Shown here: positions 1 through 64,000 of the stretch, one piece after another
Numbering within the stretch: position 1 is the stretch's first letter
Layout of the letters: each line of letters starts with the position of its first letter
Assembly (NCBI GenBank): GCA_000004985.1
Contig: GG738884.1
Length of the DNA stretch: 64,000 bases
Source of the DNA: Naegleria gruberi
Taxonomy: Eukaryota
Strand: one strand, 5' to 3'
Position numbers and translations under genes: made by a program
Notes under the pieces: generated by a model
What the model saw: the letters and a program-made list of their open reading frames with translations, nothing else
Told to the model about the DNA's origin: nothing
The model's database searches: none

Positions 1-345
1 GCTACAGTAGCATTTGTTACGAGCTTTGGAAGAATTTTAACAATAGGATCCAATCATAAAGGAGAGCTAGGTAGACCTTCCACCAAGTTTGATAATGCAG
101 GAGAATGTGAAATAGTTTCTAAAACTTCAAGTAACAAACCATTTTTTGTAAAAACAAAAAGTGGAGAATATGATTTATTGGCTCTTACAAAAGATGGAAA
201 AGTTTATAGATGTGGATATTCTCTTGGACTTGATGGAACATTAGAAAGACTTACTGAATTCGATTCACAAATATTGGACGAGGATGAAGTTTATGAAGAT
301 ATTGCCTTTACTGCTCGAAGAGGTTTTGCATTGACAAGTAAGTGA
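1..345 (+). CDS. 3' end of a gene encoding an RCC1-like repeat protein (the 5' part lies outside the window)
   Basis: Frame 1 is open from base 1 to TGA at 343-345. The translation contains RCC1-repeat-like motifs (GSNHKGELG, LALTKDGKVYRCGYSLGLDG). There is no start codon in the window. Confidence 0.45.
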   Translation, partial: ATVAFVTSFGRILTIGSNHKGELGRPSTKFDNAGECEIVSKTSSNKPFFVKTKSGEYDLLALTKDGKVYRCGYSLGLDGTLERLTEFDSQILDEDEVYEDIAFTARRGFALTSK

Positions 346-689
346 GCTTCTCATCGTTTTTAACTTTTTAAAGGCAAGAAAAGAATATTTTGTTTGAATA
401 ATTGTCAAGAAATAATAATCCCTCTCTCACCAATTCATTCTGTAACATTGCACGGTTTCCAGTTTTTGAGAGTAATTGTTAATGATAAGAAGTGCTACAT
501 TATGAAGAATAATGAATTGGTTATAGAATATGAAGCCACAGTACCTCGATTAGAAGAGCTGTATTTTTGTGGAACTTCTTACTATTCAGTTTACTATTGG
601 CGCAAATCAAAGGAGAGTTATTATTGTATAACTTTCAAACAGAACCTTATTAACTTGACAAAGCATGAGAGGTTGACTGATATTGCAAT

Positions 690-2580
690 TTACTTTCTTT
701 GAACTGGGCTTCTGTAAATTCCAAAGAATGCACAAGGCATTTTGTTTGCTTCTGAAAAGGTGGAATCTCCATTTCTACAAGTAGCATCAGAGTGATTAAT
801 TGCTGCATTATAGAGCGAACTTGTATAATTACCAACAAAACTCGATGCAGGAGTAGTCATGAAACAGCTAGAAACAGGAACAAGCCCATCGTTTGGCTCT
901 CCGTATTGAACCATTTGAGAAAAAATTTCCAGAGCTACACCATAATAACTCACCAAACCAAAAGGTGAACTACCACACAATCTGGCACTAATCTTTGGTT
1001 CAGAATATGAGAATATAGGATCACCCAAACACATAGGCTTCTTACCATGATAATTGGTAGTATTTGGATCACAATAATTTGGAAGTAAAGTTGCATCAGC
1101 GAGGTCTGGATTATCACCATCACAATTTCCTGTAACTTCTGCAACAAAATCTATAATTTTCTGAAGCTCATGAGGAGCTGTTTTGTGGACATATTGATAG
1201 CAGAGTGTTTTGAGATAGACTGCTGCTGGACTTCCATTAAATGGAGCTGATAAGCTTACCCATGTCGAGGTGGTCAGATCTAAGCTGCAATACCCCTTAT
1301 ACATAGCTGTTGGGAAAATCATATTTGCCATGGAGTGCGTGAACACTATTGTGTTGCTAATCACCTTTGAGTTGGTCTTATTCTTGTTTCCAATAAGGGC
1401 CAATTCACAATAAGATGTTTGTAAATGCTCTGAAGTCCATCCATTCTCTTTGGTATTTCTACGAATGAACCATCTCTCTGAACACAAGTCTTCAGTGTAT
1501 GAATTTACTTGACCCCAATAGTGTGGCCAATCATTGAGAGGAACACCCTAGAATAATAATTACAATAAGAACAATCCCAATCTGAAAACTTACCTCATTT
1601 TTCACACCAGCTCCATGAAGGAATACACAAATTTTCTTGGTTCCATTATTTTTCAAATTAAGCTTGTATAGTTCTTTGAGAAGAGAATTATTCGACTCTT
1701 CCTTAAACCAAACTAACTTCTTATTTGCTGTTGGTACATCTTTTTGATATTGCTTTTGAGGAGTAACAGTATGCTTGACACAAGTTTGAGAAAGTATCTT
1801 GACCTTTTCAAATAATTTAGAGTCTTGATCGTTGACAGAACTAATTTCAATCATGACATTACTAGATCTAATTCTGTACGGTGTTTTCTTTTCATTCACA
1901 CAAGCAATTAATGCTTCATTCGAATATTCTTGATTTAACAAATTCACAAACACTCTATCTCCTGAGTTACAACCTGCCAATCCAGACAATTGCATGTCAA
2001 AACTCTCCTTCCAATTTTCCAATTTAACAGCAGGTACAATCAGTTTGGAATACAGAACTGCCAAAGTTTTTTGAATTCCACTAACAAATCTATCACCCAT
2101 TCCAATAGCCCCATACTCCAACTGAATACAGCTCTTATTATGTGGAATTATCATGAATGTTTTCTCACTTTCCAATAAGATTGAAAGTGGTGATTCCAAA
2201 CTCTGAGCAAATATCTTTACCGAATCAACAAGAGCACTCTTGTCATTGAATAGTTGGAAGATTCCTCTCCATTCCATTTCATGGCGTTGGTTCAATCCAA
2301 AGTTAGAACCAGCAAAACCTTCATCATTACCACCAACAATCTTATTTGATGAAACTTGAGAAAATCTGAACGATCCCGATCTTGGAAATTGGAATGCAAC
2401 ATCCTCAGATGTATCTACAGACAATGCTCCAACAGCAAACTGCAGCAAGATGTGCAAGACTAACACGAGCAGGGCGATCTTCATTGAATAATTTGTAGAC
2501 ATTTTTTTCTTGTTGATAATCTTAAATTGTTGAGGATTCTTGAGACGAATCATCATCGTTTGGTAAGGGTATTGAGCCAT
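690..2580 (-). CDS. secreted hypothetical protein with two exons; possibly an alpha/beta-hydrolase (lipase-like), product uncertain
   Basis: The exons are 2580..1594 and 1547..690. The intron 1593..1548 (46 nt) runs GTAAGT...TTCTAG, and ORFs 1531..2580 and 690..1487 join in frame across it. ATG is at 2580, or at an internal Met before the signal-peptide-like MKIALLVLVLHILLQFAVGALS. LHGAG and FTHSMAN motifs give a weak resemblance to hydrolases. Confidence 0.5.
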
Positions 2581-2840
2581 CCTTTACAATGAGTTACTTG
2601 ATGATGGTTATTATAAATTATCCGTTGCTAGAAGAATTATTGTTGGTGAAGAGGAAAAATTCGGTCAACTCCCCACCATGAATTTTCAATTTATATTTGT
2701 TTAGGAAATTGAAAATAATCCTTCATCCCAGTGCTGTTTGTGTAAAACTTTTACAATAACAATTTAACATTTCACTTTCGTCAACCAAAGGAGAACTTGG
2801 GTGAACAAAAACTTCAACTCTTTTACAAAACCAGAAAAAA

Positions 2841-3302
2841 ATGCAACAATTATGTTGGGATGAATTGATTAACATTTCCTCTTTTCTTCCTCTTGGTGAT
2901 TTGCTGAATTCCTTCCGTTTGGTAAATAGGGAATTTCTCTCTCTTTTCCGAGAGTTGGAATTGAGTAGGAATTTTTGGATGAACCTATACAAGAGTTTCA
3001 TCTCATCCCGAATTGATTTATATAATGATTTAATTAATGAGAGTTTGGAAATGAGGGGGAGAATACTGCATTCATGTAAGGAAAAAAGGAATGGAGGGAA
3101 AGGCTTGGGAATTTTCATATCAAATCAAAAACTTGCTAATGGAATTATGAGAGAAATGTTGCATAGTTATGATTCTTATCATAATGGATGGAAATGGTGT
3201 ACTGATAATAGAGATTGGTGCTATGGAAAACCATTCATCCCCAGATTTTTCCTTTCAGTCCTTTATTTCTCAACAATCATCATAATCAGCATACCAATTT
3301 GA
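2841..3302 (+). CDS. small F-box-like protein (153 aa)
   Basis: ATG at 2841. The N-terminus WDELINISSFLPLGDLLNSFRLVNREF fits the F-box consensus. Single ORF. Confidence 0.35.
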   Translation: MQQLCWDELINISSFLPLGDLLNSFRLVNREFLSLFRELELSRNFWMNLYKSFISSRIDLYNDLINESLEMRGRILHSCKEKRNGGKGLGIFISNQKLANGIMREMLHSYDSYHNGWKWCTDNRDWCYGKPFIPRFFLSVLYFSTIIIISIPI

Positions 3303-3948
3303 ACATGCTTATTATCAAAATAATAAGATGAATTGTCACTAGTTATTCGAAACAGAGCAACCAGCTCATTAGATCTTGAAAATTAATGATCTGGCCAATT
3401 AATACAAAAGGAAGTAAAAGTAGCTTTCTTTGTTGATTGAAGAAACCACAAAAGAGCGCAATTCTCTATCTTTATACCTGTCATTTCGATCAAATGTCGT
3501 AACGGTAATAATTTTCACAATAAAAAATGAAACTAACTGTTTCCATCATTGAGTGCAAGAATCTAATAGTTGGGGACCTAATAACCAACCTTGCCGATCC
3601 CTATGTAGTACGTTAATTTCTTTTATTGTTATTCGAAAGTAGTTTACGGAAACATTTCTAACGAACGCAAATCATCCCAACACCTTTTTTCTTCCATTAA
3701 ATTATTACCATCATCATCAAATCGTCAACTTTCTAATAATCATTATCGGATTCTAATAGATTTGTACCATCAATGCTCCAGCACAAGAAATTAGAGAAGA
3801 AGAAAAAGTTCTACCATCACCCTCAGCAGTCATTTCCACTCACAAAACACTCGCCGATAAAGAAGGTGGAGTTATTGGTTCTGCCTATGGTTCATTCGCA
3901 AGTTTACAACATTTAAATACTTTACAAAATCCTTTACTAAGTAATACA

Positions 3949-5465
3949 GTGGAGAATATAAATCAATCACCAACTACTCCAAGAAAAAAGTCACTATGTA
4001 TTACTAGTAGTTTACATCAATCGAATGAATTGGCTAAATACTATTCACCTCCGACAACTATTACTCCGACAACTCCTAGATCTTCACGGAAATTCTCAAG
4101 TAATGATTTGGCCAAAAAGAGAGCCTCTACTAGAACTATCAATAGTTCAAGTAGTGGAGGAAATACATCAAGTATTTCTGAAGATATCCATAGTGGTAGT
4201 AATGGAATTGGACACATTGTCAATGGACACAGATCTTCCTCTTCATCAGATTCCAATGATAAAAACTCTGCAGTTACAATGGACTCGCCAGTCTATGAAT
4301 ACGAGAATAGGAGACCTTGTGAATTTAAAAACAGAAAAATCATTGCACAGAAAAAGACTGAAATCATTTACAATAATTTGAATCCAATATTTACGGATGA
4401 ACATTTGGTTGTGGAGGGAATTAAGGATGAATCAGTTGTGAAAAATTGGATAATTACATTGGAAGTGTTTGATTATGATTATATGAAATATGATGATTGT
4501 AGGTTTTTTATTTGTTTATTGGAATTGAAAGTTTTATTGTAAAAAATGTCAAGATTTGGGAAGTGTTGAAATTTCATTTGAAAAGTATCAAATTCAAGTT
4601 TTGCAACCAATGGTTTTGACAGTGCCACTTGAAGGTGTTCCAAATGGAGAAATTACAATTGATATTAATCTAGGTGAAGAATCGAAGGTTTTTGGTTTGG
4701 AATTGGAAAAGATCATGTCACGTCATCGTGAAAAGATTCATGGACTTGGCTTACCAAAATGTGTTCATGATATGTTTGTCTTTTTGTCTGATGAGATATC
4801 TATATGTGAAGAGGGTATATTCAGGTAGGTTGTTTACAATGAAGAGTTCAATATATATTTACCTTAACGTGTGTGAAATTTCATTATACATGTGAAAATA
4901 ATGTAGAATTCCTGGAAAGTCAGATCTCATTACAGCAATCAAGAAACAATACGATCAAAATGAGGATAAAGAGATTAAGAATTACATTCTTGATCAGGAG
5001 AAGGTCTTTTTAACAGATCCAGAACAGAAAAGATCACCTGCCATGGTTAAGATAACAGCTTCTCTATTGAAAGATTTTATCAGATCCTTACCAACACCCC
5101 TTCTAACCTATCAACTCTATGATGAATTTGTGGATTTAAAGAATGATGACAAGACAATTTTAGAACTCATTCAAAAATTACCACCTCTCCATCAACACTT
5201 GCTGTATTGGTTACTTGCTTTGATTTCAATGATTGAATCTAAATCACAACTCAACAAAATGTCAGCCTCCAGCTTGGCAAGCGTGATTGCTATCAATTTA
5301 TTAAGAAAAAAGGATGAAAACAAGTCAGCCAATTCCCTAGAATCTCTCAGAATGGAAACTGATAGGGTTATCAAATGTGTAGAACTTCTCATTAACAAGT
5401 ATCAAACCGTTCTCAAACCATACTTTGAAAAGACTTACAGTTTTTTCAAACAACAAGAGTTGTAA
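3949..5465 (+). CDS. C2-domain plus RhoGAP-domain protein with three exons (5' end uncertain)
   Basis: Exons 3949..4498, 4554..4824 and 4907..5465. Intron 1 is 4499..4553 (GTAGGT...TCAAG, phase 1). Intron 2 is 4825..4906 (GTAGGT...ATGTAG) and splicing restores the RhoGAP arginine-finger motif EGIFRIPG. The C2-like region is NLNPIFTDEHLVV...LEVFDYDYMKYDD|YLGSVEISF. The GAP core runs LLTYQLYDEF...LLYWLLALI. The reading frame is open from 3760, but there is no in-frame ATG before 4279, so an upstream exon is possible. Confidence 0.7.
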
Positions 5466-5659
5466 TTTAATATAAATTTTGCTTCAAATATTCAAATCAA
5501 TAAATAAATTAAAATACTAATAATTTAGATTTTCAAAATAGGAAATTAATTTTTAAATAAATTTTGTTTTTTATTGACCTACAAGCAATGTCCCTGTTGG
5601 TGATTTTTTTGTTTGTGTGTATGTTACTGTGTGTGATTGTGACCATCTATCTATTGGAT

Positions 5660-6868
5660 TTATTCGTTCATCTTCAAAACGACCTTTCTTTCTTGACCAT
5701 CTTCGAAACTCTTTTCCAAAGCATAATTAAATTCAGAGAATTTGTGTGTTTCGACCAAAGCCAACAACTTCTTGTCAATAACGAGTTTGGACAATTCGTC
5801 AATCATCTTTTGTCTTTCTTCCTTTGAGTGAGTTTCGACCCATCTAGTCATCCAAAAACCTTTAAGAGTAATGTTGTTGAAAATGAATGGGCTCGTTGGG
5901 ACAGTGATACCTTGTCTAGACATACCACCATATGTCACCATAACACCATCTTCAGCCAAATACTTGGTAACAATACGAGCAGCATCACCACCAACACAGT
6001 TCAAGGCCAATTTTGGCTTTGGTAAATCCGATAATAAACGAGACATCTTAGTATTATTGCTAGCGAAAGAATAATCCATAACAATATCAGCTCCTAATTG
6101 CTTCATTCTTTGCACTGTTAAATCGTGATTTTGTCTTTGTCTAATCAAGTTAATAGTTTGAATACCACGTAATTTGGCCAATTGGATAACCATCAAACCA
6201 ACCATGGAATTAGCACCGTTTTGAATAATGACATCACCTGGCTTCAATTCAGCAAAGTCAGAAAGAAGTCTATAAGCAGTACAAGGGTTAACGGAAAGAA
6301 TTGAAGCATATTCAACTGGCAATTCCTTTGGTACAGTTGTAACATCTTCAGCTTTACAAACGAGGTGAGTTCTCCAAGTACCCAAACCACCATTGCTTGG
6401 AATGACATGATCACCCTTCTTAAGACCGGTAACACCAGAACCAACTTCTTCAACAATACCAACACCTTCATTACCAGGAACAGCTGGGAAAGACTTTGGA
6501 CTCTTTCCGTACACTCCTTGAATTGTATTAATATCGGCTGGGTTGATTGGTGCTGCTAACATTTTAATGACAACTTCATCATTCTTAACAGAGGTATCAA
6601 TATCAACATTTTCAACTCTAAATAGAAAATTAACGTTCAAAGTTATTGTTCATCATTATCATATTTCCAATAAAAAGATAATAAAATTTCATATTTTTTT
6701 AGTTTCAATCCACATCATCGCTTTATACACTTACTTCAAAACTTCCAATGGATTACCGAACTTTTCATAACGAACAGCCTTTGATTGGACTGTAGCATAG
6801 AAACAATTTCTTGGAGCAAAGGAAAGGGTATTGTTAATACGGGCAAGAGATTGGATGGATTTTCTCAT
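5660..6868 (-). CDS. MECR: mitochondrial trans-2-enoyl-CoA reductase (MECR/Etr1-like, MDR superfamily), two exons
   Basis: Exons 6868..6735 and 6617..5660. The intron 6734..6618 (117 nt) runs GTAAGT...TTTCTATTTAG. The spliced N-terminus is MRKSIQSLARINN...VRYEKFGNPLEVLK|VENVDIDTSVKNDEVVIKMLAAPINPADINTIQGVYG, which matches the MECR signature. It has a presequence-like N-terminus. Confidence 0.8.
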
Positions 6869-6912
6869 TTTTTTTCTTTCTTTACAAAAAATATTTTTTA
6901 ATTTTTTTAAAA
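6869..6912. promoter_or_regulatory. 44-bp head-to-head intergenic region shared by MECR (minus) and the 6913 gene (plus); putative bidirectional promoter
   Basis: The two start codons, at 6868 (minus) and 6913 (plus), are 44 bp apart. The spacer is T/A-rich (tttttttctttctttacaaaaaatattttttaattttttt). Confidence 0.4.
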
Positions 6913-7845
6913 ATGCGTTCGTTGTTATGTGGGAAAGTCATCAATAGAAACTTTTCAATTCCTTCATCTGCAGCATCTTGTGGAGTTGGTCTTCTTCTTG
7001 GTAGGAAATTGTTAACTACAACAATACCTCATCAAGTAATATTGTCAAATTGTTCATCTTGTTTGAAACAAGTATCATTGATAAATCCGAATGAGAATCA
7101 TCACAGACAATTCTTTTTTAAAAAATCATCAAATAGTATCATTCCGAAGGATGGAGAAAAGGAGGAGGATTATAACAAATTTACTTCTTCATTCTATGTG
7201 AAGGCTTTGGCTCCTTTGATTGCTGCTTTAGTTTATTGGTATTTGAAGGATTGGGAGAGTAAGAAGGTAAAGGTTGATTTTGATGCTTTGAAAAAGTATT
7301 TGGAAACTTATCAAGATCAAATTAGAGAACAGGCTTTCTTGGCTGCTCTCGAATCACTTTCTCATCAAGAACATCGTGAATTGATGAATGATGTCATTTC
7401 TCAATCCTCAGAGAATGGAAAATATTTGGTTGGTGTTTCGAATTCAGAAAATATTAATCATTTTGATTTGGAAATTCAAGTTATGAGTGATATGAAAACT
7501 TATAAACCACACACTCTTGTGGATGGACAGGTCAAGTATGCTTTATTTGGAGAATTGTGGCACGTGGAAGAAAAGAATCCATCAACACTTCAAGCTTATG
7601 GAAAGAAATGTTTCGATTCTAGAGATATTACTTTGAATATTCATTGTCCTGTTAGAATTTTGGCAAAGCCAGCAAATGGAGCTGTCTTGGGTCATTTGGG
7701 CGATAAACCATTGTGCTATTTGGTTGCTAATATTCAAATGAAATGTGTTGAAAAGGATTTTATACCAGCCAAGAGGCCAGAGTTGACCATTTCAAAAATT
7801 TCTATTGCTCCAATTACATCACACTTTTCAACAATACTGGTTTGA
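6913..7845 (+). CDS. hypothetical protein (310 aa) with a mitochondrial-presequence-like N-terminus
   Basis: ATG at 6913. The N-terminus MRSLLCGKVINRNFSIPSSAASCGVGLLLGRKLLTTT looks like a presequence. I recognised no domain. Confidence 0.4.
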   Translation: MRSLLCGKVINRNFSIPSSAASCGVGLLLGRKLLTTTIPHQVILSNCSSCLKQVSLINPNENHHRQFFFKKSSNSIIPKDGEKEEDYNKFTSSFYVKALAPLIAALVYWYLKDWESKKVKVDFDALKKYLETYQDQIREQAFLAALESLSHQEHRELMNDVISQSSENGKYLVGVSNSENINHFDLEIQVMSDMKTYKPHTLVDGQVKYALFGELWHVEEKNPSTLQAYGKKCFDSRDITLNIHCPVRILAKPANGAVLGHLGDKPLCYLVANIQMKCVEKDFIPAKRPELTISKISIAPITSHFSTILV

Positions 7846-8330
7846 AGGAACAAAGATTATTTGAAGAAATAGAAGTTGAAAAAGCCCTTGCACCAAATGG
7901 TGTTCACCATGCAGCAGATGGTCTTCATAACCAATCCTTCTCTTGGAAATTCTTCAATTAGAGATTGAATGACACTCATTAAGGTTGGATTTTAGTGTCG
8001 AGTTATTTGAATTATGAGACTTGAGTTTATACTGTATTGCTCGAAATACACATTTGTGTGAGAAACAATTTCACAGTTTAATATATTTTCAATTATGAAA
8101 TATCGTCTAATTTATTATTTATCTATTAATCCACATGGTGACACAGTGTTCCAAGCACTTGCCAGAACAAAGTTGAATTTGAAATTCTATTTTTAACTTG
8201 ATTCTCAATTTCAAACATGAAAAAACCATAAATCCTTCAAATTCAACATTCACTTCGAGAAAACAAATCGAAACAACAAAAAAAAAACAATCCAACAACC
8301 AATCCTATAGCCGAGCTATTGCTAATCATC

Positions 8331-8975
8331 ATGTCCGTAACAACTCTCCCTGTAAATAATAACACTACCACCACTAACTCAACAACAACCTTCTCTAAGA
8401 ATCAACTCATTGCTCAAGAAGAAGCAGAGTGGACAAAGAAGAAGGATCGTTTTCTAACTTGTAAAGAAGCACTGAATAGAATCATGTGGGATTCTGATTT
8501 AAATGATGCCTATCTTCACTTGTCAATGATTTACAAAGACAGATTTGAAGGTGACACTTTTATTTCATATGAAGAATTCTTAAATAGTGATTTGGCAGAA
8601 GAACTTCCACAGCACAGAATTCAACAATTGATCTACAGAGATGAATACGTATTCTGGGATAAGAATAACAGAATTGATTTGTTATCAAATGGTCAATTAA
8701 GAGAATTGATTTTGAAATTCCAAAGAGAAGAAGAGGAAAGAATTGCTAGAGAACAAGCTGAATTCACAACTGTTTTGCAACCAACTCCAACTCCTGAAAC
8801 CTCAACAAGTTCAAAAAAGAAGAACAAGAAGAATAAGAAAATCATGAAGGAATTTGTTAGAAATCAAGAAACAGTTCAACAATATAATTCTTCATCTTCA
8901 TCTGAGGAAGAAGATGATTATGATCAATATATGGAAGAATATGATGAACAATATTCAAGATATTTGAATCATTAA
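8331..8975 (+). CDS. hypothetical protein with a DUF504/MJ1316-like segment and an acidic C-terminus
   Basis: ORF 8319..8975; the first ATG is at 8331. The region ALNRIMWDSD...IPQHRIQQLIYRDEYVFWDKNNRIDLL resembles the MJ1316 (DUF504) domain. This is low-confidence pattern recognition. Confidence 0.35.
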   Translation: MSVTTLPVNNNTTTTNSTTTFSKNQLIAQEEAEWTKKKDRFLTCKEALNRIMWDSDLNDAYLHLSMIYKDRFEGDTFISYEEFLNSDLAEELPQHRIQQLIYRDEYVFWDKNNRIDLLSNGQLRELILKFQREEEERIAREQAEFTTVLQPTPTPETSTSSKKKNKKNKKIMKEFVRNQETVQQYNSSSSSEEEDDYDQYMEEYDEQYSRYLNH

Positions 8976-9050
8976 ATGAAAAATAATTATTTTGTTAACT
9001 TTCTCTTTATTTTGAGAAGATGAATTTATTGGAATATAATAGAAACCTAA

Positions 9051-11534
9051 CTAATTACGTTTCTTAAATAATGGATGGACAGTTTTAGCGACCTTTTTCT
9101 TCTTTTTTGAGGAATTGCTTGCTTCAAAGGTATGATAATACACTTCATTGGCACCTCCTGATAGCAATGCCAAACTAGTATCACCACTATGGCTGCCACT
9201 TTGAAAGTCATCATTGGGAATATCTTCCAATTTTCCATTAACATCTTTAGCATTCTTGACAAGTTTTAGAAATTCCAATTCATCCTCTTTTGTTTTCATA
9301 AATTTGGTCTCCACTCTATTACTCGAGTAGTACTTTTGAATGTCAGCCAAAACTCTGAAACTGTATCCTTGATTGGTAAGGAATTGTTGTCTCTTGGTTG
9401 CAAAGAACATTTCCTTTGTGTCTTGTGAGACGAGTGAGTAAAAGTAAGCTTGCTTATTGGTTCCATTCTTTGGACGAAGGATACGACCCAATCTCTGAGC
9501 TTCTTGTCTTCTGCTGCCGAAATGGGACGAAATTTGAATAATTACAGTTGCCTCAGGAATATCAATGGCTGTATCACCAACCTTACTAAGGAAAACAGTG
9601 TTAAAATTACCACTCTTGAATCGATTCAAGACATCCAAACGCTCAGACTCCCTGGTTTTACCATAAATGTAAGGAAGTTTCAATTTGATGGCATACTGTT
9701 CCAGAGTGAAGGTATTATCACTGAAAACAATTATCTTATCTCCATGCTTTTCATGATATCTAATGAGAAATTCACAAGCCCTAAACTTATTTGGATTCAT
9801 CACATAGTACAAACTCTGTTTGGCATAATTTGAGGAAAGATACTCGGCATAGAATTCTGCAGTCATTGGACACCAAACTTCGACACATTGTACATTGGCA
9901 AGATGTCCCTTCTTTTGTAAATCCAACCAATTGGCTTCGTAGAGTTTTGGTCCAATGAGGAAATTTAAATCCTCCTGCTTGTTATCCTCACGTAATAGAG
10001 TTGCAGTCAATCCCAATTTACAATGAGCTTTCAAATGGGATGCTCTGAATGAATCAGCAGGGTATACTTGAACTTCATCGAACATTAGCAATCCCCACTC
10101 TCTATTTTCAATGTACTCCATCATTTGTTTGGATTCTTCACTTCTCCTTCCCTTAAATGAAATCATACTATAGGTGGTGATTAACACAACGGCCTTATTT
10201 GGATCTTTTGGAAGAGTGGCCTTCTGTTGTGAGGTATGAACTAGAATACTATCATCGTCAATGGTACTCCACAATCTGAATTGATTCTTCCACTGAAAGA
10301 CACTCACTGTATTGATACATAGTACTAGGGTGTGTTTCTTGATTGTGCTGGCAGCTGTCACTCCAACTAAGGTCTTTCCTGCACCACATGGTAGAACAAT
10401 GATCCCACTTCGAGCTCTTCCATTGCTGAACATTTTGTTGAGTGATTTTTCTTGATAGGAACGAATGGTGGTGGTTGGTTTGAGGTCAATTACGAGTGAA
10501 CTATTCCTCTTATCATTTCTAAAATCATATTCATCCAAAGTTGGGTGTCCAATTACAATACATTGCTTTTTGACAGATTCAATAGATTTGGATGAAATTT
10601 CGAATGAATAGAGAGTTTCATGTGGTTCACTATCCAAATCGTTATCATCTTCATATTCTTCTTCATAATTCGAATGATTGATTGCTCCAATCATTTCCTT
10701 TTGAACATGGTGTTGTTCATTCATAGTATTGGAAAGAGAATTTGAATTTGTTGAAATTAGAGTTTGTTTTTGAAAAGCCTCAACTTGATTAGACTTTGAT
10801 TTGATAATGAAACGCTTACTCGAATCCAAATATTCGAATTCATTTGGATTTGGTATCAGAGCAGCTTTGCCAATAACTGAATCATTTCTCAACTTTTCTA
10901 TAATTTGTAAAATAGGAGATTCCAGAAAGAATCGATTCTTCTGTAAGACGAATTTCACACTTCCATATTTAGAAGTGGTCTTTCTAATAAAATCAATCAA
11001 GTCTGTTGGTAATTTAACCTTACTCAACTTGTCCAAAACTTGAATAATATAATCACAAGTCAATCCAATACTAACAGCTCCATAAAGTGAGAATTCTTTC
11101 AATTGATATTCATGTAAATTTTCCATACGTGAGATTGGTTCTGCAATGGCCACAAGAAAATCATAAGCCTGCTGATAAACTGGTGTGTTAGTTTCCATGA
11201 AAATGTGATAATCTCCATTATCACCACTACACACCCAAATTGGACGTGATTCGTGGTCTGATTTCAGATCCATTGAAGAATGATCGAATTGAATTCCTTC
11301 CTTTTGTTTGAAAATGTCAGTTGCCAACTTTTCTGCTTGTTTGGAGATTTGACTGTCTGTATCATTTTCAATATTGTCATATTTTGTCTTTTTGTTTTTT
11401 GATTTAGTTTCTGATTTTCTTCTCTTTTTTTCATTCTTTTCATTGGTTGGATTTGGGTTATTCGAATGTTGAGTTTGATTCGTTTCTTCTTGTTGGCTAT
11501 TATTCATGTTGATGCTGGTATTACTTGAGAGCAT
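9051..11534 (-). CDS. ERCC3: TFIIH helicase subunit XPB/ERCC3/Ssl2 (827 aa), single exon
   Basis: ATG at 11534. Helicase motif I is VLPCGAGKTLVGVTAA. The N-terminus has the XPB-specific block FLVAIAEPISRMENLHEYQLKEFSLYGAVSIGL...KYGSVKFVLQKNRFFLES. The C-terminus ends ...VHPLFKKRN, as in XPB (HPLFKRFRK). Confidence 0.9.
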   Translation of the reverse strand: MLSSNTSINMNNSQQEETNQTQHSNNPNPTNEKNEKKRRKSETKSKNKKTKYDNIENDTDSQISKQAEKLATDIFKQKEGIQFDHSSMDLKSDHESRPIWVCSGDNGDYHIFMETNTPVYQQAYDFLVAIAEPISRMENLHEYQLKEFSLYGAVSIGLTCDYIIQVLDKLSKVKLPTDLIDFIRKTTSKYGSVKFVLQKNRFFLESPILQIIEKLRNDSVIGKAALIPNPNEFEYLDSSKRFIIKSKSNQVEAFQKQTLISTNSNSLSNTMNEQHHVQKEMIGAINHSNYEEEYEDDNDLDSEPHETLYSFEISSKSIESVKKQCIVIGHPTLDEYDFRNDKRNSSLVIDLKPTTTIRSYQEKSLNKMFSNGRARSGIIVLPCGAGKTLVGVTAASTIKKHTLVLCINTVSVFQWKNQFRLWSTIDDDSILVHTSQQKATLPKDPNKAVVLITTYSMISFKGRRSEESKQMMEYIENREWGLLMFDEVQVYPADSFRASHLKAHCKLGLTATLLREDNKQEDLNFLIGPKLYEANWLDLQKKGHLANVQCVEVWCPMTAEFYAEYLSSNYAKQSLYYVMNPNKFRACEFLIRYHEKHGDKIIVFSDNTFTLEQYAIKLKLPYIYGKTRESERLDVLNRFKSGNFNTVFLSKVGDTAIDIPEATVIIQISSHFGSRRQEAQRLGRILRPKNGTNKQAYFYSLVSQDTKEMFFATKRQQFLTNQGYSFRVLADIQKYYSSNRVETKFMKTKEDELEFLKLVKNAKDVNGKLEDIPNDDFQSGSHSGDTSLALLSGGANEVYYHTFEASNSSKKKKKVAKTVHPLFKKRN

Positions 11535-11791
11535 AATAGGTGATTTGGTGTCGATGTATTTTTTTAGAAAATTCTATTGATTATTTATAGACTGTCGTCC
11601 TATTTTTTTCAAAATTTTAATTCACAAATTTCACTTCTATTATTAGCACGATCATCAATATTTGGAAATGAATCTGAGAAAAATTTATCATCATCACGGT
11701 CTAATTCCATCAAATGATTTGGATTGTTAATTAACACGTATTTAAATAACAAATTAATTATTAATAAAATTAAAGTTTTAATACTAAAAAA

Positions 11792-12823
11792 ATGAAGAAA
11801 TCAAAGTCCTTCTCCAACTTTCTCGGAAATGAAGAACAAATTCAAGGCCTTTTTGAATTATCGGAGGAAGAAAAAAGGATGATCCAAAGGAGGAAACAAG
11901 TGGAGAATTGTAAAGAGGAAATTACAAAATTAAAACAAGCAATTGAAGAAATTAGAGATTATAAAAATCAATGGGTTTGGGTTAAATATTCAAGAAAAGT
12001 AGTCATGATTGCACATTTAATTACAGCAGTTTATATTATTGCCGAAAAAACAATGAGAGTTTTGAATACTTCACTCTACAGAACAGTTTCTCATCAGTTA
12101 TCATTTAGTCAGCTGATGAAATCATGGATGCAGAGTAAATTCAAGAATAGCTCGTTGAAAAATTTAAAGGAGTTTATGAAGGGATATCACGAAAATATTT
12201 CCAGACAATATCAAGATCAAAAACTTAAAAAGAAGGAACATTTACAATTTTTATCTCAAACTGATTTTTCTCCATTTACATTTGATATGAATTCTGGTGG
12301 AATTATGAATATTGTTGGAAATATTGCAGGATTTTTTGGAGCAGCAAAGCAATCTACAGATAGAATCTTGAAAATTATTGATCCTTCTGATAGCTTATAT
12401 TTTGGAAATGATGGAGTCATGTCACCAATGATTGATCAAATACCTGATAGCAGCCATGCTGCATTTCAAAACCCAGATTATCTCAAGGGAGATGCATCTA
12501 TTAGAGAATTATTACAATCAAGAGGTTTCAAATCACTTGTTAAATTATTTGGAAAAGAAACCTTACAGAGTGGATCATTGATATTTCTTGTTTATTGGTT
12601 TGGAAAACACAATATTAAGAAGAGAGTATTTGCAACCATTCTACTTTTCCTTTTCAATGTTTACATGCTGGTATTTGATACAAACACAACAAGAGATCGT
12701 TTTGGCTCAATCATTCACTGGAACATTATATTTAATCTGCTTTCCCTCACTCTATTCCTTTTATTCAAACAACATTTGAATGTAACCACAGGTTACAGTG
12801 AACAACGTTTCTTAGATGATTGA
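11792..12823 (+). CDS. hypothetical membrane protein (343 aa)
   Basis: ATG at 11792. It has a coiled-coil-like N-terminus and hydrophobic segments (VVMIAHLITAVYIIA, LIFLVYWF...ILLFLFNVYMLVF). No domain recognised. Confidence 0.4.
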   Translation: MKKSKSFSNFLGNEEQIQGLFELSEEEKRMIQRRKQVENCKEEITKLKQAIEEIRDYKNQWVWVKYSRKVVMIAHLITAVYIIAEKTMRVLNTSLYRTVSHQLSFSQLMKSWMQSKFKNSSLKNLKEFMKGYHENISRQYQDQKLKKKEHLQFLSQTDFSPFTFDMNSGGIMNIVGNIAGFFGAAKQSTDRILKIIDPSDSLYFGNDGVMSPMIDQIPDSSHAAFQNPDYLKGDASIRELLQSRGFKSLVKLFGKETLQSGSLIFLVYWFGKHNIKKRVFATILLFLFNVYMLVFDTNTTRDRFGSIIHWNIIFNLLSLTLFLLFKQHLNVTTGYSEQRFLDD

Positions 12824-12944
12824 AATTGTATCAAAAGTAAGACATATTTACTTGTTAGCCAACAAGATGTACATTACCCAAAACAAAAAAACAGGCTTTT
12901 GATTGTTGGCGCCAATTTTATTTCACCAAGCAGTGGAAAAAAAA

Positions 12945-15273
12945 ATGTTATCATCAAACAACGTTGGTTCCTCTTCGAGTGGCGATGAGAAGTCATCATT
13001 AAAAAAGCACACAATGCATCATCACAGAGAAGAAATCGATTCATCATCGGCGCTCACAGAAACTTTAGATATTGAAGTTGTTGATGAAGAACATGAAAAG
13101 GATTTAGTGAAGGAGGAAGAAAGTGTTGCGGAATTAATTAAAGATGAAAATGTTGATGAGGAAAAGATTGATGGTGATTTACCAGATCAAGAAGAAGTAG
13201 AAGATGAATCATCTGCCCCAAAGGCTGTTAAAGAAAATTTTGATAAATTAAACGAACTTTTGCAAAAGACCGAAACCTACTCTCGTTTTATTCATGAACA
13301 TGTTGTCGGTGAAGAAGAAGATGATGTAAAAGAAGAAGAACAAGAAGAAGAGGAAGCAAGCGAAGGAGAGGAAGAAGAATCAAACGGAAAAAGAAAAAGA
13401 AAGGGTAGAAAGGCAACAACCACTGACGAATCAGCTCAAAAAAAGTTGAAATCTGTTTTCAGCAAATCCAAGACATTACAAACAGCTAATCAAGCTGCTT
13501 TAAAGTATTCTCAACCAAAATATTTGTCCGGAACAACACTTAGAGATTATCAATTGAAGGGTGTTAACTGGTTGATTAGTTTGTATGAAAATGGTGTCAA
13601 CGGTATTTTGGCAGAGTAAGTTTTCTTTATTTGGAATGTGTTATTTACTAATTATTTCAAGTGAAATGGGTCTCGGAAAAACTATTCAAACTATTGGATT
13701 ATTTTGTCATCTTTATGAAAAGGGAATTAAAGGACCATTCCTTGTTGTTGCACCATTGTCAACTGTATCAAATTGGGTAAATGAGATTGATAAATGGGCT
13801 CCTGATATTGGGTGTGTACTTTATCATGGTAATAAGGATGATAGAGCTATTATAAGAGCAAAGAATTTTTCAAAGGTAAAGAAGGGACAAATTGCTGTAG
13901 TAGTTTCATCATATGAAATTGTTATGAGAGACAAGAAATTCTTGGCAAACAAATTTAATTGGAAGTATATTGTAGTAGATGAAGCCCACAGATTGAAAAA
14001 TTTCAATTGTAGATTAACTAGAGAATTGAAGACTTACTCGAGTGAAAATAGATTGCTTCTTACAGGTACACCATTACAAAATAATTTATCTGAACTTTGG
14101 TCATTACTCAACTTTTTATTACCATCAATTTTTGACGACTTGAGTGCTTTTAACAAGTGGTTTGATTTTACAAAGAAGGAAAAGAATGATTATATTACAA
14201 ATGAAAAGACACAACTCATAAGCAAGCTTCATAACATTCTTCGTCCTTTCTTATTAAGAAGATTGAAGAGTGATGTAGATATTGGTATTCCAAAGAAACG
14301 AGAATTTTTAATTTATACACACATGACAGATATGCAAAAGGAATATTATAATGCTGTAAAAAGTAAGGATCTCTTACCAATTTTCAAAGATCAAAAGAGA
14401 GCAAATAGCACAACTCTTTTGAATTTACTTATGCAAATGAGAAAGATTTGTAACCATCCATTCTTGCTTAGGTATGTTTCGAGATTATTTTACATTTTTT
14501 TAATAATTTTATTTAGAGAATTTGAAACAAAAGACAGTGAATCTGAATCTGCTTCAAACAAGAGATTCTTGAAGGAATGTACACAAAATTCTGGTAAATT
14601 TGGATTACTTGTAAAAATGTTGGAAAATTTGAAAAAGAATGGTCACAAAGTTTTAATCTTCTCTTTAATGACAAGATTTTTGGATGTACTTGAAGATTAT
14701 CTTGAATGTAGAGGTGACATGAAATATTGTAGAATAGATGGTTCCATTGCTCAAACTGAGAGAGAACAAAAAATCAAAGAATTTAATCAAGATGAAGATG
14801 TATTTTGCTTTTTACTTTCCACTCGTGCTGGTGGTTTGGGTATTAACTTGACAGCTGCTGACACTGTTATTATTTACGACAGTGATTGGAATCCTCAAAT
14901 TGATTTACAAGCTCAAGATCGTTGTCACAGAATTGGTCAAAAACGTAGTGTTAGAATTTTCAGATTACTTACGTTAGGAACTGTAGAAAAGAAAGTTCTT
15001 CAAACAGCAACAAAGAAACTCAAATTGGAAAGACTTATCATCCACAAAGGAAACTTTAAAGGCAACACTCAACAACAAAGCAAGATGACTATCACAGCAC
15101 AAAATTTGATGGAAATTTTGGATGATACTCAAGTCAATAATGACAGCAAACATGATGAAGGAATTAATGACGATATCTTGGACAGACTTATCAATGAAAG
15201 AGGAGATGATTCAACTCTTCCAGCTGCAGGTGTTGGATATGAAGAAGCACACATCTTCCAACAAGACTTTTAG
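12945..15273 (+). CDS. SNF2-family chromatin-remodelling ATPase of the HELLS/Lsh/DDM1 type, three exons
   Basis: Exons 12945..13615, 13662..14471 and 14517..15273. Intron 1 is 13616..13661 (GTAAGT...TTTCAAG); splicing restores [15 protein letters not shown]. Intron 2 is 14472..14516 (45 nt, GTATGT...TTTAG). It is in frame, so the ORF reads through it. [33 protein letters not shown]...[14 protein letters not shown] is closely HELLS-like. The helicase-C motifs are [13 protein letters not shown] and [11 protein letters not shown]. Confidence 0.8.
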
Positions 15274-16210
15274 TTCACTCTCGATAATAATTTGCCTTTT
15301 TGGTGTTGTCAACAATTAACCAACCTTCCATTAAAGCTCTATTTATTTAAATATCCATATTTTCAATTAAGGATGCACAACCACCCTTGATTGGAAATGA
15401 TTTGGCTATGGCTAACTACGAGATTTTTCATCTTGTTGAACTTTTTATCGTTACAAGTGAGCTCAATCATGGAGAAATACACCACAACAACTCTCAACTG
15501 TATAAATTAGTAAGGTAGATATACAACCACATCACCAACTACATTTTTATCATTCTAATGAATCTTTGCAATGAATCTTTTTCAAAGAATGCGCAAGAGA
15601 AGCCCAGCAAGAGCTACTATTAATTCTGTTCTTTTTCTCAACTTGAACACAGCGACCAATCTGCGAAGTGGCAATTTTATATCTGCCTGCTCTGTGATGC
15701 AACCTGGCATTTTTCATTTTTGAATTGCTTATTGCTCATGCCTGCAATTGGTGCAATCTCACGTTGGGAGATTGTATGCAAGCACTTCCTCACCTTTTTC
15801 AAATCAACAAAGTCCATCATCACACTCTAGACAACAAGATAAAACAAATAACGTTAAACAACAGTCAAGTGTGATTGTTATTGATTTCAAGAAATTCCTA
15901 TTTATTGCAAGACAACCGAATCTTGCATATTTAATACCAAGATGTACTCTAACAACAACATTCACAATAACACACCTCCCAATCCTTACAATAATACCAC
16001 TCCCAATAATATCCGTGATGAACAACAGCAGCACAATTTTCATCATCATCAACAACAATATCCAACAATGTTTTAATCAAAACTCACCAATCTGTAATAC
16101 AGGAAGTTAATGATCATCCTCACTGTACAGTTAATCCTACACCACTGCTTCCCAATATTTCCAGTTTTAATTATTTTCATCATGAATATGCCAAGCCATT
16201 AACCTCAGAT

Positions 16211-17446
16211 TTGAGATCATTCTCTGCCACTCCTTTTTCCCAACAACAACAACAACTCAACAATTGCGCAACCCGAGCCACCTTGAATACCAATCTTGAT
16301 CATAATTCCTCCACTGAATCGTCTTCCAATAATGATTCTTCATCCAGTGGAAACATATCTGAAAAGCCACTTTCGAGACATTCACGAGAGAGTCTTGGCA
16401 CTATATACAATGAAGATTCATGTCAATCGAATACCAATCCTGAGAATACCAATAATTCTTCTGCTAGTGGAGTTGGTGGCCTTTCGTCCTTTGATTCCTC
16501 TTTCCAACATGCTCTCACCACTCAGGAAAACCTCAATGAACCAAATCGATCAAAGAAACTAGATGTTCTCTCAGCTGATCAGATACGACAATACTTTTGC
16601 TATACTCAACAAGATGCTGCTCGTCTATTGGGTGTCTCTGTATCGACATTGAAGAGACGTTTCTATGAGCTCAAGTTGGGAAAGAGATGGCCCTACAAGA
16701 GAACTAAGCAAACACCACGAAAGAGAAAGGATAAGCAGACAATGAGTGAGGAGAGACAACTCATTGATCAGGGTATTAAGGCATGCTCAAATGTTATGAT
16801 TCTCACTCCCATGAAACAATCACCAGTAGTACTACTGATGGCCACAAGTAAGGGAAGCAATAATGGATCTGCAATTCTCAACCTTTCGAATGGTTTCTCT
16901 AATAATGTAGAAGTTTCGGTAAGACAGCAAACACCACCATCTGCTACAAGTAATATGAGTCAACAACAATCAGTTTTCGATAAGAGAAACTTGAAGAATA
17001 ATCAATCATCCTATTCGAGTGGTATTGAAAAGCAACACAAGATGAATTCACCCTCTTCCAATAAGGTACTTTCACCAATCAAGAATATATTACTCCAACA
17101 ACATTCCAATAATTCTGAATTCTTAAGTATTGTAAATAGATCTAGATCCTCTTCCAATCATTCCATGAGCAGTTCCTCAGTTTCTTCCACCAATCCAAAT
17201 AATCAGCATCATTCCTCATCCAATCACTCATTACAAGATGAAAAGGGAGCTCTTTCCACACAACCATATCCACAACTAAATCACAATTCTTATCATCCAT
17301 CCTCGTCCCCCCTCAATATGACGAGAAACGAAAATTCATGCAAGAGAGAAACATCTATGGAGCAATCCAGAAAGAAACTTTCTCTCAGTTATATATTGAA
17401 TCATTCCGATTGTAACAATTCGATATCATCCGAGCAAACTTCATGA
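16211..17446 (+). CDS. RWP-RK domain transcription factor with S/N/Q-rich low complexity (5' end uncertain)
   Basis: The RWP-RK core is LSADQIRQYFCYTQQDAARLLGVSVSTLKRRFYELKLGKRWPYKR. The ORF begins at TTG 16211 and the frame stays open upstream toward 16090 with no in-frame ATG, so the true start or an upstream exon is unresolved. An upstream low-complexity ORF (from about 15941) could be the 5' part. Confidence 0.6.
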   Translation: MRSFSATPFSQQQQQLNNCATRATLNTNLDHNSSTESSSNNDSSSSGNISEKPLSRHSRESLGTIYNEDSCQSNTNPENTNNSSASGVGGLSSFDSSFQHALTTQENLNEPNRSKKLDVLSADQIRQYFCYTQQDAARLLGVSVSTLKRRFYELKLGKRWPYKRTKQTPRKRKDKQTMSEERQLIDQGIKACSNVMILTPMKQSPVVLLMATSKGSNNGSAILNLSNGFSNNVEVSVRQQTPPSATSNMSQQQSVFDKRNLKNNQSSYSSGIEKQHKMNSPSSNKVLSPIKNILLQQHSNNSEFLSIVNRSRSSSNHSMSSSSVSSTNPNNQHHSSSNHSLQDEKGALSTQPYPQLNHNSYHPSSSPLNMTRNENSCKRETSMEQSRKKLSLSYILNHSDCNNSISSEQTS

Positions 17447-17727
17447 GAAATTTATAGAGACAATCTTCTTGAGAATGTGAATGTTCTTGTGCAGCTCTAA
17501 TCAAGTACTTGATTTCAACCAATCTGGTACAGAATTACTCATCAATTAAGCTTAATAAATGACATTTTATGATGATAAAAACGATATTCCATAACTTTCG
17601 AACTTGATAGAAGTTATTAGAATCTCTAAATTACAGAACGAATCACCTTTATTTTAATCAGACTTTCATCTTTATAAGAAAAGTTAGCCAATTGTCTCTG
17701 ATTCCGAATTAGAGCTCTAGTGAAGTG

Positions 17728-18226
17728 TCATTCTACAAGCACAACCCCAAAAAGAAGAACCAAGCAAATAAAAACTAAACAAAATAATGCCAGCATGACA
17801 TAGAGAAGTGGGCCAAATATGCCATTGTAGTATTGATATTCATCATATTTGGGATTTCCAGGTTTTTTATACATTGTCTTCGTCCATGTAATTTGAGAAC
17901 TTGTGGATGGTGTTGTGTTCACTTCAATGTAGAGAGAAATAATCTTACCCTCTCGTAATGTTGAAAGATTGGATGTGGAAATGCTTGTTGCTCTCATAAT
18001 TGTGTTATTGTTGTTTGGGTTTGCATTTTCTATTTGTCCAATGTTTCGCTCTTGCATAGGTTGCACAATTATTGAAAACAGTGACAATTTTGGCTGTAAT
18101 CTCAACATTGACAATGTCCATGAATTCGTACTGTGCTTTACTGGCTACTGAACTGACAACTGCTGAAGCAATGAGGAAAGAGCAGGCTCCAAGAAAAGTG
18201 GCGCAGAATAACGAAATGACGACCAC
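17728..18226 (-). CDS. possible small two-exon membrane protein (weak call)
   Basis: Two minus-strand ORFs in different frames, 18005..18226 and 17728..18114, each contain a transmembrane-like stretch (LLIISIIVVVISLFCATFLGACSFLIASAVV; IFGPLLYVMLALFCLVFICLVLLFGVVLV). I identified neither the start nor the splice sites. Confidence 0.2.
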
Positions 18227-18599
18227 AATGATGCTAATGATAAGTAGTTTGAACAGTTTTTTTTAATACATTGGTGAAAATTACATTTATCACTCTATAT
18301 TGGCCAATATAACTATTTATTAGTTATTTCACTAAAAAGGAAGGCAAAAACAATTGTAATGTGGTCGTACCTAGCTATTAATATTAAACATGTTTGAAAC
18401 TATTTAGAATAAACTCATTGTAAACAACAAGTCAGACCACAACTTTGGTATTGAATACATATTTAGTCAATCTCATTCAACTGTTCATTGTTCTTGGTTT
18501 TTTTATAACTTGAAAAAGATTCGAAATAACTTTTTCAAATTACAAAACACAAAAAAAAATATTTTAATCAAAAAACCACACGAGGCCTCGCTAACTTGC

Positions 18600-20513
18600 A
18601 TGCTTCAATCCAACAATCAAACAACAATTTCTCAGAACAATAACCAAAATGCCTCCTCTCTCGTGATGAATTCCGGAGAGAGTGGTATGATGAATCTTGT
18701 AGAAGAGGTTGAACTCTCCATTTCATGTAATAATTTACCGAATTTAGACTTGTTGAGTCTTACTGATGCACAGGTGCATATCTTTTCCAGCTCTACGTCG
18801 AGTAATCAAAACAATTGGGTATTTGTTGGAAAGACTGAAATTATTTGGGATAATTTATATCCGAAAGTATGTAATTGTGATTGATTATTTATTTATTTAT
18901 TTAATTGTGTGTGATGATGAATTAGTTTGTTACCAAATTCTTACTCAAGTACTATTTCGAAACTAATCAATATTTGAAATTCATTGTTGTTGATATTGAC
19001 AATGATAGTCAAAAATTGGAAGATCAAGAATTAGTTGGTGAAATGTATTGTACATTGGGTGAAATTGTTGGTTCAAAGGGAGGTCGATTGGTGAAACCTC
19101 TTCTCCTTCCAAACAAACCAAATGCCAATAGAGGTTTCATTGCAATTCGTTATGAAAAAGTTAATGGTTCAGGATCTGGAGGTCAAGAACTTGTGAATTT
19201 CAAGATTTCTGCCTCTAATTTGGATTCAAAGAATTTCTTCTTTGGTAAATCTGATCCATTCTTGGTGATTAATAGAGTTGATATTGAAGCTAATGAATAT
19301 TCTCCAGTTTACAAATCGGAATATTATAAGAAAACTTTGGAATGCTCATGGAAACCTTTCCAATTGACTACTCAAACTTTGTGTAATGATGATAAAATTA
19401 GAGGACTAAGATTAGAAGTTTATGATTGGAACAAGTCAGGTAAACATGAATTGATTGGTCACTTTGATACCAATTTGGAAGAATTATTGAAGGAAGGAAA
19501 GAATAAGACCTACTTGTTAATTAATCCAGAATTGAAGAAGAAAAAGAAGAATTATATTGGAAGTGGTAACATTAAGATTGAACATATTGATCTCATCAAA
19601 ATTCCTCCAAAACCAACCTTTTTAGATTATATTAGAGGTGGTCACCAAATCAGTTTAATGGTTGCTATTGATTTTACCATTTCAAATGTTGAGGCATGGA
19701 AGGAAATTTCTTTGCACTACATGAAAGAAGGGCATGAGAATGATTACCAACGTGCCATTAGAACAGTTGGTGATATTTTGAATTATTATGACAGTGGTAA
19801 GTGTTAAATTGTCATTTTTCATCTTATTCGAATTATTTTATCATGTTTTCATGATGCTTTTTCAAATGAAATCAGACAAAAAGTACCCAGTTTATGGATT
19901 TGGAGGTAAACTTCCTAACAACAAAACATCTTACTGTTTTGCAGCTAATTTAGATGAAAATAATCCAGAAGTTTATGGAGTTAATGGTATCTTGGAAGCT
20001 TACAAACATGCCATCGAGAATGTTCAATTGTCAGCTCCTACAAACTTTAAACAAATTATTCGTAAGGCAGCTGATTTATCAGAAGAGAGCAAGCTGACTA
20101 ATTATTACATCCTACTCATTTTGACAGATGGTGGTATTACAGATCTACAAGAAACCATTGATGAAATTGTTCGTGCCACCAACTTGCCACTCTCCATCAT
20201 TATAGTTGGTATTGGTAAGGATAGCTTTGGTAATATGGACATTTTAGATGCTGATGAGAAACCATTAGTCTCATCTAAGGGAGTCAAAATGGTTCGTGAC
20301 ATTGTTCAATTCGTTCCATTTAGGGACTTTAAGAATGCTGATCCTTCTGTCCTTGCAAAGGAGGTTCTTCAGGAAGTGCCATTGCAATTCCTTTCCTACA
20401 TGGCTACCAATAACATTATGCCTCAACCTCCAATCAAAGCAGAGTCATTCTATGGAAGTGTTAACAGTAACAGCAATAATAGCTTAATACCCACCCCAAC
20501 TACAAATCAATAA
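18600..20513 (+). CDS. copine (C2-C2-vWA) with three exons
   Basis: Exons 18600 (or ATG 18666)..18866, 18950..19796 and 19876..20513. Intron 1 is 18867..18949 (GTATGT...CTCAAG, phase 0). Intron 2 is 19797..19875 (GTAAGT...AATCAG, phase 1). Copine hallmarks are VELSISCNNLPNLDLLS, FFGKSDPFLVINR, CTLGEIVGS, and the vWA block MVAIDFT...YGFGGKLP...LILTDGGITD. Confidence 0.8.
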
Positions 20514-20759
20514 CTTGAACACCTTTTTTAGTTATTTACTCCACACTACAATTATGTGAGATATGTAAATAAATACAATCACATGCCAAATTGAAATGAA
20601 TGTGTATTGTAAAGGCAGAAAATTAAAATTCCAGATCCAACTCCCCTACTTTTTAAGCAATCTTCTTTAAATGAATAAATCAGCCAGCATTGAGATCATC
20701 ATCCTCAGTAAGCGCAGAAAGGAAATTATTTAGAAGAAGAAAAAATAAAAAGCACAGCC

Positions 20760-22393
20760 ATGCCGACGATGAACAACATCAATGTTGAACCAAGTAATCC
20801 GCTGAAGGGATTCAGAACTGGCTTATTGGAAAAATTGTTCGTGGACACTTCGCCAACAGCTTTGAGGCGAAATTCTATTCACAATACCACATCACCAACA
20901 TCATCTTCTGCAACAGTACTATTAAATAGTAGTGTGGATGGAAAAGAGATAATGGATGAGGGTAGTAGTAGAATTTGCTCTGCACCATCTGGCCTTCCAA
21001 ATCAGTCATCATCAACTAATGGAAAAACAAGTCCTTCATTGCTAACACATTCCCGAATGATGAAGAGATGTTCCAAGCAACAATTGTTAAGCATGCTACC
21101 AAAGAAACCATATTTAAGAATTCAATATGCATCTCACTGTTGCTCTGGGGTTATATCCGATCAATTACAAGAGGAAATTCTTAAAGTTGCCCAACGAGAG
21201 AATGAACTGAGAGGCATAACTGGTGTTTTAATTTGTGTTCAGGACATGTTTTTTCAAATCATTGAGGGTCACACGGAACAAGTAGATAGATTATATCACA
21301 ATATTTTGAAGGATAAGAGACATTATGATGTGGTGTGTGTTGACAAGACATACTTTAGTTTAGATGAGGAGAGATATTTTCCAACTTGGTGCATGCAGGC
21401 ATTGGACATACAGAGCTTATTTGATCATTGTCTCGATCCAGCTCATTCAACAGCTGTTGGGGCTGCATTTAGGGCTTTTAAAACATTACTAGGTATGTTT
21501 CTTTATAATCAACGCCAATAATTATCATTTTTGGATTTTACTGATTCTATCTTTGAATTCAATCATGCATCTTATAAAATATAACCGCTTTGCTAACCTA
21601 TCAATTCAACAGGTTCACTTTTAAATACACAACAAGTGTTTAGAAATTATGCTCAACCTGCCATTTCAAAATATTTGAGTGAAGGGGAGAACCCAATGAT
21701 TAAGGAATCAGTAGAGACTGATAAGGTTATATTATTCATTGATCTTGTAAATTATACGAGTATCACCGAGAAGGTTTCAAAAACAAGGAAACCATCACAA
21801 GTGGTAAATATTTTGAATACATTCTTTGGAGTTGTTATGGAAACAGTTGAGGAATATTCTGGAGAGATAACTAAATTAATTGGTGATTGTGTAATGGTCT
21901 ATTTTGATGGAAACGAATGTCAACAGGCTGTTGATTGTTCCATTGATATTTTGGAGAGACTTGAAACTTTAAGGCAAACATCTGATGATCCTTGCATTAA
22001 GATGATTTATTGTACCATTGGTATCAGCAGAGTAAGTTTTACATCTTGAAAAAAGCTCAAAAATCTTTTTAATAGGGATTGGTTATATTTGGAAATGTTG
22101 GTTCTGTGGGAAGGAAACTTGATTTTACAGTAATTGGAGACTCTGTGAATACAGCATCTAGATTACAATCATTTGCTTCCATTTCTCCACATTTTCTAAT
22201 ATTCGATGAGAGTGTTAGAGAGAGACTAGAAGACACAACAGAACAATGTATCGTTGAAGTTGGGGCAATAGAACTAAAAGGAAAAGAAAGGTCTGTTAAA
22301 ACTTACACAATCGATCACGAACTCAATTACAAACCTTCCAAAAAAGAGATGGACCGCATAATGTCTCTATCAGCCCTCACAGAATATTGTTGA
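20760..22393 (+). CDS. photoactivated adenylyl cyclase type (BLUF domain plus class III nucleotidyl cyclase), paralog 1, three exons, 489 aa
   Basis: Exons 20760..21492, 21613..22031 and 22076..22393. Intron 1 is 21493..21612 (120 nt, GTATGT...CAACAG). Intron 2 is 22032..22075 (44 nt, GTAAGT...TTAATAG). The BLUF domain is LRIQYASHCC...ITGVLICVQDMFFQIIEGHTEQVDRLYHNILKDKRHYDVVCV...FPTWCM. The cyclase domain is ILFIDLVNYT...LIGDCVMVYF...GNVGSVGRKLDFTVIGDSVNTASRLQ. The spliced product aligns colinearly with paralog 2. It also has an N-terminal S/T-rich extension of about 100 aa. Confidence 0.8.
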
Positions 22394-22777
22394 GAGAACC
22401 ACGAGTGGATTCATAGAGATCTATAAGGAATTTTAAATTTGGATTATGGTGTTGTTGGCAGGTTGTATTTAATTCAATGAAAAGCTGTATGGTTTTCCAT
22501 ATATATAATTCACAGAGATATCAAGGAGGCAATGGTATATTTATATTTTTTGTAACCATCTTAATGGGAGAATATTTGAATAAGAAATAGTTAGCCCATT
22601 TTCCTTATTTATAATAATTGGAGACCATATTAAGGATTTGAGATTATAATCTTCATCTTTGTCTCCAACACTTCAAGGTAAAAGGGTGCCTATCCTCGAA
22701 CAACACAACTCAAAAAAAAAAAAAGAACAACTCAACATCAACACCAATCATATTTTTCATCTCCAAATCACCACCAC

Positions 22778-23950
22778 ATGTCCTCCATTCAAGAACAATC
22801 TCCACAATATACTCGTGTGCAATATGTATCCCTCTCAACGCAGGGAGTCATTACAGAAAAGATAAAGTCCCAGATATTAGCCTCATCCAACAAGAACAAT
22901 TCCAAGCGTCATATTACCGGCTGTTTGATATGTGTGAAGGATATGTTCTTTCAAATTATTGAGGGAAAGACAGATGATGTTGAAAATTTATATACAACTA
23001 TTGTCAAGGATAAAAGACACAACAATGTTGTCTGTGTTGACAAGTCTCAGTTTTTTAATGAAGAAGAGAGAATGTTTCCTTCATGGGATATGAAATCGCT
23101 TGATGTTGACAGTTTATTCTCAGCAAAGAAGGAAGTTTTGATTTGTGGGGAGAATTGTAATCCACTGGATCCAGCACATAAACGAGTCATTGAGACTGCA
23201 TTCTCTGCTTTCACAACCTTGATGGGTAGTTTGTTTAGAGCTCAACAAGTTTTCAAGAATTATGCTCAACCGAGTGTCAGCAGGTTTGTCAGAGAAGGAT
23301 TGAATCCACTCTGTATTCAATCAGTTGAAACTGAAAAGATTGTACTTTTTGTTGACCTTGTAAATTATACCACCTTAACAGAAATCATTTCCCAATCGAG
23401 AAGTGCATCAGAAATTGTAAGAATACTCAATGTTTTCTTCACAATTGTTATGGAAATTGTTGAAGAATATGGAGGAGACATTACAAAATTGATTGGTGAC
23501 TGTGTAATGTGTCACTTTGATGGCCATGATTCACAGAAAGCAATAGATTGCTCATTGAAAATCCTCCAACAACTAGAACTTCTCAGAAATGAAACAACCG
23601 ATCCATTCGAAAAACTCATCTTTTGTACAATAGGCATATCTAAAGGAAAGGTCATTTTGGGAAATGTTGGTACAGTGGGTCGTAAATTAGACTATACTGT
23701 CATTGGTGATTCAGTTAACACATCGGCAAGATTGCAATCATTCGCTTCCTCGACTCAATATTATCTCATTTTCGATGAGAATGTAAAGAATGATTTGGAG
23801 AGTGGTGATTCAGTTATTTTCTGTGGTTCGATAGAATTGAAAGGAAAAAGAAATACTGTAAACGCCTACACAATAGAAAATGAATATAATAGAAGATTGT
23901 TGAAAGAAGATTTGAAAGCTCTCTACTGTAGTGTATCACTAGAAATGTAA
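22778..23950 (+). CDS. photoactivated adenylyl cyclase type (BLUF plus class III cyclase), paralog 2, intronless, 390 aa
   Basis: ATG at 22778, single ORF. BLUF residues are present: Tyr in VQYVSLS, Gln in MFFQIIEG, and W/M in FPSWDM. The cyclase metal-binding Asp residues are in FVDLVNYT and IGDCVM. GNVGTVGRKLDYTVIGDSVNTSARLQ matches the guanylate/adenylate cyclase consensus. Confidence 0.85.
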   Translation: MSSIQEQSPQYTRVQYVSLSTQGVITEKIKSQILASSNKNNSKRHITGCLICVKDMFFQIIEGKTDDVENLYTTIVKDKRHNNVVCVDKSQFFNEEERMFPSWDMKSLDVDSLFSAKKEVLICGENCNPLDPAHKRVIETAFSAFTTLMGSLFRAQQVFKNYAQPSVSRFVREGLNPLCIQSVETEKIVLFVDLVNYTTLTEIISQSRSASEIVRILNVFFTIVMEIVEEYGGDITKLIGDCVMCHFDGHDSQKAIDCSLKILQQLELLRNETTDPFEKLIFCTIGISKGKVILGNVGTVGRKLDYTVIGDSVNTSARLQSFASSTQYYLIFDENVKNDLESGDSVIFCGSIELKGKRNTVNAYTIENEYNRRLLKEDLKALYCSVSLEM

Positions 23951-24048
23951 ATAAAATCAATACCTTATTAACTCTATGACTTGACGAGTTGTGCGATAGT
24001 TGATTCTCCTTTACTTTGTCACTGACACTAAATTGTTGATTAGTAACA

Positions 24049-24801
24049 ATGTATCGACATTGTTCTGAATATGATCCTTTAAAAAAAATGTCATCACTGT
24101 TGGACCTCTTTGTTGAATATTGGCCATTTGTAACATTGATCGTTGGTAGTATTGGTTTACTACTCACTCTTCCTTCAATTGTTGGTAAATCTTCTGTTTT
24201 TCACTATTGGTATCTTCCATTATTCTTGTATCTGATTCACATGTTTGAAGAGCATGGAATTGATTTGTTGGGAAGAAGATTTGCTTTTCAAGCAGGGTTG
24301 TGTGCAATTTTGAAGAAGGTCTCCGGAAGTGATAGTTGTGCAGCAACTGAGCTTGTAATTTGTGTTGTGAATTGTGGAACTGTTGTCATTTTGACAACTT
24401 GTGCTGGATTGTGGAGACACACTGATAAATTTACTGGAGTAAAAGCAGGAGCAATTGGTGGAATTTTAATTAATGGACTTTCTCATATTCTCAAAGCTTT
24501 TGAAACCAAGTATGATCCAGGATTGTTGACAGCTGTCTTGTTTTTTATTCCATGCTCAGTTTGGCTCATGATTATTGAATCAAGAAAGAATGGAATTGTT
24601 AAGGTTGTCCTATTCAGTTTATTGATGGGAATTATTCTTCATGCTGTGTTGATTTCTTCACTCATTCTCTCAATGAAAGGTTTAATTGATACTTCTCTAT
24701 TACCAACCATTCAAATCATTAATGGTTTCCTTCCTCTCATGATTACAATATTACAGGGTGAGGCATCATCAATTTCTGAAAGAAAAACCAAAACTAATTA
24801 G
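24049..24801 (+). CDS. HXXEE-domain-like polytopic membrane protein (250 aa)
   Basis: ATG at 24049, with at least six hydrophobic helices. The HMFEEHG motif after helix 2 matches the HXXEE family signature. Confidence 0.45.
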   Translation: MYRHCSEYDPLKKMSSLLDLFVEYWPFVTLIVGSIGLLLTLPSIVGKSSVFHYWYLPLFLYLIHMFEEHGIDLLGRRFAFQAGLCAILKKVSGSDSCAATELVICVVNCGTVVILTTCAGLWRHTDKFTGVKAGAIGGILINGLSHILKAFETKYDPGLLTAVLFFIPCSVWLMIIESRKNGIVKVVLFSLLMGIILHAVLISSLILSMKGLIDTSLLPTIQIINGFLPLMITILQGEASSISERKTKTN

Positions 24802-24814
24802 TTCTCAAACTATT

Positions 24815-24880
24815 TTACAGTTTTTATTTACAAATAAAACTAAACTATTGGAATAATCCATTATCTATTTACAACATGTG
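24815..24880. repeat. copy A of a dispersed ~45-bp motif (TATTTACAAATAAA...CTATTGG...ATTATCTATTTACA)
   Basis: It lies in the convergent 3' intergenic region between the HXXEE gene and the 24979..26232 gene. A second copy is at 26375..26440. Confidence 0.35.
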
Positions 24881-24978
24881 AATCGTAATTTTTGTCATAA
24901 GTTGAATTGTTTGGGTTATTATTTTACAACCAGAGAGAACAAAAGCTTATTGTTGAATAACGTTGATTGGTGGTGATT

Positions 24979-26232
24979 TTACAATTCGAGGTATTCTTTT
25001 AATCTAGCTAACCTATTATCTTCAATATTTACATCTAACAATTTCAATAAATCCTCAAGAATCAATTTTTTGTATACGTCTTTGAATAGAGGATGATGAA
25101 CAGAGACAGAATAGTTATAAGCTAAACCTGTTGGAGATTTACAGGTACAAAAGTACCACTTGTTCTGAAGCTCATTCCAATCAGACCACTGAATTTTCTC
25201 CTCTTTCAAGTGTTGTTTGAGATTCTTCAAACAATGTTGACACTTAATAAATTCACCTCCAAAATGAACTCCATGGAATTCTACAAGTGTGTAAGCACCA
25301 ATTTGAATTTTTTGGCATTGACAAGATTGTAAACAACCACCTGATGATCCATTCATAACACTCTCATTTGAAATAATAAAGTTGGAGTTTTCTGTCGTTA
25401 ATACCAAATCATCATGTTCAACCCATTCAATTTTGCCATTTTGAACTTTTTCAGTGTAAGGTGCAAGTACTTTTCCTGTAGAAACACATAACCTCCCAAA
25501 ATTGTGAAACACGTTTCTAGCCATATCATCACAAGGTGCCCATTCTTGGTATTCCTGATGCTGTGAAACGGAGGTTGAAAATTTAGTTCCTTCAATGCCT
25601 GGAAAATGTGTTGTGAAAATATCATCGTCAATTTGGAGTACAGTTGGACATGGAATGAATAAAACCTTTGGCCATTCATGCGATACTTTACAAGTCAATT
25701 TATGGATTGAAATATCCAAATAATTGAAATTGCCTATTGAGCTGGATATTGGGTCTTGATATTCCTGTTGAAACGATGGAAAAAGTTCTTCTTGTTTTTG
25801 CATGAGTTTCCACCCCTTTTCTCTAATTAGAGAAGCACCTGTATATATAACACTCTCCTCTTTTGGAAGTGTAAAATTGGTTGTTGCTTTTGCAAGTTGT
25901 CCAGTGAAAAATGTAGGTGGAGATGGATAGGATATGTGTTGATTTGTAATTACTTGTTGAGGAAGAATGTAGAAACCTGTACCAACAGCCGAAACAGTTA
26001 GAACCCTTGTCATACTCTTTTTTGTTAGTAATATCAACTCCTTAATAGAGTTTAATTTGTCAAGCCTTGAGTGAGAATATTTCAAATTGGTTGGTGGTAT
26101 AATTTGAGCATCTTCATCTACCAAGAAAACGTTCCAGTAAACATCGTGAAAATGCTCCTTTGTTGAAACTGCAACATCACCTTGTTCCGATTGAGGCACC
26201 ACAACTTCCAACACTTGCCTTACAAACCGCAT
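24979..26232 (-). CDS. hypothetical protein (417 aa) with a trypsin-like (Trypsin_2/DegP-like) peptidase segment
   Basis: ATG at 26232. SAVGTGFYILPQQVITNQH fits the GSGF..ILTNAHV pattern, with a later NGSSGG (GNSGG-like). The C-terminal half is Cys/His-rich. The product call is tentative. Confidence 0.4.
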   Translation of the reverse strand: MRFVRQVLEVVVPQSEQGDVAVSTKEHFHDVYWNVFLVDEDAQIIPPTNLKYSHSRLDKLNSIKELILLTKKSMTRVLTVSAVGTGFYILPQQVITNQHISYPSPPTFFTGQLAKATTNFTLPKEESVIYTGASLIREKGWKLMQKQEELFPSFQQEYQDPISSSIGNFNYLDISIHKLTCKVSHEWPKVLFIPCPTVLQIDDDIFTTHFPGIEGTKFSTSVSQHQEYQEWAPCDDMARNVFHNFGRLCVSTGKVLAPYTEKVQNGKIEWVEHDDLVLTTENSNFIISNESVMNGSSGGCLQSCQCQKIQIGAYTLVEFHGVHFGGEFIKCQHCLKNLKQHLKEEKIQWSDWNELQNKWYFCTCKSPTGLAYNYSVSVHHPLFKDVYKKLILEDLLKLLDVNIEDNRLARLKEYLEL

Positions 26233-26374
26233 TTTTTTTGGAAGTTTTCTTTAAGTTAAAACTTCTTAGTCCCTAGGCCAATTAAATAGTGATGATTTTA
26301 ATGAAAATTTTTAACCTCTCCATATTTAAATGACTGATTTCTGCAAACACTATGATTTTTTTTGGATTTTATTA

Positions 26375-26440
26375 ACTATTTACAATATTTATTTACAAAT
26401 AAACTATTGGCATTATCTATTTACACAACATTAACAAGGA
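26375..26440. repeat. copy B of the dispersed ~45-bp motif
   Basis: atttacaatatttatttacaaataaactattggcattatctatttacacaaca shares three blocks with 24815..24880. It lies between the start of the 24979..26232 gene and the 3' end of the 26450..26920 gene. Confidence 0.35.
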
Positions 26441-26449
26441 TTGATACAT

Positions 26450-26920
26450 TTACAAGGTAAAGATTTGCTTCTCGAGTTGCTTATTCATACTAGCACATTC
26501 ATCAGCCAATTCACAGTCAAGGACTCTTAAAAATCTATTATCATATTCTTGTTTGCGATCACCAGCATTTCTCAAATACTGTTGAACTCTAAGATTACAT
26601 TCAAATATTCTGTGAGCTGTTTCCTTTTCCATTTGAATGGAATAGCTTTCTAAATCGTTTCTGTATTGACCAATGATACTCTTTAATTGTGGATCCAAAT
26701 CAGAGAGTTTGATCAATCTGGCAAATAAACTATTAGCTTTGGAATCCCTTGTATCACATGTTGTATTTTCAAGATCAGCAGTTACAGATACTTCTTGTTC
26801 AACAAAACTCTCTTGTTGTTGTAATCTAAACATTGATTGTTGGTGATACCTCTTCATAACCATCAGCGATGGGATAGGAAAATTCTTCTTAATACTTCTT
26901 CTCATTAATGTGCTTAACAT
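26450..26920 (-). CDS. hypothetical protein (156 aa)
   Basis: ATG at 26920, single ORF, no recognised domain. Confidence 0.35.
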   Translation of the reverse strand: MLSTLMRRSIKKNFPIPSLMVMKRYHQQSMFRLQQQESFVEQEVSVTADLENTTCDTRDSKANSLFARLIKLSDLDPQLKSIIGQYRNDLESYSIQMEKETAHRIFECNLRVQQYLRNAGDRKQEYDNRFLRVLDCELADECASMNKQLEKQIFTL

Positions 26921-27286
26921 CTTAGTTTTTGATTTTAATATTGTTTTGTTTTTTTCTTGTTGTAAATTAATTGATCACACTGAGAATGAGGCGAATATTT
27001 ATAGCTTAGTTGATCACAAGAGAGATTGGTTCTTGTATGGAACAGCTTTTAAACTCATCTCTTGGTGTGATTCACATGGCGAAAAAAGCCTTTGAGATCA
27101 ACTCTCTTACTTGTGATGGAGATAAACTTTGGATAATTTTTTTGAATAAGCCGAGAGCTAGTTATTAATGGCGGGAAAGGAATTGAAGTTCATACTCAAC
27201 ATTGATCCACTTGGAGTTTGAATGAAATTTTGAATTTGAATGTTTGCCGCCAAAATTTAAACCATGTTATCCAAGCTATAAATAAA

Positions 27287-28345
27287 ATGATAAAACAAAA
27301 TATCATCACACAATCAGCGTTTCATCTTTTGAAACAGCACAACAAATATCATTATTTTAATAATTTATTATTCGGAATGAGTCAGCAGGCGAACAACAAA
27401 TTTTATAGTGTAAAATCGGAACAAGTTTATACAACAAATAGGATCAAGAGATTTGAAAGGACTCTGACGGAACCGAATCAATTTTCTGTTTACTCACAGA
27501 ATTTGTTGGCCGGGTATTGGACCGATTTGGATAGATATTATTTTGTGGAGGAACCTAAGGAGGAACATTATGAATGGAGTGGGAGAGTAAAGAAACTTTT
27601 GAGAGATTTCACCATTCATCAACCTGACATTTTATGTCTGCAAGAAGTAGAATTGGCTTGTTTTGAAAAGGACGTTTTGGAACCTTTGCAGAAAGTAGAC
27701 GAAAGTTATAGAGGTGTAGCACAGAAAAAACTTGGAGATTTCCCAGTCGGAGTTGGGTGTATCTTTAAAGAAAGCGTTTTTGAATTGGTAGAAGTTTTTG
27801 AAAGAAGTTCTGTAATTATTTTGGTATTGAAATTTAAAGCAAATGATACACTGATATATGTGTCATCTTGCCATTTGATGGGAGATCCACGAAAACCTCA
27901 AACACGTATCAACCAACTCAAATCTTATTTCAAACATCTCAAAAATTATCAGAAGGGAAAGGATCATCCTGTAATTGTAGCTGGGGACTTTAACACAGAA
28001 CCAAACTCTGCTACGTATGATTATGTAGTGAATGGATTCCTCAAAGGTAAATCTGAGGAGAATGATGTTATCGCAACTGATACTGATATCAAGCACACAT
28101 TCAAATTAAAAAGTGCATATAAGGAAATTAATGGCAAGGAACCTGAAATGACATTGAGAACAATTAACAGCTCACTAACCTGTGATTATCTTTTCTACAC
28201 TAATGAATCTCTAAAGCTCAATAATGTAATGTCTCTTTACGAAAATGGAGATAAGACACACATGGAACGTTTAGGCTTGCCAAACTCAAAATATGGATCA
28301 GACCACTTGGGATTACAAGCACATTTTACGATTACAAAGCAATAA
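27287..28345 (+). CDS. endonuclease/exonuclease/phosphatase (EEP) family protein, similar to CCR4, angel, nocturnin or PDE12
   Basis: ORF 27218..28345; the first ATG is at 27287. EEP motifs are DILCLQEVE, VIVAGDFNTEPNSATYDYV and the C-terminal GSDHLGLQAHF. Confidence 0.65.
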   Translation: MIKQNIITQSAFHLLKQHNKYHYFNNLLFGMSQQANNKFYSVKSEQVYTTNRIKRFERTLTEPNQFSVYSQNLLAGYWTDLDRYYFVEEPKEEHYEWSGRVKKLLRDFTIHQPDILCLQEVELACFEKDVLEPLQKVDESYRGVAQKKLGDFPVGVGCIFKESVFELVEVFERSSVIILVLKFKANDTLIYVSSCHLMGDPRKPQTRINQLKSYFKHLKNYQKGKDHPVIVAGDFNTEPNSATYDYVVNGFLKGKSEENDVIATDTDIKHTFKLKSAYKEINGKEPEMTLRTINSSLTCDYLFYTNESLKLNNVMSLYENGDKTHMERLGLPNSKYGSDHLGLQAHFTITKQ

Positions 28346-28589
28346 TAAATTGTAATTTGAGGAAAATTGGCAACAAATGAATGAAACCTCCTAAAATCTG
28401 TAACACAGTGTAGTTGAGTAACAACCTTTGTGAAGTAGAAGTTCACATTAGTGTTCGCCAAGTTTCGGTTAACACTCCAAACAAACATCAATCGGAGAGT
28501 GCAAGCAAAGATGATATGATTGGTTCAATAGTAAACTACCTCCCAAAAAGTACACAAAAACAATTTAAATCCCATTGATTCACACCAAC

Positions 28590-31500
28590 ATGATCCGAAC
28601 TCAAAAAAAAACACAAAAGATGACAGGCCAGCAGGTCTGTATTGGAAGAAGTCTTTCCTCTGAAGGCTACTTGATGTTGTTGACATTGATGGTAGCTATA
28701 GTTTGTCTCTCTCAAATCTCTTCAGTTTCTGGAATTACATTCTACGCCAGTATCGATTGTGGTCCTCATGGAAATTGTAGTGGCTACGCATGCCAATGTG
28801 AAAGTGGTTATATTGGCCCTCATTGTGAATATCAATGTAATGATACGGAATGTAATGGTCATGGAAAGTGCAACCCATCTTATAGTGGTTCATATGGTAG
28901 TAGTTTTTGTAAGTTTCACACATGTGCTTTTTTACAATAATATAATTACATGCGTAATTTGTTCTTTTTTTACAATAATATGATTACATATATGTAATTT
29001 GTTCATGATACAGGTAATTGTGATAAGGGTTATGGTGGCGTGAATTGTTCACAAAAGTTCGATTGTTCTTCATTGAATAATTGCTCAGCTCATGGTTATT
29101 GTTCCTACGACAATTATTGTACATGTGACTATGAGTGGACTGCTGCCAATTGTTCCCTTCCAATCACTTGTAATAAGGTCAATAATTGCTCAGGTCATGG
29201 TTATTGTTCTGGTTATCAAGCTTGTAGTTGCTCTCAAGGATGGACTGGTGCTGATTGTAATTCCGTTTACAATTGTTCACTTCTTAATAATTGCAATGGA
29301 AGAGGTATTTGTTCTGCTGATAATTATTGCTATTGTAATTCCCAAAGTGGTTATTATGGTGTCGATTGTACTACACCATACAATTGTTCAGCTTTGAATA
29401 ATTGTTCAAGTCATGGTGTCTGTACAAATAACGACTATTGTACTTGTAGTGCTGGTTATTATGGAACTAATTGTTCATTGAAATATGAGTGTGTATCCAA
29501 TGATGAATGTGGATTTCCAAATGGTAATTGTATGATGGGCTCTTGTTCTTGTGTTTTTGGTTGGGGAGGTGAAAAATGTCAAAAGATGATTTGTCCAAAC
29601 AATTGTAATAATCATGGCAATTGTTCTTCACCTGGTTCCTGTACTTGTGATAATGGATGGCTTGGTTCTGAATGTTCTTACTCATGTTCTGGTATTGGAG
29701 GTTGTGGTATTAATGGATATTGTGCCAATAATAATTCCTGCGTTTGTTATCCAGGTTGGCAAGGTGTCAATTGTAATATTGCAAAATCTCCAAATTGTAC
29801 TGCTTTTAATAATTGTTCAGGAAATGGTGATTGCATAAGTAGTTATGGAGGAGATGATTACTGCTCATGCTACCAAACTTATTATGGAGACAAGTGTGAT
29901 CTCAAGTACAATTGTAGCTCTTTAAATAATTGCTCAGGTCATGGTGTCTGTACAAATATCAACTATTGTACATGTGAAGCTGGTTTTGGTGGAAAGGACT
30001 GTTCTTCAAAGCCAAACTGTACTTCTTTGAATAACTGCAGTGGTCATGGCGTGTGTACTTATGATGACTATTGTATTTGTAATCTTAATTATGGAAATGC
30101 TGATTGCTCAGTTTACAATCCTCCAATTTGTCCAAATAATTGCTCTGGTAATGGTACATGCAATCAATATAGCTCTTGTGATTGTAAGGAAGGATATTGG
30201 GGATATGATTGCACAATTACTTGTCCAAAAACAAAGAATTGTAACAGTCATGGTTTTTGTTATGCTCAAGACCAATGCTCTTGTAATGTTGGTTGGATGG
30301 GAGAAGATTGCTCAGTTCCAGAACCAAATTGCAATGCTGTTAAGAATTGTTCCTATCATGGTGTTTGTATAGAAAACAATGTTTGTGCATGCTATACTGG
30401 TTATGATGGTTTAACTTGTGCTGACTATTCATGTAGAAACGTTTCAAATTGTAATGGGCATGGCTCATGCGTTGGGGTTGATACTTGCCAGTGTAAGAGT
30501 GGTTGGAGAGGAAACTCAGATTGTTCTGCCTTCTCTTGTGAAGCTGTTAATAATTGTACTGGATTGGGAAGCTGCATTGGTCAAAATCAATGTTCAGGAA
30601 ATCCATCAATCAAGTGTTATGGAGTTGTTTCAACCAGTGGTTCTGTATGTAGTGGTAAGGGTACTTGTGTTGGAACTGATAGTTGTCAATGTGTTAGTGG
30701 AGCTTTTGGATCTAATTGTAATTCATTTGCTAGAATTCCATCTAGCCAATTGGTTATTAACTCTGTCAATTTCGAGTCTGTCATTTCAATTCCAGTAACT
30801 TTGACTGGTCCAAGTACCTACACATTCAAATGGAAACAAGTTGGTGGATCTCCTTCATTGCAACTCTCTACAATTGCTGTGGGAGGTATTGTCAATGGAC
30901 CTGGTTTGTACATTAACGCAAATTCTGAAACATTCAACAATGGAATGGTTGCTGGTGAAACTTACACCTTCCAAGTTAATATTACTAGAGCTGATGGATA
31001 CTCTACCGTTTTGGAATCAAGCGTTCAAGTTGGTTTGAGTCCAGTGTTGAAAGCCACAATAGTCAATCCATCTGATAACTCACAAACTGGTGTTGCTGTT
31101 ACTACCAAATTTACTGCTACTATTCAAGAATCCTATGATCCAAATGATTCTGAAGCTACATTAATGTACGGATATGGTTTCTACACTGAAAGTGGTTTGA
31201 AGGTTGTCTCTGTTTATTCTTCATCCAAGCAAACTAATTTAACGCTCCCATATCAAACTGGTGGCTCCGTTACTGCCTTTGTATACGTCATCAATGCACA
31301 AACTGGTAATCAAAAGGAACTCAAGTTCTCAATGAATGTTTCAAATCCAACAAGTGGAAAGTCAGCCTCAGAAGTCAATTCATTTGTTCAAAATCTTGTT
31401 ACTTCAGATGCTTCGGTTTCTCAATTGTCCATAGCTGTTCAATTGTTGACCACCTCACCATCCAGTGATCCAACTGTTGTTCAACAACGTACCGATATCA

Positions 31501-32447
31501 AGCAACAAGTTATTACAACTCTCGTTTCTAAACCAGTAACAACTAGTGCTGAAAGAGACACTTTGTTGACAGTTCTTGTTTCAACTACTCAATCAGCCAA
31601 CGAAGTATCAACTACATCAGTTACAAAGACTTTGGATTTCTTAGTTTCCCAACCATCATTGGCTCAAAACTTCAATCCATCCCAACTTGGTCAACTTGCC
31701 TCTCAAATTTTGTCAACAGCTGTTTTTAATTCGACCAGTATCTCAACTTCCACCACAAGTAAACAAGTTAGAACCATCATCGATGCTGCCATGACTGCCA
31801 CAGCCTCAAACTTGGCTGCTGGACAAAGTGCTGTCAAGACATTTGGTAACATTGTTGCTGTCGTTTCAAGTAATACTCTTGATAATTTACAACCAACAAT
31901 CCCAACTAATTCAATTAGCTCAGTGGGTATTAAATCAATTTCTCTCCCAACTGCTAGTTTACAAAGTTTATTCACCAACTCTGGTCTTCCATCAAGCACT
32001 TTAGTTTCCTTATCACTTTCAACGGCTCCACTCTCAATGTACTCCTTCACTCAAACTAAACTAGCCTCAACTCTTGCCAGAATCGCCTTAATTAATTCCA
32101 ACAGTGCCTCTGCTATAGCTGTTGCCAATTTGACATTACCAATTGAATTCAATCTCCAACTTGGTGGTCCTGTAGAAAATGGAAAGACACCAAAATGCAA
32201 ATACTTTAACGAAGTTTCTAATTCCTTCACCACTGATGGCATTGAAACTATTGTCATCTCTTCAAGTGAAATCAAGTGTAGAGTTACTCACTTGACTGAT
32301 TTTGCAATTGTTCCAGAAACAAGTGGAACACCAACAAGTTCTGGTTCAGTGGTCAAGCCAAAGGATACTATTTCAGAAGGAAGTTCAGTTTCTGCAACTC
32401 TTGTTACATTATTAGTTGCTATTTTCTCAATGTTTTTCATGTTTTAA
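28590..32447 (+). CDS. large cell-surface protein: signal peptide, about 18 tandem tenascin/EGF-like Cys repeats, a Ser/Thr-rich stalk, a GPS (GAIN-type autoproteolysis) motif and a C-terminal hydrophobic anchor
   Basis: Exons 28590..28908 and 29014..32447. The intron 28909..29013 runs GTAAGT...ATACAG (phase 1). A repeat unit of about 36 aa, C.S.LNNCSGHG.C...YC.C..G..G.DC, recurs from about 28740 to 30720. The GPS consensus KCKYFNEVSNSFTTDGIETIVISSSEIKCRVTHLTDFAIV sits at about 32195-32315. The C-terminus is VSATLVTLLVAIFSMFFMF. Confidence 0.7.
28925..29010. repeat. tandem ~42-bp duplication inside intron 1 of the EGF-repeat gene
   Basis: ttttttacaataatataattacatgcgtaatttgttc is followed by tttttttacaataatatgattacatatatgtaatttgttc. 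Confidence 0.4.
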
Positions 32448-32553
32448 AACATTCACTTATAAATAAAAATATAATAAATTGTAATAACATTATTTGAACT
32501 GCGAACAAGTTTACAATTAAATTAGGAACTTGAAAAAAATCAATCAAAAAAAA

Positions 32554-33595
32554 ATGCAGCAAGCAATTTCGCACGATTTGATAACAGCAGAAAGTAGAGG
32601 AGTGATTTTGGATGTCAATGAAACATCCTCTCCCTCACAAATTACAATTCAAGATGATTCCAATGATTATACTAAAATTGATTTGAAAATTGAAACCAAG
32701 TCCGATAGTCAATTAGTTCGTTTTGTAGTTTTATCGGATACTCATAGATGTCAGGGTATTTACGACTATTGGTATGATGAGAAAAATAGAAGAGATAGTT
32801 TGGATTCCATTGAGGAAAAAGAGAATAGAGAATTTATCAAATTACCGAAAGGAGATTATTTGTTACATTGTGGAGATTTTACAAATTATTGTTTACCGAG
32901 TAGGTTTGAAAAGTTTTTAGTGGAATTCTCACACAAAAAGATGAATTGAGTGAATTTAATACATTTCTTGGAAAAATTAAACATCGTTACAAACAAATTA
33001 TTGTAATTCCTGGAAATGTAAGTGAATGCTGAAATATTTTGATATTTACAATTTGACTATTTAAACAGCATGAATTTGTAGGTATTTTTGAAAAATTAAA
33101 ATGTTTAGATGACTCTATTAGTGTGCTGATATGTGTTCTTTATTTTTGTACAATGCAACTGTATTGTTGAATGATTTTTTAGAGCTAGAAGATGGGAAGA
33201 TTACAATATTTGGATCAAGATTTAAATCATTTTGGATGAATTGGAAAATGACTGGATATGACTCTGACGCACAAAGTGACTGGTCAACTCTGACAAAACC
33301 AGTTCTCAAAGGTGAAAAAAAAGTTGACATTCTCATGACTCATCAACCACCTTATTTCAAGGAAATTTCAAATAGATTTTTCAGACGTGGAAGTAAATCT
33401 CTTAGAGAGGCCATAGAAACTGTCAAGCCAACCATAAACTTGTTCGGCCACAATCACGATATTTATGGAGTAAAGTATTCGTCAGATTATGATTTGAAAA
33501 ATCAAATTGACACAACCTTTATAAGTGCTTGCTCTTTGGATTCCCATGAAAACGCAAGAAAAGTAATAGTATTCGATTATCCAATAAATAAATAA
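32554..33595 (+). CDS. MPPED1/2-like metallophosphoesterase (calcineurin-like phosphoesterase), four exons including a putative 9-nt micro-exon
   Basis: Exons 32554..32899, 32941..33017, 33069..33077 (CATGAATTT) and 33122..33595. Intron 1 is 32900..32940 (GTAGGT...CAAAAAG). Intron 2 is 33018..33068 (GTAAGT...AAACAG). Intron 3 is 33078..33121 (GTAGGT...TATTAG). The MPP motifs are VVLSDTH, HCGDFTNY, IVIPGNHEF, ILMTHQPP and GHNHD. An alternative model for the third junction uses a weak GTGTGC donor at 33121 and an acceptor at 33182. Both models stay in frame. Confidence 0.6.
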
Positions 33596-33619
33596 TAATA
33601 CAATAATTTACAATTTATC

Positions 33620-35687
33620 TTAATCAAATAATCCAGAACTTCCTATCAAAGCTGGGGTTGAAGGAGAAAGTGGTTCCTCTACAACTGTACTGTCCATAGT
33701 TTTCTTTTCCTTTTCATATTCTGATTGAGAAATAATGACTCTAACAAGTTCAACATAACCATCTCCATTATTAGAATCAGGAGTACCTTCTTGTTTAACT
33801 CCTTCATTGTAAGAATAAGCTGCATGAGTAACATAGTGAACTCCATAGTTATTTTGAGGTGTACATTCACCACCACCAAAACCACCTCCTCCACCACCTT
33901 AATTGTCCAATAACACAAATAAAAATTGAAAATAATTGTTAAACTATAAAATTGAAAATGATGCTTACCTTCATACAAGCTACCACCTCCACCACCAAAA
34001 CCACCATTAGCTCCACAAGCATTACTGAAAGTTCCACCTTCACCACCATTCTTGAAACTCTTTCCACCAACACATTGATCGCCAGCACCTCCATCAATAA
34101 ACAAACCACCACCGCCACCGCCTCTGTCACCTTTAGCTGCCTTTTGACTTCTTGCTTCGGCTGGTCCTTTCGTATACACTTGTCCTCCCTTAATTAATGT
34201 TAATTTAAAAAACTCATTCCAAAATCATCATCTACTTACTGGTGATTGAACAGTCCAACTATACCAGTTGGCACCGTTACCTCCACCTCCAATAATAAGA
34301 GGCTTCATAGTATCACTATCAACAACAAAAGTACCACCACCACCTAATTGACCAACTTTTAACAAATCAAAATTGAAAATAATACTTACCACCTCCAGCG
34401 CCACATGAACTACCATTTGTACAGTCGCCACCAACTTGACCTACAAGAATGCTCAATTCTCTGCCTCTCTTCAAGTGAAAGACACCACTGACAATAGCTC
34501 CATATCCTTCTCTGAAAGTTGTAGTATATGTATTTTTACCACCTCTTGCACCAGCTGCAGTAATTTTGTAAAATCCAGTTGCTGGAACAACCCATTTTTG
34601 AATACCATTCTCCAATTTAACCTTATTCTTTAAGAATTTACAACTATCATATTGTGAGCCAATAACTGTTGGTCCGTTTTTGCCTGTAGCACCCAAGTTT
34701 GTAAACTTGATTGACATTCCTTTTGGAAGAAAGTCATATAATACACAATCTCTTTCACGAAAATTCTTATCTTCCTTATTCTCAATCATTGCAGGATTCA
34801 AATTGAATCTCATGGCTTCATAAAGCTTTGGGAAAATGACATCTCTCTTGGAAACCAAAAGTGGATGGGAATCAACTGTCGCCAAGACCTCTCCTTCAAC
34901 AATTGGGAATCTGATTTCACCCAAGAAATAGTCCAAATATTGCAATCTATTTTCCTTATCGTGCTCAATCCATCTCATCAAGGACTTGAATAAATTTCCT
35001 TCACTGCAAATGAGTTCCTTTCCAGCAAGCATGATCTTCAAGTCTTCAATTGGTAATTTAACAAAATGTTGACTTTCACAAACAGTATCAAAATCAGCAG
35101 AAATCTTAGTAAGAAGAGTCTTCTTTAAAGAGTTGATTTCTTTAAATTCTTCTAGGTATTGTGAGCAATTTTCCAAAAGAAGGAATGAAGAATCAGCATC
35201 AACAGCAGCATTTCTCATAATTTCAAGAGTCATCTCCTCAATTTCTTGCATTCCATAGGTATGAGCAAAAGTATACAAATCAATAAATTTATCCATTGTA
35301 TAATCTTTTGTGCAACCAAAATACACAACCTTTAAGAAAATTTCCAATCCAAGATCAGTCACCTGTGGCAACACAAGCTCCTTGCCAATCTCGAATTCTG
35401 GAACAAAAAGAAGTTCCTTGAGTTTTGTACTCCATTTTCCTACCTATGAACCATCATGATGTTCGGATCACACAATTAATATTACAATAACATACCAATG
35501 CTCTAAGAGCAGGAAATCTCTTTCCATTCTTACTGATCAATACGCAATCAGAAGCCTCTTCATCCAAATACAAGGATGAAATCATCGACAAGGTTTTTTC
35601 TGTACATTCAATGTAGGCCTCCTCGTCAATGGCTGTCTTTTGCACAGCACCACCACCACTAGAAGAAGAGCTAGATAATGACAACAT
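33620..35687 (-). CDS. BTB/POZ-BACK protein fused to a glycine-rich (ALK/LTK GlyR-like, Pfam Gly_rich-like) C-terminal region; five exons, 619 aa
   Basis: Exons on the minus strand are 35687..35496, 35443..34390, 34355..34240, 34188..33969 and 33897..33620. The introns are 35495..35444 (52 nt, GTATGT...TTCATAG), 34389..34356 (34 nt, GTAAGT...TTAAAAG), 34239..34189 (51 nt, GTAAGT...ATTAAG) and 33968..33898 (71 nt, GTAAGC...AATTAAG). The exon lengths sum to 1860 nt, which is 620 codons. The BTB domain is DCVLISKNGKRFPALRAL|VGKWSTKLKELLFVPEF...LEIFLKVVYFG. The BACK domain is LFKSLMRWIEHDKENRLQYLDYFLGEIRFP. Poly-Gly blocks are ACGANGGFGGGGG and GGGGGFGGGECT. Confidence 0.65.
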
Positions 35688-35964
35688 TTTTTCTGATCCG
35701 CGCGAAAATTAGTAGAACAGATAGAGTTGTTTTTTTTGATTAAAATTTTTAAAAATAATTTGTGATGATCAAGTTCATCTATGCATACTGGAAAGATAAA
35801 AACTTTTACAAAATTCAATATTGAAAGGAACTTGATGAGAGATTTTATTTAAAGGTCTTCAACGTTTGTTGATGAGAACAAACAGCAAATTCCTTTTCGT
35901 AATGAACTTTGTAAGTTAAAGAGAACTTGAGAGAAAATACAAATAATTTTCATTCATAAAAAAA

Positions 35965-36531
35965 ATGGGAAATAGTCAACTAAGAGAACCAAAAAGAACC
36001 GCTCACACTATTGTTGAAGAAGATTTACAAGTGGTATTGAAAGAACAGAATATTATTGAACCACATAACTATTCGAATCAAAACTATTATGACAGTGATT
36101 CAGAAGAATCAAGTTTGTCAACCTGTGGTTCCAACTATGAATATGTTGATCTTTCAGAATTTTGGAATCTTCCTACTGAAATTCAACTTTACACAATGAC
36201 ATTTCTTCCATTGAACAATTTTTCTCGAATTATTCGGGTGTCCAAATCACTTTCCAAAAACTTATTGGAATACAATGAATTATTTACCATATACTATTTG
36301 AATGATTTCAGACCAAGAGCGATTCAAGAAAGAAAATCCTGGGTTTCTTATAGCTGGCGAGATGATCCCCCAGAAAATGACTCTGCTCTCTTTCACCTTC
36401 CTCAATCAATTGATTCTTCTCAGTATTTTCAATCTTTAGGATTTTATGGAACTTTGAAAATTATTGTGGTTGAACATGTTAATGAGAGGAAAAGGAGACG
36501 AAAGCGGGCTAACATGCCACAACCAATGTAA
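35965..36531 (+). CDS. F-box-like protein (188 aa) with an N-terminal MGxxxS myristoylation-like motif
   Basis: ATG at 35965 (MGNSQL...). WNLPTEIQLYTMTFLPLNNFSRIIRVSKSLSK fits the F-box consensus. The C-terminus is basic (KRRRKR). Confidence 0.45.
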   Translation: MGNSQLREPKRTAHTIVEEDLQVVLKEQNIIEPHNYSNQNYYDSDSEESSLSTCGSNYEYVDLSEFWNLPTEIQLYTMTFLPLNNFSRIIRVSKSLSKNLLEYNELFTIYYLNDFRPRAIQERKSWVSYSWRDDPPENDSALFHLPQSIDSSQYFQSLGFYGTLKIIVVEHVNERKRRRKRANMPQPM

Positions 36532-36626
36532 CTCAGTTTCAAATAATATACAAATTCATAAATGGATTATCTTGAACAGCTTACACATACGCCATTGACT
36601 TGTCTATTAGAAAACAAAGAATTCTT

Positions 36627-37890
36627 TCATGATATTGAGAAGAGTTGGTTTCTAAAATGATCCGCATTGAGAAAGAAGGACAATGTGTTGGAAAAATCAG
36701 AGAATGTACAATGATTATTCAAAGTTTCAAGTAAACAAGTTGGTGTTGGTCTTTTGTTCGATTTTTGAATTAACATTTGAGGAAGAATTTCATGCAAGAG
36801 ACAACTTTTCATTTCCTTATCCACAGAGCTCATATTAGAATTAATAATTCCATCTTGTTGAGCTTGTTGCAAGTGTTGTTGCACTTGAGATGGATCTTCC
36901 AAGCCGTCAAGTCTCTTTTGATGTAAAAGTTCAAGAATGACCAATCCTAGAGAGTAAATATCAGATCTTGGAGAAATAATGAGGGAATTAATTCTTTCTT
37001 GTTGAAAGTGAAAGGCTGTCACTTCCTTCAATAGAAATGACAGGTGTTGCATAATTCAACTTTTGGAATGTGACTTGCTTAGATGAGGATGTTTTCAAAA
37101 TTTGGCTTCTAGTTGTCAATTTGAAAGTATGACTTCCAGCATTTATACTGTCATAGGTGATTGACAGTTTGCTTGAATTATTGTTTGGAAGTGTCATCAT
37201 GTTGGAAGATACAATTTCCCATTTATAGGAAATTTGTTTTCCATCTGTGGAATAACTTTCACTTGCATCCAATAGAATATTTTCACAACTTGAATATGGA
37301 GGTCTATATCCTCTAGAAAATCTTTCACATCTCAATTTACCATTGTTGCAATCGAAGTATTTTCCACGTTTCAGTTTGAATGACTTTGACAGTTCATAAT
37401 CTATAAGAAACCAATGTCCATCATATAGGACAATATTATCTGGTTTGATATCATTGTGTGTAATATTTCCTCTTTCCAATAATACAAGTGTGCCAAGTAA
37501 ATCTTTCACAAATTGAAAAATGTCAACTTGGTCAACTTGCCCATTTCTTAACATTGTTCCCAAACATGTTCCTTTCAGTGTGAAGCAATAATCTGGATTA
37601 TCACTAGGTAAATATAAACTCAAAATTGATTTTACTCCTTCATGTTGCTTCACTCTTTTGACAATACAGTCCACATTATTAATTTTGCATGATAGAAGAG
37701 ATTTACCTCTCGATTCATAAAACACGTTGTAATCCATTACTTTGTATGTGATATTGTAAATATTTGCAACAGTAGGAAAGTTGCGAATTGTTACTTCTTG
37801 CAGTTTCTTCTTGTTTATGTTTCCCAACATTCGATCTTCATTGCACTCAACCATGTCCAACTCCAGCACTGAATCCAAAGATCGTTTCAT
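36627..37890 (-). CDS. protein kinase (possibly atypical); at least two exons with the junction unresolved
   Basis: ORF 36988..37890 has ATG at 37890, a VAIK-like CIVKRVK, HEGVKSIL, the catalytic loop GNITHNDIKPDNIVL and an unusual LIDYELS in place of DFG. ORF 36627..37052 in another frame carries subdomain IX SDIYSLGLVILELL. A frame-compatible but weak-signal splice is a donor GTCACA at about 37096 joined to an acceptor at about 37026. Confidence 0.55.
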
Positions 37891-38014
37891 TGTTTTTTTT
37901 ATTGCTGAGAATCCTATGGATTTCCTTCGTTTGAATGAAACTGTAAGATAAAAGAGCTATTGCTCTGTACAATGTGATGAACTATTTTTCACAAATATTA
38001 GTGAATTTAATATT

Positions 38015-38430
38015 TTACATGGTCAAACATTTATGTTCTCGAATATTTGTTGTTGTGGAGTTTAAATATTTTACATCTTTTTGAATAATTTCTTTAAATA
38101 GTAATTTTAAATCAGTTTGGTTTTCATGATAATATTCAATTAAATTAATATTAATTTCATTTTTAAATTTTTCAACCATTTCCTCCAAATTATTATTATT
38201 AATTAAATCAATCTTATTTAATGTAAATACAATTGGAATGTCATTTGATTCTTTAATATTTAATATTTGTTCGATCATAAATTTTAAACTGTTAATCGAC
38301 TTGAAATCAAATACATCACAAACAAGTATAAAACATTTACTGGATCGAATACATTGATCTATTTATATTAGATATATAATAATAAAATATATTGACTTAC
38401 ATCTCAATGCTGAATATTCCTCTGCCCCAT
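38015..38430 (-). CDS. Ras-superfamily small GTPase with multiple exons; its C-terminus ends in the CAAX box CLTM
   Basis: The 3' exon is 38358..38015. The acceptor AG is at 38360-38359 and the preceding intron is 38400..38359 with a GTAAGT donor. The exon carries FILVCDVFDFKSINS...IPIVFTLNKIDL (NKxD G4 motif) and ends ...EHKCLTM. The upstream exon 38430..38401 gives DGAEEYSALR, which is G3-like (DTAGQEEYSAMR in Ras) but lacks the Gln. Further upstream a GKT P-loop-like codon string (YKLGKTSIVFQF) occurs at about 38570. The 5' exon structure is not resolved and an in-frame TAA lies just upstream of the G3 exon. Confidence 0.5.
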
Positions 38431-38795
38431 CTATTTTCAATATTTAATATATTTCTATTCTAAATGTATTTTCATCAACTAGTATATATTTCGCATAATC
38501 ATCTACACATGATAGATCATAGCATAACATATTTCTAAAATTGAAACACAATTGATGTTTTACCTAATTTGTAATTTAATAATTTAAATTTGGTACAACA
38601 TTTATTGGCAATCATCTTGTTGTTATTCCCCTTGCGCATTTTTTTGTGGTTTCGTTTCAAAGTTTAAGTTTAATAACCATGCCACATTCTTTTCAAAAAA
38701 TCACTATTACTCAATTATTTAAAGGAAATGAAACATTTGATAATTCTAAAGAACAATGCGTTTTTGAAGTTTAAGTTAATCAAAAGTAAAAAAAA

Positions 38796-39853
38796 ATGGA
38801 CGTAATTGGTCAGGACTGTATGTTGGAAATTGCTGGATTTCTATGCACTTCCGATGCTTTACACCTTTTACAAATTAATTCTGTATGGTATGTAATATTA
38901 CATATGTTTAAAATTATATTAATATTTAAAGGCATGAATTGGTAAAATCAGATTTATTTTGGAAGATTATTTATCATCAAATGATGACTAAAAGATTACA
39001 AAGTGAGACAAGAAAGAATTGTAAGATAAGACTTGAACAATTGATTCAAAAACATATCGGAAAGAGTAAGAATATGTATAAGAGACCATGTGTCAAGGAC
39101 GGAGAATTAGTATTCTTGAAAATTCTCAAAAAGGAGATTGACAGTAAAAGGTTTAGAAATCGTGCTGAAACCCTTAACAAGCTGTTAGTTACAAATGTTA
39201 ACTATTATACTGATGATAAAATAGCGATTGGTTGCCTCAAGAATATTTGGAACGGAATTCAGAATGGAATAAGACCTATGATAGCTGCTTACAATCTCTT
39301 GGGAAAAAAACACCCAATCTCTGTAAGATTATCTGAAAAAATTAGATACCGTTTCCAAAGTGATATACACTATTCACAGATACAAATTAATTACTATCAC
39401 AATCCAAAAAAACTTGTAGACGCCATTTATGAGCTACTTAATACTGTTGGAGCAGACCTGATTGAAATTGATGATATGATTGCCTTGTCAATTTTAGAGC
39501 TTGCTCACCAATTTAAACAAACAGATTTATTCAAAAAGGCATTGAGCAAAATTGTAGAATTTGGATTAAGCTCTTATGGTATTGCACATCTTGAATCAAC
39601 AGATAAGAGCAAAATCTTTTTAACTTTAGTGACAGATAAGCCATTTGAGTGTTTACATCTCGATCAGTTTTTAAAGTTGATAATCTCATGTTTTGAGAGC
39701 AAGGCTAAAGCCATTGAACATCTTTCTAGTGAATTAGGTACATGCAATTGGAGCACAATTACTGCTGAAAAGTTGCATTTTTTGTTGGAGAATGGTTTCT
39801 CAATAATACCACCTATTAACCATCAGCAACAACAACATGGTGAATCTAAATAG
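38796..39853 (+). CDS. F-box-like protein with two exons
   Basis: Exons 38796..38887 and 38932..39853. The intron 38888..38931 (44 nt) runs GTATGT...TTTAAAG (phase 2). The spliced N-terminus is MDVIGQDCMLEIAGFLCTSDALHLLQINSVW|HELVKSDLFWKII, which is F-box-like. Confidence 0.5.
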
Positions 39854-40346
39854 GCATTTTCGAATTAAATAATAAAACGTAACGCTTTTTCTCAAAATCT
39901 TAACGTTACACAAACTGGCGCCAAAAATTTGAAAAGAATCAAAAAAAAAGTGAGAACAACAACAGCTGGAAGAGGCTAAACCACATTTTGTTGCACTTTA
40001 CTCTCGAGAGAACAATTACCAACAACAATCACAACAAGACAATATATGAACCATCAATTTTCTCATCCTTCCTCCCTGAAGAATACAAATAATAATAACC
40101 TGATACGAGCACCCTTCCTTTCACCTCCATCCAAAATAACACAACCAAAAACACATATTGATACTCCCGTGGTCACCCAGAGAACAATGTTCAATAATAA
40201 TCATCAACAGCATCACTCCTCACTACCATCAGGAACACAGGATGATAGTGTATTAAATAACAGAGACCGTTTACGAAGACAACACCTGAATAGACATAAT
40301 ATGCCCTCCACACCAACACTTGGAAAATCCAATCACTTTCAAGAGA

Positions 40347-42164
40347 ATGCCAATCCAACAACAACAACCTGGACAACCTGGTACTTCATTCACAATAGAA
40401 TTATCTACAGCACCAAAGAAAGGTCCACCACAACACTTGTTAGAACGTTTAAGTAAAAAGACAAGTGTAGCAAAGAGTGTCAAGGATTCCGAAATGGGTG
40501 ATGGAAACAATACACAAATGCAACAACCAGCCACAACAACAGCAGCAACTACTACTGGTAGTGCTAATAACACTGCAATCACAGCCAATCAGAGAAGACA
40601 AACTATTTTGGAATTCCAAAAGAGAAAGAGTACAACAGCAACAACTCTTAAAAATTCCCTCAATAAGCCAACACAAACTAATCCTCCTAATTTAACATAC
40701 ACTACCTTTGATACAAATGGTCTGACATTGGACGATGATTTGGAAATTGGATTTGAGAAATCTGGGTCTCCTATTGTTTCATTGAATGGATTGAATAGAG
40801 CCAGTCAGCCTTCTCCAAATAATTTTGCTTTTGGAGCTCAACAAAATGTAAATAGTCAACCAAACATTCCTGCTCAACAAGGTTTCCAACAACCACAACA
40901 ATTTGGTGGGTTCAATCAACAACAAGAGAATAATCAACCAAACCCTCAATGGCAAATTGAACAACAACAATTAGAACAACAGCAACGAGTGGCAGAACAA
41001 CAAAAGCTTGAACAGCAACAATTGGAGCAACAGAGAATGACAGAACAGCAAAGAGTTGCTGCTGAGCAACTCCTTCAACAACAACAATTGGAACAACAGA
41101 GAATGGCTGAGCAACAACGTTTAAGGGATCAGCAACAACAGCAACAATTGGATCAACTCAATGAGCAACAACGTGCTGCAGCAGAGCAACAAATTCTTCA
41201 ACAAAAGCAAATGGAACAACAAAGAATGCTAGATCAGCAACGTATTGAACAAGAAAAGCTTCAACAACAATTTGCTGAGCAACAACGTAATGCAGAACAG
41301 CAAAGAATTGCTGCCGAGCAACAACATTTGCTTCAACAACAACAAATGTGGCAAGCTCAACAAGTTTCCCATCAACCTCAACCTCAATCTCAAATGCAAT
41401 ATATTCCAGTTTACCAAACTGTTCCATCTGAAGAAGTTCAAAGAATGATTCATGAAGTGCAACGTCAACAGGCTGAATTCGAAAGACAAAGACAAGCCCA
41501 GATGGAAATAATTCAAAGAGAAAGAGCTGAACTTGAACTGGGAAGGGAATTGTTGAGGAGACAACAACTTGAACTCCAAGCCAAATTGAATGAAGTTGAT
41601 CAAATCAAGATGGGATTACCTCCATCAACTGAAAGAAGAAACTCGATCGATGCTCGTAGAAATGAAGTAGAAGCCAACAGAAATATCAAAAGAACAGCTC
41701 AAAGACAAGAGATTATTAAATCAAAGAGAGAACTTAACTTGCTTAATGTTGACAAATTGTCGAGAACCTCAAGAGAAATCAAGAGAGAAGAAAGAGAAGA
41801 AGAAAAGAAGAGAACTAGATCCATGTTACCAGAAGGCATTTTCTCACCACCAAGAGCCAAACCAACACTCTCAAGGCCATCCATGTATGGTTCAAGAACC
41901 ACTCCATCCTCCGTTACTAAATCAGATATCAGCACTGGTAGAAAAACAATTGAGACACCAACTTCTCTATACAGCCCTGCATCCTCAATGAGGGGAAGTA
42001 TTAGATCGAGTGTTTCGACATCTAAGTCCAACTCTAGGGAAATGGCTTCTCCATCAAACCAATTGAGTAAGAGAAAGCAAATGGTTTTGGAAAAGACAAG
42101 AAGAAAAGCAGAAGAATTTTCTCGTAAATCAACATCCAATAATAATACTCCATGTCAACATTAA
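40347..42164 (+). CDS. Q-rich coiled-coil protein with a periodic (L)EQQ(R) repeat and a basic, S/T-rich C-terminus
   Basis: ORF 40320..42164; the first ATG is at 40347. Codons 40880-41360 form CAA/CAG-rich imperfect tandem repeats (QQLEQQRMTEQQRVAAEQLLQQ...). The overlapping upstream ORF 40046..40456 (ATG 40046) in another frame could be the true 5' end if there is a frameshift or an unseen intron. Confidence 0.5.
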   Translation: MPIQQQQPGQPGTSFTIELSTAPKKGPPQHLLERLSKKTSVAKSVKDSEMGDGNNTQMQQPATTTAATTTGSANNTAITANQRRQTILEFQKRKSTTATTLKNSLNKPTQTNPPNLTYTTFDTNGLTLDDDLEIGFEKSGSPIVSLNGLNRASQPSPNNFAFGAQQNVNSQPNIPAQQGFQQPQQFGGFNQQQENNQPNPQWQIEQQQLEQQQRVAEQQKLEQQQLEQQRMTEQQRVAAEQLLQQQQLEQQRMAEQQRLRDQQQQQQLDQLNEQQRAAAEQQILQQKQMEQQRMLDQQRIEQEKLQQQFAEQQRNAEQQRIAAEQQHLLQQQQMWQAQQVSHQPQPQSQMQYIPVYQTVPSEEVQRMIHEVQRQQAEFERQRQAQMEIIQRERAELELGRELLRRQQLELQAKLNEVDQIKMGLPPSTERRNSIDARRNEVEANRNIKRTAQRQEIIKSKRELNLLNVDKLSRTSREIKREEREEEKKRTRSMLPEGIFSPPRAKPTLSRPSMYGSRTTPSSVTKSDISTGRKTIETPTSLYSPASSMRGSIRSSVSTSKSNSREMASPSNQLSKRKQMVLEKTRRKAEEFSRKSTSNNNTPCQH

Positions 42165-42213
42165 TTTATTGACATATGATAAAATTATTTGTACTATTTC
42201 AAATTTCAAATTT

Positions 42214-43077
42214 TTAATTCTTGTATGGATTGAAACCTTTGCCTGCTCTAGGTATTGAGCTAGCAACTATTCTAGGATTATGTTCCAAGAAGCGCATGAA
42301 ATTATGTTTATCCACATAAGCAGCTTCTGCTGTAATATCCATCAAGTGATTCCATTTCTTTCCTTTGATTCCAACAAAGATATAGTCACCCTTTCTCTTC
42401 AAATGTTTCATTGAGTTTTCTGATACTTTGCTAGCAACATCCTCAGTCAAAAAGAGATTATATTTCAAATTTTCCATGGAGTTTTGTGGAATATTAATGT
42501 GATCTACTGGGACTATAGTATCCTTATAATTTCCCCATCCAAATTTAGCTGTAACAATTCTGAGAGTTTTCTCATCAATAAGTCCAAATTCCAAAATATT
42601 ATGTCTTGCATAATAAGCAATACCAGCAATAACACCAACAGCTGCCAATCCATATCCAAGTCCAATCAATATTTTAGTTGTCAATGATGCTTCCTCTTTG
42701 TTGCCATGTTCATCAAGTTTTACCATAGTCATTGTAAAATAGGCCAATAATGAAAGCGTTACAGCATTAATCATTGAAGCAATAAAGGCAAACTTGAAAA
42801 ACCTAGCCTTTGGATTACGATAAAGAAGAATATAATTATTAGGCACTGGCTCTTGATTTTTAGGAGGTGTTATAAGTGATTTTACATCTACAGTACTATC
42901 ATCAGCTTTGGTTTGTTGTTGATGTTGAATAATTGGCACTTTGCTATTTAATTGAGTACTAATATGAAAACTTCTAGTAACACCATTCCGAGCAAGAATT
43001 AATAATGTTGATGATGGCGATGATGAAATTGTATGTGTCTTTCTCAAAGAAGAACCCGATGAAAGCAATCTTTGCAT
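42214..43077 (-). CDS. mitochondrial-presequence protein with a two-helix transmembrane hairpin (possibly TMEM70/TMEM186/TMEM223-like)
   Basis: ATG at 43077. The N-terminus MQRLLSSGSSLRKTHTISSSP...RSFHIS looks like a presequence. The hydrophobic hairpin is FKFAFIASMINAVTLSLLAYFTM ... ILIGLGYGLAAVGVIAGIAYYA, followed by a soluble domain of about 150 aa. The family assignment is tentative. Confidence 0.4.
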   Translation of the reverse strand: MQRLLSSGSSLRKTHTISSSPSSTLLILARNGVTRSFHISTQLNSKVPIIQHQQQTKADDSTVDVKSLITPPKNQEPVPNNYILLYRNPKARFFKFAFIASMINAVTLSLLAYFTMTMVKLDEHGNKEEASLTTKILIGLGYGLAAVGVIAGIAYYARHNILEFGLIDEKTLRIVTAKFGWGNYKDTIVPVDHINIPQNSMENLKYNLFLTEDVASKVSENSMKHLKRKGDYIFVGIKGKKWNHLMDITAEAAYVDKHNFMRFLEHNPRIVASSIPRAGKGFNPYKN

Positions 43078-43570
43078 TTTTTTCTAAAGGTGGCGCTAAT
43101 AACTAGAATTACTTTATTAGTTTTTCAATATTAAAAAAGTGCAGCGTACGGTCTGTCAGCTGACTCGATATAAAAACTCGATTTTGCCAACATGAACATT
43201 TAAAATTCATATTAAATTGATGCAAAATAATATTATGTTTTTTCCTAATTAAATTTGATATTATCAAAATTGATAAGTTAGTTGTTACTTTTTCAATTTT
43301 TGAGCCTCCGATTTAATTTCTTTTACACAAGCTGCTAGAGCTTCAGGGTTAATTCCCATCTCACATAGATTCATAATGATGGCTAAACTCTCCCGATCAA
43401 GTCCTGCTCCTAAAATATTACTCATTTCGTGAGCAACTATGAATTCATAGTGAACACTATACATTTCAATTATAAAACCTACTTTCCAAAGTTTCTTGTG
43501 TTTCCTTGATGAGATTTTCCGAAGATGATGAAGATCCTAGGGAGTTATTTGAAGACATTTTTTGTTGTAT

Positions 43571-45017
43571 TTATTGATTCTGGTTTTTTATTTTCTTTTG
43601 GAGGGAAGTTAGTTTTCTCCTCAACAGTAACACATCATTGTTGAAACCTTCAATATCAAGAGTTCTTCGTTTTGCCAACTCTTTGTATTTCTTGTGGAGT
43701 TTTTGCATTTTCATTTCCATCTTTTTAGTTTTGAGATTGTACTCCTCCTTTTTGGCAGCCAATTGATCTTGTAAATGCATGATATCATTCTCTTTCATGA
43801 TGGTTTGCTCTCTGAAATATTTGGCATATTCTTCAGTTTGTTCTCTCGCATTACTAATGAGAAGATGGGCTTCTTCTTGAGATCTCTCCTTCAGTTTGTC
43901 AATTTGTTTTCTAAGGAAAATATTCTCTTGTTTGAGTTTTTCAATATTTTCTCCTTGTTTTCTGATTTCAGTTTTGAGATTGTGGGTTGTGACGAAATAT
44001 TCTCTATTACTGATATTGAGTTTTTTGTGACAATCTTCATAATCTCTTTGTAATTTGAGAATTGTTGCTTTATCACGCTCTCTTCTCTTTTCTTCCTCTT
44101 CAATCATTATCATTCGTTCCTTCATAAGGGATTCTTCCTTTTCCCTTGAGAGTTTGAGATGTTCATCGAGTTTAGCTTGTAAAGATTCCACTTGTAGTAA
44201 TAATGTGTCTGTTTTTTCATTTGGAATAATAATTGTTCTCAAAATTCTTGAAGGTTGTTGCTGTTGAGCAAAGTTAGTATTTGTACAGACTTTAGGTTTA
44301 ACTTGTTGATATTTAGTATTGTTTGCGGCTCTGTTGTCGCTTGAGCTTTTAATGTATTCTTCTATACAGGTTTCCTTATTAGAATAATTTTGTATATTTT
44401 CTTTTTTCGATTCGTTATTATTGACCTTACTGGTCTTTGTATTGAGGACATATTTTGTTATTTGGTCTGGACGACAATCTTTAAAATAGGTCACTTCCTG
44501 CGTCACTGGTTGTGTGAGTGCAAGCAAGTCTCTTATTTTCTTTCTGTCCTCCATTTCTTGAACTGTTGAAAAGGTTGATGATTAATTTCATTCAGAATAC
44601 ACTTACTTTTGAGAGCATCATTTTGATGTTGCAAATGCATTGAATGTTCTCTTTCGTCGAAGATATGAAGTTGTGCACCGGAGAGAGCCCTCCTAAGAGC
44701 ATCAATTTCATCTTCTCTCCTTCTCAGTTCCCACTCTTGATCGTGAAACTTTTGATATTGTATTTGTATATCGTTCATCTTTCGACACATGTCCTCCCGT
44801 TCCTTCTCCATTTCAGCTGAATAACAAAGAATATATTAAGAATGTGTATTTGTGAATACGTACCCACTTTCTTTTTATAAAAATCCATCGTGTTATCAAT
44901 GGCAGGATCTACTGGTTGTGTTCCTAACATCATTAAGGTTGCTTGATTGTTCAAATTCATCACTTGAGAAGAGGAAATTCCCTGTGGTGATGATGAAGGC
45001 GGGTTTCCTTGACTCAT
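43571..45017 (-). CDS. coiled-coil protein (451 aa), three exons
   Basis: Exons 45017..44864, 44816..44607 and 44562..43571, totalling 1356 nt (452 codons). The introns are 44863..44817 (47 nt, GTACGT...TATTCAG) and 44606..44563 (44 nt, GTAAGT...TCAACAG). It is heptad-rich (LQAKLDEHLKLSREKEESLMKERMIMIEEEEKRRE...). No named family recognised. Confidence 0.65.
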
Positions 45018-45375
45018 TTTTTATTCTAAAATCATTTGAAAGGGTTTGTACATAGGGCGCCAAATTTTGGAGGGAAATACTTGTCCATGTAGTGCATGTG
45101 GCGCCAATTTCCAATGAATAAGAAAGAAAAAAATATGAGAAAAAGCTCCTCTCCGTATCAAGTATCACCAACCAATAATGCAAAACGTAATTCTAGGACA
45201 AGTACAGCCTCAACCCTAACAGGCACTTTCACTTCACTTCTCAAATTTATGGAAAGGGTAATGGTGGGGTTTTGTATAAGGCAAAACCAACTCCACAAAA
45301 GAAGAAGGAATGGGATGTAAGTGAATTGATTCAAAAATTGTTCATCAATGATGAGGATAGAATACAATACACGAC

Positions 45376-46861
45376 TTGAAAGTTTATAAATTAACTAAAG
45401 AAGAACTGGAAGCAAAGAAGAGAGCGAGAATCTCTAAAAATCAAGAATTTTATAGAGTTGACACTCCGACTAATGAAAGACCTTGTTCTGCACCTCCTTC
45501 AAGACCTAAGAAAACTCCAATCAAAGAACAACCAACTGTTTCACCTAAAACTCCAAAGAGCATGCCAACTCCAACAAAAAATACTTTCAAATCAAATACA
45601 AAGAAAACCACTAGTACCACCCCTAAGAAAACATTTACTCCTCAATCAGCAGCTAAGATTGCCAGCAATATTGACCTGGACAGTACACAATTCTTGTCTC
45701 CACTCAAATTGAAACCCCCACCCCAATTAGATTTACTTCCTCTCACCTCACGCATTCTTCAACAAGAGATTTCAGAAACTTCAAGCGAAAGTGAGAAGGA
45801 TAAGAGTTTGAATATAAGCGAAGAATTCTTCCAAGAAGATGATTATCATAGATTTGGTGAGTGGAGTAGCAATATTCAACAAAATTCAGCAGATCCATTC
45901 AAAGTGCCAATTGGAGCATCTGACAATGTTCGAGGAAATGAACTTGATTTAATTAAGAACGAGCTTAGTGAACTCAGAAGCAATATGATAAAACTTGATC
46001 CAAATGCAAGAATAGTCGAGAAAAAACTTGAGGAAAGAAAGCAAAGAGAATTTGAATTAGAGGAAAAATCAATGATGTTACAACACGAGTTGGATATTTC
46101 CAGACAATCCTATGCAGAACTGGAAGAACGATTCTCAAAATACAGAGAAGATACAGAGGATAGAGAAATGACTATGCTTCAAAAAATAGAAGAACTTACA
46201 CAATTGCTTATGCAACAAGCAAAAGGCATGTACCCTGGAAAGGAATAGTATGAGTATGAATAATCTAAATGATATGGGGAGTTTTAACTATCTCGTGGAT
46301 AATCAGCACTCTGTGTACAGCAACAGCTATTCAAATGACGAACAGTATGGTGAAGATGAAACTGAGCACAATATCACACCAACAAATTCCACTCCTTCGA
46401 AACCATCCCCTCAAACAGACTTTATCATCAATGGAAGGCCTGTACTGAAAAATATCGCCTCTGAACAAGACATTGCTAGATCACCAACAAGGAATCAATC
46501 TCATTTCCCACAACCTATAATGAGATTTGAAACTAATCCTTTACTTGCAAAGGTAACTCCCTCAAAAACAAGAGTTCCATATAGTGAGGAAAATAAGGAA
46601 AACATGATGACAGAATATTCAGAGAAATTGAGTGATGATGTTTCTCCATTTGCAACTTATAGATATCCAGTCGACGATCAAGATGGAGCTATTGAAATTC
46701 ATAGACCTTTAATTGTAGGAAGAGACTTTTCAAATACAATCCAAAACAATACCGTGGTAACAAAACAACATAAGGATTTCTCTCCTCCAAATTCAGGAAG
46801 AGGACTTATGTTGCCTCCTCAATCCAAAGTTAGAAAGTTTAATATTCGAGAAAAACACTAA
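45376..46861 (+). CDS. hypothetical S/T/P-rich protein encoded by two abutting ORFs (45376..46248 and 46250..46861); 5' end unresolved
   Basis: The TAG stop at 46246-46248 is followed one nucleotide later by ATG 46250 in the +2 frame. ORF 45376 starts at TTG and has no ATG for about 57 codons. The upstream ORF 45096..45320 (ATG at about 45120) ends at ...AATGGGAT|GTAAGT, which could be a 5' exon. Confidence 0.35.
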
Positions 46862-46982
46862 TAAACTAATAGAAAATACTCTTTACTCAATCTTGAGGCT
46901 TATTCAGGAAATTAGGTTTTTTGTGCGATAATTGTAAAACTAAAATATTGAACGATTTTTAATTAAAAAAAAATGCAATAAC

Positions 46983-49421
46983 ATGTCGGGATTGAATTTT
47001 GTCAAGTCAAACAAGGAAATCGATTCAATGATGTTATCACCAACAAGTGGAAAAATAAAAGATGAAAAGAAAGTAGATAATAATTTGGGAAATATTTCTA
47101 TGGACACACCTATGGATTCGGCCATTCTTCCTTCATCATCTAATGTTGATTCGGAAAGGAGAGTATTTTCAACACCTCCTCCTCATCCAGTTGCTGCCCA
47201 ACATTATTATAGAAAATTATTTTCCGATCAACAGGAACCAATAAGAAACGAAGAACAATTGAATGATAATAGTCATCCTAATAATAACAATTTTAAAAGC
47301 AATAATGCAATTTATCCGTCATCATTATCTGGAGCTGCTGGATTTATTACACCATATGCTCAACCAATTTATACGATGATGGCACCACAAGCATTCCAAC
47401 CATATCCAGCCTCTTATCAACCTACTACTTCTGTTCAACCCACTATTTCTTCAATAGTTACAGATTCTTTGCTATCCTTGATTAAATACTTGATTTTCTT
47501 CCTTCTCTCATTGGGTATTTTCAAGGTAGGAAAGAGATGGATTCTTTCTCTTTTGAAAAACTATAGAATTATTGAGAGAGTACCCTCAAGAAAGGAATCA
47601 GAGCTTGTGGTAAAACCAGAAATTAAACTAGAAAAAAGAGAAGAGGAAGAATATTCAAATATTAACGAATCAGAACCAAGAGAACAACAGCAACAACAAA
47701 GGGAGAATGTAAAACCAACAAGTGGAGAATCTACAAATCCTAGTTTGGATTTTAATAGTATGATGTTTTTACAAAGAGAAATATTTGATTTAAAATTATC
47801 TTTAAATGAAATGAAAACTAAAATGGGAGAAATGAATAATCAGGCCATTTCCAATACGTTATTAAAACAAATGGAATTGCAACAGGAACAACAAAAGATG
47901 ATCCTCTCCCAAACACTCTCCAAAAATGACAAATCAACCTCTTCTGATGAGCTTCACCGTGAACTTAATAATTTGAGAAATGATTTATCTCAAATGAAAG
48001 GAATGATGATGGTCAATCATCAACCTTACACTGTAGCTCCACCAATTATTCACAGAGAGCCAGTCCAATACTATCCAAAATATAGTACTCAATCAGTTTC
48101 CCCAGCTACCAGCTCTAGCTCCAACGAGAACAAGCTTATTGAACACAATTTGACAAGTAGTATCAAGACAAGCTCACCACCTACTAGAAAAGAAGGAAAA
48201 GCCCCTTCACCTGTAAATTACCTTAATTCTTACAGCACAACTGACCCAACAAATTATGAATCAGGTATTTCCAAACGTTCTCAACCTTCTATTGAGATGC
48301 CACAGCAACCTACAGAAGAAAAAACCAACTCAGCTCAAGAAGCAACACAAGAACATGTTGAATCAAAAACAACACCGACCAATGAGGAAAAGACTGATGA
48401 ATCACAATTTGAATATGGGCAAAAATTCGAACCAATCACAGAGGAAGAATATGATCAAGTTTATGGTGAATATCTGAATTCTCTAGGTAAACGATTCGAA
48501 GATCAAGTAAATTTCCATACACACGCCGAACCTACACCCTCTGAAACTAAAACTGAGAATGCTACTGTTGAGGAAACCATCCCAGTTCAAGAAAGCAACC
48601 CTGTAGCTCAAAATAATGAGAACAATTCACTTGAAACTGAAACTCCAATGACAAGTAATATCACCACAAGCAAACCATTCGATGAGGTTGACGTATTCAA
48701 TATTTTGAAAACACCAACACTATCATTCGATGAATTATTTGTCAAGGCCTCTCCAAAGCAACCTGAAGCATCCTCTGTTTTCAATGATGTAACTTCTCCA
48801 TCAGTATCTATTGAGAATAATAATGCTGTTACTGAAAGCTCACCATCATTTGTAACACCTCAGGCTAGTTCTTCAATTCAGGAGGCTGCCAGAGAGTTGA
48901 GAAAAACTCAACTCACTGCCAAACAAAAGAAATCCAAGATATTTGGTGTATTGTTAGCCCCTGAAAAGAAGACAAAGAAAAAAAGACCAGCCAAAACAAC
49001 TACACCTGAAACCCAAGAAGCGCCAAAGGAGTCAACTCCAAACACAATTTCTATTGAAACTAGCATATTGTCAGAGAGTGAAAAATCAATTGAAAATTCA
49101 CCTGAAGCGGTACTACCAGTCAACAATTTCGCTCCAGAAATTCCAATCAGCATGAACACTCTCTCCAATCCAATTATTGATCCTCCTTCAACAGAATCTT
49201 TTGAAAAGTTTGAAACGTATAATTTTGAAAATGATGAAAGGTTCCAAAGAATGTTAAGTCTCACAGCTGACGACGAAGATTGCCCAATCAATAAGGATGA
49301 TCCAAACTTTTTATTAATGCAAAAAGGAATATATTTTAAACAATTGTTAGGAAATGATGACTTTGATTTAGAGGCCTACATGAAGGTAAAAGGAATTGAA
49401 ACCAATCAACAGAATAATTGA
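46983..49421 (+). CDS. hypothetical single-pass membrane protein (812 aa), S/T/P/N/E-rich
   Basis: ATG at 46983. It has one strong transmembrane segment (LLSLIKYLIFFLLSLGIFKV) followed by a coiled-coil stretch and a long acidic, low-complexity tail. Confidence 0.5.
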   Translation: MSGLNFVKSNKEIDSMMLSPTSGKIKDEKKVDNNLGNISMDTPMDSAILPSSSNVDSERRVFSTPPPHPVAAQHYYRKLFSDQQEPIRNEEQLNDNSHPNNNNFKSNNAIYPSSLSGAAGFITPYAQPIYTMMAPQAFQPYPASYQPTTSVQPTISSIVTDSLLSLIKYLIFFLLSLGIFKVGKRWILSLLKNYRIIERVPSRKESELVVKPEIKLEKREEEEYSNINESEPREQQQQQRENVKPTSGESTNPSLDFNSMMFLQREIFDLKLSLNEMKTKMGEMNNQAISNTLLKQMELQQEQQKMILSQTLSKNDKSTSSDELHRELNNLRNDLSQMKGMMMVNHQPYTVAPPIIHREPVQYYPKYSTQSVSPATSSSSNENKLIEHNLTSSIKTSSPPTRKEGKAPSPVNYLNSYSTTDPTNYESGISKRSQPSIEMPQQPTEEKTNSAQEATQEHVESKTTPTNEEKTDESQFEYGQKFEPITEEEYDQVYGEYLNSLGKRFEDQVNFHTHAEPTPSETKTENATVEETIPVQESNPVAQNNENNSLETETPMTSNITTSKPFDEVDVFNILKTPTLSFDELFVKASPKQPEASSVFNDVTSPSVSIENNNAVTESSPSFVTPQASSSIQEAARELRKTQLTAKQKKSKIFGVLLAPEKKTKKKRPAKTTTPETQEAPKESTPNTISIETSILSESEKSIENSPEAVLPVNNFAPEIPISMNTLSNPIIDPPSTESFEKFETYNFENDERFQRMLSLTADDEDCPINKDDPNFLLMQKGIYFKQLLGNDDFDLEAYMKVKGIETNQQNN

Positions 49422-49445
49422 TGATTTACATTTCAGGAACATTAA

Positions 49446-50486
49446 TTAATGAATATTGTGTTTATCTGTGACACTGAGTCTATCACAATAGAAAGGAAAA
49501 ACAACAAAGATCTGATTTTTCTCATTATATGCTATCCTTCCATTTTTTGATTCATATACTTGTGGAATTGTTAATCCAAAAAGTTCTAAATAAAGCTCTG
49601 AAATCTCCTGTTCTAAATTAACCTCTTCCATCTTTTTTGAAATACCTCCCACAACCAATGTTTTGCTTATAGTGGATGATGCTGAAACATTTGGACCAGT
49701 GAGACCTGGCCAAATTTGAATGTGTGTCTCCATAGAAATAAGCTGTTCTACCTCGGTTATCGTATCATCATCATGCTTGTCGAAAGTTGAAGAACGATGA
49801 TAAATTAAAGCTTGGCTTTCATATTTGGTTTTGAGAGATTTAAACGAATCTAGGTAATGTAGGAGAAATTCACCATCTGAAATAGATTCCAAAAATGTTG
49901 AGTTTTTGTATTTGGGTGGATAAAGGGTTCTCAATTTTCTGATTGAAACCCTTTTCAAGTCTCTGTGACTTGTTTTCCAGTTAGCTTTGGAATAGTCTAT
50001 TAAATAGTGAAATATTTCATGTTTGAATTTCTCCTTGATATCATTATATGCAACCCTAAATAAATTGTGCAAAAGTAAACACGGCATCCATTTAACAATT
50101 TCTATATATTTATGTTCTCTTGTTGATTGTTCCAATTGGTTATTGACTCTTACTAATGTATCCGATCTAAATCCAACTCGTGAAAATGTGTTATTATAAA
50201 ATTCCTGCAAAACTTTCCTAAATTTTACACTTTTAAATCCTGATCCCCAGTTGAATCCATCAAAATATTCCTTTTCCAATATAAAACCATCACAAAATCT
50301 GGATGCCAACCTGAAAACAGCATTTCCGAAAACACATCTATCCGTATTGACTTGTTGTAATTGTTCATGGAAAAATCTATTCGATAATTCCAACAAATAA
50401 ATTGAAGGGATTTCCAAATAGGAGAGTATACAATTACATAAATCCTCATTATCGGTAAACAGAGAGAACAAGCTTTCTTCTGCCAT
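49446..50486 (-). CDS. F-box protein (346 aa), single exon
   Basis: ATG at 50486. The N-terminus LCNCILSYLEIPSIYLLELSNRFFHEQL is F-box-like. Confidence 0.5.
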   Translation of the reverse strand: MAEESLFSLFTDNEDLCNCILSYLEIPSIYLLELSNRFFHEQLQQVNTDRCVFGNAVFRLASRFCDGFILEKEYFDGFNWGSGFKSVKFRKVLQEFYNNTFSRVGFRSDTLVRVNNQLEQSTREHKYIEIVKWMPCLLLHNLFRVAYNDIKEKFKHEIFHYLIDYSKANWKTSHRDLKRVSIRKLRTLYPPKYKNSTFLESISDGEFLLHYLDSFKSLKTKYESQALIYHRSSTFDKHDDDTITEVEQLISMETHIQIWPGLTGPNVSASSTISKTLVVGGISKKMEEVNLEQEISELYLELFGLTIPQVYESKNGRIAYNEKNQIFVVFPFYCDRLSVTDKHNIH

Positions 50487-50571
50487 TTTTTTAAATAATT
50501 AATTGATCATTGTTTAATCTATTAATATATTTAATATGATCCAACACTCATTGTAACAAATTTCATTACAA

Positions 50572-50970
50572 TTATTGCTTTGAGTGTGCCAGCAATGCAT
50601 CAACCCAAGAACACAACTTTTCTGCAACCATTGAAATATTGCCATAACTATTCTCCAAAATTCCTTGATGATTATTTACAAAAATTGTGGCCTTCTCTAA
50701 GGTTTCCTTAGATACAGACTCGATAGCAACAATTCTCGATCTAATATCCACACTTCCAGTAAGTTCTCTCATTATGTCTTTCCAATCATATAAACCCTCC
50801 TCTTCAGTGGCTATGTTCTTTTTACTCTCCAACAAGATCATCACAAGGGAAAACATGATTGGCAATTTTGCTGGAGGTCTGCAGAATGACATCATTTCAT
50901 TAAATCCGTGTCTCTCAAGTTTTTGAACATTGGAGCGTGCTTGATCTAATCTTTCCCTTGTTGAAGACAT
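50572..50970 (-). CDS. small protein (132 aa) resembling the segment at the base of the dynein heavy chain stalk (KPP..VKLVMEAVCILLG...DW...GLCSWV pattern); paralog A
   Basis: ATG at 50970, single exon. FCRPPAKLPIMFSLVMILLESKK...YDWKDIMRELT...AEKLCSWVDALLAHS lines up motif by motif with the dynein heavy chain region just N-terminal to coiled-coil 1 of the stalk. Confidence 0.5.
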   Translation of the reverse strand: MSSTRERLDQARSNVQKLERHGFNEMMSFCRPPAKLPIMFSLVMILLESKKNIATEEEGLYDWKDIMRELTGSVDIRSRIVAIESVSKETLEKATIFVNNHQGILENSYGNISMVAEKLCSWVDALLAHSKQ

Positions 50971-51209
50971 TTTTTTAAAATTGAAACTTTAAGGTTTTGA
51001 GAGATTGAAAAAAACTGTAGAAATACTCATTAACAAAGTTCATCAGTAAAGAATTAATTGTAGTGGATATAAGATAAGGAAATAGTATATGAATGGAATG
51101 CAGATACCTTCAAGTGATGTAGATGAAAGGTTTAGAGTATACTCTAAAGTAAACTGTCTTTGTTTGTGAATATTCCAAATGCATCTAATCGACATAAAGT
51201 GTTGTTGGC

Positions 51210-51641
51210 TCAATTTTGAGTTGATTCTACATGATTAATCAAAGCGAGTGACCACGAAACCAATAAATAGGCAATGGATAAAGAGCATTTTCCCAAAGAA
51301 TTTTCATTAAAAGCATCTGGATGACGATTAATAAAGATTTTTGCCTTATCAAGAGTGTCTTTGGAGATTGTGTCCATCTTTGTTATCGAATCAATAAGAT
51401 CAGAATTATTCAATCTCTTAACAATTTCCAACCATTCATAAATTTGATCATTAGGAAGTGACTCCTTCCTTGGTTGTGTTTCGAGAAGAATGAGCACCAA
51501 ACTTAACATTTCAATAAGCTTTGTAGGAGGACATTTAAAAGCCATCAATTCCGAAAAATCACTTCTTCTGCACTGAGATTTAATTGAGGCTCGTGCCTGT
51601 TCAAGTTTTTCAAATGATGTTGATGAAGATGAAAGTGACAT
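51210..51641 (-). CDS. paralog B of the dynein-stalk-base-like small protein (143 aa)
   Basis: ATG at 51641. FKCPPTKLIEMLSLVLILLETQ...YEWLEIVKRLN...LSIAYLLVSWSLALINHV. It is colinear with 50572..50970 and about 240 bp upstream on the same strand. Confidence 0.5.
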   Translation of the reverse strand: MSLSSSSTSFEKLEQARASIKSQCRRSDFSELMAFKCPPTKLIEMLSLVLILLETQPRKESLPNDQIYEWLEIVKRLNNSDLIDSITKMDTISKDTLDKAKIFINRHPDAFNENSLGKCSLSIAYLLVSWSLALINHVESTQN

Positions 51642-52073
51642 TTTTTTCTTGTTCTTTTTATGAACCTAAAACTACAGTGGCCCTTGAGTCTCAAACTCAT
51701 CAAATATGAACTCTGGTTGTATTTTTCTATTAATTTAGGTTGACATTCAATAATATACGACTTTACAATCTCAATTCGATTTAGCTCATGCTCTGATAGT
51801 ACAACCGAGATTGAGTGATTAATGCTCACTTCCATCCATCATTTGTGCATGCTCTTTTAATACGCACGCATTTATTGTTTTTTATTGCTGTACACGCTTG
51901 AGCGGCATAATCAAAAAACAAGAATCAAAAAAAAAGGCGTATTTGCTACCTCTGCCACATCCAAACCCATCATCACATTCCGTTCCTTGTGTGTTGTTGA
52001 CTAATTATTTATTGTCTCCCATTGTGTTACCTCTTCTTCTTTCACTCACTTACCATAATTGAAATACTTTTCA

Positions 52074-52919
52074 ATGTCATCAGTAACTAGCAATACTTCC
52101 ACAAGTACCTCTACCAACGCTACTAATAGTAGAGAATCATCAAGAATCATAAAGGCCAAGAATTTGAGTCAACATGAAGCCTTGTTAGAAACAGAAGAAC
52201 ATTATGAAACCTTCTTGGATGCTAGCAAGGACAGTAAATTGCACTCAGATAAAGTATGGATAAAGCCTGACCCAAGCATTTTCAAGTCGGAAAATGTAAA
52301 GAATCTTGTTGAACAATTCCAACAACAGCATCAATCGTCAGATGACGAATATTCATTAACTCTCCAATTATTCCCTGATACCACCACCTGTCCTAATTCT
52401 CATGATGATTTAGTCTTGTCAGCTGTTATTCACACTCTCCAAGAATTGAAAAGATCCCACGTTGACCTTTTACTCATCAAAGTTTCCAATTCAAAGCATT
52501 TGTTGAAATATTGGGCCGATATGGAATTACTTGTTGAAAATAACCTTGTCAAACAAATTGGTATTTGTGATATTGAAGTTAATGATCTCGAGCACTTGGT
52601 ATCACAAGTTAAAATTATGCCAAATGTTGTTCAAGTCAACCTTGCCTCCTATGAATCCATTGAATCTATTAGTGAATTATCACAATATTGTACAGGACAT
52701 TCAATTAAGGTTTTAACTGGTTCCAGAGGCTCATTCTCTGATTTTGCAAATGCTGGCGCTAAAGCCGCAGGTTCAAAAGATATTCAATTGAATTGGGTTG
52801 TCAGATATTCCCTCCTCTCTAGACCAACATCAGTAGTCTCAGATATGGGATTCCTGGTCAAATTGGATGGAACTGAAAAATGTACATGCATTTCAAATCA
52901 AGACCAAAATTCTCTGTAA
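52074..52919 (+). CDS. GCLM: glutamate-cysteine ligase modifier (regulatory) subunit GCLM-like protein (AKR-like fold)
   Basis: ORF 52059..52919; the first ATG is at 52074. YWADMELLVENNLVKQIGICDIEVNDLEHL, VKIMPNVVQVNLAS and LNWVVRYSLLSR match the conserved blocks of GCLM as I recall them (YWEELENLVQSKKIVAIGTSDLDKTQLEQL; VKPNSNQVNLAS; LWLLRYSVIVKSRG). Confidence 0.65.
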   Translation: MSSVTSNTSTSTSTNATNSRESSRIIKAKNLSQHEALLETEEHYETFLDASKDSKLHSDKVWIKPDPSIFKSENVKNLVEQFQQQHQSSDDEYSLTLQLFPDTTTCPNSHDDLVLSAVIHTLQELKRSHVDLLLIKVSNSKHLLKYWADMELLVENNLVKQIGICDIEVNDLEHLVSQVKIMPNVVQVNLASYESIESISELSQYCTGHSIKVLTGSRGSFSDFANAGAKAAGSKDIQLNWVVRYSLLSRPTSVVSDMGFLVKLDGTEKCTCISNQDQNSL

Positions 52920-53945
52920 ATATTTCAATTAAATTATTTGCTCCTTAATCTCAAGTTTCAATCGAAATTCTAAAGTGCATTCTACCAATACCATGTCTAA
53001 ATGTTTTCCACAAGAAACAAGATGAATTTCATTCGTTGTCACACTTACCATCAATGTCACTGAAAATTTCCTCGACCAATGGATTTGATAAATGATGAGG
53101 GAATGGATTTGAAAAGATAAGAATCAGAATCCTCATCTTTGTTTGATATTCCTATTTGAGGACCGATTGGTGACCTTTCGCATTGTTCAGCAAAGTTTAA
53201 CAAAATGAAAGTTCAATTCTGACAACCGAAGTTAAAGAACATATGATTTTTGTTAAACTTTAATGAACCAATTTATTGAACAAAAAGGCATCTATGATTC
53301 TTCGTTAACGTCATACAGTACAAGACTATTTGATATACTACACTTTTATTTAATTATTTGTTTACTTAGCCTCCTTAATTACTTTTTATTCATAAAGTTT
53401 GAGAATTGTAAATATTTCCAATTAAATTATTTTCTTAATATCTCAATTTGAGGATAACCTTCTTTTTGAATCAATATCATGGAAATTCAATTCCGTATTT
53501 CTAGAGAGATTACAAAATCTATTAATATCATGCTTGTTTTCAACAGTATTTCCAAGCAGAAATTGAACTTGCTGGGAAATTTCAATCGTCATTTTATAAA
53601 AAAATTTCTAAACAATGAGCGTAAGTTTTGGATTTTAGCTAAATTTTTTTTATCATGATTTTAACACTGTGAACTCGAACTCGCTAATAATATTGTTGTG
53701 TTGCTTTACATTGATGAAACTACAAAATATTTACTACTTTTTGTGATGATTGTGGTGCTCTGTCTTCCTTTGTTTAAAAATTGTTATTTTATGATCATAA
53801 AATTGTACAATGAACTCTTCCTACTTGGTTAAACAATATTGCCACTGTGCCTAATTTTTCGACCCAAATAATGATGATAACACATAATGTTATTATATTG
53901 TACTCTCCATATAATAATAATTGTAATAATAATTTGATCAAATAG

Positions 53946-54731
53946 TCAAAACTTAAATTAACCTCCACACAAAAGAATACACTCCAACAATTCCGTAATA
54001 TTACATCAACATCCGAGAAGGTTGCCACAGATTTCCTCAAAAAGTCAAACTGGGAATTGGATAGAGCTGTTGATGATTATTACAATAGTACTAATGGTGG
54101 TTTGAGCTCTGTCACCTTGTCTAAAGAAATGGAAGAAGCCTTTGAAAAATACAAACAAGCCAGTAACAATACAAACGAAGACACTATCAACAATGTTACT
54201 CTTGATGGTATTTTGGAACTTGCCAAAGACTTGGAAACTGATCCAGAATCAGATCCTCTCATCTTTGTTTTATTCTACAAACTTGGTTGCAAGTCGGCCT
54301 ATAATATTACTCCTGATGAATGGAAGCAAGGTATGGGTGGTGATTTAAAGGTCACAAAGATGGATCAATTGAAGAAGAAGATTAGTCAAGTCAAGTCTGA
54401 TATTTACAATGATAATCAACTATTCAAAGACTTTTATGAATATGTTTTTGATTACTCTTTGGATGAAGGAGCAAAGACTGTTCCACCAGATATTGCTATC
54501 GGTCAATGGAAATTGATTATGAAGGGAAAGTACAAATTCTTGGATGCTTGGTGTGAATATATAGAAAAGGTCTTCAAGAAGGCTATTACAGCTGACACTT
54601 GGAAACTCTTCTTGGACTTTACCAAGAATTATGCCACTGGTGACTATAAGGATTACGATGCTGATGCAGGTGCTTGGCCAGTTGCTATTGATGATTTCTG
54701 TGTTTGGCATCAAGAAAAGTTGAAGAAATAA
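53946..54731 (+). CDS. DCN1-like (DCUN1D) cullin-neddylation co-E3; the 5' micro-exon with the ATG was not found
   Basis: The frame is open from 53946 after the acceptor-like AAATAG. The UBA-like N-terminus is SKLKLTSTQKNTLQQFRNITSTSEKVATDFLKKSNWELDRAVDDYY. The PONY domain has DAWCEYIEKVFKKAITADTWKLFLDFT. Stop at 54731. Confidence 0.7.
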   Translation, partial: SKLKLTSTQKNTLQQFRNITSTSEKVATDFLKKSNWELDRAVDDYYNSTNGGLSSVTLSKEMEEAFEKYKQASNNTNEDTINNVTLDGILELAKDLETDPESDPLIFVLFYKLGCKSAYNITPDEWKQGMGGDLKVTKMDQLKKKISQVKSDIYNDNQLFKDFYEYVFDYSLDEGAKTVPPDIAIGQWKLIMKGKYKFLDAWCEYIEKVFKKAITADTWKLFLDFTKNYATGDYKDYDADAGAWPVAIDDFCVWHQEKLKK

Positions 54732-54824
54732 ACATCTTCAACCTCTAGTGTAATAATATTATTAATTTTGCATTAATAGTTAAAAATTAAATTTAAAATT
54801 AAATAATTAAAAAAAATAATAACA

Positions 54825-55314
54825 ATGGTTGTCTTCAAACAAAGAACAGTTTCAATTTGTGCATCAAAGAGAGGTTTTCATCTTGTCACTGATAAAATTC
54901 TCAAACAAATTCAACAAGATTTAAATGGTGTTTCTATTGGATTATGTAATTTATTCATTCAACATACTTCGGCTTCATTGACAGTGAATGAAAATTATGA
55001 TCCTTCTGTTAGACACGATTTAGAAGAGTCTTTTAATAGGCTTGCACCTGAAAATCAATCATACTATCAACATACTATGGAAGGTTAGTTATTTAATAAT
55101 AATAAGAAGGATATTAATAATGGCATGATAATTGAATAATTTAGGCTCCGATGATATGCCTGCTCATATTAAAACTGTATTGATTGGTCCATCGATTACT
55201 ATTCCTATCACAAATGGAAAATTAAACCTTGGAACCTGGCAGGGCATCTACTTGTGCGAACATCGTGATCATCCTTCTGATAGAAAGATTGTTGTTACCA
55301 TTCAAGGACAATAA
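54825..55314 (+). CDS. YjbQ/UPF0047 family protein (secondary thiamine-phosphate synthase-like), two exons
   Basis: Exons 54825..55083 and 55145..55314. The intron 55084..55144 (61 nt) runs GTTAGT...AATTTAG (phase 1). Splicing gives ...SYYQHTMEG|[41 protein letters not shown], which carries the YjbQ signature. Confidence 0.75.
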
Positions 55315-55407
55315 TTCATTTTCTATCGTAATTTGACAATTGTTATCATGAAAATATTCACACAAATTTATAGTTTATATTATTTAGAATCTAATGTTGG
55401 AATTATG

Positions 55408-56382
55408 TTAAATGGTATTGAATAACAACCCAAATAATTTTAAAATAATTAGTAATATTAATAGTACATTATTGATTTTCAATTTGGAGGAATTACTAGC
55501 AAGTTTATCCTGATTAATTCTCGAATTTTCAAAAATCCAATCTTTATAATTGTAAACTTTTGTAAAGACACTCCTTTTCCAAATCTTTCCACAACTATTG
55601 GTTGGACCAAAACTTGTCACACCAATTAATGATTTGTCGTTGCAAGTGTTTCCAAGTTGAATTAATGGGCCACCAGAATCACCTTGACTTTGAATTTTAA
55701 AATAGTTCTGAAATGATACAACATCAAAAACCTACCATGATGAATGACCATTACCCTTTCCAACACACCATTGATCTCTTTGCTCATTGAGCTCTAACCC
55801 CATTGAAGTACAGTCACTGATATTTGTAATATATGTAGGAGTTTCATGCAGTATTCTTTCATCATTGATTGTATCATATTCATTAGTGAATCCCCATCCA
55901 GCTATCATCAAACGAGATGTATTAGACCATGGTTGATTATAGTCTGATATCACTATAGAAAGATTAAGCATTGGAGTTTTAGTGTAGATAATTGCAAGGT
56001 CATTGATCATTTTAAAAGGAGAATATTCTGGGTGAACGATAATACGGTCAATTTCAATATTTTCACATTTGTTGTTTGTTAATTTTTGAAATTGATCCTG
56101 GCAATTTGAAAGATTCGTTTCGCCCAATACGATGGCAGTATTATCAATGTCGATTGGCGTTGTAAGGGCATCCCCTTTAAAACAACAGTGTGCTGCTGTT
56201 AGCACGTGATAATCCGAAATAATGGTTCCTGCACAGTAATGCATTCCATTCTTTTGAAGGGATACCAAAAAAGGATAATTACTTTTATCAGCCACAGTTC
56301 CTCCCATAATATTATTCGATTGATACGAAAAACACACCAAACACAACATCACAAAGCAAATCCACACAATCAATTGAGACAT
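55408..56382 (-). CDS. secreted trypsin-like (S1) serine protease, two exons
   Basis: Exons 56382..55736 and 55687..55408. The intron 55735..55688 (48 nt) runs GTAGGT...TTCAAAG (phase 2) and rebuilds ...GNGHSCQGDSGGPL. It has a signal peptide MSQLIVWICFVMLCLVCFS and the catalytic triad contexts TAAHC, NDLAII and GDSGGP. Confidence 0.75.
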
Positions 56383-56425
56383 TTTTTCAATACATGAATT
56401 GTTGCTCCAAATTTCATTTAAAAGT

Positions 56426-57431
56426 TTAATGTTGGTTGAGTACTTTATTGGAACGCCTAGTTAAACAACAAATTGTTCCACAAGTTGCACAGAACATTAT
56501 GGTTAATATTGGTAAAAAGGTACCAAAGAATGCACCAAATAATGCACTACTTCTTGGTTGGAAAACAACTGCTGGTTTGCAATAGTCATTGATTTCGGCC
56601 ATGACTGGAAAATGAACTTGTACCTTATATTCTGTTCCTGGATCAATACTTGAAGCATAGAAAATAACACCATCATCAGATTTTGTTTTTGAAGTTGGAT
56701 TTGCCACATATTGAGAAGATGTTGTATTCATATTATCAAAGATTACCGTACATTTGAAGGTCTTGACTTTGGCAATGGTATCACTGAAAGAGTATCTTAT
56801 TAGAGATTTCTTTCGAATAGTTTCAATATGAAATTTCACAACCACTAAAAACTTACATTTTTAGTTTCATCATAAAAGAGTAGCCCTGTAGCATAGTATT
56901 CATGTGAGAGTGTGAGTCTTGTAGCTCTAGATGTGGTTTCTCTAATGTCACTATGAAGCTTGAAACCAATAAATGGATCATCCTCTTTTGGGCTTATCCA
57001 TGTCACTTCCGATGAATAGAAACCTCCACCACTCAACATTTGTGGATCATAATTATCAATACCCACAACTAGGGAAAAGGGAATATATCTATCAATGGTC
57101 TTTGTTCCGACAGGTAGAGTATATGTGACAGCCTTATTATTTCAACAAATACATTGTTATGAACAAAATGAATGAAACTCACCTCAACAACCTTAGTCTT
57201 ATAACATCCCATTGAGTAGGTTGAGGGATCCAAGCTAACATATATTATCGTATCTACGTATTCAATTGTATAGGGAGCGGCTAATCCCTTTTCAATAATT
57301 CCCAACAATGAAACCATCATCGTCATCATTAATATTATCGTAAATTTCCAATAATAATTATACAATCCTCTCAGACGAGTTTTCCTCGATGAACAACTCT
57401 TGTTATTACTATTGATGATATTAGCCATCAT
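56426..57431 (-). CDS. hypothetical membrane protein with N- and C-terminal hydrophobic anchors; at least three exons, the 5' junction unresolved
   Basis: Three minus-strand ORFs are 57431..57069, 57066..56845 and 56845..56426. The last intron is well supported: GTAAGT donor at 56856 and an acceptor AAAG at about 56810, joining ...YDETKN|KSLIRYSF... A GTGAGT donor at about 57178 and a TTTTCCCTAG acceptor at about 57069 exist but leave a one-nucleotide frame conflict. Confidence 0.4.
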
Positions 57432-58132
57432 GATGAGTTATGTAACCGTTGGATTTGAGTCAATTTTTTTCAAGGTAATTGAAATGAACCTTAAACGAAC
57501 TTTGCCGCCAAAAGTATCAATATTTTATAACAAAAGAATACAAGGAATTGATTATGAAAAATCATTCGAATAAGCAAATTATGAATCGAAGAACAGGTCA
57601 ACCCAAGTGAAAGGCCAAGATTATATGAACTGCTAATGGAATTACTCAATCAGTTATTATGAATAATGATAATGCATTCGAATATTAAATCACTGCTGCA
57701 GTATCCTTTTGATGAGAAAACATATCAGAACCAATCACTGAACTGTTTGAATTAAACTCATCTTTCAATGTTTAGAAAATATTCAATCACATTCGTTGTT
57801 CTCCACACTTTAAGATATTGAGAGGACGTTAAATAATAAACGAAGGTTTACAATATACAGCAGCCTTAAATATCAACAAACCCAATTCCCTAAAACGACT
57901 TCTGATTTTTGATCTTTGTTTCATTTCACTTATGTATTTGGCTCTTCATCATCAATTTGATTGTCATCACAATAAAGTGATGTTAATTGTTTCATTTATA
58001 TTTGCTACACTATTTCGGAATTGAATAACAATTACAAGGTTCAACTTTGAATTTTACTAACCAATAACATTTCCATTGCAATTCAATTGCAAACAATTTC
58101 TAATTTTCAAAACTAAAACTCTAAAAAACAAA

Positions 58133-59551
58133 ATGACAAGAAAAACCAAAGAGGCCCACTCTACACAGAAAAAGAAGAAGATTTCCGAAAAGTCTTACTT
58201 TCAACCTTTAACACAAACTGGCACTGGTCTTCACTTGGACAGTTGGCCAAATAATTTGTGGGAAAAGTTGAATCCAGATTATACCTATGATCCATTAGAT
58301 AGATTCCGACCATTTCAATCCATGTTGTGTCTATAGGATGGTCATGAACATCCGTATAAAGAGGAAGGTGGGTTAGAGCTGATTCCTGGCTTTGCTTCAA
58401 TAGCAACCGAATATTTCAAAGCGACTGATGTTAAATTTAGAGATGGTCAATTGATGAGAGAGAAGAATCCGTGGGTTAGTCCCTATCATGTCAAATTTAC
58501 ATTGGATGAAGATAAACCATTGCTTGGACTCATTAGAAAGATAAAGAGAGTTCCAGTGGATTGGAATTTAAAAGAAAATTTAGAACCTCAAATTTCAGCA
58601 AATTCAGATGCTGTAGATCAATATTTGGAATATTTAACAAACATTGTAAAGGAGCATGATGAAATTCCATATTTTCCAATTCAAAAGGGTGATTTTGTAT
58701 TTTTTGATGTTAGAAGTCCTCATCAAAATTCAAACTCTAATCGGTTGACTCATCCAAGATGTGTATTTTATCATGCCTACTCTATGACTCATGATATCAA
58801 TAGAGATACCATCGAGGCACTCAGGGAAAAGAGAAAAACCTTTGAACATCCTGATGATTTCAGTTCAAGTTTCAAAATGGAACAACAGTCAATGGATCCT
58901 CAAAATCCAAATCATTTAATTCCACTTACCACTCTTGGAGAATGTCTTTACAATGAGAAAAGCTATGAGGAAACAATATTTTCGGAACAAATTGAGGAAA
59001 AAGATGAGAATGGTCAAGTAAGAAATTTGACACGTTTTGAGAAAATCTATGAGCAACATTCTCACATGCTTACCAAACGTCATTTGGACTTTTTCCACAG
59101 ATACGGATATGTTGTGGTAGAAAATGTAATTAATGAACAAGTTTGTAATCAATTATTGAAAGAATTGGGAGAATTTTCAGAAAAATCAAATTGTCCACTT
59201 CCTGTTGACACCATTATTAACAAGACTGGAAAGTATGAAAAGATGAATGTTTCCAAAGGAGAATTTAGAAATATTTCAAATCCTTTTGGTGCCATGATTG
59301 AGTTCTATCACTTACCTACACAACAAAAATTAAGAATGGATGAAATTCTCTATGTTTGTACAGTTAAAATGCTTTCGAATACTTGGTGTAGCAATTTAAA
59401 TATTTCACAGGAATTGCAACAGTCAGATTCGATACCAGGTCAATCCATACCTCATTGGAAATATCAATGTCCAATAGAAGCTCAATTGGATCCTAGAAAA
59501 TTGTGGCTCTACGTGGATAGAATGAACTTTAGACTTCCAGACAAAAAATAA
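58133..59551 (+). CDS. hypothetical protein (possibly a dioxygenase-like fold) whose reading frame is broken by a single in-frame TAG at 58334-58336
   Basis: ATG at 58133 opens MTRKTKEAHS...RFRPFQSMLCL. TAG follows at 58334-58336. The same frame then continues DGHEHPYKEEGGLELIPGF...MREKNPW... for 405 codons to the TAA at 59549-59551. The ORF-track entries 58076 and 58451 are both congruent to 2 mod 3. Confidence 0.45.
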
Positions 59552-59606
59552 AACCATTTTTGAGATAGGTTAACAATTGATTAAGGTCATTTTATTAATA
59601 ATGTAA

Positions 59607-59679
59607 GGGGATGTAGCTCACATGGTAGAGCGCTTCTTTAGCATGGAAGAGGTACGGGGATCGATACCCCGCATCTCCA
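59607..59679 (+). tRNA. tRNA-Ala, anticodon AGC
   Basis: A 73-nt cloverleaf folds by hand. The acceptor stem is GGGGATG/CATCTCC with the G3:U70 alanine identity pair. The D-stem is GCTC/GAGC. The anticodon stem is CTTCT/GGAAG with loop TTAGCAT (U33, AGC, A37). The T-stem is CGGGG/CCCCG. The discriminator is A73. No intron. Confidence 0.85.
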
Positions 59680-59764
59680 ACTTCCTTTTTATTTTCCCTT
59701 CCCGACTTTTCTTGATACTATTTATTTTAGCGTCAACTTTATTACAGTTTTAAAAACGAAAAAA

Positions 59765-60127
59765 TTACCTCACCTCAAAACGACCATTTGGAGTCTTTTC
59801 GCTAGTTGAGAGACTTTTAAATTTTCTAATGATTTCCTTCTCGTGATGATCCCGAACAGATTTTTCAAATTGTTTAAGACATTCCATGGCAGTGCTATCC
59901 TTATGTAGAGTTGCTTGATTCTTATGTGCGATTCTTTGATTGGATTTAATATCTTGATGATGAAAAGGTTGGGAAATAACGTGATGGTCATTCTCGGAAG
60001 AAGTTGATCCCTCTTTGGAGGCTCGTATGTGGAGAAATGATGAAACCACTCTTTCAGTATTTCTCTCTTCTGTATAATGAGTGAAACGCGACAATACTTG
60101 TATGGATGATGTTGTGTTATGAGACAT
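59765..60127 (-). CDS. hypothetical small His-rich protein (120 aa)
   Basis: ATG at 60127. A possible 3' donor GTGAGG lies at the ORF end. No recognised domain. Confidence 0.3.
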   Translation of the reverse strand: MSHNTTSSIQVLSRFTHYTEERNTERVVSSFLHIRASKEGSTSSENDHHVISQPFHHQDIKSNQRIAHKNQATLHKDSTAMECLKQFEKSVRDHHEKEIIRKFKSLSTSEKTPNGRFEVR

Positions 60128-60176
60128 TTTTTTGGTTTATGATTTACTGACTTTCGAATACAACAATAGGAATAGT

Positions 60177-61289
60177 TTATTGTTTGGCACTACATCTTGC
60201 GCCAACTACAAGATTATTACCAAGCTGAACCCAATCAATCTTGCCAATAATTTTTGCTGGTAACGGTTTTCCGTTTAGTAATTGTTCAAACTTTGCCTTA
60301 TTGGTATCTCTAAGACAGACCTTATCTTTTCCTTTGTAATCACCAGTTGTCTTCAAAACATAGAGATCGTTTTTTTGATCGTATCTGAAAATTCCACTCT
60401 TTCCAATCAGATCATTCTCATTGTTGAGTTTGGATAGGTCAATATTCTTATCTTTGGCTGCAGAAGAAGTTGTATTGCTTGATGCCTTATTGGATTTGTC
60501 ATTCTTTGATGATTTTTGGGAGGAGTTATCATCAGTTTTATCTGATCTAAAGACACTTAATAGCTTCTCCAAAAACGAAGGATCTTTTTTTGTGCAAATT
60601 TCCTCAACCTTTTCACTGTAGGCTTTATAGATGGCATGTTTTTGAGAATATTTGACCCAGATAGGATGGTTTTCTTTGGACAACTTGTCAACAATTTTCT
60701 TCACCTTTTTTGAATCAGATCCGTGTTCATTCATTAGAACAGTAATTCTTTCTAAATCCAAACCAACATACAAGTAATAGAGAACATAAGTCCTGTCCTT
60801 CTTTGCCAAAATAGTTAGAGACTTGAAGGTTTCTGGATCAATGTGCTCATTAACGCATTTGTCAAATGAAACAAGGTTGGTTTTTTTGGATTCGAGAAAA
60901 TTTGTAATTCCTTCCTTTCTCAACTTTTTGGATTCTCTCTCAAGTTTCATCTTGATCAGTTGTTTTTCTAGTTGGTATCTGTCTGCAGCTTTTTCATTCT
61001 TTCCACCATTCCTATTTCCTCCAACACTTGAACTTGGTCTGTTGACTTGGCTGCCTTCGTTGCGATAACCAGAGAATCCATTACCACCTTGTTTTTGGTA
61101 GACGAATGTTTGAGAAGATGGTGCAGATGTTGTGGAATTCACTCTTCTGCTTTCAACAACAAGATCGAGAGCATCCTTTGCTTCAGCAATTGAAATGCCG
61201 AATCTTTGACCCACTTTCAAGATGAGTACATCTTTTGTATCGCCACTGTTGCTTTGGATGAAATTGATAATTTCTTGATTAGAATTCAT
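60177..61289 (-). CDS. hypothetical protein (about 370 aa) with a K/S-rich middle region
   Basis: ORF 60177..61415; the first ATG is at 61289 (MNSNQEIINFIQ...). No confident domain call. Confidence 0.4.
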   Translation of the reverse strand: MNSNQEIINFIQSNSGDTKDVLILKVGQRFGISIAEAKDALDLVVESRRVNSTTSAPSSQTFVYQKQGGNGFSGYRNEGSQVNRPSSSVGGNRNGGKNEKAADRYQLEKQLIKMKLERESKKLRKEGITNFLESKKTNLVSFDKCVNEHIDPETFKSLTILAKKDRTYVLYYLYVGLDLERITVLMNEHGSDSKKVKKIVDKLSKENHPIWVKYSQKHAIYKAYSEKVEEICTKKDPSFLEKLLSVFRSDKTDDNSSQKSSKNDKSNKASSNTTSSAAKDKNIDLSKLNNENDLIGKSGIFRYDQKNDLYVLKTTGDYKGKDKVCLRDTNKAKFEQLLNGKPLPAKIIGKIDWVQLGNNLVVGARCSAKQ

Positions 61290-61445
61290 GATCGATTTAC
61301 GTATTTTTTTTAAGAATAGTTGGCGAAGTGACAAGTTAAAAGAAACGTGAAAAGGACAAACAATTCCTTGTTGTAAAATCAACGGAATTGAATGCTTTAT
61401 TTTTGTACTTTTCACGTTTTAGACGGAATGGTATGACTCACTGCT

Positions 61446-62711
61446 ATGATCAATATCAAAGAAAAAATGTTAACACTTGACAATCACCTTGCCAATATCA
61501 TCAATAATTACATTTTACTTGCCAAAGTCAACAAACAACAAGCATTTGACGACTTGGTAAAGGACGAACAAACATTGAACTTCCTCGCCAACAGATTTGG
61601 ATCTGTAGAATTACAGAATGCCCTGGCCCAGCTCGATCAAGATTGTAATAATGAGTCAAATCTCTCTCTTAGCCAATCATTGAAGCATGGAAAGGAACCA
61701 GTCAATTCAACATCCACTTTTGAAAAAAACTTAAAACACTCTCTCAAATCATTTGAAGACAGCGACAGTGATGACGACGATAAAAGTGGCTGGGAAGAAA
61801 CTCAAGCTCTTTATGAAGAATTGTGGAAGAGAAAGAGGCAGACAGAAGAACAGTCCATTAAAGAATCACACCAAAAGAAGGAAAAGAAATCCAATGTTGT
61901 GCCAATTTGTCAAGATTACAGGGTTGGATTTTGCAGATATGAAAATATTGCACACATTGGCAAATGTAAATTTAGACATGAGGGAAAACGACCAACTAAT
62001 TTCGCTTTTACTCTAACGCCAGCTACACCTTCTGAAGACCAAACATGGAGAACCAAATTCGTTCAAGCTTTTGAAGGGGGAAATGTTACTGTCACTTCAA
62101 TTCAAAAGATTGAAAATAAGACTTTGGAGACAATGTACAAATTGAAAAGTGAAGAAATAAGAAACAGAAGAAAGATTGAAGAAATCTCAAACTTTGAACC
62201 TTACCTCTACCATGGAACTACAGAACAAGCTTTAAATTCTATCATGACATATGGAATTAACATACCATCTGATTACAAAGCAGATCCTACGTGTCCAGTG
62301 AGTGGAAAGTTGCCAATCTCCATTTGTAAAAATGATTGTAAACTTTGCACACAAGCAAGACATTGCTGGGGAAATTGTCACATGTATGGATTGGGTGCTT
62401 ATTTTGCTGATAAGAGTGTAAAGAGTGATCGTTACGTATATGATACAAATGGAGCCAAAGATCATAAAACGGGAAGAAAGATGCTTGTTTGTAAACTATT
62501 TCCAGGAAAGGTTAAAACAATTGATACACATCTAAACAAACAAGATCAACACCATGATGACATTCTCCCTCCTTCTGGTTATGACAGTGTATTTGCTAAA
62601 GGATTGGGATCAAATGCAAAGGTTGGATTTAGTGTAATCAATTCAGAATTCATTATTTTTCATCCATATCAATGTCTTCCACTCTATCTCATTACTTATA
62701 ATAAAGCTTAA
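61446..62711 (+). CDS. PARP-family ADP-ribosyltransferase with an N-terminal CCCH-type zinc finger (PARP12/TiPARP-like architecture)
   Basis: ATG at 61446. The CCCH finger is PICQDYRVGFCRYENIAHIGKCKFRHE. The PARP catalytic motifs are YHGT (H-G-S/T), YGLGAYFAD (Y-G-x-G-x-YFA), and EFIIFHPYQCLPLYLI (Y-x-x-Y-L-I region). Confidence 0.7.
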   Translation: MINIKEKMLTLDNHLANIINNYILLAKVNKQQAFDDLVKDEQTLNFLANRFGSVELQNALAQLDQDCNNESNLSLSQSLKHGKEPVNSTSTFEKNLKHSLKSFEDSDSDDDDKSGWEETQALYEELWKRKRQTEEQSIKESHQKKEKKSNVVPICQDYRVGFCRYENIAHIGKCKFRHEGKRPTNFAFTLTPATPSEDQTWRTKFVQAFEGGNVTVTSIQKIENKTLETMYKLKSEEIRNRRKIEEISNFEPYLYHGTTEQALNSIMTYGINIPSDYKADPTCPVSGKLPISICKNDCKLCTQARHCWGNCHMYGLGAYFADKSVKSDRYVYDTNGAKDHKTGRKMLVCKLFPGKVKTIDTHLNKQDQHHDDILPPSGYDSVFAKGLGSNAKVGFSVINSEFIIFHPYQCLPLYLITYNKA

Positions 62712-62712
62712 T

Positions 62713-63613
62713 TTATTTCAATTCTTCCCAGTTGCCAATCGATAATCTAATCATTTTACTTCCTTTTGGCATTCCAAGTTTAATACTGGCATCAACAATT
62801 CCAGTTTTTTGGACAATTCCAGAAATTCTATTTGGCAGAACAGATCCATTTCTTTCCGATTTGATAACATTGAAATTTTCCAAATCAAGACAAGCTCTTC
62901 CTCCAACCTGATTATCATATTGACCAATACAGTCAAGTAGATAGCCATATCTCTTGTACAAGGTGAACCAACTCTCTTCCAACTAAATCTTCAATCGAAT
63001 TTAAAGAGCTCAAATCTATACTTGGGAAGGAAAAGATTTTCTTTGGATTGTGATTGCTAGTACTGCTACTCTTGTTGGATCCTTCTCCTCTATTGGATGG
63101 TTTCTTCATAGTAATAGCATTGGGTCTAGTGCTCTCTGATAAAGGAGCCTTCGAAGATTTGTTGGCAGACATTGATCCAAATGAGCCTAAACCACCTCCG
63201 TTGGAAAACAAAGCTGCCTTCTCGATATGAGAATCCAAGCAATCTTTCAACAAACATTGTTCCTTCCATTGTTTGTAAATGTCATTGTCTTCAATGAGTG
63301 AAATGTAATGTAACAAATTCTCTCTAATGACATATTTCTTTTTCAATGAGTGAGAGAAGTAGTCATTAATCATGGTGAAAGAATAGCTTGCTTTCATCAA
63401 CATTAGAATTTCAAGAAGTATAATGTTGAAAGAAGGCCCGGAAGGGTTTTCGTCAAGAACGGTTTCTAATTCGTTAATTGTTAATTGTTCGTATGAATTT
63501 TTGAAACCATTCGAAAGTACACTATTAGCAATGTTGGAAACAATCACGCAGTGATCATCTCTTTTGGTGTTGTTGAATTCCCGTTTCGTGAGATCAAAGA
63601 ACAAGCTGGACAT
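62713..63613 (-). CDS. hypothetical protein encoded by two overlapping-frame ORFs (63613..62933 and 62982..62713); junction unresolved
   Basis: ATG at 63613. The second ORF is offset by +1. The only frame-compatible splice is a 31-nt interval 62983..62953 (GTTGGA...TACAAG), which has weak signals. Confidence 0.35.
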
Positions 63614-63660
63614 TTTTTTTAATAAAAGAATTATTTCGAAAGTGACTCACTCATCACGTT

Positions 63661-64000
63661 TTATTGATTGGTATTCATTTCTACGTCAAACATTTCGTCT
63701 AAAGCAACTTTATCAATTTGATTTTTAAACAAGGTTTCAATGTCTTTGTTACCTTTGAAAAATTGATAAGCACCCTCAAGCATTTGTAAAGTTGATTCGT
63801 CGTGAACTTTCTTCCAACTCATTAAGTAATTTCTCAAGTTTTCTCTGCTAAAGTTATTAATAATGAATGTAATATCGTAAACTGGAAGAGGTCCTGTGCT
63901 TACACTGTTTTTGGCACTTTGTGAGTTTTCAGTTTTGGCTTGATTCGATTCGGATATTTCATTATTTGAATTTTCCAGTTTAGAATCAGTTGATCGTGTT
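63661..64000 (-). CDS. 3' end of a minus-strand gene (the 5' part lies beyond the window); hypothetical
   Basis: An open frame runs in from the window edge and ends ...VALDEMFDVEMNTNQ with a TAA whose reverse complement is at 63661-63663. Confidence 0.35.
   Translation of the reverse strand, partial: TRSTDSKLENSNNEISESNQAKTENSQSAKNSVSTGPLPVYDITFIINNFSRENLRNYLMSWKKVHDESTLQMLEGAYQFFKGNKDIETLFKNQIDKVALDEMFDVEMNTNQ

Follow-up and report, generated by a model that had tools for sequence, protein, structure and literature searches.

A tandem pair of BLUF–adenylyl cyclase genes in Naegleria gruberi, almost certainly the described NgPAC3 and NgPAC1, with a probable history of intron loss

INTRODUCTION

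Among the described systems closest to the locus considered here are two bacterial photoactivated adenylyl cyclases (PACs), OaPAC of Oscillatoria acuminata (structures 4yus and 5x4t) and bPAC of Beggiatoa (5m27), which are homodimers with an α3 bundle and an active site at the cyclase interface (PMC6937261). In the BLUF domain of OaPAC, a tyrosine and a glutamine hydrogen-bond the flavin, and a methionine/tryptophan pair sits on the last strand (PMC11533990). Closer still are the PACs of Naegleria itself. The annotation of the genes dates from the 2010 N. gruberi genome (Fritz-Laylin 2010, as cited in later papers), and publications on NgPAC photochemistry followed from 2011 to 2014, including those on the photodynamics of NgPAC1, also called nPAC (Penzkofer et al. 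2011, Chem Phys 387:25), and of NgPAC3 (Penzkofer et al. 2014, J Photochem Photobiol A 287:19), both as cited in PMC5608697. By 2017 at the latest, the proteins were in use for optogenetic control of cAMP; in that year, light-induced cAMP increases of ~14-fold for NgPAC1 and ~34-fold for NgPAC3 were reported in HEK293T cells (Tanwar et al. 2017, PMC5608697). Two PACs of N. australiensis are attributed by citing papers to Yasukawa et al. (2013).

RESULTS

Identity of the locus

Open reading frames and splice junctions, read directly from the sequence of a 64-kb stretch of N. gruberi contig GG738884.1 (the window), define two genes on the same strand at 20760–23950. An earlier note on this DNA had taken them for tandem paralogs, each fusing a BLUF domain to a class III cyclase, and Pfam matches together with exact identities to deposited N. 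gruberi proteins bear this out. By exact-sequence look-up, the spliced upstream protein (489 aa) is identical to XP_002674371.1/EFC41627.1, and the downstream protein (390 aa) to XP_002674372.1/EFC41628.1; both deposited models are annotated as "BLUF domain-containing soluble adenylate/guanylate cyclase". We conclude that the region is almost certainly the already described NgPAC3 (upstream) and NgPAC1/nPAC (downstream) of strain NEG-M. The assignment of names follows from the cloning primers in Table S1 of Tanwar et al. (2017, PMC5608697), since their translated termini match both proteins: MPTMNN and ALTEYC are the exact ends of the upstream protein, and MSSIQE and SLEM those of the downstream one. 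Expected masses of 54.9 kDa (NgPAC3) and 44.1 kDa (NgPAC1) are compatible with the 62 and 52 kDa published for the tagged proteins, for which tagged bPAC, at 47 kDa, provides a yardstick (PMC5608697). The earlier note had missed this prior characterization; the usefulness it foresaw for the genes as optogenetic cAMP tools was thus correct, and already in print (PMC5608697).

A tblastn search of the window with NgPAC1 gave these two copies and no third, and we therefore place NgPAC2 and NgPAC4 elsewhere; the sequence searches found no location for NgPAC4. The two genes are separated by a 384-bp spacer (22394..22777) in which there are no ORFs with homology, and which, we infer, should contain the NgPAC3 3′ UTR together with the NgPAC1 promoter and 5′ UTR. 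A search of the region for tandem repeats came back empty. A scan for sigma-70 promoters and terminators, irrelevant for a eukaryote, returned sites that were rarer than in shuffled sequence. The pair is flanked by a copine gene upstream and a gene for an HXXEE membrane protein downstream. An operon-like tie to these neighbors was considered and dropped, as a functional link is neither evident nor expected in a eukaryote.

Gene structures and the NgPAC3 introns

NgPAC1 is a single intronless ORF on the plus strand (22778..23950; 390 aa), with its Pfam BLUF match at residues 13–106 (~22814–23095) and its cyclase match at residues 189–367 (~23342–23878). NgPAC3, also on the plus strand, is split into three exons. 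Exon 1 (20760..21492) comprises codons 1–244 and the first base of codon 245, and encodes a predicted disordered N-terminal extension (20760–21110; residues 1–117) followed by the Pfam BLUF domain (~21117–21398; residues 120–213). Intron 1 (21493..21612) is 120 nt long with a GC content of 27.5%, runs from GTATGT to CAG in phase 1, and interrupts the BLUF-to-cyclase linker at TLLG|SLL. Exon 2 (21613..22031) completes the linker helix and then encodes the class III cyclase domain up to its midpoint, including the metal-binding Asp288 as well as Lys332 and Asp336. Intron 2 (22032..22075) has only 44 nt, GTAAGT to TAG, in phase 0, and separates Arg384 from Gly385 (IGISR|G); a metagenomic ORF (P0004) runs on into this intron and ends there at a stop. 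Exon 3 (22076..22393) encodes the remaining half of that domain, with Asp400, Thr402, Asp406, Asn409, and Arg413, and then the C-terminal tail, whose last residues, ALTEYC, are those of the published reverse primer, and the stop codon.

Unspliced, the NgPAC3 frame is broken at 21521 and 22049. On this ground, one could regard NgPAC3 as mis-modelled, or as a decaying pseudogene whose "introns" are disruptions of a formerly continuous ORF, leaving NgPAC1 as the only functional gene. We rejected this reading, which we consider very improbable, on splice borders, colinearity, strain substitutions, and published activity. Both interruptions have the canonical GT...AG at their borders, and their excision restores the frame exactly, giving an unbroken 1470-nt CDS for 489 aa that is identical to the deposited model, as the earlier note had proposed for an upstream copy with two introns beside an intronless one. 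Across both junctions, the spliced protein is colinear, with no indels, with NgPAC1 and with the 474-aa PAC of N. australiensis. An environmental strain (L007) that is 98.9% identical has a single indel, a 5-nt deletion inside intron 1, and seven of its eight exon substitutions, which cover all three exons, are synonymous in the spliced frame, those in exon 2 among them; this natural variant supports the splice model. Outgroup homologs also carry an intron at the intron-2 position (see below). Finally, the synthetic NgPAC3 gene that gave the ~34-fold rise in cAMP in the light was built on this model (PMC5608697). Support for the introns thus comes from sequence comparison, from the gene model as deposited, and from the activity that its synthetic version showed.

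Domains, catalytic residues, and fold

An HMM search with both spliced proteins, which the earlier note had recommended, gave one BLUF and one cyclase match per protein, all well above the Pfam gathering cut-offs (25 bits for BLUF, 21.9 bits for Guanylate_cyc): 82.6 bits (NgPAC3) and 87.5 bits (NgPAC1) for BLUF (PF04940), and 69.1 and 59.4 bits, respectively, for Guanylate_cyc (PF00211). The motifs quoted in that note as evidence for intact photocycle and metal-binding residues (QYAS/QYVS, MFFQIIEG, FPTWCM/FPSWDM, DLVNYT, and GDCVM) are all present, and mapping by alignment onto OaPAC agrees with them. Class III cyclases use two metal-binding aspartates, a lysine and an Asp/Thr that select the purine of ATP, and an asparagine and an arginine for the transition state; guanylyl cyclases have a Glu/Cys pair in place of the ATP-specifying Lys and Asp-Thr. 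The roles of Arg277, the lysine, and the Asp-Thr pair are taken from this general knowledge of the class, and those of most of the other mapped OaPAC residues from PMC11533990.

Tyr6, Asn30, Gln48, Asp67, Trp90, and Met92 of OaPAC are conserved in both Naegleria proteins, as are Asp156, Asp200, Asp270, Asn273, and Arg277. The photocycle residues Y6/Q48/W90/M92 correspond to Y16/Q59/W103/M105 in NgPAC1 and to Y123/Q166/W210/M212 in NgPAC3. The catalytic set is D193, K237, D241, D305, T307, D311, N314, and R318 in NgPAC1, and D288, K332, D336, D400, T402, D406, N409, and R413 in NgPAC3; the lysine of TK(L)IGD and the Asp-Thr of LD(Y/F)T are found in both.

Some observations could nevertheless be read as signs that the proteins form cGMP, or that they are sensors with no catalytic activity, and that they are not adenylyl cyclases. 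The NCBI name, "adenylate/guanylate cyclase", is generic; OaPAC Glu279 is replaced by Gln and Arg63 by Thr or Asn in both proteins; and a metagenomic relative (L002) has Glu at both metal Asp positions. Both metal aspartates are, however, present in NgPAC3 and NgPAC1, the ATP-specifying Lys and Asp-Thr stand where a guanylyl cyclase would have Glu/Cys, the Asn/Arg transition-state residues are intact, and each has been reported to produce cAMP in response to light (PMC5608697). The specificity residues and these assays led us to reject the guanylyl cyclase reading, and we give the idea of cGMP synthesis or inactivity next to no chance.

The fold is that of the bacterial PACs. Sequence matches to OaPAC (4yus, E 8e-67 for NgPAC1) and bPAC (5m27, E 1e-56 for NgPAC1) each span both domains in two aligned stretches, and the AlphaFold model matches both structures over the full length (E ~6e-35); its cyclase part superimposes on the bPAC cyclase domain (5mbg) with a TM of 0.90 and an rmsd of 2.2 Å. 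In the AlphaFold monomer model, a helix at residues 227–257 lies between BLUF and cyclase, in a linker that is 12–24 aa longer than the bacterial one. We thus class both proteins with the "small PACs" known from bacteria, as soluble photoactivated adenylyl cyclases.

The N-terminal tail of NgPAC3

The S/T-rich N-terminal extension that the earlier note ascribed to the upstream copy alone is real: 117 residues precede the BLUF domain in NgPAC3 versus 10 in NgPAC1, and Ser and Thr make up 27% of this stretch versus 14% of the remainder of the protein. AlphaFold assigns a pLDDT below 50 to residues 1–108, and we therefore describe the tail as ~110 S/T-rich residues with predicted disorder. Conservation in N. 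australiensis is limited to the final ~30 of these, the rest having diverged between the two species; the conserved part includes a RMMKRCSKQQLLS.LPKKP segment that NgPAC3 shares with the N-terminal extension of W0SQL6. A function of the tail in regulation or localization is possible.

An old duplication and a probable intron loss

To place the paralogs, we compared NgPACs with Euglena-type and other PACs in a neighbor-joining tree (Kimura distances, 348 columns, 200 bootstrap replicates), from which the partial, frameshifted metagenomic homolog L006 was left out. NgPAC3 groups with the 474-aa N. australiensis protein W0SQL6 (100% bootstrap), its ortholog, at 81–82% identity. NgPAC1 and NgPAC2 form a pair that is joined by the 384-aa N. 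australiensis protein W0SLB1, again with 100% bootstrap; W0SLB1 and NgPAC2 are 76–80% identical to NgPAC1. Among its paralogs, NgPAC1 is nearest to NgPAC2 (P0005-like, 392 aa), which lies outside the window. All Naegleria proteins form a clade with 100% bootstrap, with the metagenomic homologs L002 and L003 outside it and 99% support for the wider grouping. This clade groups with the bacterial PACs of ~350 aa (OaPAC/bPAC type), and the Euglena-type double-unit proteins (P0054 and P0055; 718–807 aa, four matched stretches) form the most remote branch. As both genes have their own orthologs in N. australiensis, the sequence comparison identifies NgPAC3 and NgPAC1 as old tandem paralogs that predate the split of the two species, and NgPAC2 as a younger paralog located elsewhere.

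The introns bear on the same history. Intron 1 was seen in NgPAC3 only, among the homologs compared. In contrast, the metagenomic homologs L002 and L006 carry introns of 39 and 41 nt at the site homologous to intron 2, at IG(I/M)S(R/K)|G and, as in NgPAC3, in phase 0. Because these outgroup homologs share the phase-0 position, we favor loss: NgPAC3 has probably kept an ancestral intron 2, which the lineage of NgPAC1 and NgPAC2 probably lost. That NgPAC1/2 are intronless may thus go back to a loss inside a tandem array. The exon context of intron 2 (AGA|GGA and AAG|GGA) is proto-splice-like, such that an independent gain at the same spot is possible.

In the opposite order of events, an intronless PAC gene would have duplicated locally and recently, and the upstream copy would have acquired its two introns and N-terminal tail only afterwards. 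The neighboring position of the genes on one strand fits such a scenario, as do the confinement of intron 1 to NgPAC3, the proto-splice-like surroundings of intron 2, and the intronless state of bacterial-type PACs, which would imply a bacterially acquired ancestor that had no introns to begin with. However, NgPAC3 and NgPAC1 are just 55% identical (over 371 aa; E 3e-151), each has its own N. australiensis ortholog (82% and 77% identity in the trimmed tree alignment), NgPAC1 is nearer to the absent NgPAC2 (81%) than to its neighbor, and the outgroup homologs have an intron at the exact site and phase of intron 2. We consider a recent duplication unlikely. Of the earlier note's proposal of tandem duplication followed by intron loss or gain, the duplication stands, albeit as an old rather than a recent event, and loss is favored for intron 2 only.

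DISCUSSION

How the two proteins would work can be proposed from OaPAC and bPAC and from the published assays of NgPAC1 and NgPAC3 themselves. Each has a single N-terminal BLUF flavin domain and a single class III cyclase domain, which a long α3 helix would connect, and, by analogy with OaPAC and bPAC, two identical chains would pair into a homodimer. On absorbing blue light, the flavin would rearrange the Tyr-Gln-flavin hydrogen-bond network, which the Met/Trp pair adjoins, and the signal would pass via the paired α3 helices to the interface of the cyclase dimer, where two metal ions held by Asp residues, along with the lysine and Asp-Thr pair, would convert ATP to cAMP.

The literature that we searched held no in vivo role for light-driven cAMP in Naegleria. 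Because class III cyclases act as dimers, NgPAC3/NgPAC1 heterodimers are conceivable, the analogy being the Euglena α/β complex. The RMMKRCSKQQLLS.LPKKP segment and the S/T-rich region of the tail might then form a phospho-regulated or localization module, through which the tail would target the enzyme to, e.g., the flagellum or basal body during the amoeba-to-flagellate switch. This idea is speculative, and we would not expect it to hold; were it true, Naegleria would have a light-to-cAMP pathway with a so far undefined physiological role.

Both genes were already annotated, assayed, and used as optogenetic tools, and the finding of the pair is thus correct but ordinary; it makes no long-standing question newly testable. 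What we add is the age of the duplication, the history of intron 2, strain support for splicing, and the predicted disorder of the tail. The remaining value is evolutionary and physiological, and lies in the age of the tandem pair, whose members differ in the introns that they retain, and in a partly conserved NgPAC3 tail.

In comparison with known systems, the upstream and downstream genes are the same genes as NgPAC3 and NgPAC1/nPAC of N. gruberi NEG-M, with no differences. NgPAC2 and the two N. australiensis proteins, W0SLB1 and W0SQL6, have the same single BLUF–cyclase architecture. The NgPACs share domain order, photocycle and catalytic residues, and fold with OaPAC and bPAC, at an identity of only ~30–37%. 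They differ from these bacterial PACs in a longer BLUF-to-cyclase linker (+12 aa in PAC3, +24 aa in PAC1/2), and NgPAC3 differs further in its extra, predicted disordered N-terminal tail and its spliceosomal introns. The PACα/β of Euglena gracilis, reportedly described by Iseki and colleagues in 2002, is likewise eukaryotic and likewise places a class III adenylyl cyclase under blue-light control by BLUF; its subunits, however, are of a type with two BLUF–cyclase units per chain, whereas NgPAC3 and NgPAC1 have one.

Identity of the tandem pair

Sequence reading, together with an ORF listing, placed two same-strand coding regions within 20400-24400. The upstream gene (20760-22393, + strand) comprises three ORF pieces which, minus intron 1 (21493-21612, +; 120 nt, GTATGT...CAG) and intron 2 (22032-22075, +; 44 nt, GTAAGT...TAG), give a CDS of 1470 nt encoding 489 aa. 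The downstream gene (22778-23950, +) is an unbroken ORF of 390 aa. The two proteins are 55% identical over 371 residues (E 3e-151), and both, the upstream one spliced, match the Pfam BLUF and Guanylate_cyc families with scores far above the gathering scores. In the upstream protein, 117 residues precede the BLUF domain, with a Ser+Thr content of 27% compared to 14% elsewhere. A tblastn search found no third PAC (photoactivated adenylyl cyclase) copy within the 64-kb window. The earlier note had described two adjacent BLUF-cyclase paralogs, one with two introns and an S/T-rich N-terminal extension, the other intronless, and by ORFs, splicing, alignment, Pfam, Ser+Thr content and tblastn that observation was correct in all its elements.

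Exact-sequence look-up identified the proteins as EFC41627.1/XP_002674371.1 (489 aa) and EFC41628.1/XP_002674372.1 (390 aa) of Naegleria gruberi, both deposited as "BLUF domain-containing soluble adenylate/guanylate cyclase" on a 363-kb scaffold; the deposited gene model therefore has the identical two introns. Tanwar et al. (2017; PMC5608697) count four PAC genes in N. gruberi, NgPAC1-4. We translated the primers in Table S1 of that study and compared the termini with our proteins. The NgPAC1 primers (MSSIQE; ...LEM) match the downstream gene, those for NgPAC3 (MPTMNN; ...ALTEYC) the upstream gene, and those for NgPAC2 (MSSIT; ...SIL) a 392-aa protein, P0005, that is encoded outside the window and is 80% identical to NgPAC1. 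As the computed masses (54.9 and 44.1 kDa) also agree with the published tagged bands, the upstream gene is NgPAC3 and the downstream gene NgPAC1, named "nPAC" in Penzkofer et al. (2011).

Both genes are therefore already annotated, biochemically characterized and in use. Their suggested value as optogenetic cAMP tools is a matter of published record: in HEK293T cells, blue light raised cAMP about 14-fold with NgPAC1 and about 34-fold with NgPAC3 (PMC5608697), and later optogenetic studies also employed both. What the present analysis adds is modest: it shows the duplication to be old, makes loss of intron 2 probable and backs the splice model by sequence comparison.

Splicing and intron history

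Several observations support the two-intron model of NgPAC3. Both introns have canonical borders and their excision restores the frame exactly; across the two junctions NgPAC3 aligns colinearly with NgPAC1 as well as with its N. australiensis ortholog. A natural variant on a metagenome contig (L007; 98.9% identity to 21262-22703) covers all three exons, where seven of its eight substitutions are silent in the spliced reading frames, and its sole indel, of 5 nt, lies inside intron 1. Moreover, a synthetic NgPAC3 gene following this model is active (PMC5608697).

Intron 2 is in phase 0, between Arg384 and the invariant Gly385. Counterparts at the identical position and phase occur in two environmental homologs, L002 (39 nt) and L006 (41 nt), and the intron is absent from NgPAC1, NgPAC2 (L001, a single continuous ORF) and a further homolog, L003. 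Independent gain at a proto-splice-like site could possibly account for this distribution; on parsimony, intron 2 is probably ancestral and was then lost in the NgPAC1/2 lineage. Of the intron loss or gain previously proposed to follow duplication, loss is thus favored for intron 2 by the L002 and L006 counterparts, and among the PAC genes compared NgPAC3 alone showed intron 1.

Age of the duplication

In a neighbor-joining tree (348 trimmed columns, 200 bootstraps), NgPAC3 pairs with the N. australiensis PAC of 474 aa, and NgPAC1 and NgPAC2 join the one of 384 aa, each with 100% bootstrap. The five Naegleria PACs form a single clade (100%), with the eukaryote-like metagenomic homologs L002 and L003 just outside it (wider group, 99%), then bacterial PACs of about 350 aa; the Euglena-type double PACs are the farthest group. 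The proposed tandem duplication thus holds as a paralogous pair, but by this topology, with an ortholog of each copy in N. australiensis, it is an old one; the NgPAC1/NgPAC2 split is the youngest duplication. The L007 and L008 contigs share window positions 22683-22703, which suggests the same tandem order in an environmental strain.

Neighboring genes and environmental homologs

Upstream on the + strand lie genes for a SNF2-family helicase (13585-15273), an RWP-RK domain protein (16211-17446) and, adjoining NgPAC3, a copine with C2 and Copine/vWA domains (18974-20513), whose ORF is interrupted near 19797, apparently by another short intron of the GTAAGT type (roughly 80 nt). Downstream are a multi-pass membrane protein of the HXXEE motif family (PF13787; 24049-24801, +), a 417-aa ORF that gave no match in a Pfam search (24979-26232, -), an endonuclease/exonuclease/phosphatase-family protein (27218-28345, +) and a large teneurin-like EGF-repeat protein (29040-32447, +). 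The PAC homolog on L003 also adjoins a similar EGF-repeat gene.

On L008 (ENA ERZ929261), from an environmental strain with 97.5% identity, the NgPAC1 ortholog shows 14 synonymous and 9 non-synonymous substitutions and a 5-nt deletion (TTTGT) at window positions 23230-23234. The deletion changes ...MGSLFR... to GS-stop and breaks the ORF in two; either the gene has recently become a pseudogene in this strain or the assembly is wrong here. A single PAC homolog, present in three independent assemblies (L003:8500-8570, L004 and L005; ENA, JGI, Logan), has in each a 1-nt frame shift directly after GDCAIIY, in the cyclase domain. The site is too tight for an intron, and the shift marks either a pseudogene or some unusual feature. 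The BLUF-cyclase homolog on L002:1137-2300 (ENA ERZ27315067; 40% GC) is eukaryote-like and interrupted by two short introns. Glu takes the place of both metal-binding Asp residues (FVELVSY, IQGESVL) and Tyr that of the substrate Lys, and this BLUF-cyclase-like protein is probably devoid of catalytic activity.

Tail, active site and comparison with bacterial PACs

Residues 1-108 of NgPAC3 have a pLDDT < 50 in the AlphaFold model and are predicted to be disordered. The N. australiensis 474-aa ortholog is likewise tailed, but only the final ~30 residues align well (KSPS.LT..RMMKRCSKQQLLS.LPKKP), the remainder being divergent and low-complexity. As conservation extends upstream of an internal Met-Met, the sequence comparison indicates that translation starts upstream of it, matching the model.

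The ordered parts of NgPAC3 are modeled as a BLUF fold (118-216), a long helix (227-257) and a cyclase domain (278-464), with OaPAC (Oscillatoria acuminata) and bPAC (Beggiatoa) as top PDB matches (E about 6e-35). At the sequence level, both Naegleria proteins align with these solved PACs in two stretches that together cover both domains (OaPAC, E 8e-67; bPAC, E 1e-56). Mapping onto OaPAC bore out the claim that photocycle and metal-binding residues are kept in both copies. Arg277 (OaPAC numbering), the Lys of TK(L)IGD and the Asp-Thr of LD(Y/F)T, with roles known from class III cyclases, are kept in both. So are the flavin-surrounding Tyr6, Asn30, Gln48, Asp67, Trp90 and Met92, the metal-binding Asp156 and Asp200, and Asp270 and Asn273; the roles of all ten in OaPAC have been described (PMC11533990).

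The solved bacterial PACs are homodimers that signal via paired alpha-3 helices to an active site at the cyclase interface (PMC6937261). By analogy with those structures, light would rearrange the Tyr-Gln-flavin network, the change would travel along the paired alpha-3 helices of the homodimer, and the signal would reach the two-metal active site at the cyclase interface, leading to cAMP. NgPAC1 and NgPAC3 differ from OaPAC in having Gln in place of Glu279 and Thr or Asn in place of Arg63. The BLUF-to-cyclase linker of the Naegleria PACs (alignment columns 235-265; about residues 220-240 of NgPAC3 and 113-145 of NgPAC1) is also longer than in bacterial PACs, by 12 residues in the PAC3 type and by 24 in the PAC1/2 type, where the extra stretch includes a Cys-x-x-x-Cys (ICGENC).

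What the first reader, a model, noticed from the sequence alone, without database searches (positions are those of the whole stretch)
28590..32447. Giant EGF/tenascin-repeat surface protein ending in a GPS (GAIN autoproteolysis) motif on a non-GPCR scaffold
It starts with a signal peptide. About 18 tandem Cys-rich repeats of about 36 aa follow (C..LNNCSGHG.C.....C.C..G..G..C). Next comes a Ser/Thr-rich mucin-like stalk of about 450 aa. Near the C-terminus sits the canonical GPS pattern C-x-C-x-T-H-L-T-x-F-A-(I/V), as KCRVTHLTDFAIV. This is the site cleaved between L and T in adhesion GPCRs, polycystin-1 and sea-urchin REJ. Here it precedes a single hydrophobic tail rather than a 7TM domain. 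It is therefore a candidate self-cleaving adhesin or shed receptor. Intron 1 contains a tandem 42-bp duplication.
Basis: partly seen in the sequence, partly recalled or inferred. Interest (0 to 1): 0.55.

Follow-up and report, generated by a model that had tools for sequence, protein, structure and literature searches.

The report
Naegleria EGF surface protein with GAIN domain
This is an already annotated but unstudied gene of the amoeba Naegleria gruberi for a large cell-surface protein whose membrane-proximal part is a complete self-cleaving "GAIN" domain, the module known from animal adhesion receptors and polycystin-1, here attached to a bare lipid or single-helix anchor instead of a receptor body.

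The parts
28590..28733 (+). N-terminal signal-peptide-like segment. It spans aa 1-48, with a hydrophobic core at aa 27-40 and V-S-G at positions -3 to -1. The annotated protein starts at Met11 (28620).
   Evidence: Kyte-Doolittle scan and sequence inspection. The annotated start comes from P0148. No dedicated signal-peptide predictor was available.
28740..30719 (+). Array of 17-18 tenascin/teneurin-type EGF repeats (aa 51-675), interrupted by the intron.
   Evidence: Pfam EGF_TEN 1.1e-68 (231.8 bits against a cut-off of 65), EGF_Teneurin in 15 stretches, EGF_2 in 13 stretches. Segmentation gives a median unit of 35 aa, and 16 units have exactly 6 Cys.
28909..29013 (+). Intron 1, 105 nt, GTAAGT...ACAG, 23% GC. 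It holds an imperfect tandem duplication with a 38-nt period (28928-28964 and 28966-29004).
   Evidence: Splicing restores the frame and reproduces the annotated protein. The duplication is shown. TRF did not report it.
30762..31343 (+). Two beta-sandwich (Ig/PKD/FN3-like) domains, aa 690-778 and 784-883. They are related to part of the REJ domain through a Willaertia homologue.
31365..31808 (+). GAIN subdomain A, a bundle of about 7 alpha-helices (aa 891-1038).
31824..32321 (+). GAIN subdomain B, a beta-sandwich of about 12 strands (aa 1044-1209). It includes the GPS motif (aa 1166-1205, 32190-32309).
32289..32297 (+). Predicted autoproteolysis site H1199-L1200 | T1201. The strand after it reads TDFAIV.
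   Evidence: Direct reading of the sequence. In the model the T-H-L-T turn lies between strands 515-520 and 525-532 of the fragment. H-L-T is present in 7 of 9 full-length family members.
32196..32279 (+). The only two cysteines of the C-terminal half: C1168 (32196-32198) and C1195 (32277-32279). They correspond to C1 and C3 of the GPS.
   Evidence: Cys positions. In latrophilin-1 the pairs are C801-C832 and C820-C834 (PMC3321182). C2 and C4 are absent together in 27 related GPS regions and present together in 4, with one exception.
32322..32399 (+). Ser/Thr/Pro/Gly-rich linker (aa 1210-1235), predicted disordered. It contains candidate GPI omega residues (S1227, G1229).
   Evidence: pLDDT below 50. 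Omega candidates come from sequence inspection.
32400..32447 (+). C-terminal hydrophobic segment LVTLLVAIFSMFFMF (aa 1236-1250) running to the last residue, followed by the TAA stop.
   Evidence: Mean Kyte-Doolittle value 2.64, and 0 residues follow it. Eight of 9 Naegleria/Willaertia family members end 0-3 residues after the equivalent stretch.

Best explanation
The locus encodes a secreted, membrane-anchored glycoprotein of Naegleria gruberi (NAEGRDRAFT_70445). From N to C it has:
- a signal peptide;
- 17-18 tenascin/teneurin-type EGF repeats, which form the ligand- or substrate-binding head;
- two beta-sandwich domains related to the REJ/PKD region;
- a complete GAIN domain whose GPS carries an intact His-Leu|Thr site;
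- a 34-residue tail that runs from the cleavage site to the anchor;
- a hydrophobic C-terminus with no cytoplasmic residues, most likely a GPI-attachment signal and otherwise a minimal single-pass anchor.

The domain architecture is shown here. The following steps are inferred from how GAIN domains work in latrophilin and polycystin-1. The GAIN domain would cut its own chain between L1200 and T1201 during folding in the ER. The large N-terminal fragment would then stay bound non-covalently to a tiny anchored fragment, through the last beta-strand (TDFAIV). This would give the amoeba an adhesion or recognition molecule with a built-in mechanical breakpoint that lets the ectodomain be shed under load.

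The protein belongs to a Naegleria/Willaertia family. Family members mount different heads (EGF arrays, CAP, B-lectin, NHL repeats) on the same beta-sandwich + GAIN + short-anchor stalk.
For: - Gene model and identity.
- EGF array.
- Pfam GPS is above the gathering score.
- Family profiles hit only adhesion-GPCR GAIN domains among PDB sequences. A1 against ADGRL3 gives E 0.0016 over about 255 positions. A2 gives 23 hits, best 8.3e-13.
- The AlphaFold model has pLDDT 79 and pTM 0.67, with about 7 helices and then about 12 strands. The T-H-L-T turn lies before the last strand.
- The top 6 Foldseek hits are GAIN structures, best E 9.9e-11.
- The coordinated absence of C2 and C4 fits the published disulphide pairing.
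- H-L-T is conserved in 7 of 9 family members and in most of the distant hits.
- There is no 7TM domain. Only two hydrophobic segments exist, and the protein ends at the second.
- Heads vary on a constant stalk.
- The organism is assigned from the neighbouring PAC gene and from cluster names.
Against: - Autoproteolysis is not demonstrated. The consensus is necessary but not sufficient, because BAI3 and BAI2 GAIN domains crystallised uncleaved.
- The C2-C4 disulphide, one of two that hold the cleavage turn in latrophilin-1, is missing, and both GPS tryptophans are replaced by Phe.
- Two family members (P0116 with Q-L-G, and P0120, which is degenerate) keep the module without the catalytic residues. 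The module therefore has a role that does not need cleavage.
- The window protein itself gets no Pfam GAIN or REJ hit by sequence. The GAIN assignment rests on a predicted structure built from only 9 sequences.
- The GPI anchor is judged by eye only. GPI machinery in Naegleria was not verified here.
- There is no expression or localisation data for this gene.
Confidence: 0.6

Rival explanations
1. The same architecture, but the GAIN domain is a non-cleaving structural stalk. The protein would then be a single-chain adhesin or matrix-binding protein, and the H-L-T sequence would be kept for folding reasons only.
For: Paralogue P0116 (Q-L-G) and P0120 (no H-L-T) keep the whole module. The C2-C4 disulphide that helps fix the scissile turn in latrophilin-1 is absent. 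Uncleaved GAIN domains are well documented, for example BAI3 4DLO and BAI2 8OEK, which are the best Foldseek matches.
Against: H-L-T followed by x-F is conserved in 7 of 9 family members and in most of the more distant hits. The one-disulphide GPS type is shared with sea-urchin REJ proteins. According to the literature cited (Qian 2002; Mengerink 2002), polycystin-1 and suREJ3 are cleaved at their GPS.
Confidence: 0.3
2. The C-terminal hydrophobic stretch is a true single-pass transmembrane helix and is not replaced by a GPI anchor. This would give a type I protein with no cytoplasmic tail.
For: The segment is 15-17 residues of high hydrophobicity and is modelled as a helix. One Willaertia relative (P0122) and distant relatives, including sea-urchin proteins, have genuine TM helices with basic cytoplasmic tails. 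suREJ1 has a single putative TM segment near its C-terminus (PMC2120838).
Against: Zero residues and no positive charges follow the hydrophobic stretch. The same holds for 8 of 9 Naegleria/Willaertia members. Small residues (S, G, S, S) lie 5-9 positions upstream, as in GPI signals. The stretch is on the short side for a plasma-membrane helix.
Confidence: 0.35
3. One reading: a disordered mucin-like Ser/Thr stalk of about 450 aa carries an isolated short GPS motif.
For: The region has 24-32% Ser+Thr. Single-sequence AlphaFold gave low confidence, pLDDT 41.
Confidence: 0.03

Closest known systems
[quoted passage not shown] 1996, PMC2120838)
   Same: The overall layout is the same. suREJ1 has a signal sequence, N-terminal EGF and lectin-type binding modules, a large REJ region, and a single hydrophobic segment close to the C-terminus, with no 7TM or 11TM body. 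Sea-urchin REJ-domain proteins found here (P0125, P0129) share the one-disulphide GPS type. They match the window protein's GAIN-B region with HMMER E about 1e-7 and hhalign probability 96.8.
   Different: The window protein gives no Pfam REJ hit. The link to REJ is only transitive, through Willaertia P0121. It has 17-18 EGF units and no C-type lectin domain. suREJ1 has a short cytoplasmic end after its TM segment, whereas this protein has none. The two organisms are a discoban amoeba and an animal.
GAIN domain of adhesion GPCRs (latrophilin/ADGRL, BAI/ADGRB, Gpr126/ADGRG6, CD97/ADGRE5; Arac et al. 2012, PMC3321182)
   Different: There is no 7TM domain, so no cis tethered-agonist signalling is possible. 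It has one disulphide instead of two, and Phe in place of both GPS tryptophans. No HormR domain is present. Sequence identity to the solved GAIN domains is 9-17%.
Polycystin-1 (PKD1) extracellular stem: PKD repeats, REJ, then GAIN/GPS
   Same: The order of beta-sandwich domains followed by a GAIN domain with a cleavable H-L|T before the membrane is the same. From memory of the human PC1 sequence, its GPS is also of the two-Cys type; this was not checked here. Polycystin-1 is described as an atypical adhesion GPCR with a GAIN domain (PMC13197933).
   Different: There is no 11-TM body, no PLAT/LH2 domain and no channel-like region. No Pfam PKD or REJ hit reaches threshold for the window protein.
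Naegleria fowleri 7TM-RGS proteins with EGF, lectin and GPS motifs (Bosch et al. 2022, PMC9283941)
   Same: They come from the same genus and have the same kind of ectodomain, with EGF-like repeats, carbohydrate-binding modules and a GPS motif before the membrane.
   Different: Those proteins continue into seven TM helices and a cytoplasmic RGS domain, while this one stops at the anchor. How closely the two GAIN domains are related could not be tested here.
Drosophila Cirl single-pass (1TM) isoform
   Same: It is a GAIN-bearing protein with one membrane span, reported to work together with the 7TM isoform (PMC13197933). It is a precedent for a GAIN protein without its own signalling body.
   Different: It is a splice isoform of an adhesion-GPCR gene, not a separate gene family. 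It is an animal protein and has no EGF array.

Membership tests
GPS/GAIN autoproteolytic domain | Match to the Pfam GPS model (PF01825) at or above the gathering score | tested here: met
   23.7 bits (E 7.1e-5) for the 573-aa fragment and 24.7 bits (E 3.5e-5) for the 324-aa fragment, against a gathering score of 22.5. GPS was not listed when the whole 1250-aa protein was scanned.
GPS/GAIN autoproteolytic domain | The GPS is embedded in a domain of about 320 residues: subdomain A of about six helices, then subdomain B, a beta-sandwich of about 13 strands (PMC3321182) | tested here: met
GPS/GAIN autoproteolytic domain | His-Leu | Thr/Ser/Cys at the turn between the last two strands | tested here: met
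   H1199-L1200-T1201 lies between modelled strands 515-520 and 525-532.
GPS/GAIN autoproteolytic domain | Four conserved Cys forming two disulphides (C1-C3 and C2-C4), plus two conserved Trp | tested here: not met
   Only C1 (C1168) and C3 (C1195) are present. C2 is Ile and C4 is Val, and both Trp positions are Phe. C2 and C4 are lost as a pair. The same one-disulphide form occurs in sea-urchin REJ+GPS proteins and in 27 of the 32 related GPS regions examined. This marks a subtype and does not exclude membership.
GPS/GAIN autoproteolytic domain | Actual cis-autoproteolysis into non-covalently associated fragments | not testable with these tools
   This needs a western blot or mass spectrometry of wild type against T1201/H1199 mutants.
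Adhesion GPCR (class B2) | A seven-transmembrane domain directly after the GAIN domain | tested here: not met
   Only one hydrophobic segment follows the GPS, and the protein ends with it.
Polycystin-1 / REJ family | REJ domain (Pfam PF02010) | tested here: inconclusive
   The window protein gives no REJ hit, even at E up to 10. Willaertia homologue P0121 hits REJ at 1.2e-18 over 838-1202. Residues 1023-1232 of P0121 align to window fragment residues 32-243 at E 1.7e-10. hhalign of the family profile against a sea-urchin REJ protein matched only the GAIN-B part.
Polycystin-1 / REJ family | Multi-pass membrane body with a PLAT/LH2 domain | tested here: not met
   There is no sequence after the single hydrophobic end.
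Tenascin/teneurin-type EGF repeat proteins | Tandem 6-Cys EGF units matching EGF_TEN / EGF_Teneurin | tested here: met
   EGF_TEN scores 231.8 bits against a cut-off of 65, and EGF_Teneurin matches 15 stretches. Sixteen units have exactly 6 Cys.
Mucin-like stalk | A long disordered Ser/Thr/Pro-rich, usually repetitive, segment | tested here: not met
   Pro is 3-6%, the maximum S/T/P in any 30-aa window is 53%, and there are no tandem repeats. The region is conserved and predicted to be folded.
GPI-anchored surface protein | An N-terminal signal peptide, plus a C-terminal hydrophobic signal with no cytoplasmic residues, preceded by small omega residues | tested here: inconclusive
   The features are present by inspection and recur in 8 of 9 family members. 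No GPI predictor was available, and Naegleria GPI machinery was not verified.

The most novel reading that the evidence does not exclude
The protein could be one half of a split adhesion-receptor system in a discoban amoeba. After GAIN self-cleavage, a lipid-anchored stub carrying the TDFAIV strand would remain on the surface. When force removes the EGF-bearing fragment, the exposed strand, or the whole GAIN protein acting as a co-receptor, would engage the GPS-bearing 7TM-RGS receptors of Naegleria. This would resemble the way the Drosophila Cirl 1TM isoform pairs with its 7TM isoform. If so, GAIN-based mechanosensing with interchangeable heads would have existed far outside Holozoa, independently of the GAIN-7TM fusion.
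Probability: 0.07. Interest if true: 0.8.

Novelty: new member of a known kind. Interest (0 to 1): 0.35.

Why it matters
GAIN domains are the defining self-cleaving module of animal adhesion GPCRs and polycystin-1, and their history before animals is poorly documented. Published work records them in Tetrahymena and Dictyostelium (PMC3321182) and notes GPS motifs on Naegleria 7TM-RGS proteins (PMC9283941). A recent survey places the GAIN-7TM fusion in stem holozoans (PMC12716839).

This locus shows a full predicted GAIN fold in a heterolobosean, on a scaffold with no signalling body. It belongs to a small family that swaps binding heads on a constant stalk. It therefore offers a minimal system for asking what GAIN cleavage does when no receptor is attached, for example shedding or mechanical release.

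It also adds a Discoba data point for dating the domain. The gain is incremental: the gene is already in the databases and the module is known.

Tried and rejected
- The word-indexed homologue search with the C-terminal 573 aa returned nothing. With the GAIN-B profile it returned one protein. The 8000-candidate list was probably saturated by Ser/Thr-rich words. The exhaustive HMMER search was needed to find the family.
- A single-sequence search against PDB sequences found nothing. Single-sequence AlphaFold was unusable, with pLDDT 41.
- Pfam GAIN and REJ models do not hit the window protein, even at E up to 10.
- The afdb50 fold library was not available, so the taxonomic spread of structural relatives could not be surveyed.
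- Tandem Repeats Finder did not report the intron duplication. It was confirmed by pairwise alignment and by the repeat finder.
- tblastn found no second copy of the stalk or the EGF array elsewhere in the window.
- Literature searches found nothing for the gene identifiers, for Naegleria with 'GAIN domain', or for Naegleria with GPI transamidase.
- The chance-motif, mucin-stalk and adhesion-GPCR readings were considered and rejected, as set out in the rival explanations and the membership table.
Full report
**Gene model and source**

The finding sits on a two-exon gene on the + strand. Exon 1 is 28590-28908, the intron is 28909-29013 (105 nt, GTAAGT...ACAG, 23% GC), and exon 2 is 29014-32447, ending in TAA. 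Splicing keeps the frame and gives 1250 aa.

An exhaustive HMMER search followed by a cluster look-up showed that the product is identical, from Met11 onward, to Naegleria gruberi NAEGRDRAFT_70445. That entry (XP_002674375.1, UniProt D2VNC3) is annotated only as 'predicted protein'.

The genus is supported independently. The neighbouring gene at 22778-23950 encodes a BLUF-adenylate cyclase that is 76% identical to a named photoactivated adenylyl cyclase of Naegleria australiensis; an unnamed database sequence is 80% identical. The window is 34% GC. No paper in the searchable library mentions the gene.

**Checking the observation**

The N-terminus has a hydrophobic core at aa 27-40, followed by V-S-G at aa 46-48. 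The only other hydrophobic segment is the last 15-17 residues.

Residues 51-675 split into 17 pieces ending in C-x-C-x2-G-x2-G-x2-C. The median length is 35 aa. Sixteen pieces have exactly six Cys, the first has five, and the last is a 65-aa composite with ten. Pfam scores the array as EGF_TEN (1.1e-68, 231.8 bits against a cut-off of 65), EGF_Teneurin (15 stretches) and EGF_2 (13 stretches).

The string KCRVTHLTDFAIV is present, with H-L-T encoded at 32289-32297. When the C-terminal part is scanned without the EGF array, Pfam GPS (PF01825) scores 23.7-24.7 bits against a gathering score of 22.5.

Two details are off:
- The motif is C-R-V-T-H-L-T, so the second Cys of the canonical C-x-C is missing. 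The whole C-terminal 573 aa holds only two Cys, C1168 and C1195.
- The intron duplication is an imperfect 38-nt-period tandem copy, 28928-28964 and 28966-29004, with 34 of 37 matches and a 2-nt indel. It is not 42 bp. TRF did not report it.

**The 'mucin-like stalk' is folded protein**

The 530 residues between the EGF array and the anchor contain 24-32% Ser+Thr but only 3-6% Pro. No 30-residue window exceeds 53% S/T/P, and there are no tandem repeats.

The region aligns end to end, at 23-31% identity, with eight other proteins from N. gruberi and Willaertia magna.

Without an alignment AlphaFold gave pLDDT 41. With the 9-sequence alignment it gave mean pLDDT 79 and pTM 0.67. In fragment numbering (add 677 for protein numbering) the model shows:
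- two beta-sandwiches, 13-101 and 107-206;
- about seven helices, 214-361;
- about twelve strands with small helices, 367-532;
- a disordered linker, 535-558;
- a terminal helix, 557-572.

This helices-then-strands order is the pattern defined for the GAIN domain: subdomain A of six helices, and subdomain B of 13 strands with the GPS as the last five (PMC3321182).

**Tests of the GAIN assignment**

- Foldseek against the PDB ranks GAIN crystal structures first to sixth: BAI3 4DLO (E 9.9e-11), BAI2 8OEK, ADGRL3 8VTI, GPR110 8HC0 and latrophilin-1 4DLQ.
- At sequence level, the profile of the whole stalk aligns positions 314-568 to ADGRL3 residues 699-968, with E 0.0016.
- A 24-sequence profile of the last 175 residues hits 23 PDB sequences. 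All are adhesion-GPCR GAIN domains, down to E 8.3e-13.
- In the model the T-H-L-T turn lies between strands 515-520 and 525-532. This puts L1200|T1201 at the position of the scissile bond, and TDFAIV forms the last strand. That strand resembles the tethered-agonist core TxFAVLM.

**The cysteine pattern**

In latrophilin-1 the GPS disulphides are C801-C832 and C820-C834, that is C1-C3 and C2-C4. The window protein keeps C1 and C3 and has Ile and Val at C2 and C4.

Across the 32 related GPS regions recovered, C2 and C4 are absent together in 27 and present together in 4. There is one exception. This pairwise behaviour is what the known disulphide map predicts, and it argues for true homology rather than a chance motif.

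The one-disulphide form is also found in two sea-urchin (Lytechinus pictus) proteins. One of them (P0125) was scanned and carries Pfam REJ (1e-32) and GPS (6.7e-8). hhalign links it to the family over the GAIN-B part with 96.8% probability.

Both GPS tryptophans are Phe in the window protein.

**The beta-sandwich domains**

Structurally they match tandem FN3, PKD and Ig modules. By sequence the window protein gives only a sub-threshold PKD_2 hit, E 0.018.

The Willaertia homologue P0121 hits Pfam REJ at 1.2e-18 over residues 838-1202. Residues 1023-1232 of P0121 align to window fragment residues 32-243 at E 1.7e-10. A relationship to the REJ region is therefore plausible but shown only transitively.

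**Membrane attachment**

T1201 is separated by 34 residues from a 15-residue stretch of mean Kyte-Doolittle 2.64 that ends the protein. Nothing follows it.

Eight of the nine Naegleria/Willaertia members end 0-3 residues after the equivalent stretch. The exception is Willaertia P0122. It and more distant hits (sea urchin P0125, P0133, P0141) have a longer helix followed by a basic cytoplasmic tail.

Small residues (S1227, G1229, S1230, S1231) lie at the distance expected for a GPI omega site. I therefore favour a GPI anchor at roughly 0.6, over a tail-less single-pass helix. No predictor was available, and I could not document GPI machinery for Naegleria. Either way there is no 7TM or 11TM body.

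**Family context**

The same stalk carries different heads in different family members:
- EGF arrays (this gene; NAEGRDRAFT_69925 = P0116);
- a CAP domain plus EGF (NAEGRDRAFT_53120 = P0115);
- a weak, sub-threshold B-lectin match plus EGF (Willaertia P0117);
- NHL repeats plus EGF (P0120).

This is the modular logic of adhesion-GPCR and polycystin ectodomains. H-L-T is intact in 7 of 9 members. P0116 has Q-L-G and P0120 is degenerate. No second copy lies in this window.

**Mechanism**

The domain architecture is shown here. The rest is inferred from established GAIN biology (PMC3321182). Cis-autoproteolysis at L1200|T1201 in the ER would leave a roughly 1150-residue EGF-bearing fragment held non-covalently by the last strand to a small anchored stub. 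Pulling on the head could extract it and shed the ectodomain. With no receptor body, cis tethered-agonist signalling is excluded.

The main rival is that the domain is an uncleaved stalk. It is supported by the missing C2-C4 disulphide, by the non-catalytic paralogues, and by the precedent of uncleaved BAI GAIN domains.

A speculative extension is cooperation with the GPS-bearing 7TM-RGS receptors described in N. fowleri (PMC9283941). This would be analogous to the Drosophila Cirl 1TM/7TM pair (PMC13197933).

**Comparison with the known, and novelty**

The closest known layout is sea-urchin suREJ1. It has a signal sequence, EGF and lectin modules, a REJ region, and a single hydrophobic segment at residues 1418-1435 of 1450 (PMC2120838).

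GAIN domains outside animals are published for Tetrahymena and Dictyostelium. GPS motifs in Naegleria are published for the 7TM-RGS proteins. A 2025 survey holds that GAIN predates Holozoa, while the GAIN-7TM module arose in stem holozoans.

The locus is thus an uncharacterised new member of a known kind: a REJ-type, one-disulphide GAIN protein on a minimal anchor in a discoban. The interest is moderate (0.35).

Noticed in passing
window 22778-23950 (+): An intronless ORF of 390 aa has a BLUF domain (6.6e-25) followed by an adenylate/guanylate cyclase domain (4.6e-16). It is a photoactivated adenylyl cyclase, 76% identical to a named Naegleria australiensis PAC, with an unnamed database sequence at 80%. 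The next-best relatives are cyanobacterial-type BLUF-cyclases at about 35% identity.
   Followed up: partly
window 59607-59679 (+): A tRNA-Ala gene with anticodon AGC. It was the only Rfam hit in the window.
   Followed up: yes
window 32530-33595 (+): The gene immediately downstream appears to be a calcineurin-like metallophosphoesterase. It is split by at least one intron: two ORF pieces hit Pfam Metallophos at profile positions 2-55 and 118-189.
   Followed up: partly
window 27218-28345 (+): The upstream neighbour is an endonuclease/exonuclease/phosphatase-family protein (Pfam Exo_endo_phos, 6.4e-13). Its stop lies only about 245 nt before the start of the EGF-GAIN gene.
   Followed up: no
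window 9051-11534 (-), 13585-15273 (+), 16211-17446 (+), 61446-62711 (+): These are housekeeping and regulatory genes in a compact arrangement: XPB/ERCC3 helicase (1e-111), an SNF2-family ATPase, an RWP-RK domain protein and a PARP catalytic-domain protein.
   Followed up: no
window 46983-49421 (+), 40320-42164 (+), 24979-26232 (-), 60177-61415 (-): Four long ORFs of 812, 614, 417 and 412 aa have no Pfam match at E up to 0.001. They were not examined further.
   Followed up: no
proteins P0133, P0137, P0139, P0141 (hits; no window coordinates): Several uncharacterised proteins from metagenomes or unnamed eukaryotes carry a GPS/GAIN-B region followed by one true TM helix and a basic cytoplasmic tail. 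P0133 has two GPS regions in one chain. Single-pass GAIN proteins may be commoner in microbial eukaryotes than the literature suggests.
   Followed up: partly
protein P0113 (Logan assembly, 1523-nt contig): A 238-aa fragment is 99% identical to aa 734-949 of the window protein, with one Thr-to-Ala difference and unrelated ends. It is the cluster representative in place of the full-length RefSeq entry. It may be a transcript or strain variant from a public sequencing run.
   Followed up: no

Follow-up and report, generated by a model that had tools for sequence, protein, structure and literature searches.

ALK and LTK attract medical interest in connection with neuroblastoma and cancers driven by ALK, and to our knowledge experiments have so far shown their TG fold in one role, cytokine binding by a metazoan receptor. 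Among intracellular recognition domains, the MATH domain is used with both BTB (SPOP) and TRIM scaffolds (TRIM37, a TRIM-MATH protein). In the two human receptor tyrosine kinases the glycine-rich TG domain (Pfam PF12810; PDB IDs 7nx3, 7lrz, 7n00, 7nx1) is ligand-binding, and its topology in ALK combines a TNF-like with a glycine-rich part (PDB entry titles and the secondary paper PMC13243192). ALKAL-type ligands are known from vertebrates alone (PMC7851593).

We analyzed a 64-kb stretch of Naegleria gruberi DNA (the window) and find that one of its genes joins BTB and BACK domains to an ALK/LTK-type glycine-rich fold. The minus-strand gene (33620-35687) runs from an ATG at 35687 to a TAA at 33622-33620 in five exons separated by four GT..AG introns, and its spliced frame contains no in-frame stop. 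The 615-residue product, obtained with a 46-nt intron 2, is identical to XP_002674458.1 (NAEGRDRAFT_70448, "predicted protein"). The chain of open reading frames and this match bear out the five-exon gene proposed in a preliminary description of the locus, which had also placed the end of an MPPED-like gene nearby; the stop codon of this plus-strand metallophosphoesterase gene (33593-33595) indeed lies exactly 24 bp from that of NAEGRDRAFT_70448. The gene and its domains are laid out as follows.

35496..35687, minus strand: exon 1, with the ATG at 35687-35685; residues 1-64, a low-complexity Ser/Gly N-terminus and the start of the BTB domain
35444..35495, minus strand: intron 1, 52 nt, GTATGT...CATAG, phase 0
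34390..35443, minus strand: exon 2, 1054 nt; residues 65-415 in one open frame (ORF 34367-35374)
34344..34389, minus strand: intron 2, most likely 46 nt, GTAAGT...CAATTAG, phase 1
34240..34343, minus strand: exon 3, 104 nt, GGGGTFVVDS...WTVQSP
34189..34239, minus strand: intron 3, 51 nt, GTAAGT...TTAAG
33969..34188, minus strand: exon 4, 220 nt, GGQVYTKG...GGFGGGGGSLYE
33898..33968, minus strand: intron 4, 71 nt, GTAAGC...TTAAG; holds an internal repeat related to intron 2
33620..33897, minus strand: exon 5, 278 nt, GGGGGGFGGGECT...GYVELVRV followed by a 38-residue tail; TAA at 33622-33620
35216..35567, minus strand: BTB/POZ domain, residues 41-140; the span takes in intron 1
34880..35140, minus strand: BACK domain, residues 166-252; Pfam PF07707, 59.9 bits
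33737..34723, minus strand: ALK/LTK-type TG domain, residues ~305-577; the span takes in introns 2-4

A stop codon precedes the exon 1 ATG in frame. The 38-residue C-terminal tail is not conserved, is missing in Willaertia and is modeled with low pLDDT.

Pfam detects BTB (23.4 bits, cutoff 20.5), BACK and PF12810 in NAEGRDRAFT_70448, the first two within residues 41-252, as the preliminary description had anticipated. The closest solved structures to this segment are KBTBD2, KLHL3 and KLHL11, and the BACK sequence matches KLHL3 (4hxi) and KBTBD2. A profile was built from a seven-sequence alignment of five BTB-BACK-GRD proteins, a B-box and a Kelch-BTB relative; when compared with the PDB sequences, it recovers KBTBD2 (E = 4e-13) and KLHL3 (E = 2e-12), together with KLHL11, KEAP1 and SPOP. 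Pfam returns no Kelch family at E ≤ 1, and a complete TG domain occupies the C-terminal region, in agreement with the proposal that a glycine-rich C-terminus stands in for the Kelch repeats.

The orthologues are FDP41_001968 in Naegleria fowleri and C9374_009261 in Naegleria lovaniensis. N. gruberi has a paralogue, NAEGRDRAFT_80637, which is absent from the 64-kb window, and Willaertia has three homologues. Willaertia magna ABK040_008843 and ABK040_002022 are BTB-BACK-GRD proteins; Willaertia ABK040_000449 is a B-box-GRD protein, as is C9374_003952 of N. lovaniensis. The Heterolobosean proteins of BTB-BACK-GRD architecture share 39-53% full-length identity, and the BTB-BACK and B-box GRDs of this group are mutual nearest relatives (up to 70% identity). 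A word-index search with residues 1-306 alone returned one 180-residue fragment and no BTB-BACK relatives; an exhaustive HMMER search of 1.84 billion cluster representatives was used instead, and four proteins and three fragments among the 150 best of its 3573 hits also cover the BTB-BACK half, which makes the combination a rare one in this set. Several relatives carry the automatic UniProt name "receptor protein-tyrosine kinase"; they have no kinase domain, and the name is a misnomer that calls for an annotation fix.

GRDs are found on other E3 scaffolds as well: with BTB in two unclassified eukaryotes, with Kelch-BTB in environmental eukaryotic contigs, with B-box in N. lovaniensis and Willaertia, and with RING-B-box (TRIM-GRD) in Branchiostoma. 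By nearest-neighbor identities, the E3-linked GRDs of Heterolobosea and Branchiostoma are closest to GRDs of their own lineage, which suggests that GRDs became fused to E3 scaffolds at least twice. We also considered a single ancestral clade of E3-linked GRDs, and rejected it because the Heterolobosean and Branchiostoma domains group with their own lineages by the same measure. The recurrence of the TG domain, in different lineages, behind scaffolds of the BTB, Kelch-BTB and TRIM kinds supports a role in target recognition within E3 ligases.

We consider it rather likely that NAEGRDRAFT_70448 is a soluble, intracellular, dimeric substrate receptor of the Cullin-3 type with the TG domain as its target binder. 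The BTB domain would homodimerize and, together with the first BACK helices, dock on a cullin, presumably Cul3 (Naegleria genomes hold 9 cullin-family genes; PMC9928731). The TG domain would bind a target protein and present it for ubiquitination; this fold probably selects its targets inside the cell.

The preliminary description had called the N-terminus typical of Cullin-3 adaptors. The BTB-BACK signature stands, whereas the adaptor role is our inference and the loop that contacts Cul3 is degenerate. Located between α3 and β4 of the BTB domain, this phi-x-E loop reads VPEFEIGKE in NAEGRDRAFT_70448 and is also degenerate in the N. fowleri and N. lovaniensis orthologues (GSDFTPG, with F-T-P at the motif); it is canonical in the paralogue NAEGRDRAFT_80637 (GEFIESS, F-I-E-S) and in Willaertia (GEFMESN, F-M-E-S). 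The two alignments of the NAEGRDRAFT_70448 loop differ: HMMER against KBTBD2 puts F-E-I at the motif and the glutamate is lost, whereas MAFFT puts E-F-E there, keeping the glutamate and losing the hydrophobic residue. The BTB domain scores ~23 bits compared with 49-60 bits in the relatives, and is modeled with modest confidence by AF2.

Many BTB proteins are not cullin adaptors. The degenerate phi-x-E loop and the weak BTB score of NAEGRDRAFT_70448 speak against a role as cullin adaptor, and the protein could instead be a cullin-independent scaffold, in which a BTB-BACK dimer or oligomer binds a partner through the TG domain and recruits no cullin. Possible roles would be those of a structural or regulatory dimer, a decoy, or a heterodimer partner of the canonical paralogue NAEGRDRAFT_80637. 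We regard this alternative as serious, if on the unlikely side: BACK is well conserved (59.9 bits), BTB and BACK together are the hallmark of Cul3 adaptors of the KLHL/KBTBD kind, adaptors bound to Cul3 give the best full-length matches to the N-terminal part, and genuine E3 scaffolds, TRIM among them, repeatedly carry the same C-terminal domain.

A cullin-type receptor would reside inside the cell, whereas most domains homologous to the TG domain belong to secreted or surface proteins: bacterial homologues carry PF18962 secretion tails, FN3, LamG or Ig domains, coral homologues carry EGF, and the phage homologues are virion proteins. That NAEGRDRAFT_70448 is itself extracellular or an adhesin, with its TG domain binding something outside the cell, is nevertheless very improbable. 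The protein has neither a signal peptide nor a transmembrane segment (19-residue hydropathy peaks at 1.3, with a non-hydrophobic N-terminus), its BTB-BACK part is an intracellular module, and it lacks the disulfide cysteine pair. Kinase, EGF or further Pfam domains are likewise absent from it. The ALK-type disulfide cysteine of the FTxCG motif is replaced by leucine, and this cysteine is missing in all 18 E3-linked domains; of 106 non-E3 domains in which the first cysteine is retained, 61 have the pair. We discarded the leucine as a marker of intracellular location, since EGF-linked and presumably secreted coral and Lingula proteins have it too.

Three of the four introns fall within the glycine-rich half, as might be expected if adjacent BTB-BACK and glycine-rich genes had been joined by wrong splicing. 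We give such an artefact of the gene model hardly any weight. Exon 2 (35443-34390) runs without interruption through the remainder of the BTB domain, the whole BACK domain and the linker into the ALK-like domain, of which it encodes the first ~110 residues, and an equivalent single exon of N. fowleri likewise joins BACK to the beginning of that domain. Three Naegleria species and Willaertia, annotated independently, have colinear full-length proteins, and the alignment with ALK runs on through exons 3-5 without a break. The positions of intron 1 (after ...RAL) and intron 4 are common to N. gruberi and N. fowleri; the N. fowleri counterpart of intron 3 lies ~12 codons upstream of the N. gruberi site. 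The fusion is thus real, one exon carrying both BACK and the ALK-like start in the two species, and the preliminary description was right to single out a BTB-BACK protein fused to a Gly_rich domain as an unusual architecture.

The Pfam match of NAEGRDRAFT_70448 to PF12810 (ALK_LTK_GRD) is borderline (24.6 bits; cutoff 24.5); the orthologues and paralogues score 27-47 bits. Outside the glycine-rich stretch, residues 310-406, the glycine-poor and TNF-like part, match human ALK (43 bits, bias 0.1, E ~1e-12) and human LTK (E about 1e-12, negligible bias), and the seven-sequence profile finds ALK (E = 4e-29) and LTK (E = 1.7e-24) among the PDB sequences, so that the likeness to the ALK/LTK glycine-rich domain noted in the preliminary description is upheld. 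The AF2 model (mean pLDDT 78.6, mostly >90 in the TG domain) predicts a β-sandwich with an inserted glycine-rich subdomain; Foldseek agrees with a BTB-BACK plus TG fold, and there is 35% identity to human ALK across 249 superposed residues. Residues 435-556, which have no DSSP structure and a pLDDT mostly >87, lie inside this superposition, an indirect hint at a putative lattice of packed polyglycine-II helices. That the region is fold-less low complexity and its ALK likeness compositional, as the barely passed Pfam cutoff and the weak, highly biased score of the glycine-rich stretch alone might suggest, is refuted to near certainty by the glycine-poor match, the profile and the superposition.

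The errors of the preliminary description are confined to intron details. Its intron 2 ended at 34356 (...AAAAG) after 34 nt; an acceptor 12 nt further on yields a 46-nt intron and exactly the XP_002674458.1 product. The shorter intron would place VGQL inside the GAGGGGGGTFV motif, an insert that is missing in all six aligned homologues (the N. lovaniensis motif likewise lacks it). The 12 nt at issue (TTGGTCAATTAG) correspond to the 3' end of intron 4 (TTGGACAATTAAG) in an alignment over the whole intron that scores 25; none of 2000 shuffles scored above 19. The annotated model, all orthologues and the homology to intron 4 together make 46 nt, rather than 34 nt, the most likely length of intron 2, as judged from sequence comparison, and the in-frame 34-nt acceptor may see minor use. 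The upper limit of the stated intron range (34-71 nt) holds and the lower does not, the range being 46-71 nt. With a 46-nt intron 2, the quoted peptide LGGGGTF is probably not produced; the two other poly-glycine peptides, ACGANGGFGGGGG and GGGGGFGGGECT, are present in the product. Acceptors of the AAG type, of which four had been counted, are found at introns 3 and 4, with TAG at introns 1 and 2; even the earlier exon model has AAG in only three introns.

NAEGRDRAFT_70448 is an already deposited, unnamed protein whose architecture of BTB-BACK and an ALK-type fold is uncharacterized. Our literature search found no published account of BTB-BACK combined with PF12810, although one may exist elsewhere. 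The individual domains are within reach of standard HMMs, and we regard the architecture as under-described rather than as a new kind of system. It provides a second context for the ALK/LTK glycine-rich TG fold, hitherto studied in two vertebrate receptors. The presence in Naegleria and Willaertia of a putatively cytosolic TG domain, with 35% identity to ALK and on an E3-adaptor scaffold, points to a binding module of general use that also exists outside animals, and the Naegleria protein is a tractable system for asking what TG domains bind.

A bolder reading, which we offer as a long shot, is that TG is a widely mobile recognition module, repeatedly recruited as the target selector of intracellular ubiquitin ligases on BTB-BACK scaffolds in Heterolobosea, on BTB and Kelch-BTB in other protists, and on TRIM in amphioxus. 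If true, a bacterivorous, giant-virus-hosting amoeba could use it to recognize microbial or viral structures in the manner of SPRY-TRIM restriction factors, and ALK/LTK would be one case in which an older binding module was co-opted for extracellular use.

Comparison of NAEGRDRAFT_70448 with ALK and LTK reveals a predicted intracellular protein without signal peptide, EGF-like module, transmembrane helix or kinase, in which the first disulfide cysteine of ALK is a leucine; ALK carries an extra insert of ~25 residues. Since no ALKAL-type ligand is known outside vertebrates, the partner of the Naegleria TG domain must differ. With the KLHL/KBTBD proteins (KLHL3, 4hxi; KLHL11, 4ap2; KBTBD2, 8h33; vaccinia A55, 6i2m) it shares the order of BTB and then BACK, by sequence and fold, and a presumed target-binding domain C-terminal to BACK behind a short linker; it differs from them in having a TG domain instead of a Kelch propeller and in its degenerate phi-x-E loop. 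Glycine-rich domains of phage tail fibers and virions (the cyanophage Pam3 fiber, 7ypx; BFVD phage and giant-virus models) are extracellular and come without BTB-BACK; the four best viral models have 27-34% identity, and beyond these the kinship is distant, with 16-20% for the other viral models and 19% for 7ypx. The analogy in design is to SPOP and TRIM37, where one β-sandwich recognition domain likewise serves BTB and RING-B-box scaffolds. The BTB domain of SPOP is a detectable homologue of that in NAEGRDRAFT_70448, whereas its MATH domain is N-terminal and has a recognition fold unrelated to TG.

NAEGRDRAFT_70448 is best explained as a BTB-BACK dimer that serves a cullin-RING ligase as substrate receptor. 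Cul3 would be the expected cullin partner, and targets would be bound by the TG domain (also GRD, residues ~305-577), which stands where related adaptors have a Kelch propeller. In support of a receptor we count the resemblance of its N terminus to KLHL/KBTBD proteins, the known protein-binding role of the TG domain in ALK and LTK, the occurrence of this domain in structural proteins of phage virions and tail fibres, the repeated joining of GRDs to E3 scaffolds and the nine cullin-family genes of Naegleria (PMC9928731). The main caveat is the Cul3-contacting phi-x-E loop, which is degenerate (VPEFEIGKE); the orthologues of N. fowleri and N. lovaniensis have GSDFTPG there, and the loop is canonical in the paralogue NAEGRDRAFT_80637 (GEFIESS) and in Willaertia (GEFMESN). 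The weakest BTB scores are found in the same orthologue group (NAEGRDRAFT_70448, N. fowleri, N. lovaniensis). Because of the degenerate loop and these scores, a cullin-independent role, or heterodimers with canonical NAEGRDRAFT_80637, is a serious if rather unlikely rival.

The gene has the following layout.
35687-33620, minus strand: coding region, ATG with an in-frame stop upstream, five coding segments
35443-34390, minus strand: exon 2, 1054 nt in a single open frame, residues 65-415
33622-33620, minus strand: TAA stop codon

From the remainder of BTB, exon 2 runs through the whole of BACK and the linker to about 110 residues into the ALK-like domain; in N. fowleri, the orthologue (locus L001) likewise has this stretch in one exon. 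A single exon spanning BACK into the ALK-like domain in both species bears out the fusion of BTB-BACK to a glycine-rich region proposed in the preliminary description; the fusion is real, and a gene-model artefact is effectively excluded. Intron positions are common to N. fowleri for 3/4 of those in N. gruberi, one being displaced by about 12 codons, and the N. fowleri gene has one additional intron in BTB.

With 1.7 exons per gene in the N. gruberi genome (33% G+C (PMC8296547); about 33-35% in the window), a five-exon gene is intron-rich. The junctions first proposed give a 619-aa product; shifting the intron 2 acceptor twelve bases downstream yields 615 aa, every residue the same as in the deposited N. 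gruberi protein (XP_002674458.1 / EFC41714.1 / NAEGRDRAFT_70448 / UniProt D2VNC6), named just 'predicted protein'. This identity marks the window as nuclear DNA of N. gruberi, in agreement with the published genome figures. Introns 1-4, all GT..AG, measure 52, 46, 51 and 71 nt and end in TAG, TAG, AAG and AAG, not in the four AAG acceptors initially read. Three independent lines make 46 nt, not 34 nt, the most probable length of intron 2 (34389-34344, with CAATTAG at its 3' end). The 46-nt form is that of the annotated model. The 34-nt form would put VGQL inside the motif GAGGGGGGTFV, and a VGQL-type insertion is absent from the aligned N. fowleri, N. lovaniensis, three Willaertia BTB-BACK, Willaertia B-box and environmental Kelch-BTB sequences; the homologous phase-1 intron in N. 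fowleri leaves the same six glycines. Finally, the 46-nt intron aligns nearly end to end with the 3' part of intron 4 (local score 25 vs a shuffle mean of 11.1 and maximum of 19, n=2000 shuffles), the disputed last 12 nt reading TTGGTCAATTAG vs TTGGACAATTAAG in intron 4. Since both acceptors are in frame, the upstream one may see minor use. A duplication or gene conversion inside the gene, involving introns 2 and 4, is suggested. Both introns (34344-34389 and 33898-33968, minus strand) contain ATTATTTTCAATTTT-ATTTGT and TTGG-CAATTA-G, intron 4 repeats the TTTTCAATTTT motif internally, and a GGTGGTGG glycine run follows each. The N. fowleri introns at these two positions show no likeness by eye.

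Pfam detects all three domains named in the preliminary description: BACK scores 59.9 bits, and BTB (23.4 vs 20.5) and ALK_LTK_GRD, PF12810 (24.6 vs 24.5), are borderline, which probably accounts for a precomputed annotation listing BACK only. The glycine-poor residues 310-406 match human ALK and LTK (E about 1e-12, bias 0.1); the homology to ALK is independent of glycine content, and simple low complexity is effectively excluded. A profile of our seven-sequence alignment A1 (five BTB-BACK-GRD proteins, one B-box and one Kelch-BTB relative) matches ALK (4e-29), LTK (1.7e-24), KBTBD2 (4e-13) and KLHL3 (2e-12), and further KLHL11, KEAP1, SPOP and gigaxonin.

An AlphaFold2 model built from a 48-sequence alignment has a mean pLDDT of 78.6 (C-terminal domain mostly >90, BACK 78-94, BTB just 52-82), with disordered termini and linker 291-305. 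Strands at 308-434 and 557-577 lie either side of residues 435-556, which have high confidence and no regular DSSP structure; such a modeled layout would be expected of a beta-sandwich into which a polyglycine subdomain is inserted. Foldseek matches the LTK TG domain (E 1.3e-17, TM 0.75). Of the 14 PPII segments that PMC13243192 tabulates for ALK, at least 12 have Naegleria residues aligned to them by HMMER, on the assumption that ALK residue numbers and those of the 7n00 chain differ by 647. These data support the formation of polyglycine-II helices in the predicted C-terminal domain only indirectly.

A Pfam scan of the protein returned no kinase, EGF or any further domain, and we find no hydrophobic N terminus or membrane segment (maximum Kyte-Doolittle over 19 residues, 1.3). 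The first ALK disulfide cysteine (FTTCG) is replaced by Leu. Among 260 near-full-length domains from the collected proteins, this cysteine is kept in 106 of the 242 non-E3 domains (61 with a partner Cys 13 residues on) and in none of the 18 E3-linked ones. Its absence is consistent with a reducing compartment; as a marker it is not diagnostic, since Leu also occurs at this position in EGF-linked proteins of corals and Lingula. An extracellular role is effectively excluded.

The gene has the following neighbors in the window.
29040-32447, plus strand: large open frame, 1135 aa, cysteine-spaced NCSGHG(V/Y)C repeats of EGF-like look
32530-33595, plus strand: convergent calcineurin-like metallophosphoesterase, partial Metallophos match in each ORF
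35965-36531, plus strand: divergent ORF, 188 aa, starting 278 bp from the NAEGRDRAFT_70448 ATG
36627-37890, minus strand: two adjoining ORFs, one with the N-terminal and one with the C-terminal half of a protein kinase domain

The convergent gene, correctly placed 24 bp away at first reading, stops at 33593-33595, so that the transcript 3' ends may overlap; its sequence is divided between at least two ORFs, 32530-32949 and 33131-33595, and presumably includes an intron. The 188-aa ORF, given its distance and opposite strand, has a divergent promoter region in common with NAEGRDRAFT_70448. It starts MGNSQ, resembling an N-myristoylation start, has by eye an F-box-like stretch (LPTEIQLYTMTFLPLNNF) and returned no Pfam match at E<=0.01. 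In the 1135-aa frame, probably a large surface protein, a Ser/Thr-rich region comes after the repeats, and the C-terminal tail, LVTLLVAIFSMFFMF, is hydrophobic. The kinase ORFs, the upstream one with a K319L-like PKD domain match too, are probably one spliced gene.

HMMER, run exhaustively against 1.84 billion cluster representatives, returned 3573 matches at E<=1e-3, of which 1082 reach E<=1e-10. Those listed align consistently to the unit ~305-577, and just a handful of them also cover BTB-BACK: NAEGRDRAFT_80637 (protein entry P0122, 46% identity, outside the window), Willaertia magna proteins, two environmental sequences and fragments. NAEGRDRAFT_80637 lies on a contig of 363,092 bp, the same figure as the scaffold of NAEGRDRAFT_70448, and their accessions are ~70 entries apart. 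Elsewhere the GRD follows BTB without BACK ('Eukaryota sp. GEM-RC1' and 'TZLM1-RC', eukaryotes that NCBI taxonomy leaves unclassified and that are presumably Skoliomonas metamonads), Kelch-BTB (environmental eukaryotic contigs), B-box (N. lovaniensis, Willaertia) or RING-B-box (TRIM; Branchiostoma and one environmental contig). Pairwise identities over the domain do not place the E3-linked GRDs together in a single group: in Willaertia, BTB-BACK and B-box GRDs share 70% identity, Branchiostoma TRIM GRDs cluster with other Branchiostoma and Lingula GRDs, and BTB-only and Kelch-BTB GRDs cluster together, with mixed neighbors beyond. This identity-based grouping, which is not a phylogeny, suggests that GRD-to-E3 fusions arose more than once. 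Further relatives occur in bacteria, in proteins bearing secretion tails, among EGF proteins of corals and giant multi-repeat proteins, and among the proteins of phage virions and of giant viruses.

In the 475-aa W. magna paralogue ABK040_008508 (P0005; BTB-BACK-GRD), the alignment lacks the central ~100 GRD residues; it would be either a mis-predicted model skipping glycine-rich exons or a decayed copy. A 936-aa Pelomyxa schiedti protein named VPS34 (P0115) has precomputed Pfam matches to PI3/PI4-kinase, a TRAF-type zinc finger and ALK_LTK_GRD, and may represent another intracellular context of the GRD or a merged gene model. UniProt/UniRef auto-naming applies 'receptor protein-tyrosine kinase' to many proteins with only the GRD (entries P0002, P0122, P0124 and P0260, and BFVD matches), among them Naegleria BTB-BACK and B-box proteins and phage virion proteins. 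We regard the name as a rule-based mis-annotation, because the so-named proteins scanned contain no kinase domain.

NAEGRDRAFT_70448 was already deposited, without a name, and in the literature searched we found no description of an ALK-type glycine-rich domain joined to either BTB-BACK or TRIM. Our analysis corrects a recurrent mis-annotation and puts a fold of unusual structure, studied for its medical relevance, into the intracellular ubiquitin-ligase context of a distant eukaryote. Its components and its design principle, a scaffold plus an interchangeable recognition domain, are well known.

Follow-up and report, generated by a model that had tools for sequence, protein, structure and literature searches.

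The locus lies within a 64,000-nucleotide stretch of Naegleria gruberi DNA (contig GG738884.1), referred to here as the window. It contains two adjacent genes, NgA and NgB:

50572..50970, minus strand: NgA (NAEGRDRAFT_70457, XP_002674462.1, D2VND5), single-exon CDS including the stop codon, 132 aa
50971..51209, no strand: spacer between NgA and NgB, 239 bp, AT-rich, read from the sequence
51210..51641, minus strand: NgB (NAEGRDRAFT_70458, XP_002674463.1, D2VND6), single-exon CDS including the stop codon, 143 aa

Both genes are ATG-to-stop open reading frames with an intact frame, the ends of which coincide exactly with the borders of the domain described below. An A-run (aaaaaaaATG) directly precedes each start codon. 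The products are annotated as "predicted protein" only. BLASTP aligned the two proteins colinearly with 40% identity over 128 aa (E 1e-27), a divergence that marks them as old paralogs. A sequence-only reading of this locus had described two tandem single-exon paralogs on the minus strand, ~240 bp apart; open reading frames, spacer length and identity bear this out. Every motif quoted in that reading was recovered in NgA/NgB (KCPPTKLIEMLSLVLILLE / CRPPAKLPIMFSLVMILLE, YEW / YDW, KLCSWVDAL / LLVSWSLAL). The two were also correctly taken to be separate, stand-alone small genes: apart from NgA and NgB, the 64-kb window contains no microtubule-binding domain (MTBD), stalk, AAA+ or other dynein sequence, and the flanking genes are unrelated.

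A possible third MTBD copy at 43894-44103 (minus strand) scored E 3e-5 with a two-sequence profile. This match, in an alternative frame within a K/E-rich coiled-coil ORF, was rejected as compositional because the signal vanished with a 29-sequence profile (E 3.1).

The relationship of NgA and NgB to dynein was analyzed at the sequence level. Upon phmmer searches with NgA or NgB against all PDB sequences, dynein heavy chains were the sole matches at E < 0.1, and the matched region was always the MTBD. These single-sequence E-values are marginal (0.001-0.07); 2rr7, 'Microtubule Binding Domain of Dynein-c', for instance, matched at E 0.006 over residues 21-136. The closest PDB sequences were those of axonemal dyneins (DHC9/inner-arm c, outer-arm alpha and gamma, DNAH2 and DNAH6). 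When 1.84 billion proteins were searched exhaustively with HMMER, 14 further proteins were retrieved at E < 1e-3. The domain is present in all 14, and 13 also match Pfam MT (PF12777), the exception being P0014. One of the 14 (P0008, HMMER E 1.9e-5) is a fragment of a genuine dynein, with Pfam MT positions 1-340 of 344 plus AAA_9. The remaining 13 are motor-less (E 5e-10 to 6e-4), and 12 of them match Pfam MT at positions ~90-210. The nearest neighbour was inconsistent, with NgB scoring best against the genuine dynein fragment and NgA against domain 2 of a Pharyngomonas protein. Comparison of the Naegleria pair with 27 related domains by hhalign gave a probability of 99.35% (E 6e-21, residues 4-142), and the alignments to MTBDs run end to end and in register. 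Identity to any dynein MTBD is 15-22%.

Comparison with Pfam MT, which the sequence-only reading had proposed as a check, was negative for both proteins (hmmscan, E up to 10), the only match being a sub-threshold DUF5903 (E 0.11). The Pfam MT model does match the intermediate motor-less proteins (1e-9 to 1e-54). The dynein link of NgA/NgB emerges with custom profiles and structure only, and lies below Pfam detection. The shared block corresponds to positions ~90-210 of the 344 in the Pfam MT profile and to residues ~3284-3418 of mouse DYNC1H1, the range of the PDB 'microtubule binding domain' constructs. By this alignment, NgA and NgB represent the globular MTBD at the distal stalk tip, between coiled-coil 1 (CC1) and coiled-coil 2 (CC2).

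We next consider the fold. An AF2 model of NgB reached a pLDDT of 89.4 and a pTM of 0.83, a confidence that relies on an alignment containing MTBD-like domains. A control prediction from the two paralogs alone (pLDDT 53.6) returned nothing significant in Foldseek, though MTBDs ranked 1, 2 and 5; this control is uninformative, not contradictory. With the confident model, the top 35 Foldseek matches in the PDB were all dynein MTBDs (TM 0.57-0.78), and the matches that followed had a TM of ~0.2. Upon superposition, 130-136 of the 143 NgB residues overlay stalk+MTBD structures. The layout of NgB is as follows:

51573..51632, minus strand: N-terminal helix, residues 4-23, corresponding to the final ~3 heptads of coiled-coil 1 in the stalk
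51279..51572, minus strand: globular core, residues 24-121, secondary structure from the model
51216..51278, minus strand: H6 and short coiled-coil 2 stub, residues 122-142, model helix H122-142

The first segment is helical in the model (H4-23) and aligns with the CC1 end of mouse DYNC1H1. The core comprises helices H1 (26-33), H2 (40-52), H3 (70-77), H4 (82-88) and H5 (94-106), with a PP hinge at residues 38-39 (window 51525-51530) and an H2-H3 loop of ~17 residues. The last segment carries the S..A..L..W signature (A124, L127, W130), aligns with mouse H6/CC2 and ends one residue short of the C-terminus. Thus, NgB is over its whole length one dynein-MTBD-like domain. NgA is built in the same way from a single domain, its PP hinge falling at residues 32-33 (window 50872-50877). 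Each protein consists of H1-H6 plus ~20-residue, short antiparallel stubs of CC1 and CC2, and nothing else. In the model, the six-helix globule sits between antiparallel CC1 and CC2 helices as in a dynein MTBD; with 132 and 143 aa, neither protein has the long stalk or the AAA+ ring of the whole motor.

PDB matches, HMMER, hhalign, Foldseek and superposition together identify the similarity to part of the dynein heavy chain, suspected from motifs, as true homology. We conclude with high confidence that NgA and NgB are homologous to the dynein heavy chain MTBD and have the same fold. The sequence-only reading had placed the block at the stalk base, just before CC1. This was wrong: the block is the MTBD itself, at the stalk tip. 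The CH domain, named there as a refuting alternative, is matched neither in sequence nor in fold. Could the resemblance be fortuitous, NgA and NgB belonging to an unrelated small helical family with a few dynein-like motifs? The marginal PDB E-values and the negative Pfam MT result would fit this explanation, but it is effectively refuted by four independent kinds of search, in which every significant or near-significant match was a dynein MTBD or Pfam-MT-positive, by the end-to-end register of the alignments and by the abrupt drop to noise where the dynein matches end.

The pattern of conservation bears on whether the genes are functional. Both paralogs have all of the signature residues E31, P38, P39, L52, W70, L77, S120, A124, L127 and W130 (NgB numbering), and their identity is 62% in H2 and H5 versus 23% in loops. 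In a second N. gruberi-like strain (metagenome), both ORFs are intact with 97-99% nucleotide identity, and the spacer is 97% conserved. The strains differ by 2 and 6 codons (pN/pS ~0.3; with so few events, the ratio cannot be given weight). Protein searches started from NgB or from the alignment of 29 sequences returned NgB itself only, as the word index fails to reach distant relatives, and retrieved no orthologue from other species. A metagenome scan for relatives gave 600 pattern matches and 0 confirmed cases. No record was found of contigs encoding the exact NgA or NgB proteins or P0005. Literature searches on stand-alone or MTBD-like proteins, PF12777 and the NgA/NgB gene and protein accessions found nothing relevant, including no report of expression, localisation or binding that names either protein.

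The lack of retrieved orthologues in protein and metagenome searches, the bare "predicted protein" annotation, the silence of the literature and the loss of part of the conserved functional residues (see below) are all features expected of non-functional relics: either the decaying remains of an old duplication of part of a dynein heavy chain gene, or ORFs that are never expressed and were predicted by automatic annotation. However, two copies at 40% identity are both still open, with frames that end at the domain borders. Core and signature residues were kept while loops drifted, both genes are intact in the second strain, and the flanks hold unrelated genes and no dynein-like sequence. We therefore regard relics as very unlikely.

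To assess the potential for microtubule binding, we compared the residues at tubulin-contact positions. The equivalent of mouse K3299 is Arg in both NgA and NgB, so that basic character is kept. In contrast to dynein, the equivalent of mouse R3306 in H1 (NgB residue 33) is Met in both proteins, the position being Lys or Arg in 25 of the 27 related domains. At the tubulin-contact position R3337 in H3 (NgB residue 74), Val is found in NgB and Met in NgA (Lys/Arg in 17 of 27). The equivalent of R3382 is Lys in NgB and Asn in NgA. In addition to the H6 Lys, NgB retains Arg-Arg at the start of H1. The net charge of the three contact segments, compared across 30 domains, was lowest in NgA and was +1 for genuine dynein versus +2 for NgB; this measure of the microtubule-facing segments does not separate genuine dynein from the Naegleria proteins. 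Since two basic contact positions are replaced in both paralogs, lattice binding is probably weaker than, or retuned from, that of the dynein MTBD. With more basic positions kept, NgB appears to be the better candidate binder.

The missing near-invariant basic residue of H1 and the missing basic contact of H3 could also mean that the MTBD fold is re-used here as a protein-protein module, NgA and NgB then belonging, off the lattice, to an axonemal or basal-body complex (or another one) as a subunit or adaptor. The best-kept surface helix is indeed H5 (62% identity; SK-TL-KA-IF-N-H), while the helices that contact the lattice are H1, H3 and H6. A parallel is offered by the MTBD-like domain of RSP2, which may work in this way. 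The sequence kinship of NgA and NgB, however, is with dynein MTBDs and the motor-less repeat proteins, and RSP2 showed no similarity to them in any sequence search. Moreover, the Arg-Arg and the H6 Lys of NgB are retained, and ICMAP2 of Toxoplasma provides a non-motor copy of the fold that is on the lattice. A purely protein-protein role is unlikely.

The most likely function of NgA and NgB is that of a small passive microtubule-lattice binder. We assign a probability of roughly 0.5 to the reading that both are free-standing, single-domain dynein MTBD homologues acting as passive lattice binders, and consider microtubule binding as such to be evenly balanced or slightly short of that. With the face formed by H1, H3 and H6, the proteins would dock on the outside of the tubulin lattice, on dynein's own site or close to it. 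In the absence of the long stalk and the AAA+ ring, ATP could not drive the shifts in helix registry by which a dynein MTBD alternates between strong and weak binding, and NgA and NgB would behave as passive small microtubule-associated proteins (MAPs). Bound to one Naegleria array, such as the flagellate cytoskeleton or the mitotic spindle, they could mark, stabilise or occupy motor landing sites, and the strongly conserved H5 surface may recruit partners.

The sequence-only reading had favoured regulators that mimic or compete with a dynein surface. As the piece is the MTBD itself, one would first look to the tubulin lattice for a partner and not to a dynein surface. A mimic or decoy could nevertheless titrate MTBD binders, or compete for dynein's landing site, and so tune motor activity in flagellate differentiation. 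One such binder is the outer-arm light chain LC1, known to bind the MTBD of an outer-arm heavy chain (6l4p; PMC4642857, PMC10205576). In favour of this explanation, the axonemal dyneins are the closest PDB sequence matches and H5 is strongly conserved between the paralogs. With only 15-22% identity to dynein MTBDs, on the other hand, a surface specific to one partner has probably not survived, and competition on the lattice requires a microtubule affinity that the loss of contact residues makes doubtful. Overall, this role appears very unlikely indeed.

The dynein MTBD has been studied almost exclusively in its place in a 4,000-residue motor, as a foot gated by ATP; NgA and NgB are a natural counterpart, in the form of two diverged paralogs, of the isolated-MTBD constructs engineered by structural biologists. 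Naegleria assembles its whole microtubule cytoskeleton de novo, with distinct tubulin sets serving mitosis and flagella (PMC10802493). If NgA and NgB bind microtubules, they constitute a new class of small MAPs with dynein's footprint and a simple system for studying MTBD behaviour without registry control. Together with the protist multi-MTBD proteins and ICMAP2, they would then suggest that the MTBD is a transferable module, which, if true, bears on the origin of dynein's track-binding tip. If they do not bind, they exemplify repurposing of the MTBD fold. Either way, two "predicted proteins" gain a testable annotation.

A more far-reaching and distinctly unlikely proposal is that the MTBD is an autonomous ancient module, of which NgA and NgB are minimal forms that gate motor access to the array of one tubulin set. 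The module would occur in Discoba (Naegleria, Pharyngomonas), CRuMs (Diphylleia) and alveolates (dinoflagellates and possibly Toxoplasma ICMAP2). NgA and NgB would occupy the dynein/kinesin landing site independently of ATP, and the changes in their contact residues would tune them to one of two divergent tubulin sets (flagellate versus mitotic).

How do NgA and NgB compare with known systems? They share with the dynein heavy chain the helix order (CC1 end, H1-H6, CC2 start), the E-x-K/R motif of H1 (with Met at its basic position), the PP hinge, the H3 Trp and the H6 S..A..LC.W signature; the intermediate length of the H2-H3 loop is shared with axonemal dyneins. Solved dynein MTBDs include 3ERR, 5AYH and 6RZB (cytoplasmic dynein-1), 2RR7 (Chlamydomonas DHC9), 8I3J (DNAH1) and 6L4P (outer-arm gamma). 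Unlike dynein, with its stalk helices of ~100 residues, AAA+ ring, linker and tail, NgA and NgB have none of these four elements, and their polypeptides end ~20 residues beyond the globule on either side. The affinity of the dynein MTBD is gated by ATP-driven registry sliding, which is impossible in NgA and NgB.

RSP2 (T. brucei 9E5C chain 2e; Chlamydomonas 7JRJ chain I), a radial-spoke subunit that is not known to bind the lattice, resembles NgA and NgB far less than do the dynein MTBDs.

Contrary to the sequence-only reading, which knew of no such free-standing proteins, other protists also have proteins without a motor that carry 1-9 MTBD-like domains each, a scattered group without a name. 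They include EP00761_P010313 of Pharyngomonas kirbyi, a heterolobosean like Naegleria (3 MTBD-like domains), EP00002_P001838 of Diphylleia rotans (2 domains, no AAA+ module), EP00933_P031441 of Yihiella yeosuensis (3 domains, no AAA+ module) as well as MMETSP dinoflagellate-type transcripts and a 1568-aa protein with 9 repeats. Like NgA and NgB, the repeat proteins consist of MTBD-like globules without any AAA+ module. They differ in that each polypeptide strings together 2-9 domains through linkers of 30-50 residues, and nearly all are Pfam MT-positive, whereas NgA and NgB have one domain per gene and are missed by Pfam. The tandem Naegleria genes are split by a stop codon and a spacer, so that several domains do not come to lie in one polypeptide. 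Tandem single-domain MTBD genes are also present in L003. The beads-on-a-string proteins of Pharyngomonas, Diphylleia, dinoflagellates and one further eukaryote have a MAP-like layout. Given these motor-less copies in other protists, the MTBD appears to serve as a building block in its own right outside the motor.

The globular domain of Toxoplasma gondii ICMAP2 (TGME49_224700; PDB 9YA2 chain L) has the same fold as NgA and NgB, at 11% identity. By cryo-EM, this domain, ~10% of a protein of 1,678 aa, sits on the outside of the intraconoidal microtubule with 8-nm periodicity, and ICMAP2, bound in dimeric form between two protofilaments, cross-links two microtubules (PMC12819142). The authors of that study do not call the domain dynein-like (PMC12819142). 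With the ICMAP2 domain on the microtubule outside, lattice binding by a non-motor MTBD fold has a precedent.

NgA and NgB are two small genes lying in tandem on the minus strand, in a window with a G+C content of ~33%:

50572-50970, minus strand: NgA, ATG to stop, 132 aa (NAEGRDRAFT_70457 / XP_002674462.1)
51210-51641, minus strand: NgB, ATG to stop, 143 aa (NAEGRDRAFT_70458 / XP_002674463.1)

The genes are separated by 239 bp, and an A-run immediately precedes both start codons. The 143-aa product of NgB is 100% identical to an N. gruberi 'predicted protein'. NgA and NgB share 40% identity (E 1e-27) and align colinearly over their entire length. The sequence-only reading had reported both ORFs at exactly these coordinates, as a colinear pair carrying a set of quoted motifs, every one of which was found; its observation at the sequence level is thus confirmed.

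When either protein was compared with all PDB sequences, only dynein heavy chains scored below E 0.1, in a single region. NgB matched 2rr7 ('Microtubule Binding Domain of Dynein-c', a 155-residue NMR construct; E 0.006, over residues 21-136) as well as positions 3055-3175 of the Chlamydomonas outer-arm alpha chain, and NgA matched axonemal chains of a trypanosomatid, human and Tetrahymena at equivalent positions. The list was unchanged with a combined NgA+NgB profile. In proteins recognized by Pfam, the homologous stretch covers positions ~90-210 of the 344 of PF12777 (Pfam MT), in the middle of the stalk model. Our numbering reference was the mouse DYNC1H1 sequence, identical to the PDB MTBD constructs 3j1t, 5ayh and 3wuq; the stretch spans 3284-3418 in mouse numbering (3286-3420 in the full-length PDB DYNC1H1 chains of 4,646 aa). 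The mid-model position and the identity to MTBD constructs locate the block in the globular microtubule-binding domain, or MTBD, at the stalk tip, between CC1 and CC2. The dynein homology proposed earlier holds, but the proposed location at the stalk base, before CC1, does not.

Pfam MT itself detected neither NgA nor NgB. Profile-profile comparison (hhalign) of the pair with an alignment of 27 MTBD-like domains gave a probability of 99.35% (E 6e-21), end to end over residues 4-142. An exhaustive HMMER search with the two-sequence profile against 1.84 billion representative proteins (E < 1e-3) yielded 16 proteins: the two paralogs, P0008 and 13 others of 255-1320 aa. P0008 (E 1.9e-5, one domain) is a genuine dynein fragment, covering PF12777 positions 1-340 followed by AAA_9, with its MTBD at residues 96-234. 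Twelve of the 13 others match Pfam MT only over ~65-255, i.e. the globule with short flanks, most of them in 2-5 separate copies; the remaining protein, P0014, has two domains matching the Naegleria profile and no Pfam MT match. The 29-sequence alignment matched every dynein class in the PDB (E 1e-22 to 1e-37). NgA and NgB very probably share homology and fold with the dynein MTBD.

An AlphaFold2 model of NgB built with the 29-sequence alignment (mean pLDDT 89.4, pTM 0.83) contains helices at residues 4-23, 26-33, 40-52, 70-77, 82-88, 94-106 and 122-142. In a Foldseek search against the PDB, the first 35 matches were all dynein MTBDs (TM 0.57-0.78 over ~138 of 143 residues), after which TM fell to ~0.2. 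A control model from the two paralogs alone had unchanged helix boundaries, but a pLDDT of 53.6 and no significant fold match. Since the input alignment includes MTBD-like domains and the paralog-only control is weak, the fold backs the sequence evidence without counting as an independent line.

Each protein consists only of the MTBD globule (H1-H6) with ~20 residues of CC1 and ~20 residues of H6/CC2. The family signature is kept in both (H1 Glu, PP hinge, H3 Trp, H6 S..A..L..W). The paralogs are 62% identical in H2 and H5, 50% in H1 and 23% in the loops, a pattern indicative of a constrained folded domain rather than decay. Both genes are intact in a strain 97-99% identical in metagenome ERZ929261. 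NgB differs there by two codons (1 synonymous, 1 non-synonymous) and NgA by six (2 and 4, respectively); pN/pS is ~0.3 for each gene, a value based on so few events that it should be given no weight. In this strain, the NgB contig (L002) stops 40 bp past the NgB stop codon, at window position 51170, and the NgA contig (L001) opens with 82 nt (1-82) unmatched in the window (compare window ~51167-51250). Either the assembly is broken here or this strain has an insertion of its own between the two genes.

Beyond these two genes, the window has no MTBD, stalk or AAA+ dynein sequence. The neighbors are unrelated, one being a 346-aa ORF without Pfam family and four others, with no relation to dynein or microtubules, being listed here together with a coiled-coil locus:

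42214-43077, minus strand: TMEM70-family gene
43571-44811, minus strand: K/E-rich coiled-coil protein, two ORFs of 327 aa and 92 aa that overlap, no Pfam family
52059-52919, plus strand: aldo/keto-reductase-like gene (weak match)
54057-54731, plus strand: DCN1-like cullin-binding gene
55732-56382, minus strand: trypsin-like protease gene

A weak match of the two-sequence profile at 43894-44103, considered as a third copy, was rejected: it lies in an alternative frame of the coiled-coil gene and is due to composition.

The motor-less MTBD proteins are encoded by genuine genes and are not pieces of dynein. Complete ORFs with three MTBD-like domains are present in Pharyngomonas kirbyi, also a heterolobosean (457 aa), and in the dinoflagellate Yihiella (771 aa); a 386-aa protein of Diphylleia rotans has two, and further relatives occur among MMETSP transcripts. 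A 294-kb contig carries another instance of tandem motor-less MTBD genes (L003, 8001-13436), with three short PF12777-positive genes of 340, 255 and 762 aa. A 207-aa antisense ORF is repeated between the genes of this array. P0018 is encoded by a single 4.7-kb ORF (L004, 8001-12707; 1568 aa) with nine near-identical 173-residue MTBD-like repeats, with ordinary eukaryotic genes around it on a contig of 1.36 Mb; P0003, a shorter variant, has an N-terminal Hemingway/CFAP97 match. By score, NgA and NgB lack a consistent nearest neighbor: the top score of NgB was with the genuine dynein fragment (35.7 bits) and that of NgA with Pharyngomonas domain 2 (34.9 bits). In origin, the pair may be an ancient module or one that escaped from a dynein gene.

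In mouse dynein, K3298 and R3382 are contact residues (PMC4987762), and K3299 and R3337 face beta-tubulin D427 and D163, respectively (Lacey et al. 2019). Placed on NgA and NgB by alignment, K3299 corresponds to Arg in both and R3382 to Lys in NgB and Asn in NgA. The R3337 equivalent is Val in NgB and Met in NgA (Lys/Arg in 17 of 27 related domains). The equivalent of R3306 in H1, presumably a tubulin contact but documented by the sequence data for its conservation only, is Met in both (Lys/Arg in mouse and 25 of 27 related domains). A crude net charge over the three contact segments is +2 for NgB and -1 for NgA (lowest, tied with two other domains), but is not decisive, as the genuine dynein fragment has +1. 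That both paralogs lack two of the conserved basic positions, and NgA a third, speaks for weakened or retuned binding.

Dynein sets its microtubule affinity by sliding the CC1/CC2 registry. NgA and NgB, MTBD homologues that stand alone with neither stalk nor motor, have no part able to do so and would act as passive small MAPs, docking via H1, H3 and H6 at or near the dynein site on the tubulin lattice. We give MTBD homologues acting as lattice binders a probability of roughly 0.5; microtubule binding as such is close to an even proposition, if anything slightly below. The lost basic positions, together with RSP2, a radial spoke protein with an MTBD-like domain, leave room for a purely protein-protein role, which is less probable. 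By analogy, ICMAP2, a Toxoplasma microtubule protein with an MTBD-like fold, and the MAP-like tandem layout of the relatives favor lattice binding. In Naegleria, the tubulins differ between mitotic and flagellate arrays, as for the most part do the microtubule-binding proteins, and induction of cytoplasmic dynein is confined to differentiation (PMC10802493), so the expression profile of NgA and NgB would be very informative.

We found no account in the open-access papers searched of stand-alone or non-motor dynein-MTBD proteins, nor of these two genes. The MTBD fold and family are well known; new are a motor-less, single-domain, tandemly duplicated form missed by Pfam, and its setting in a previously unrecognized scatter of motor-less MTBD proteins.
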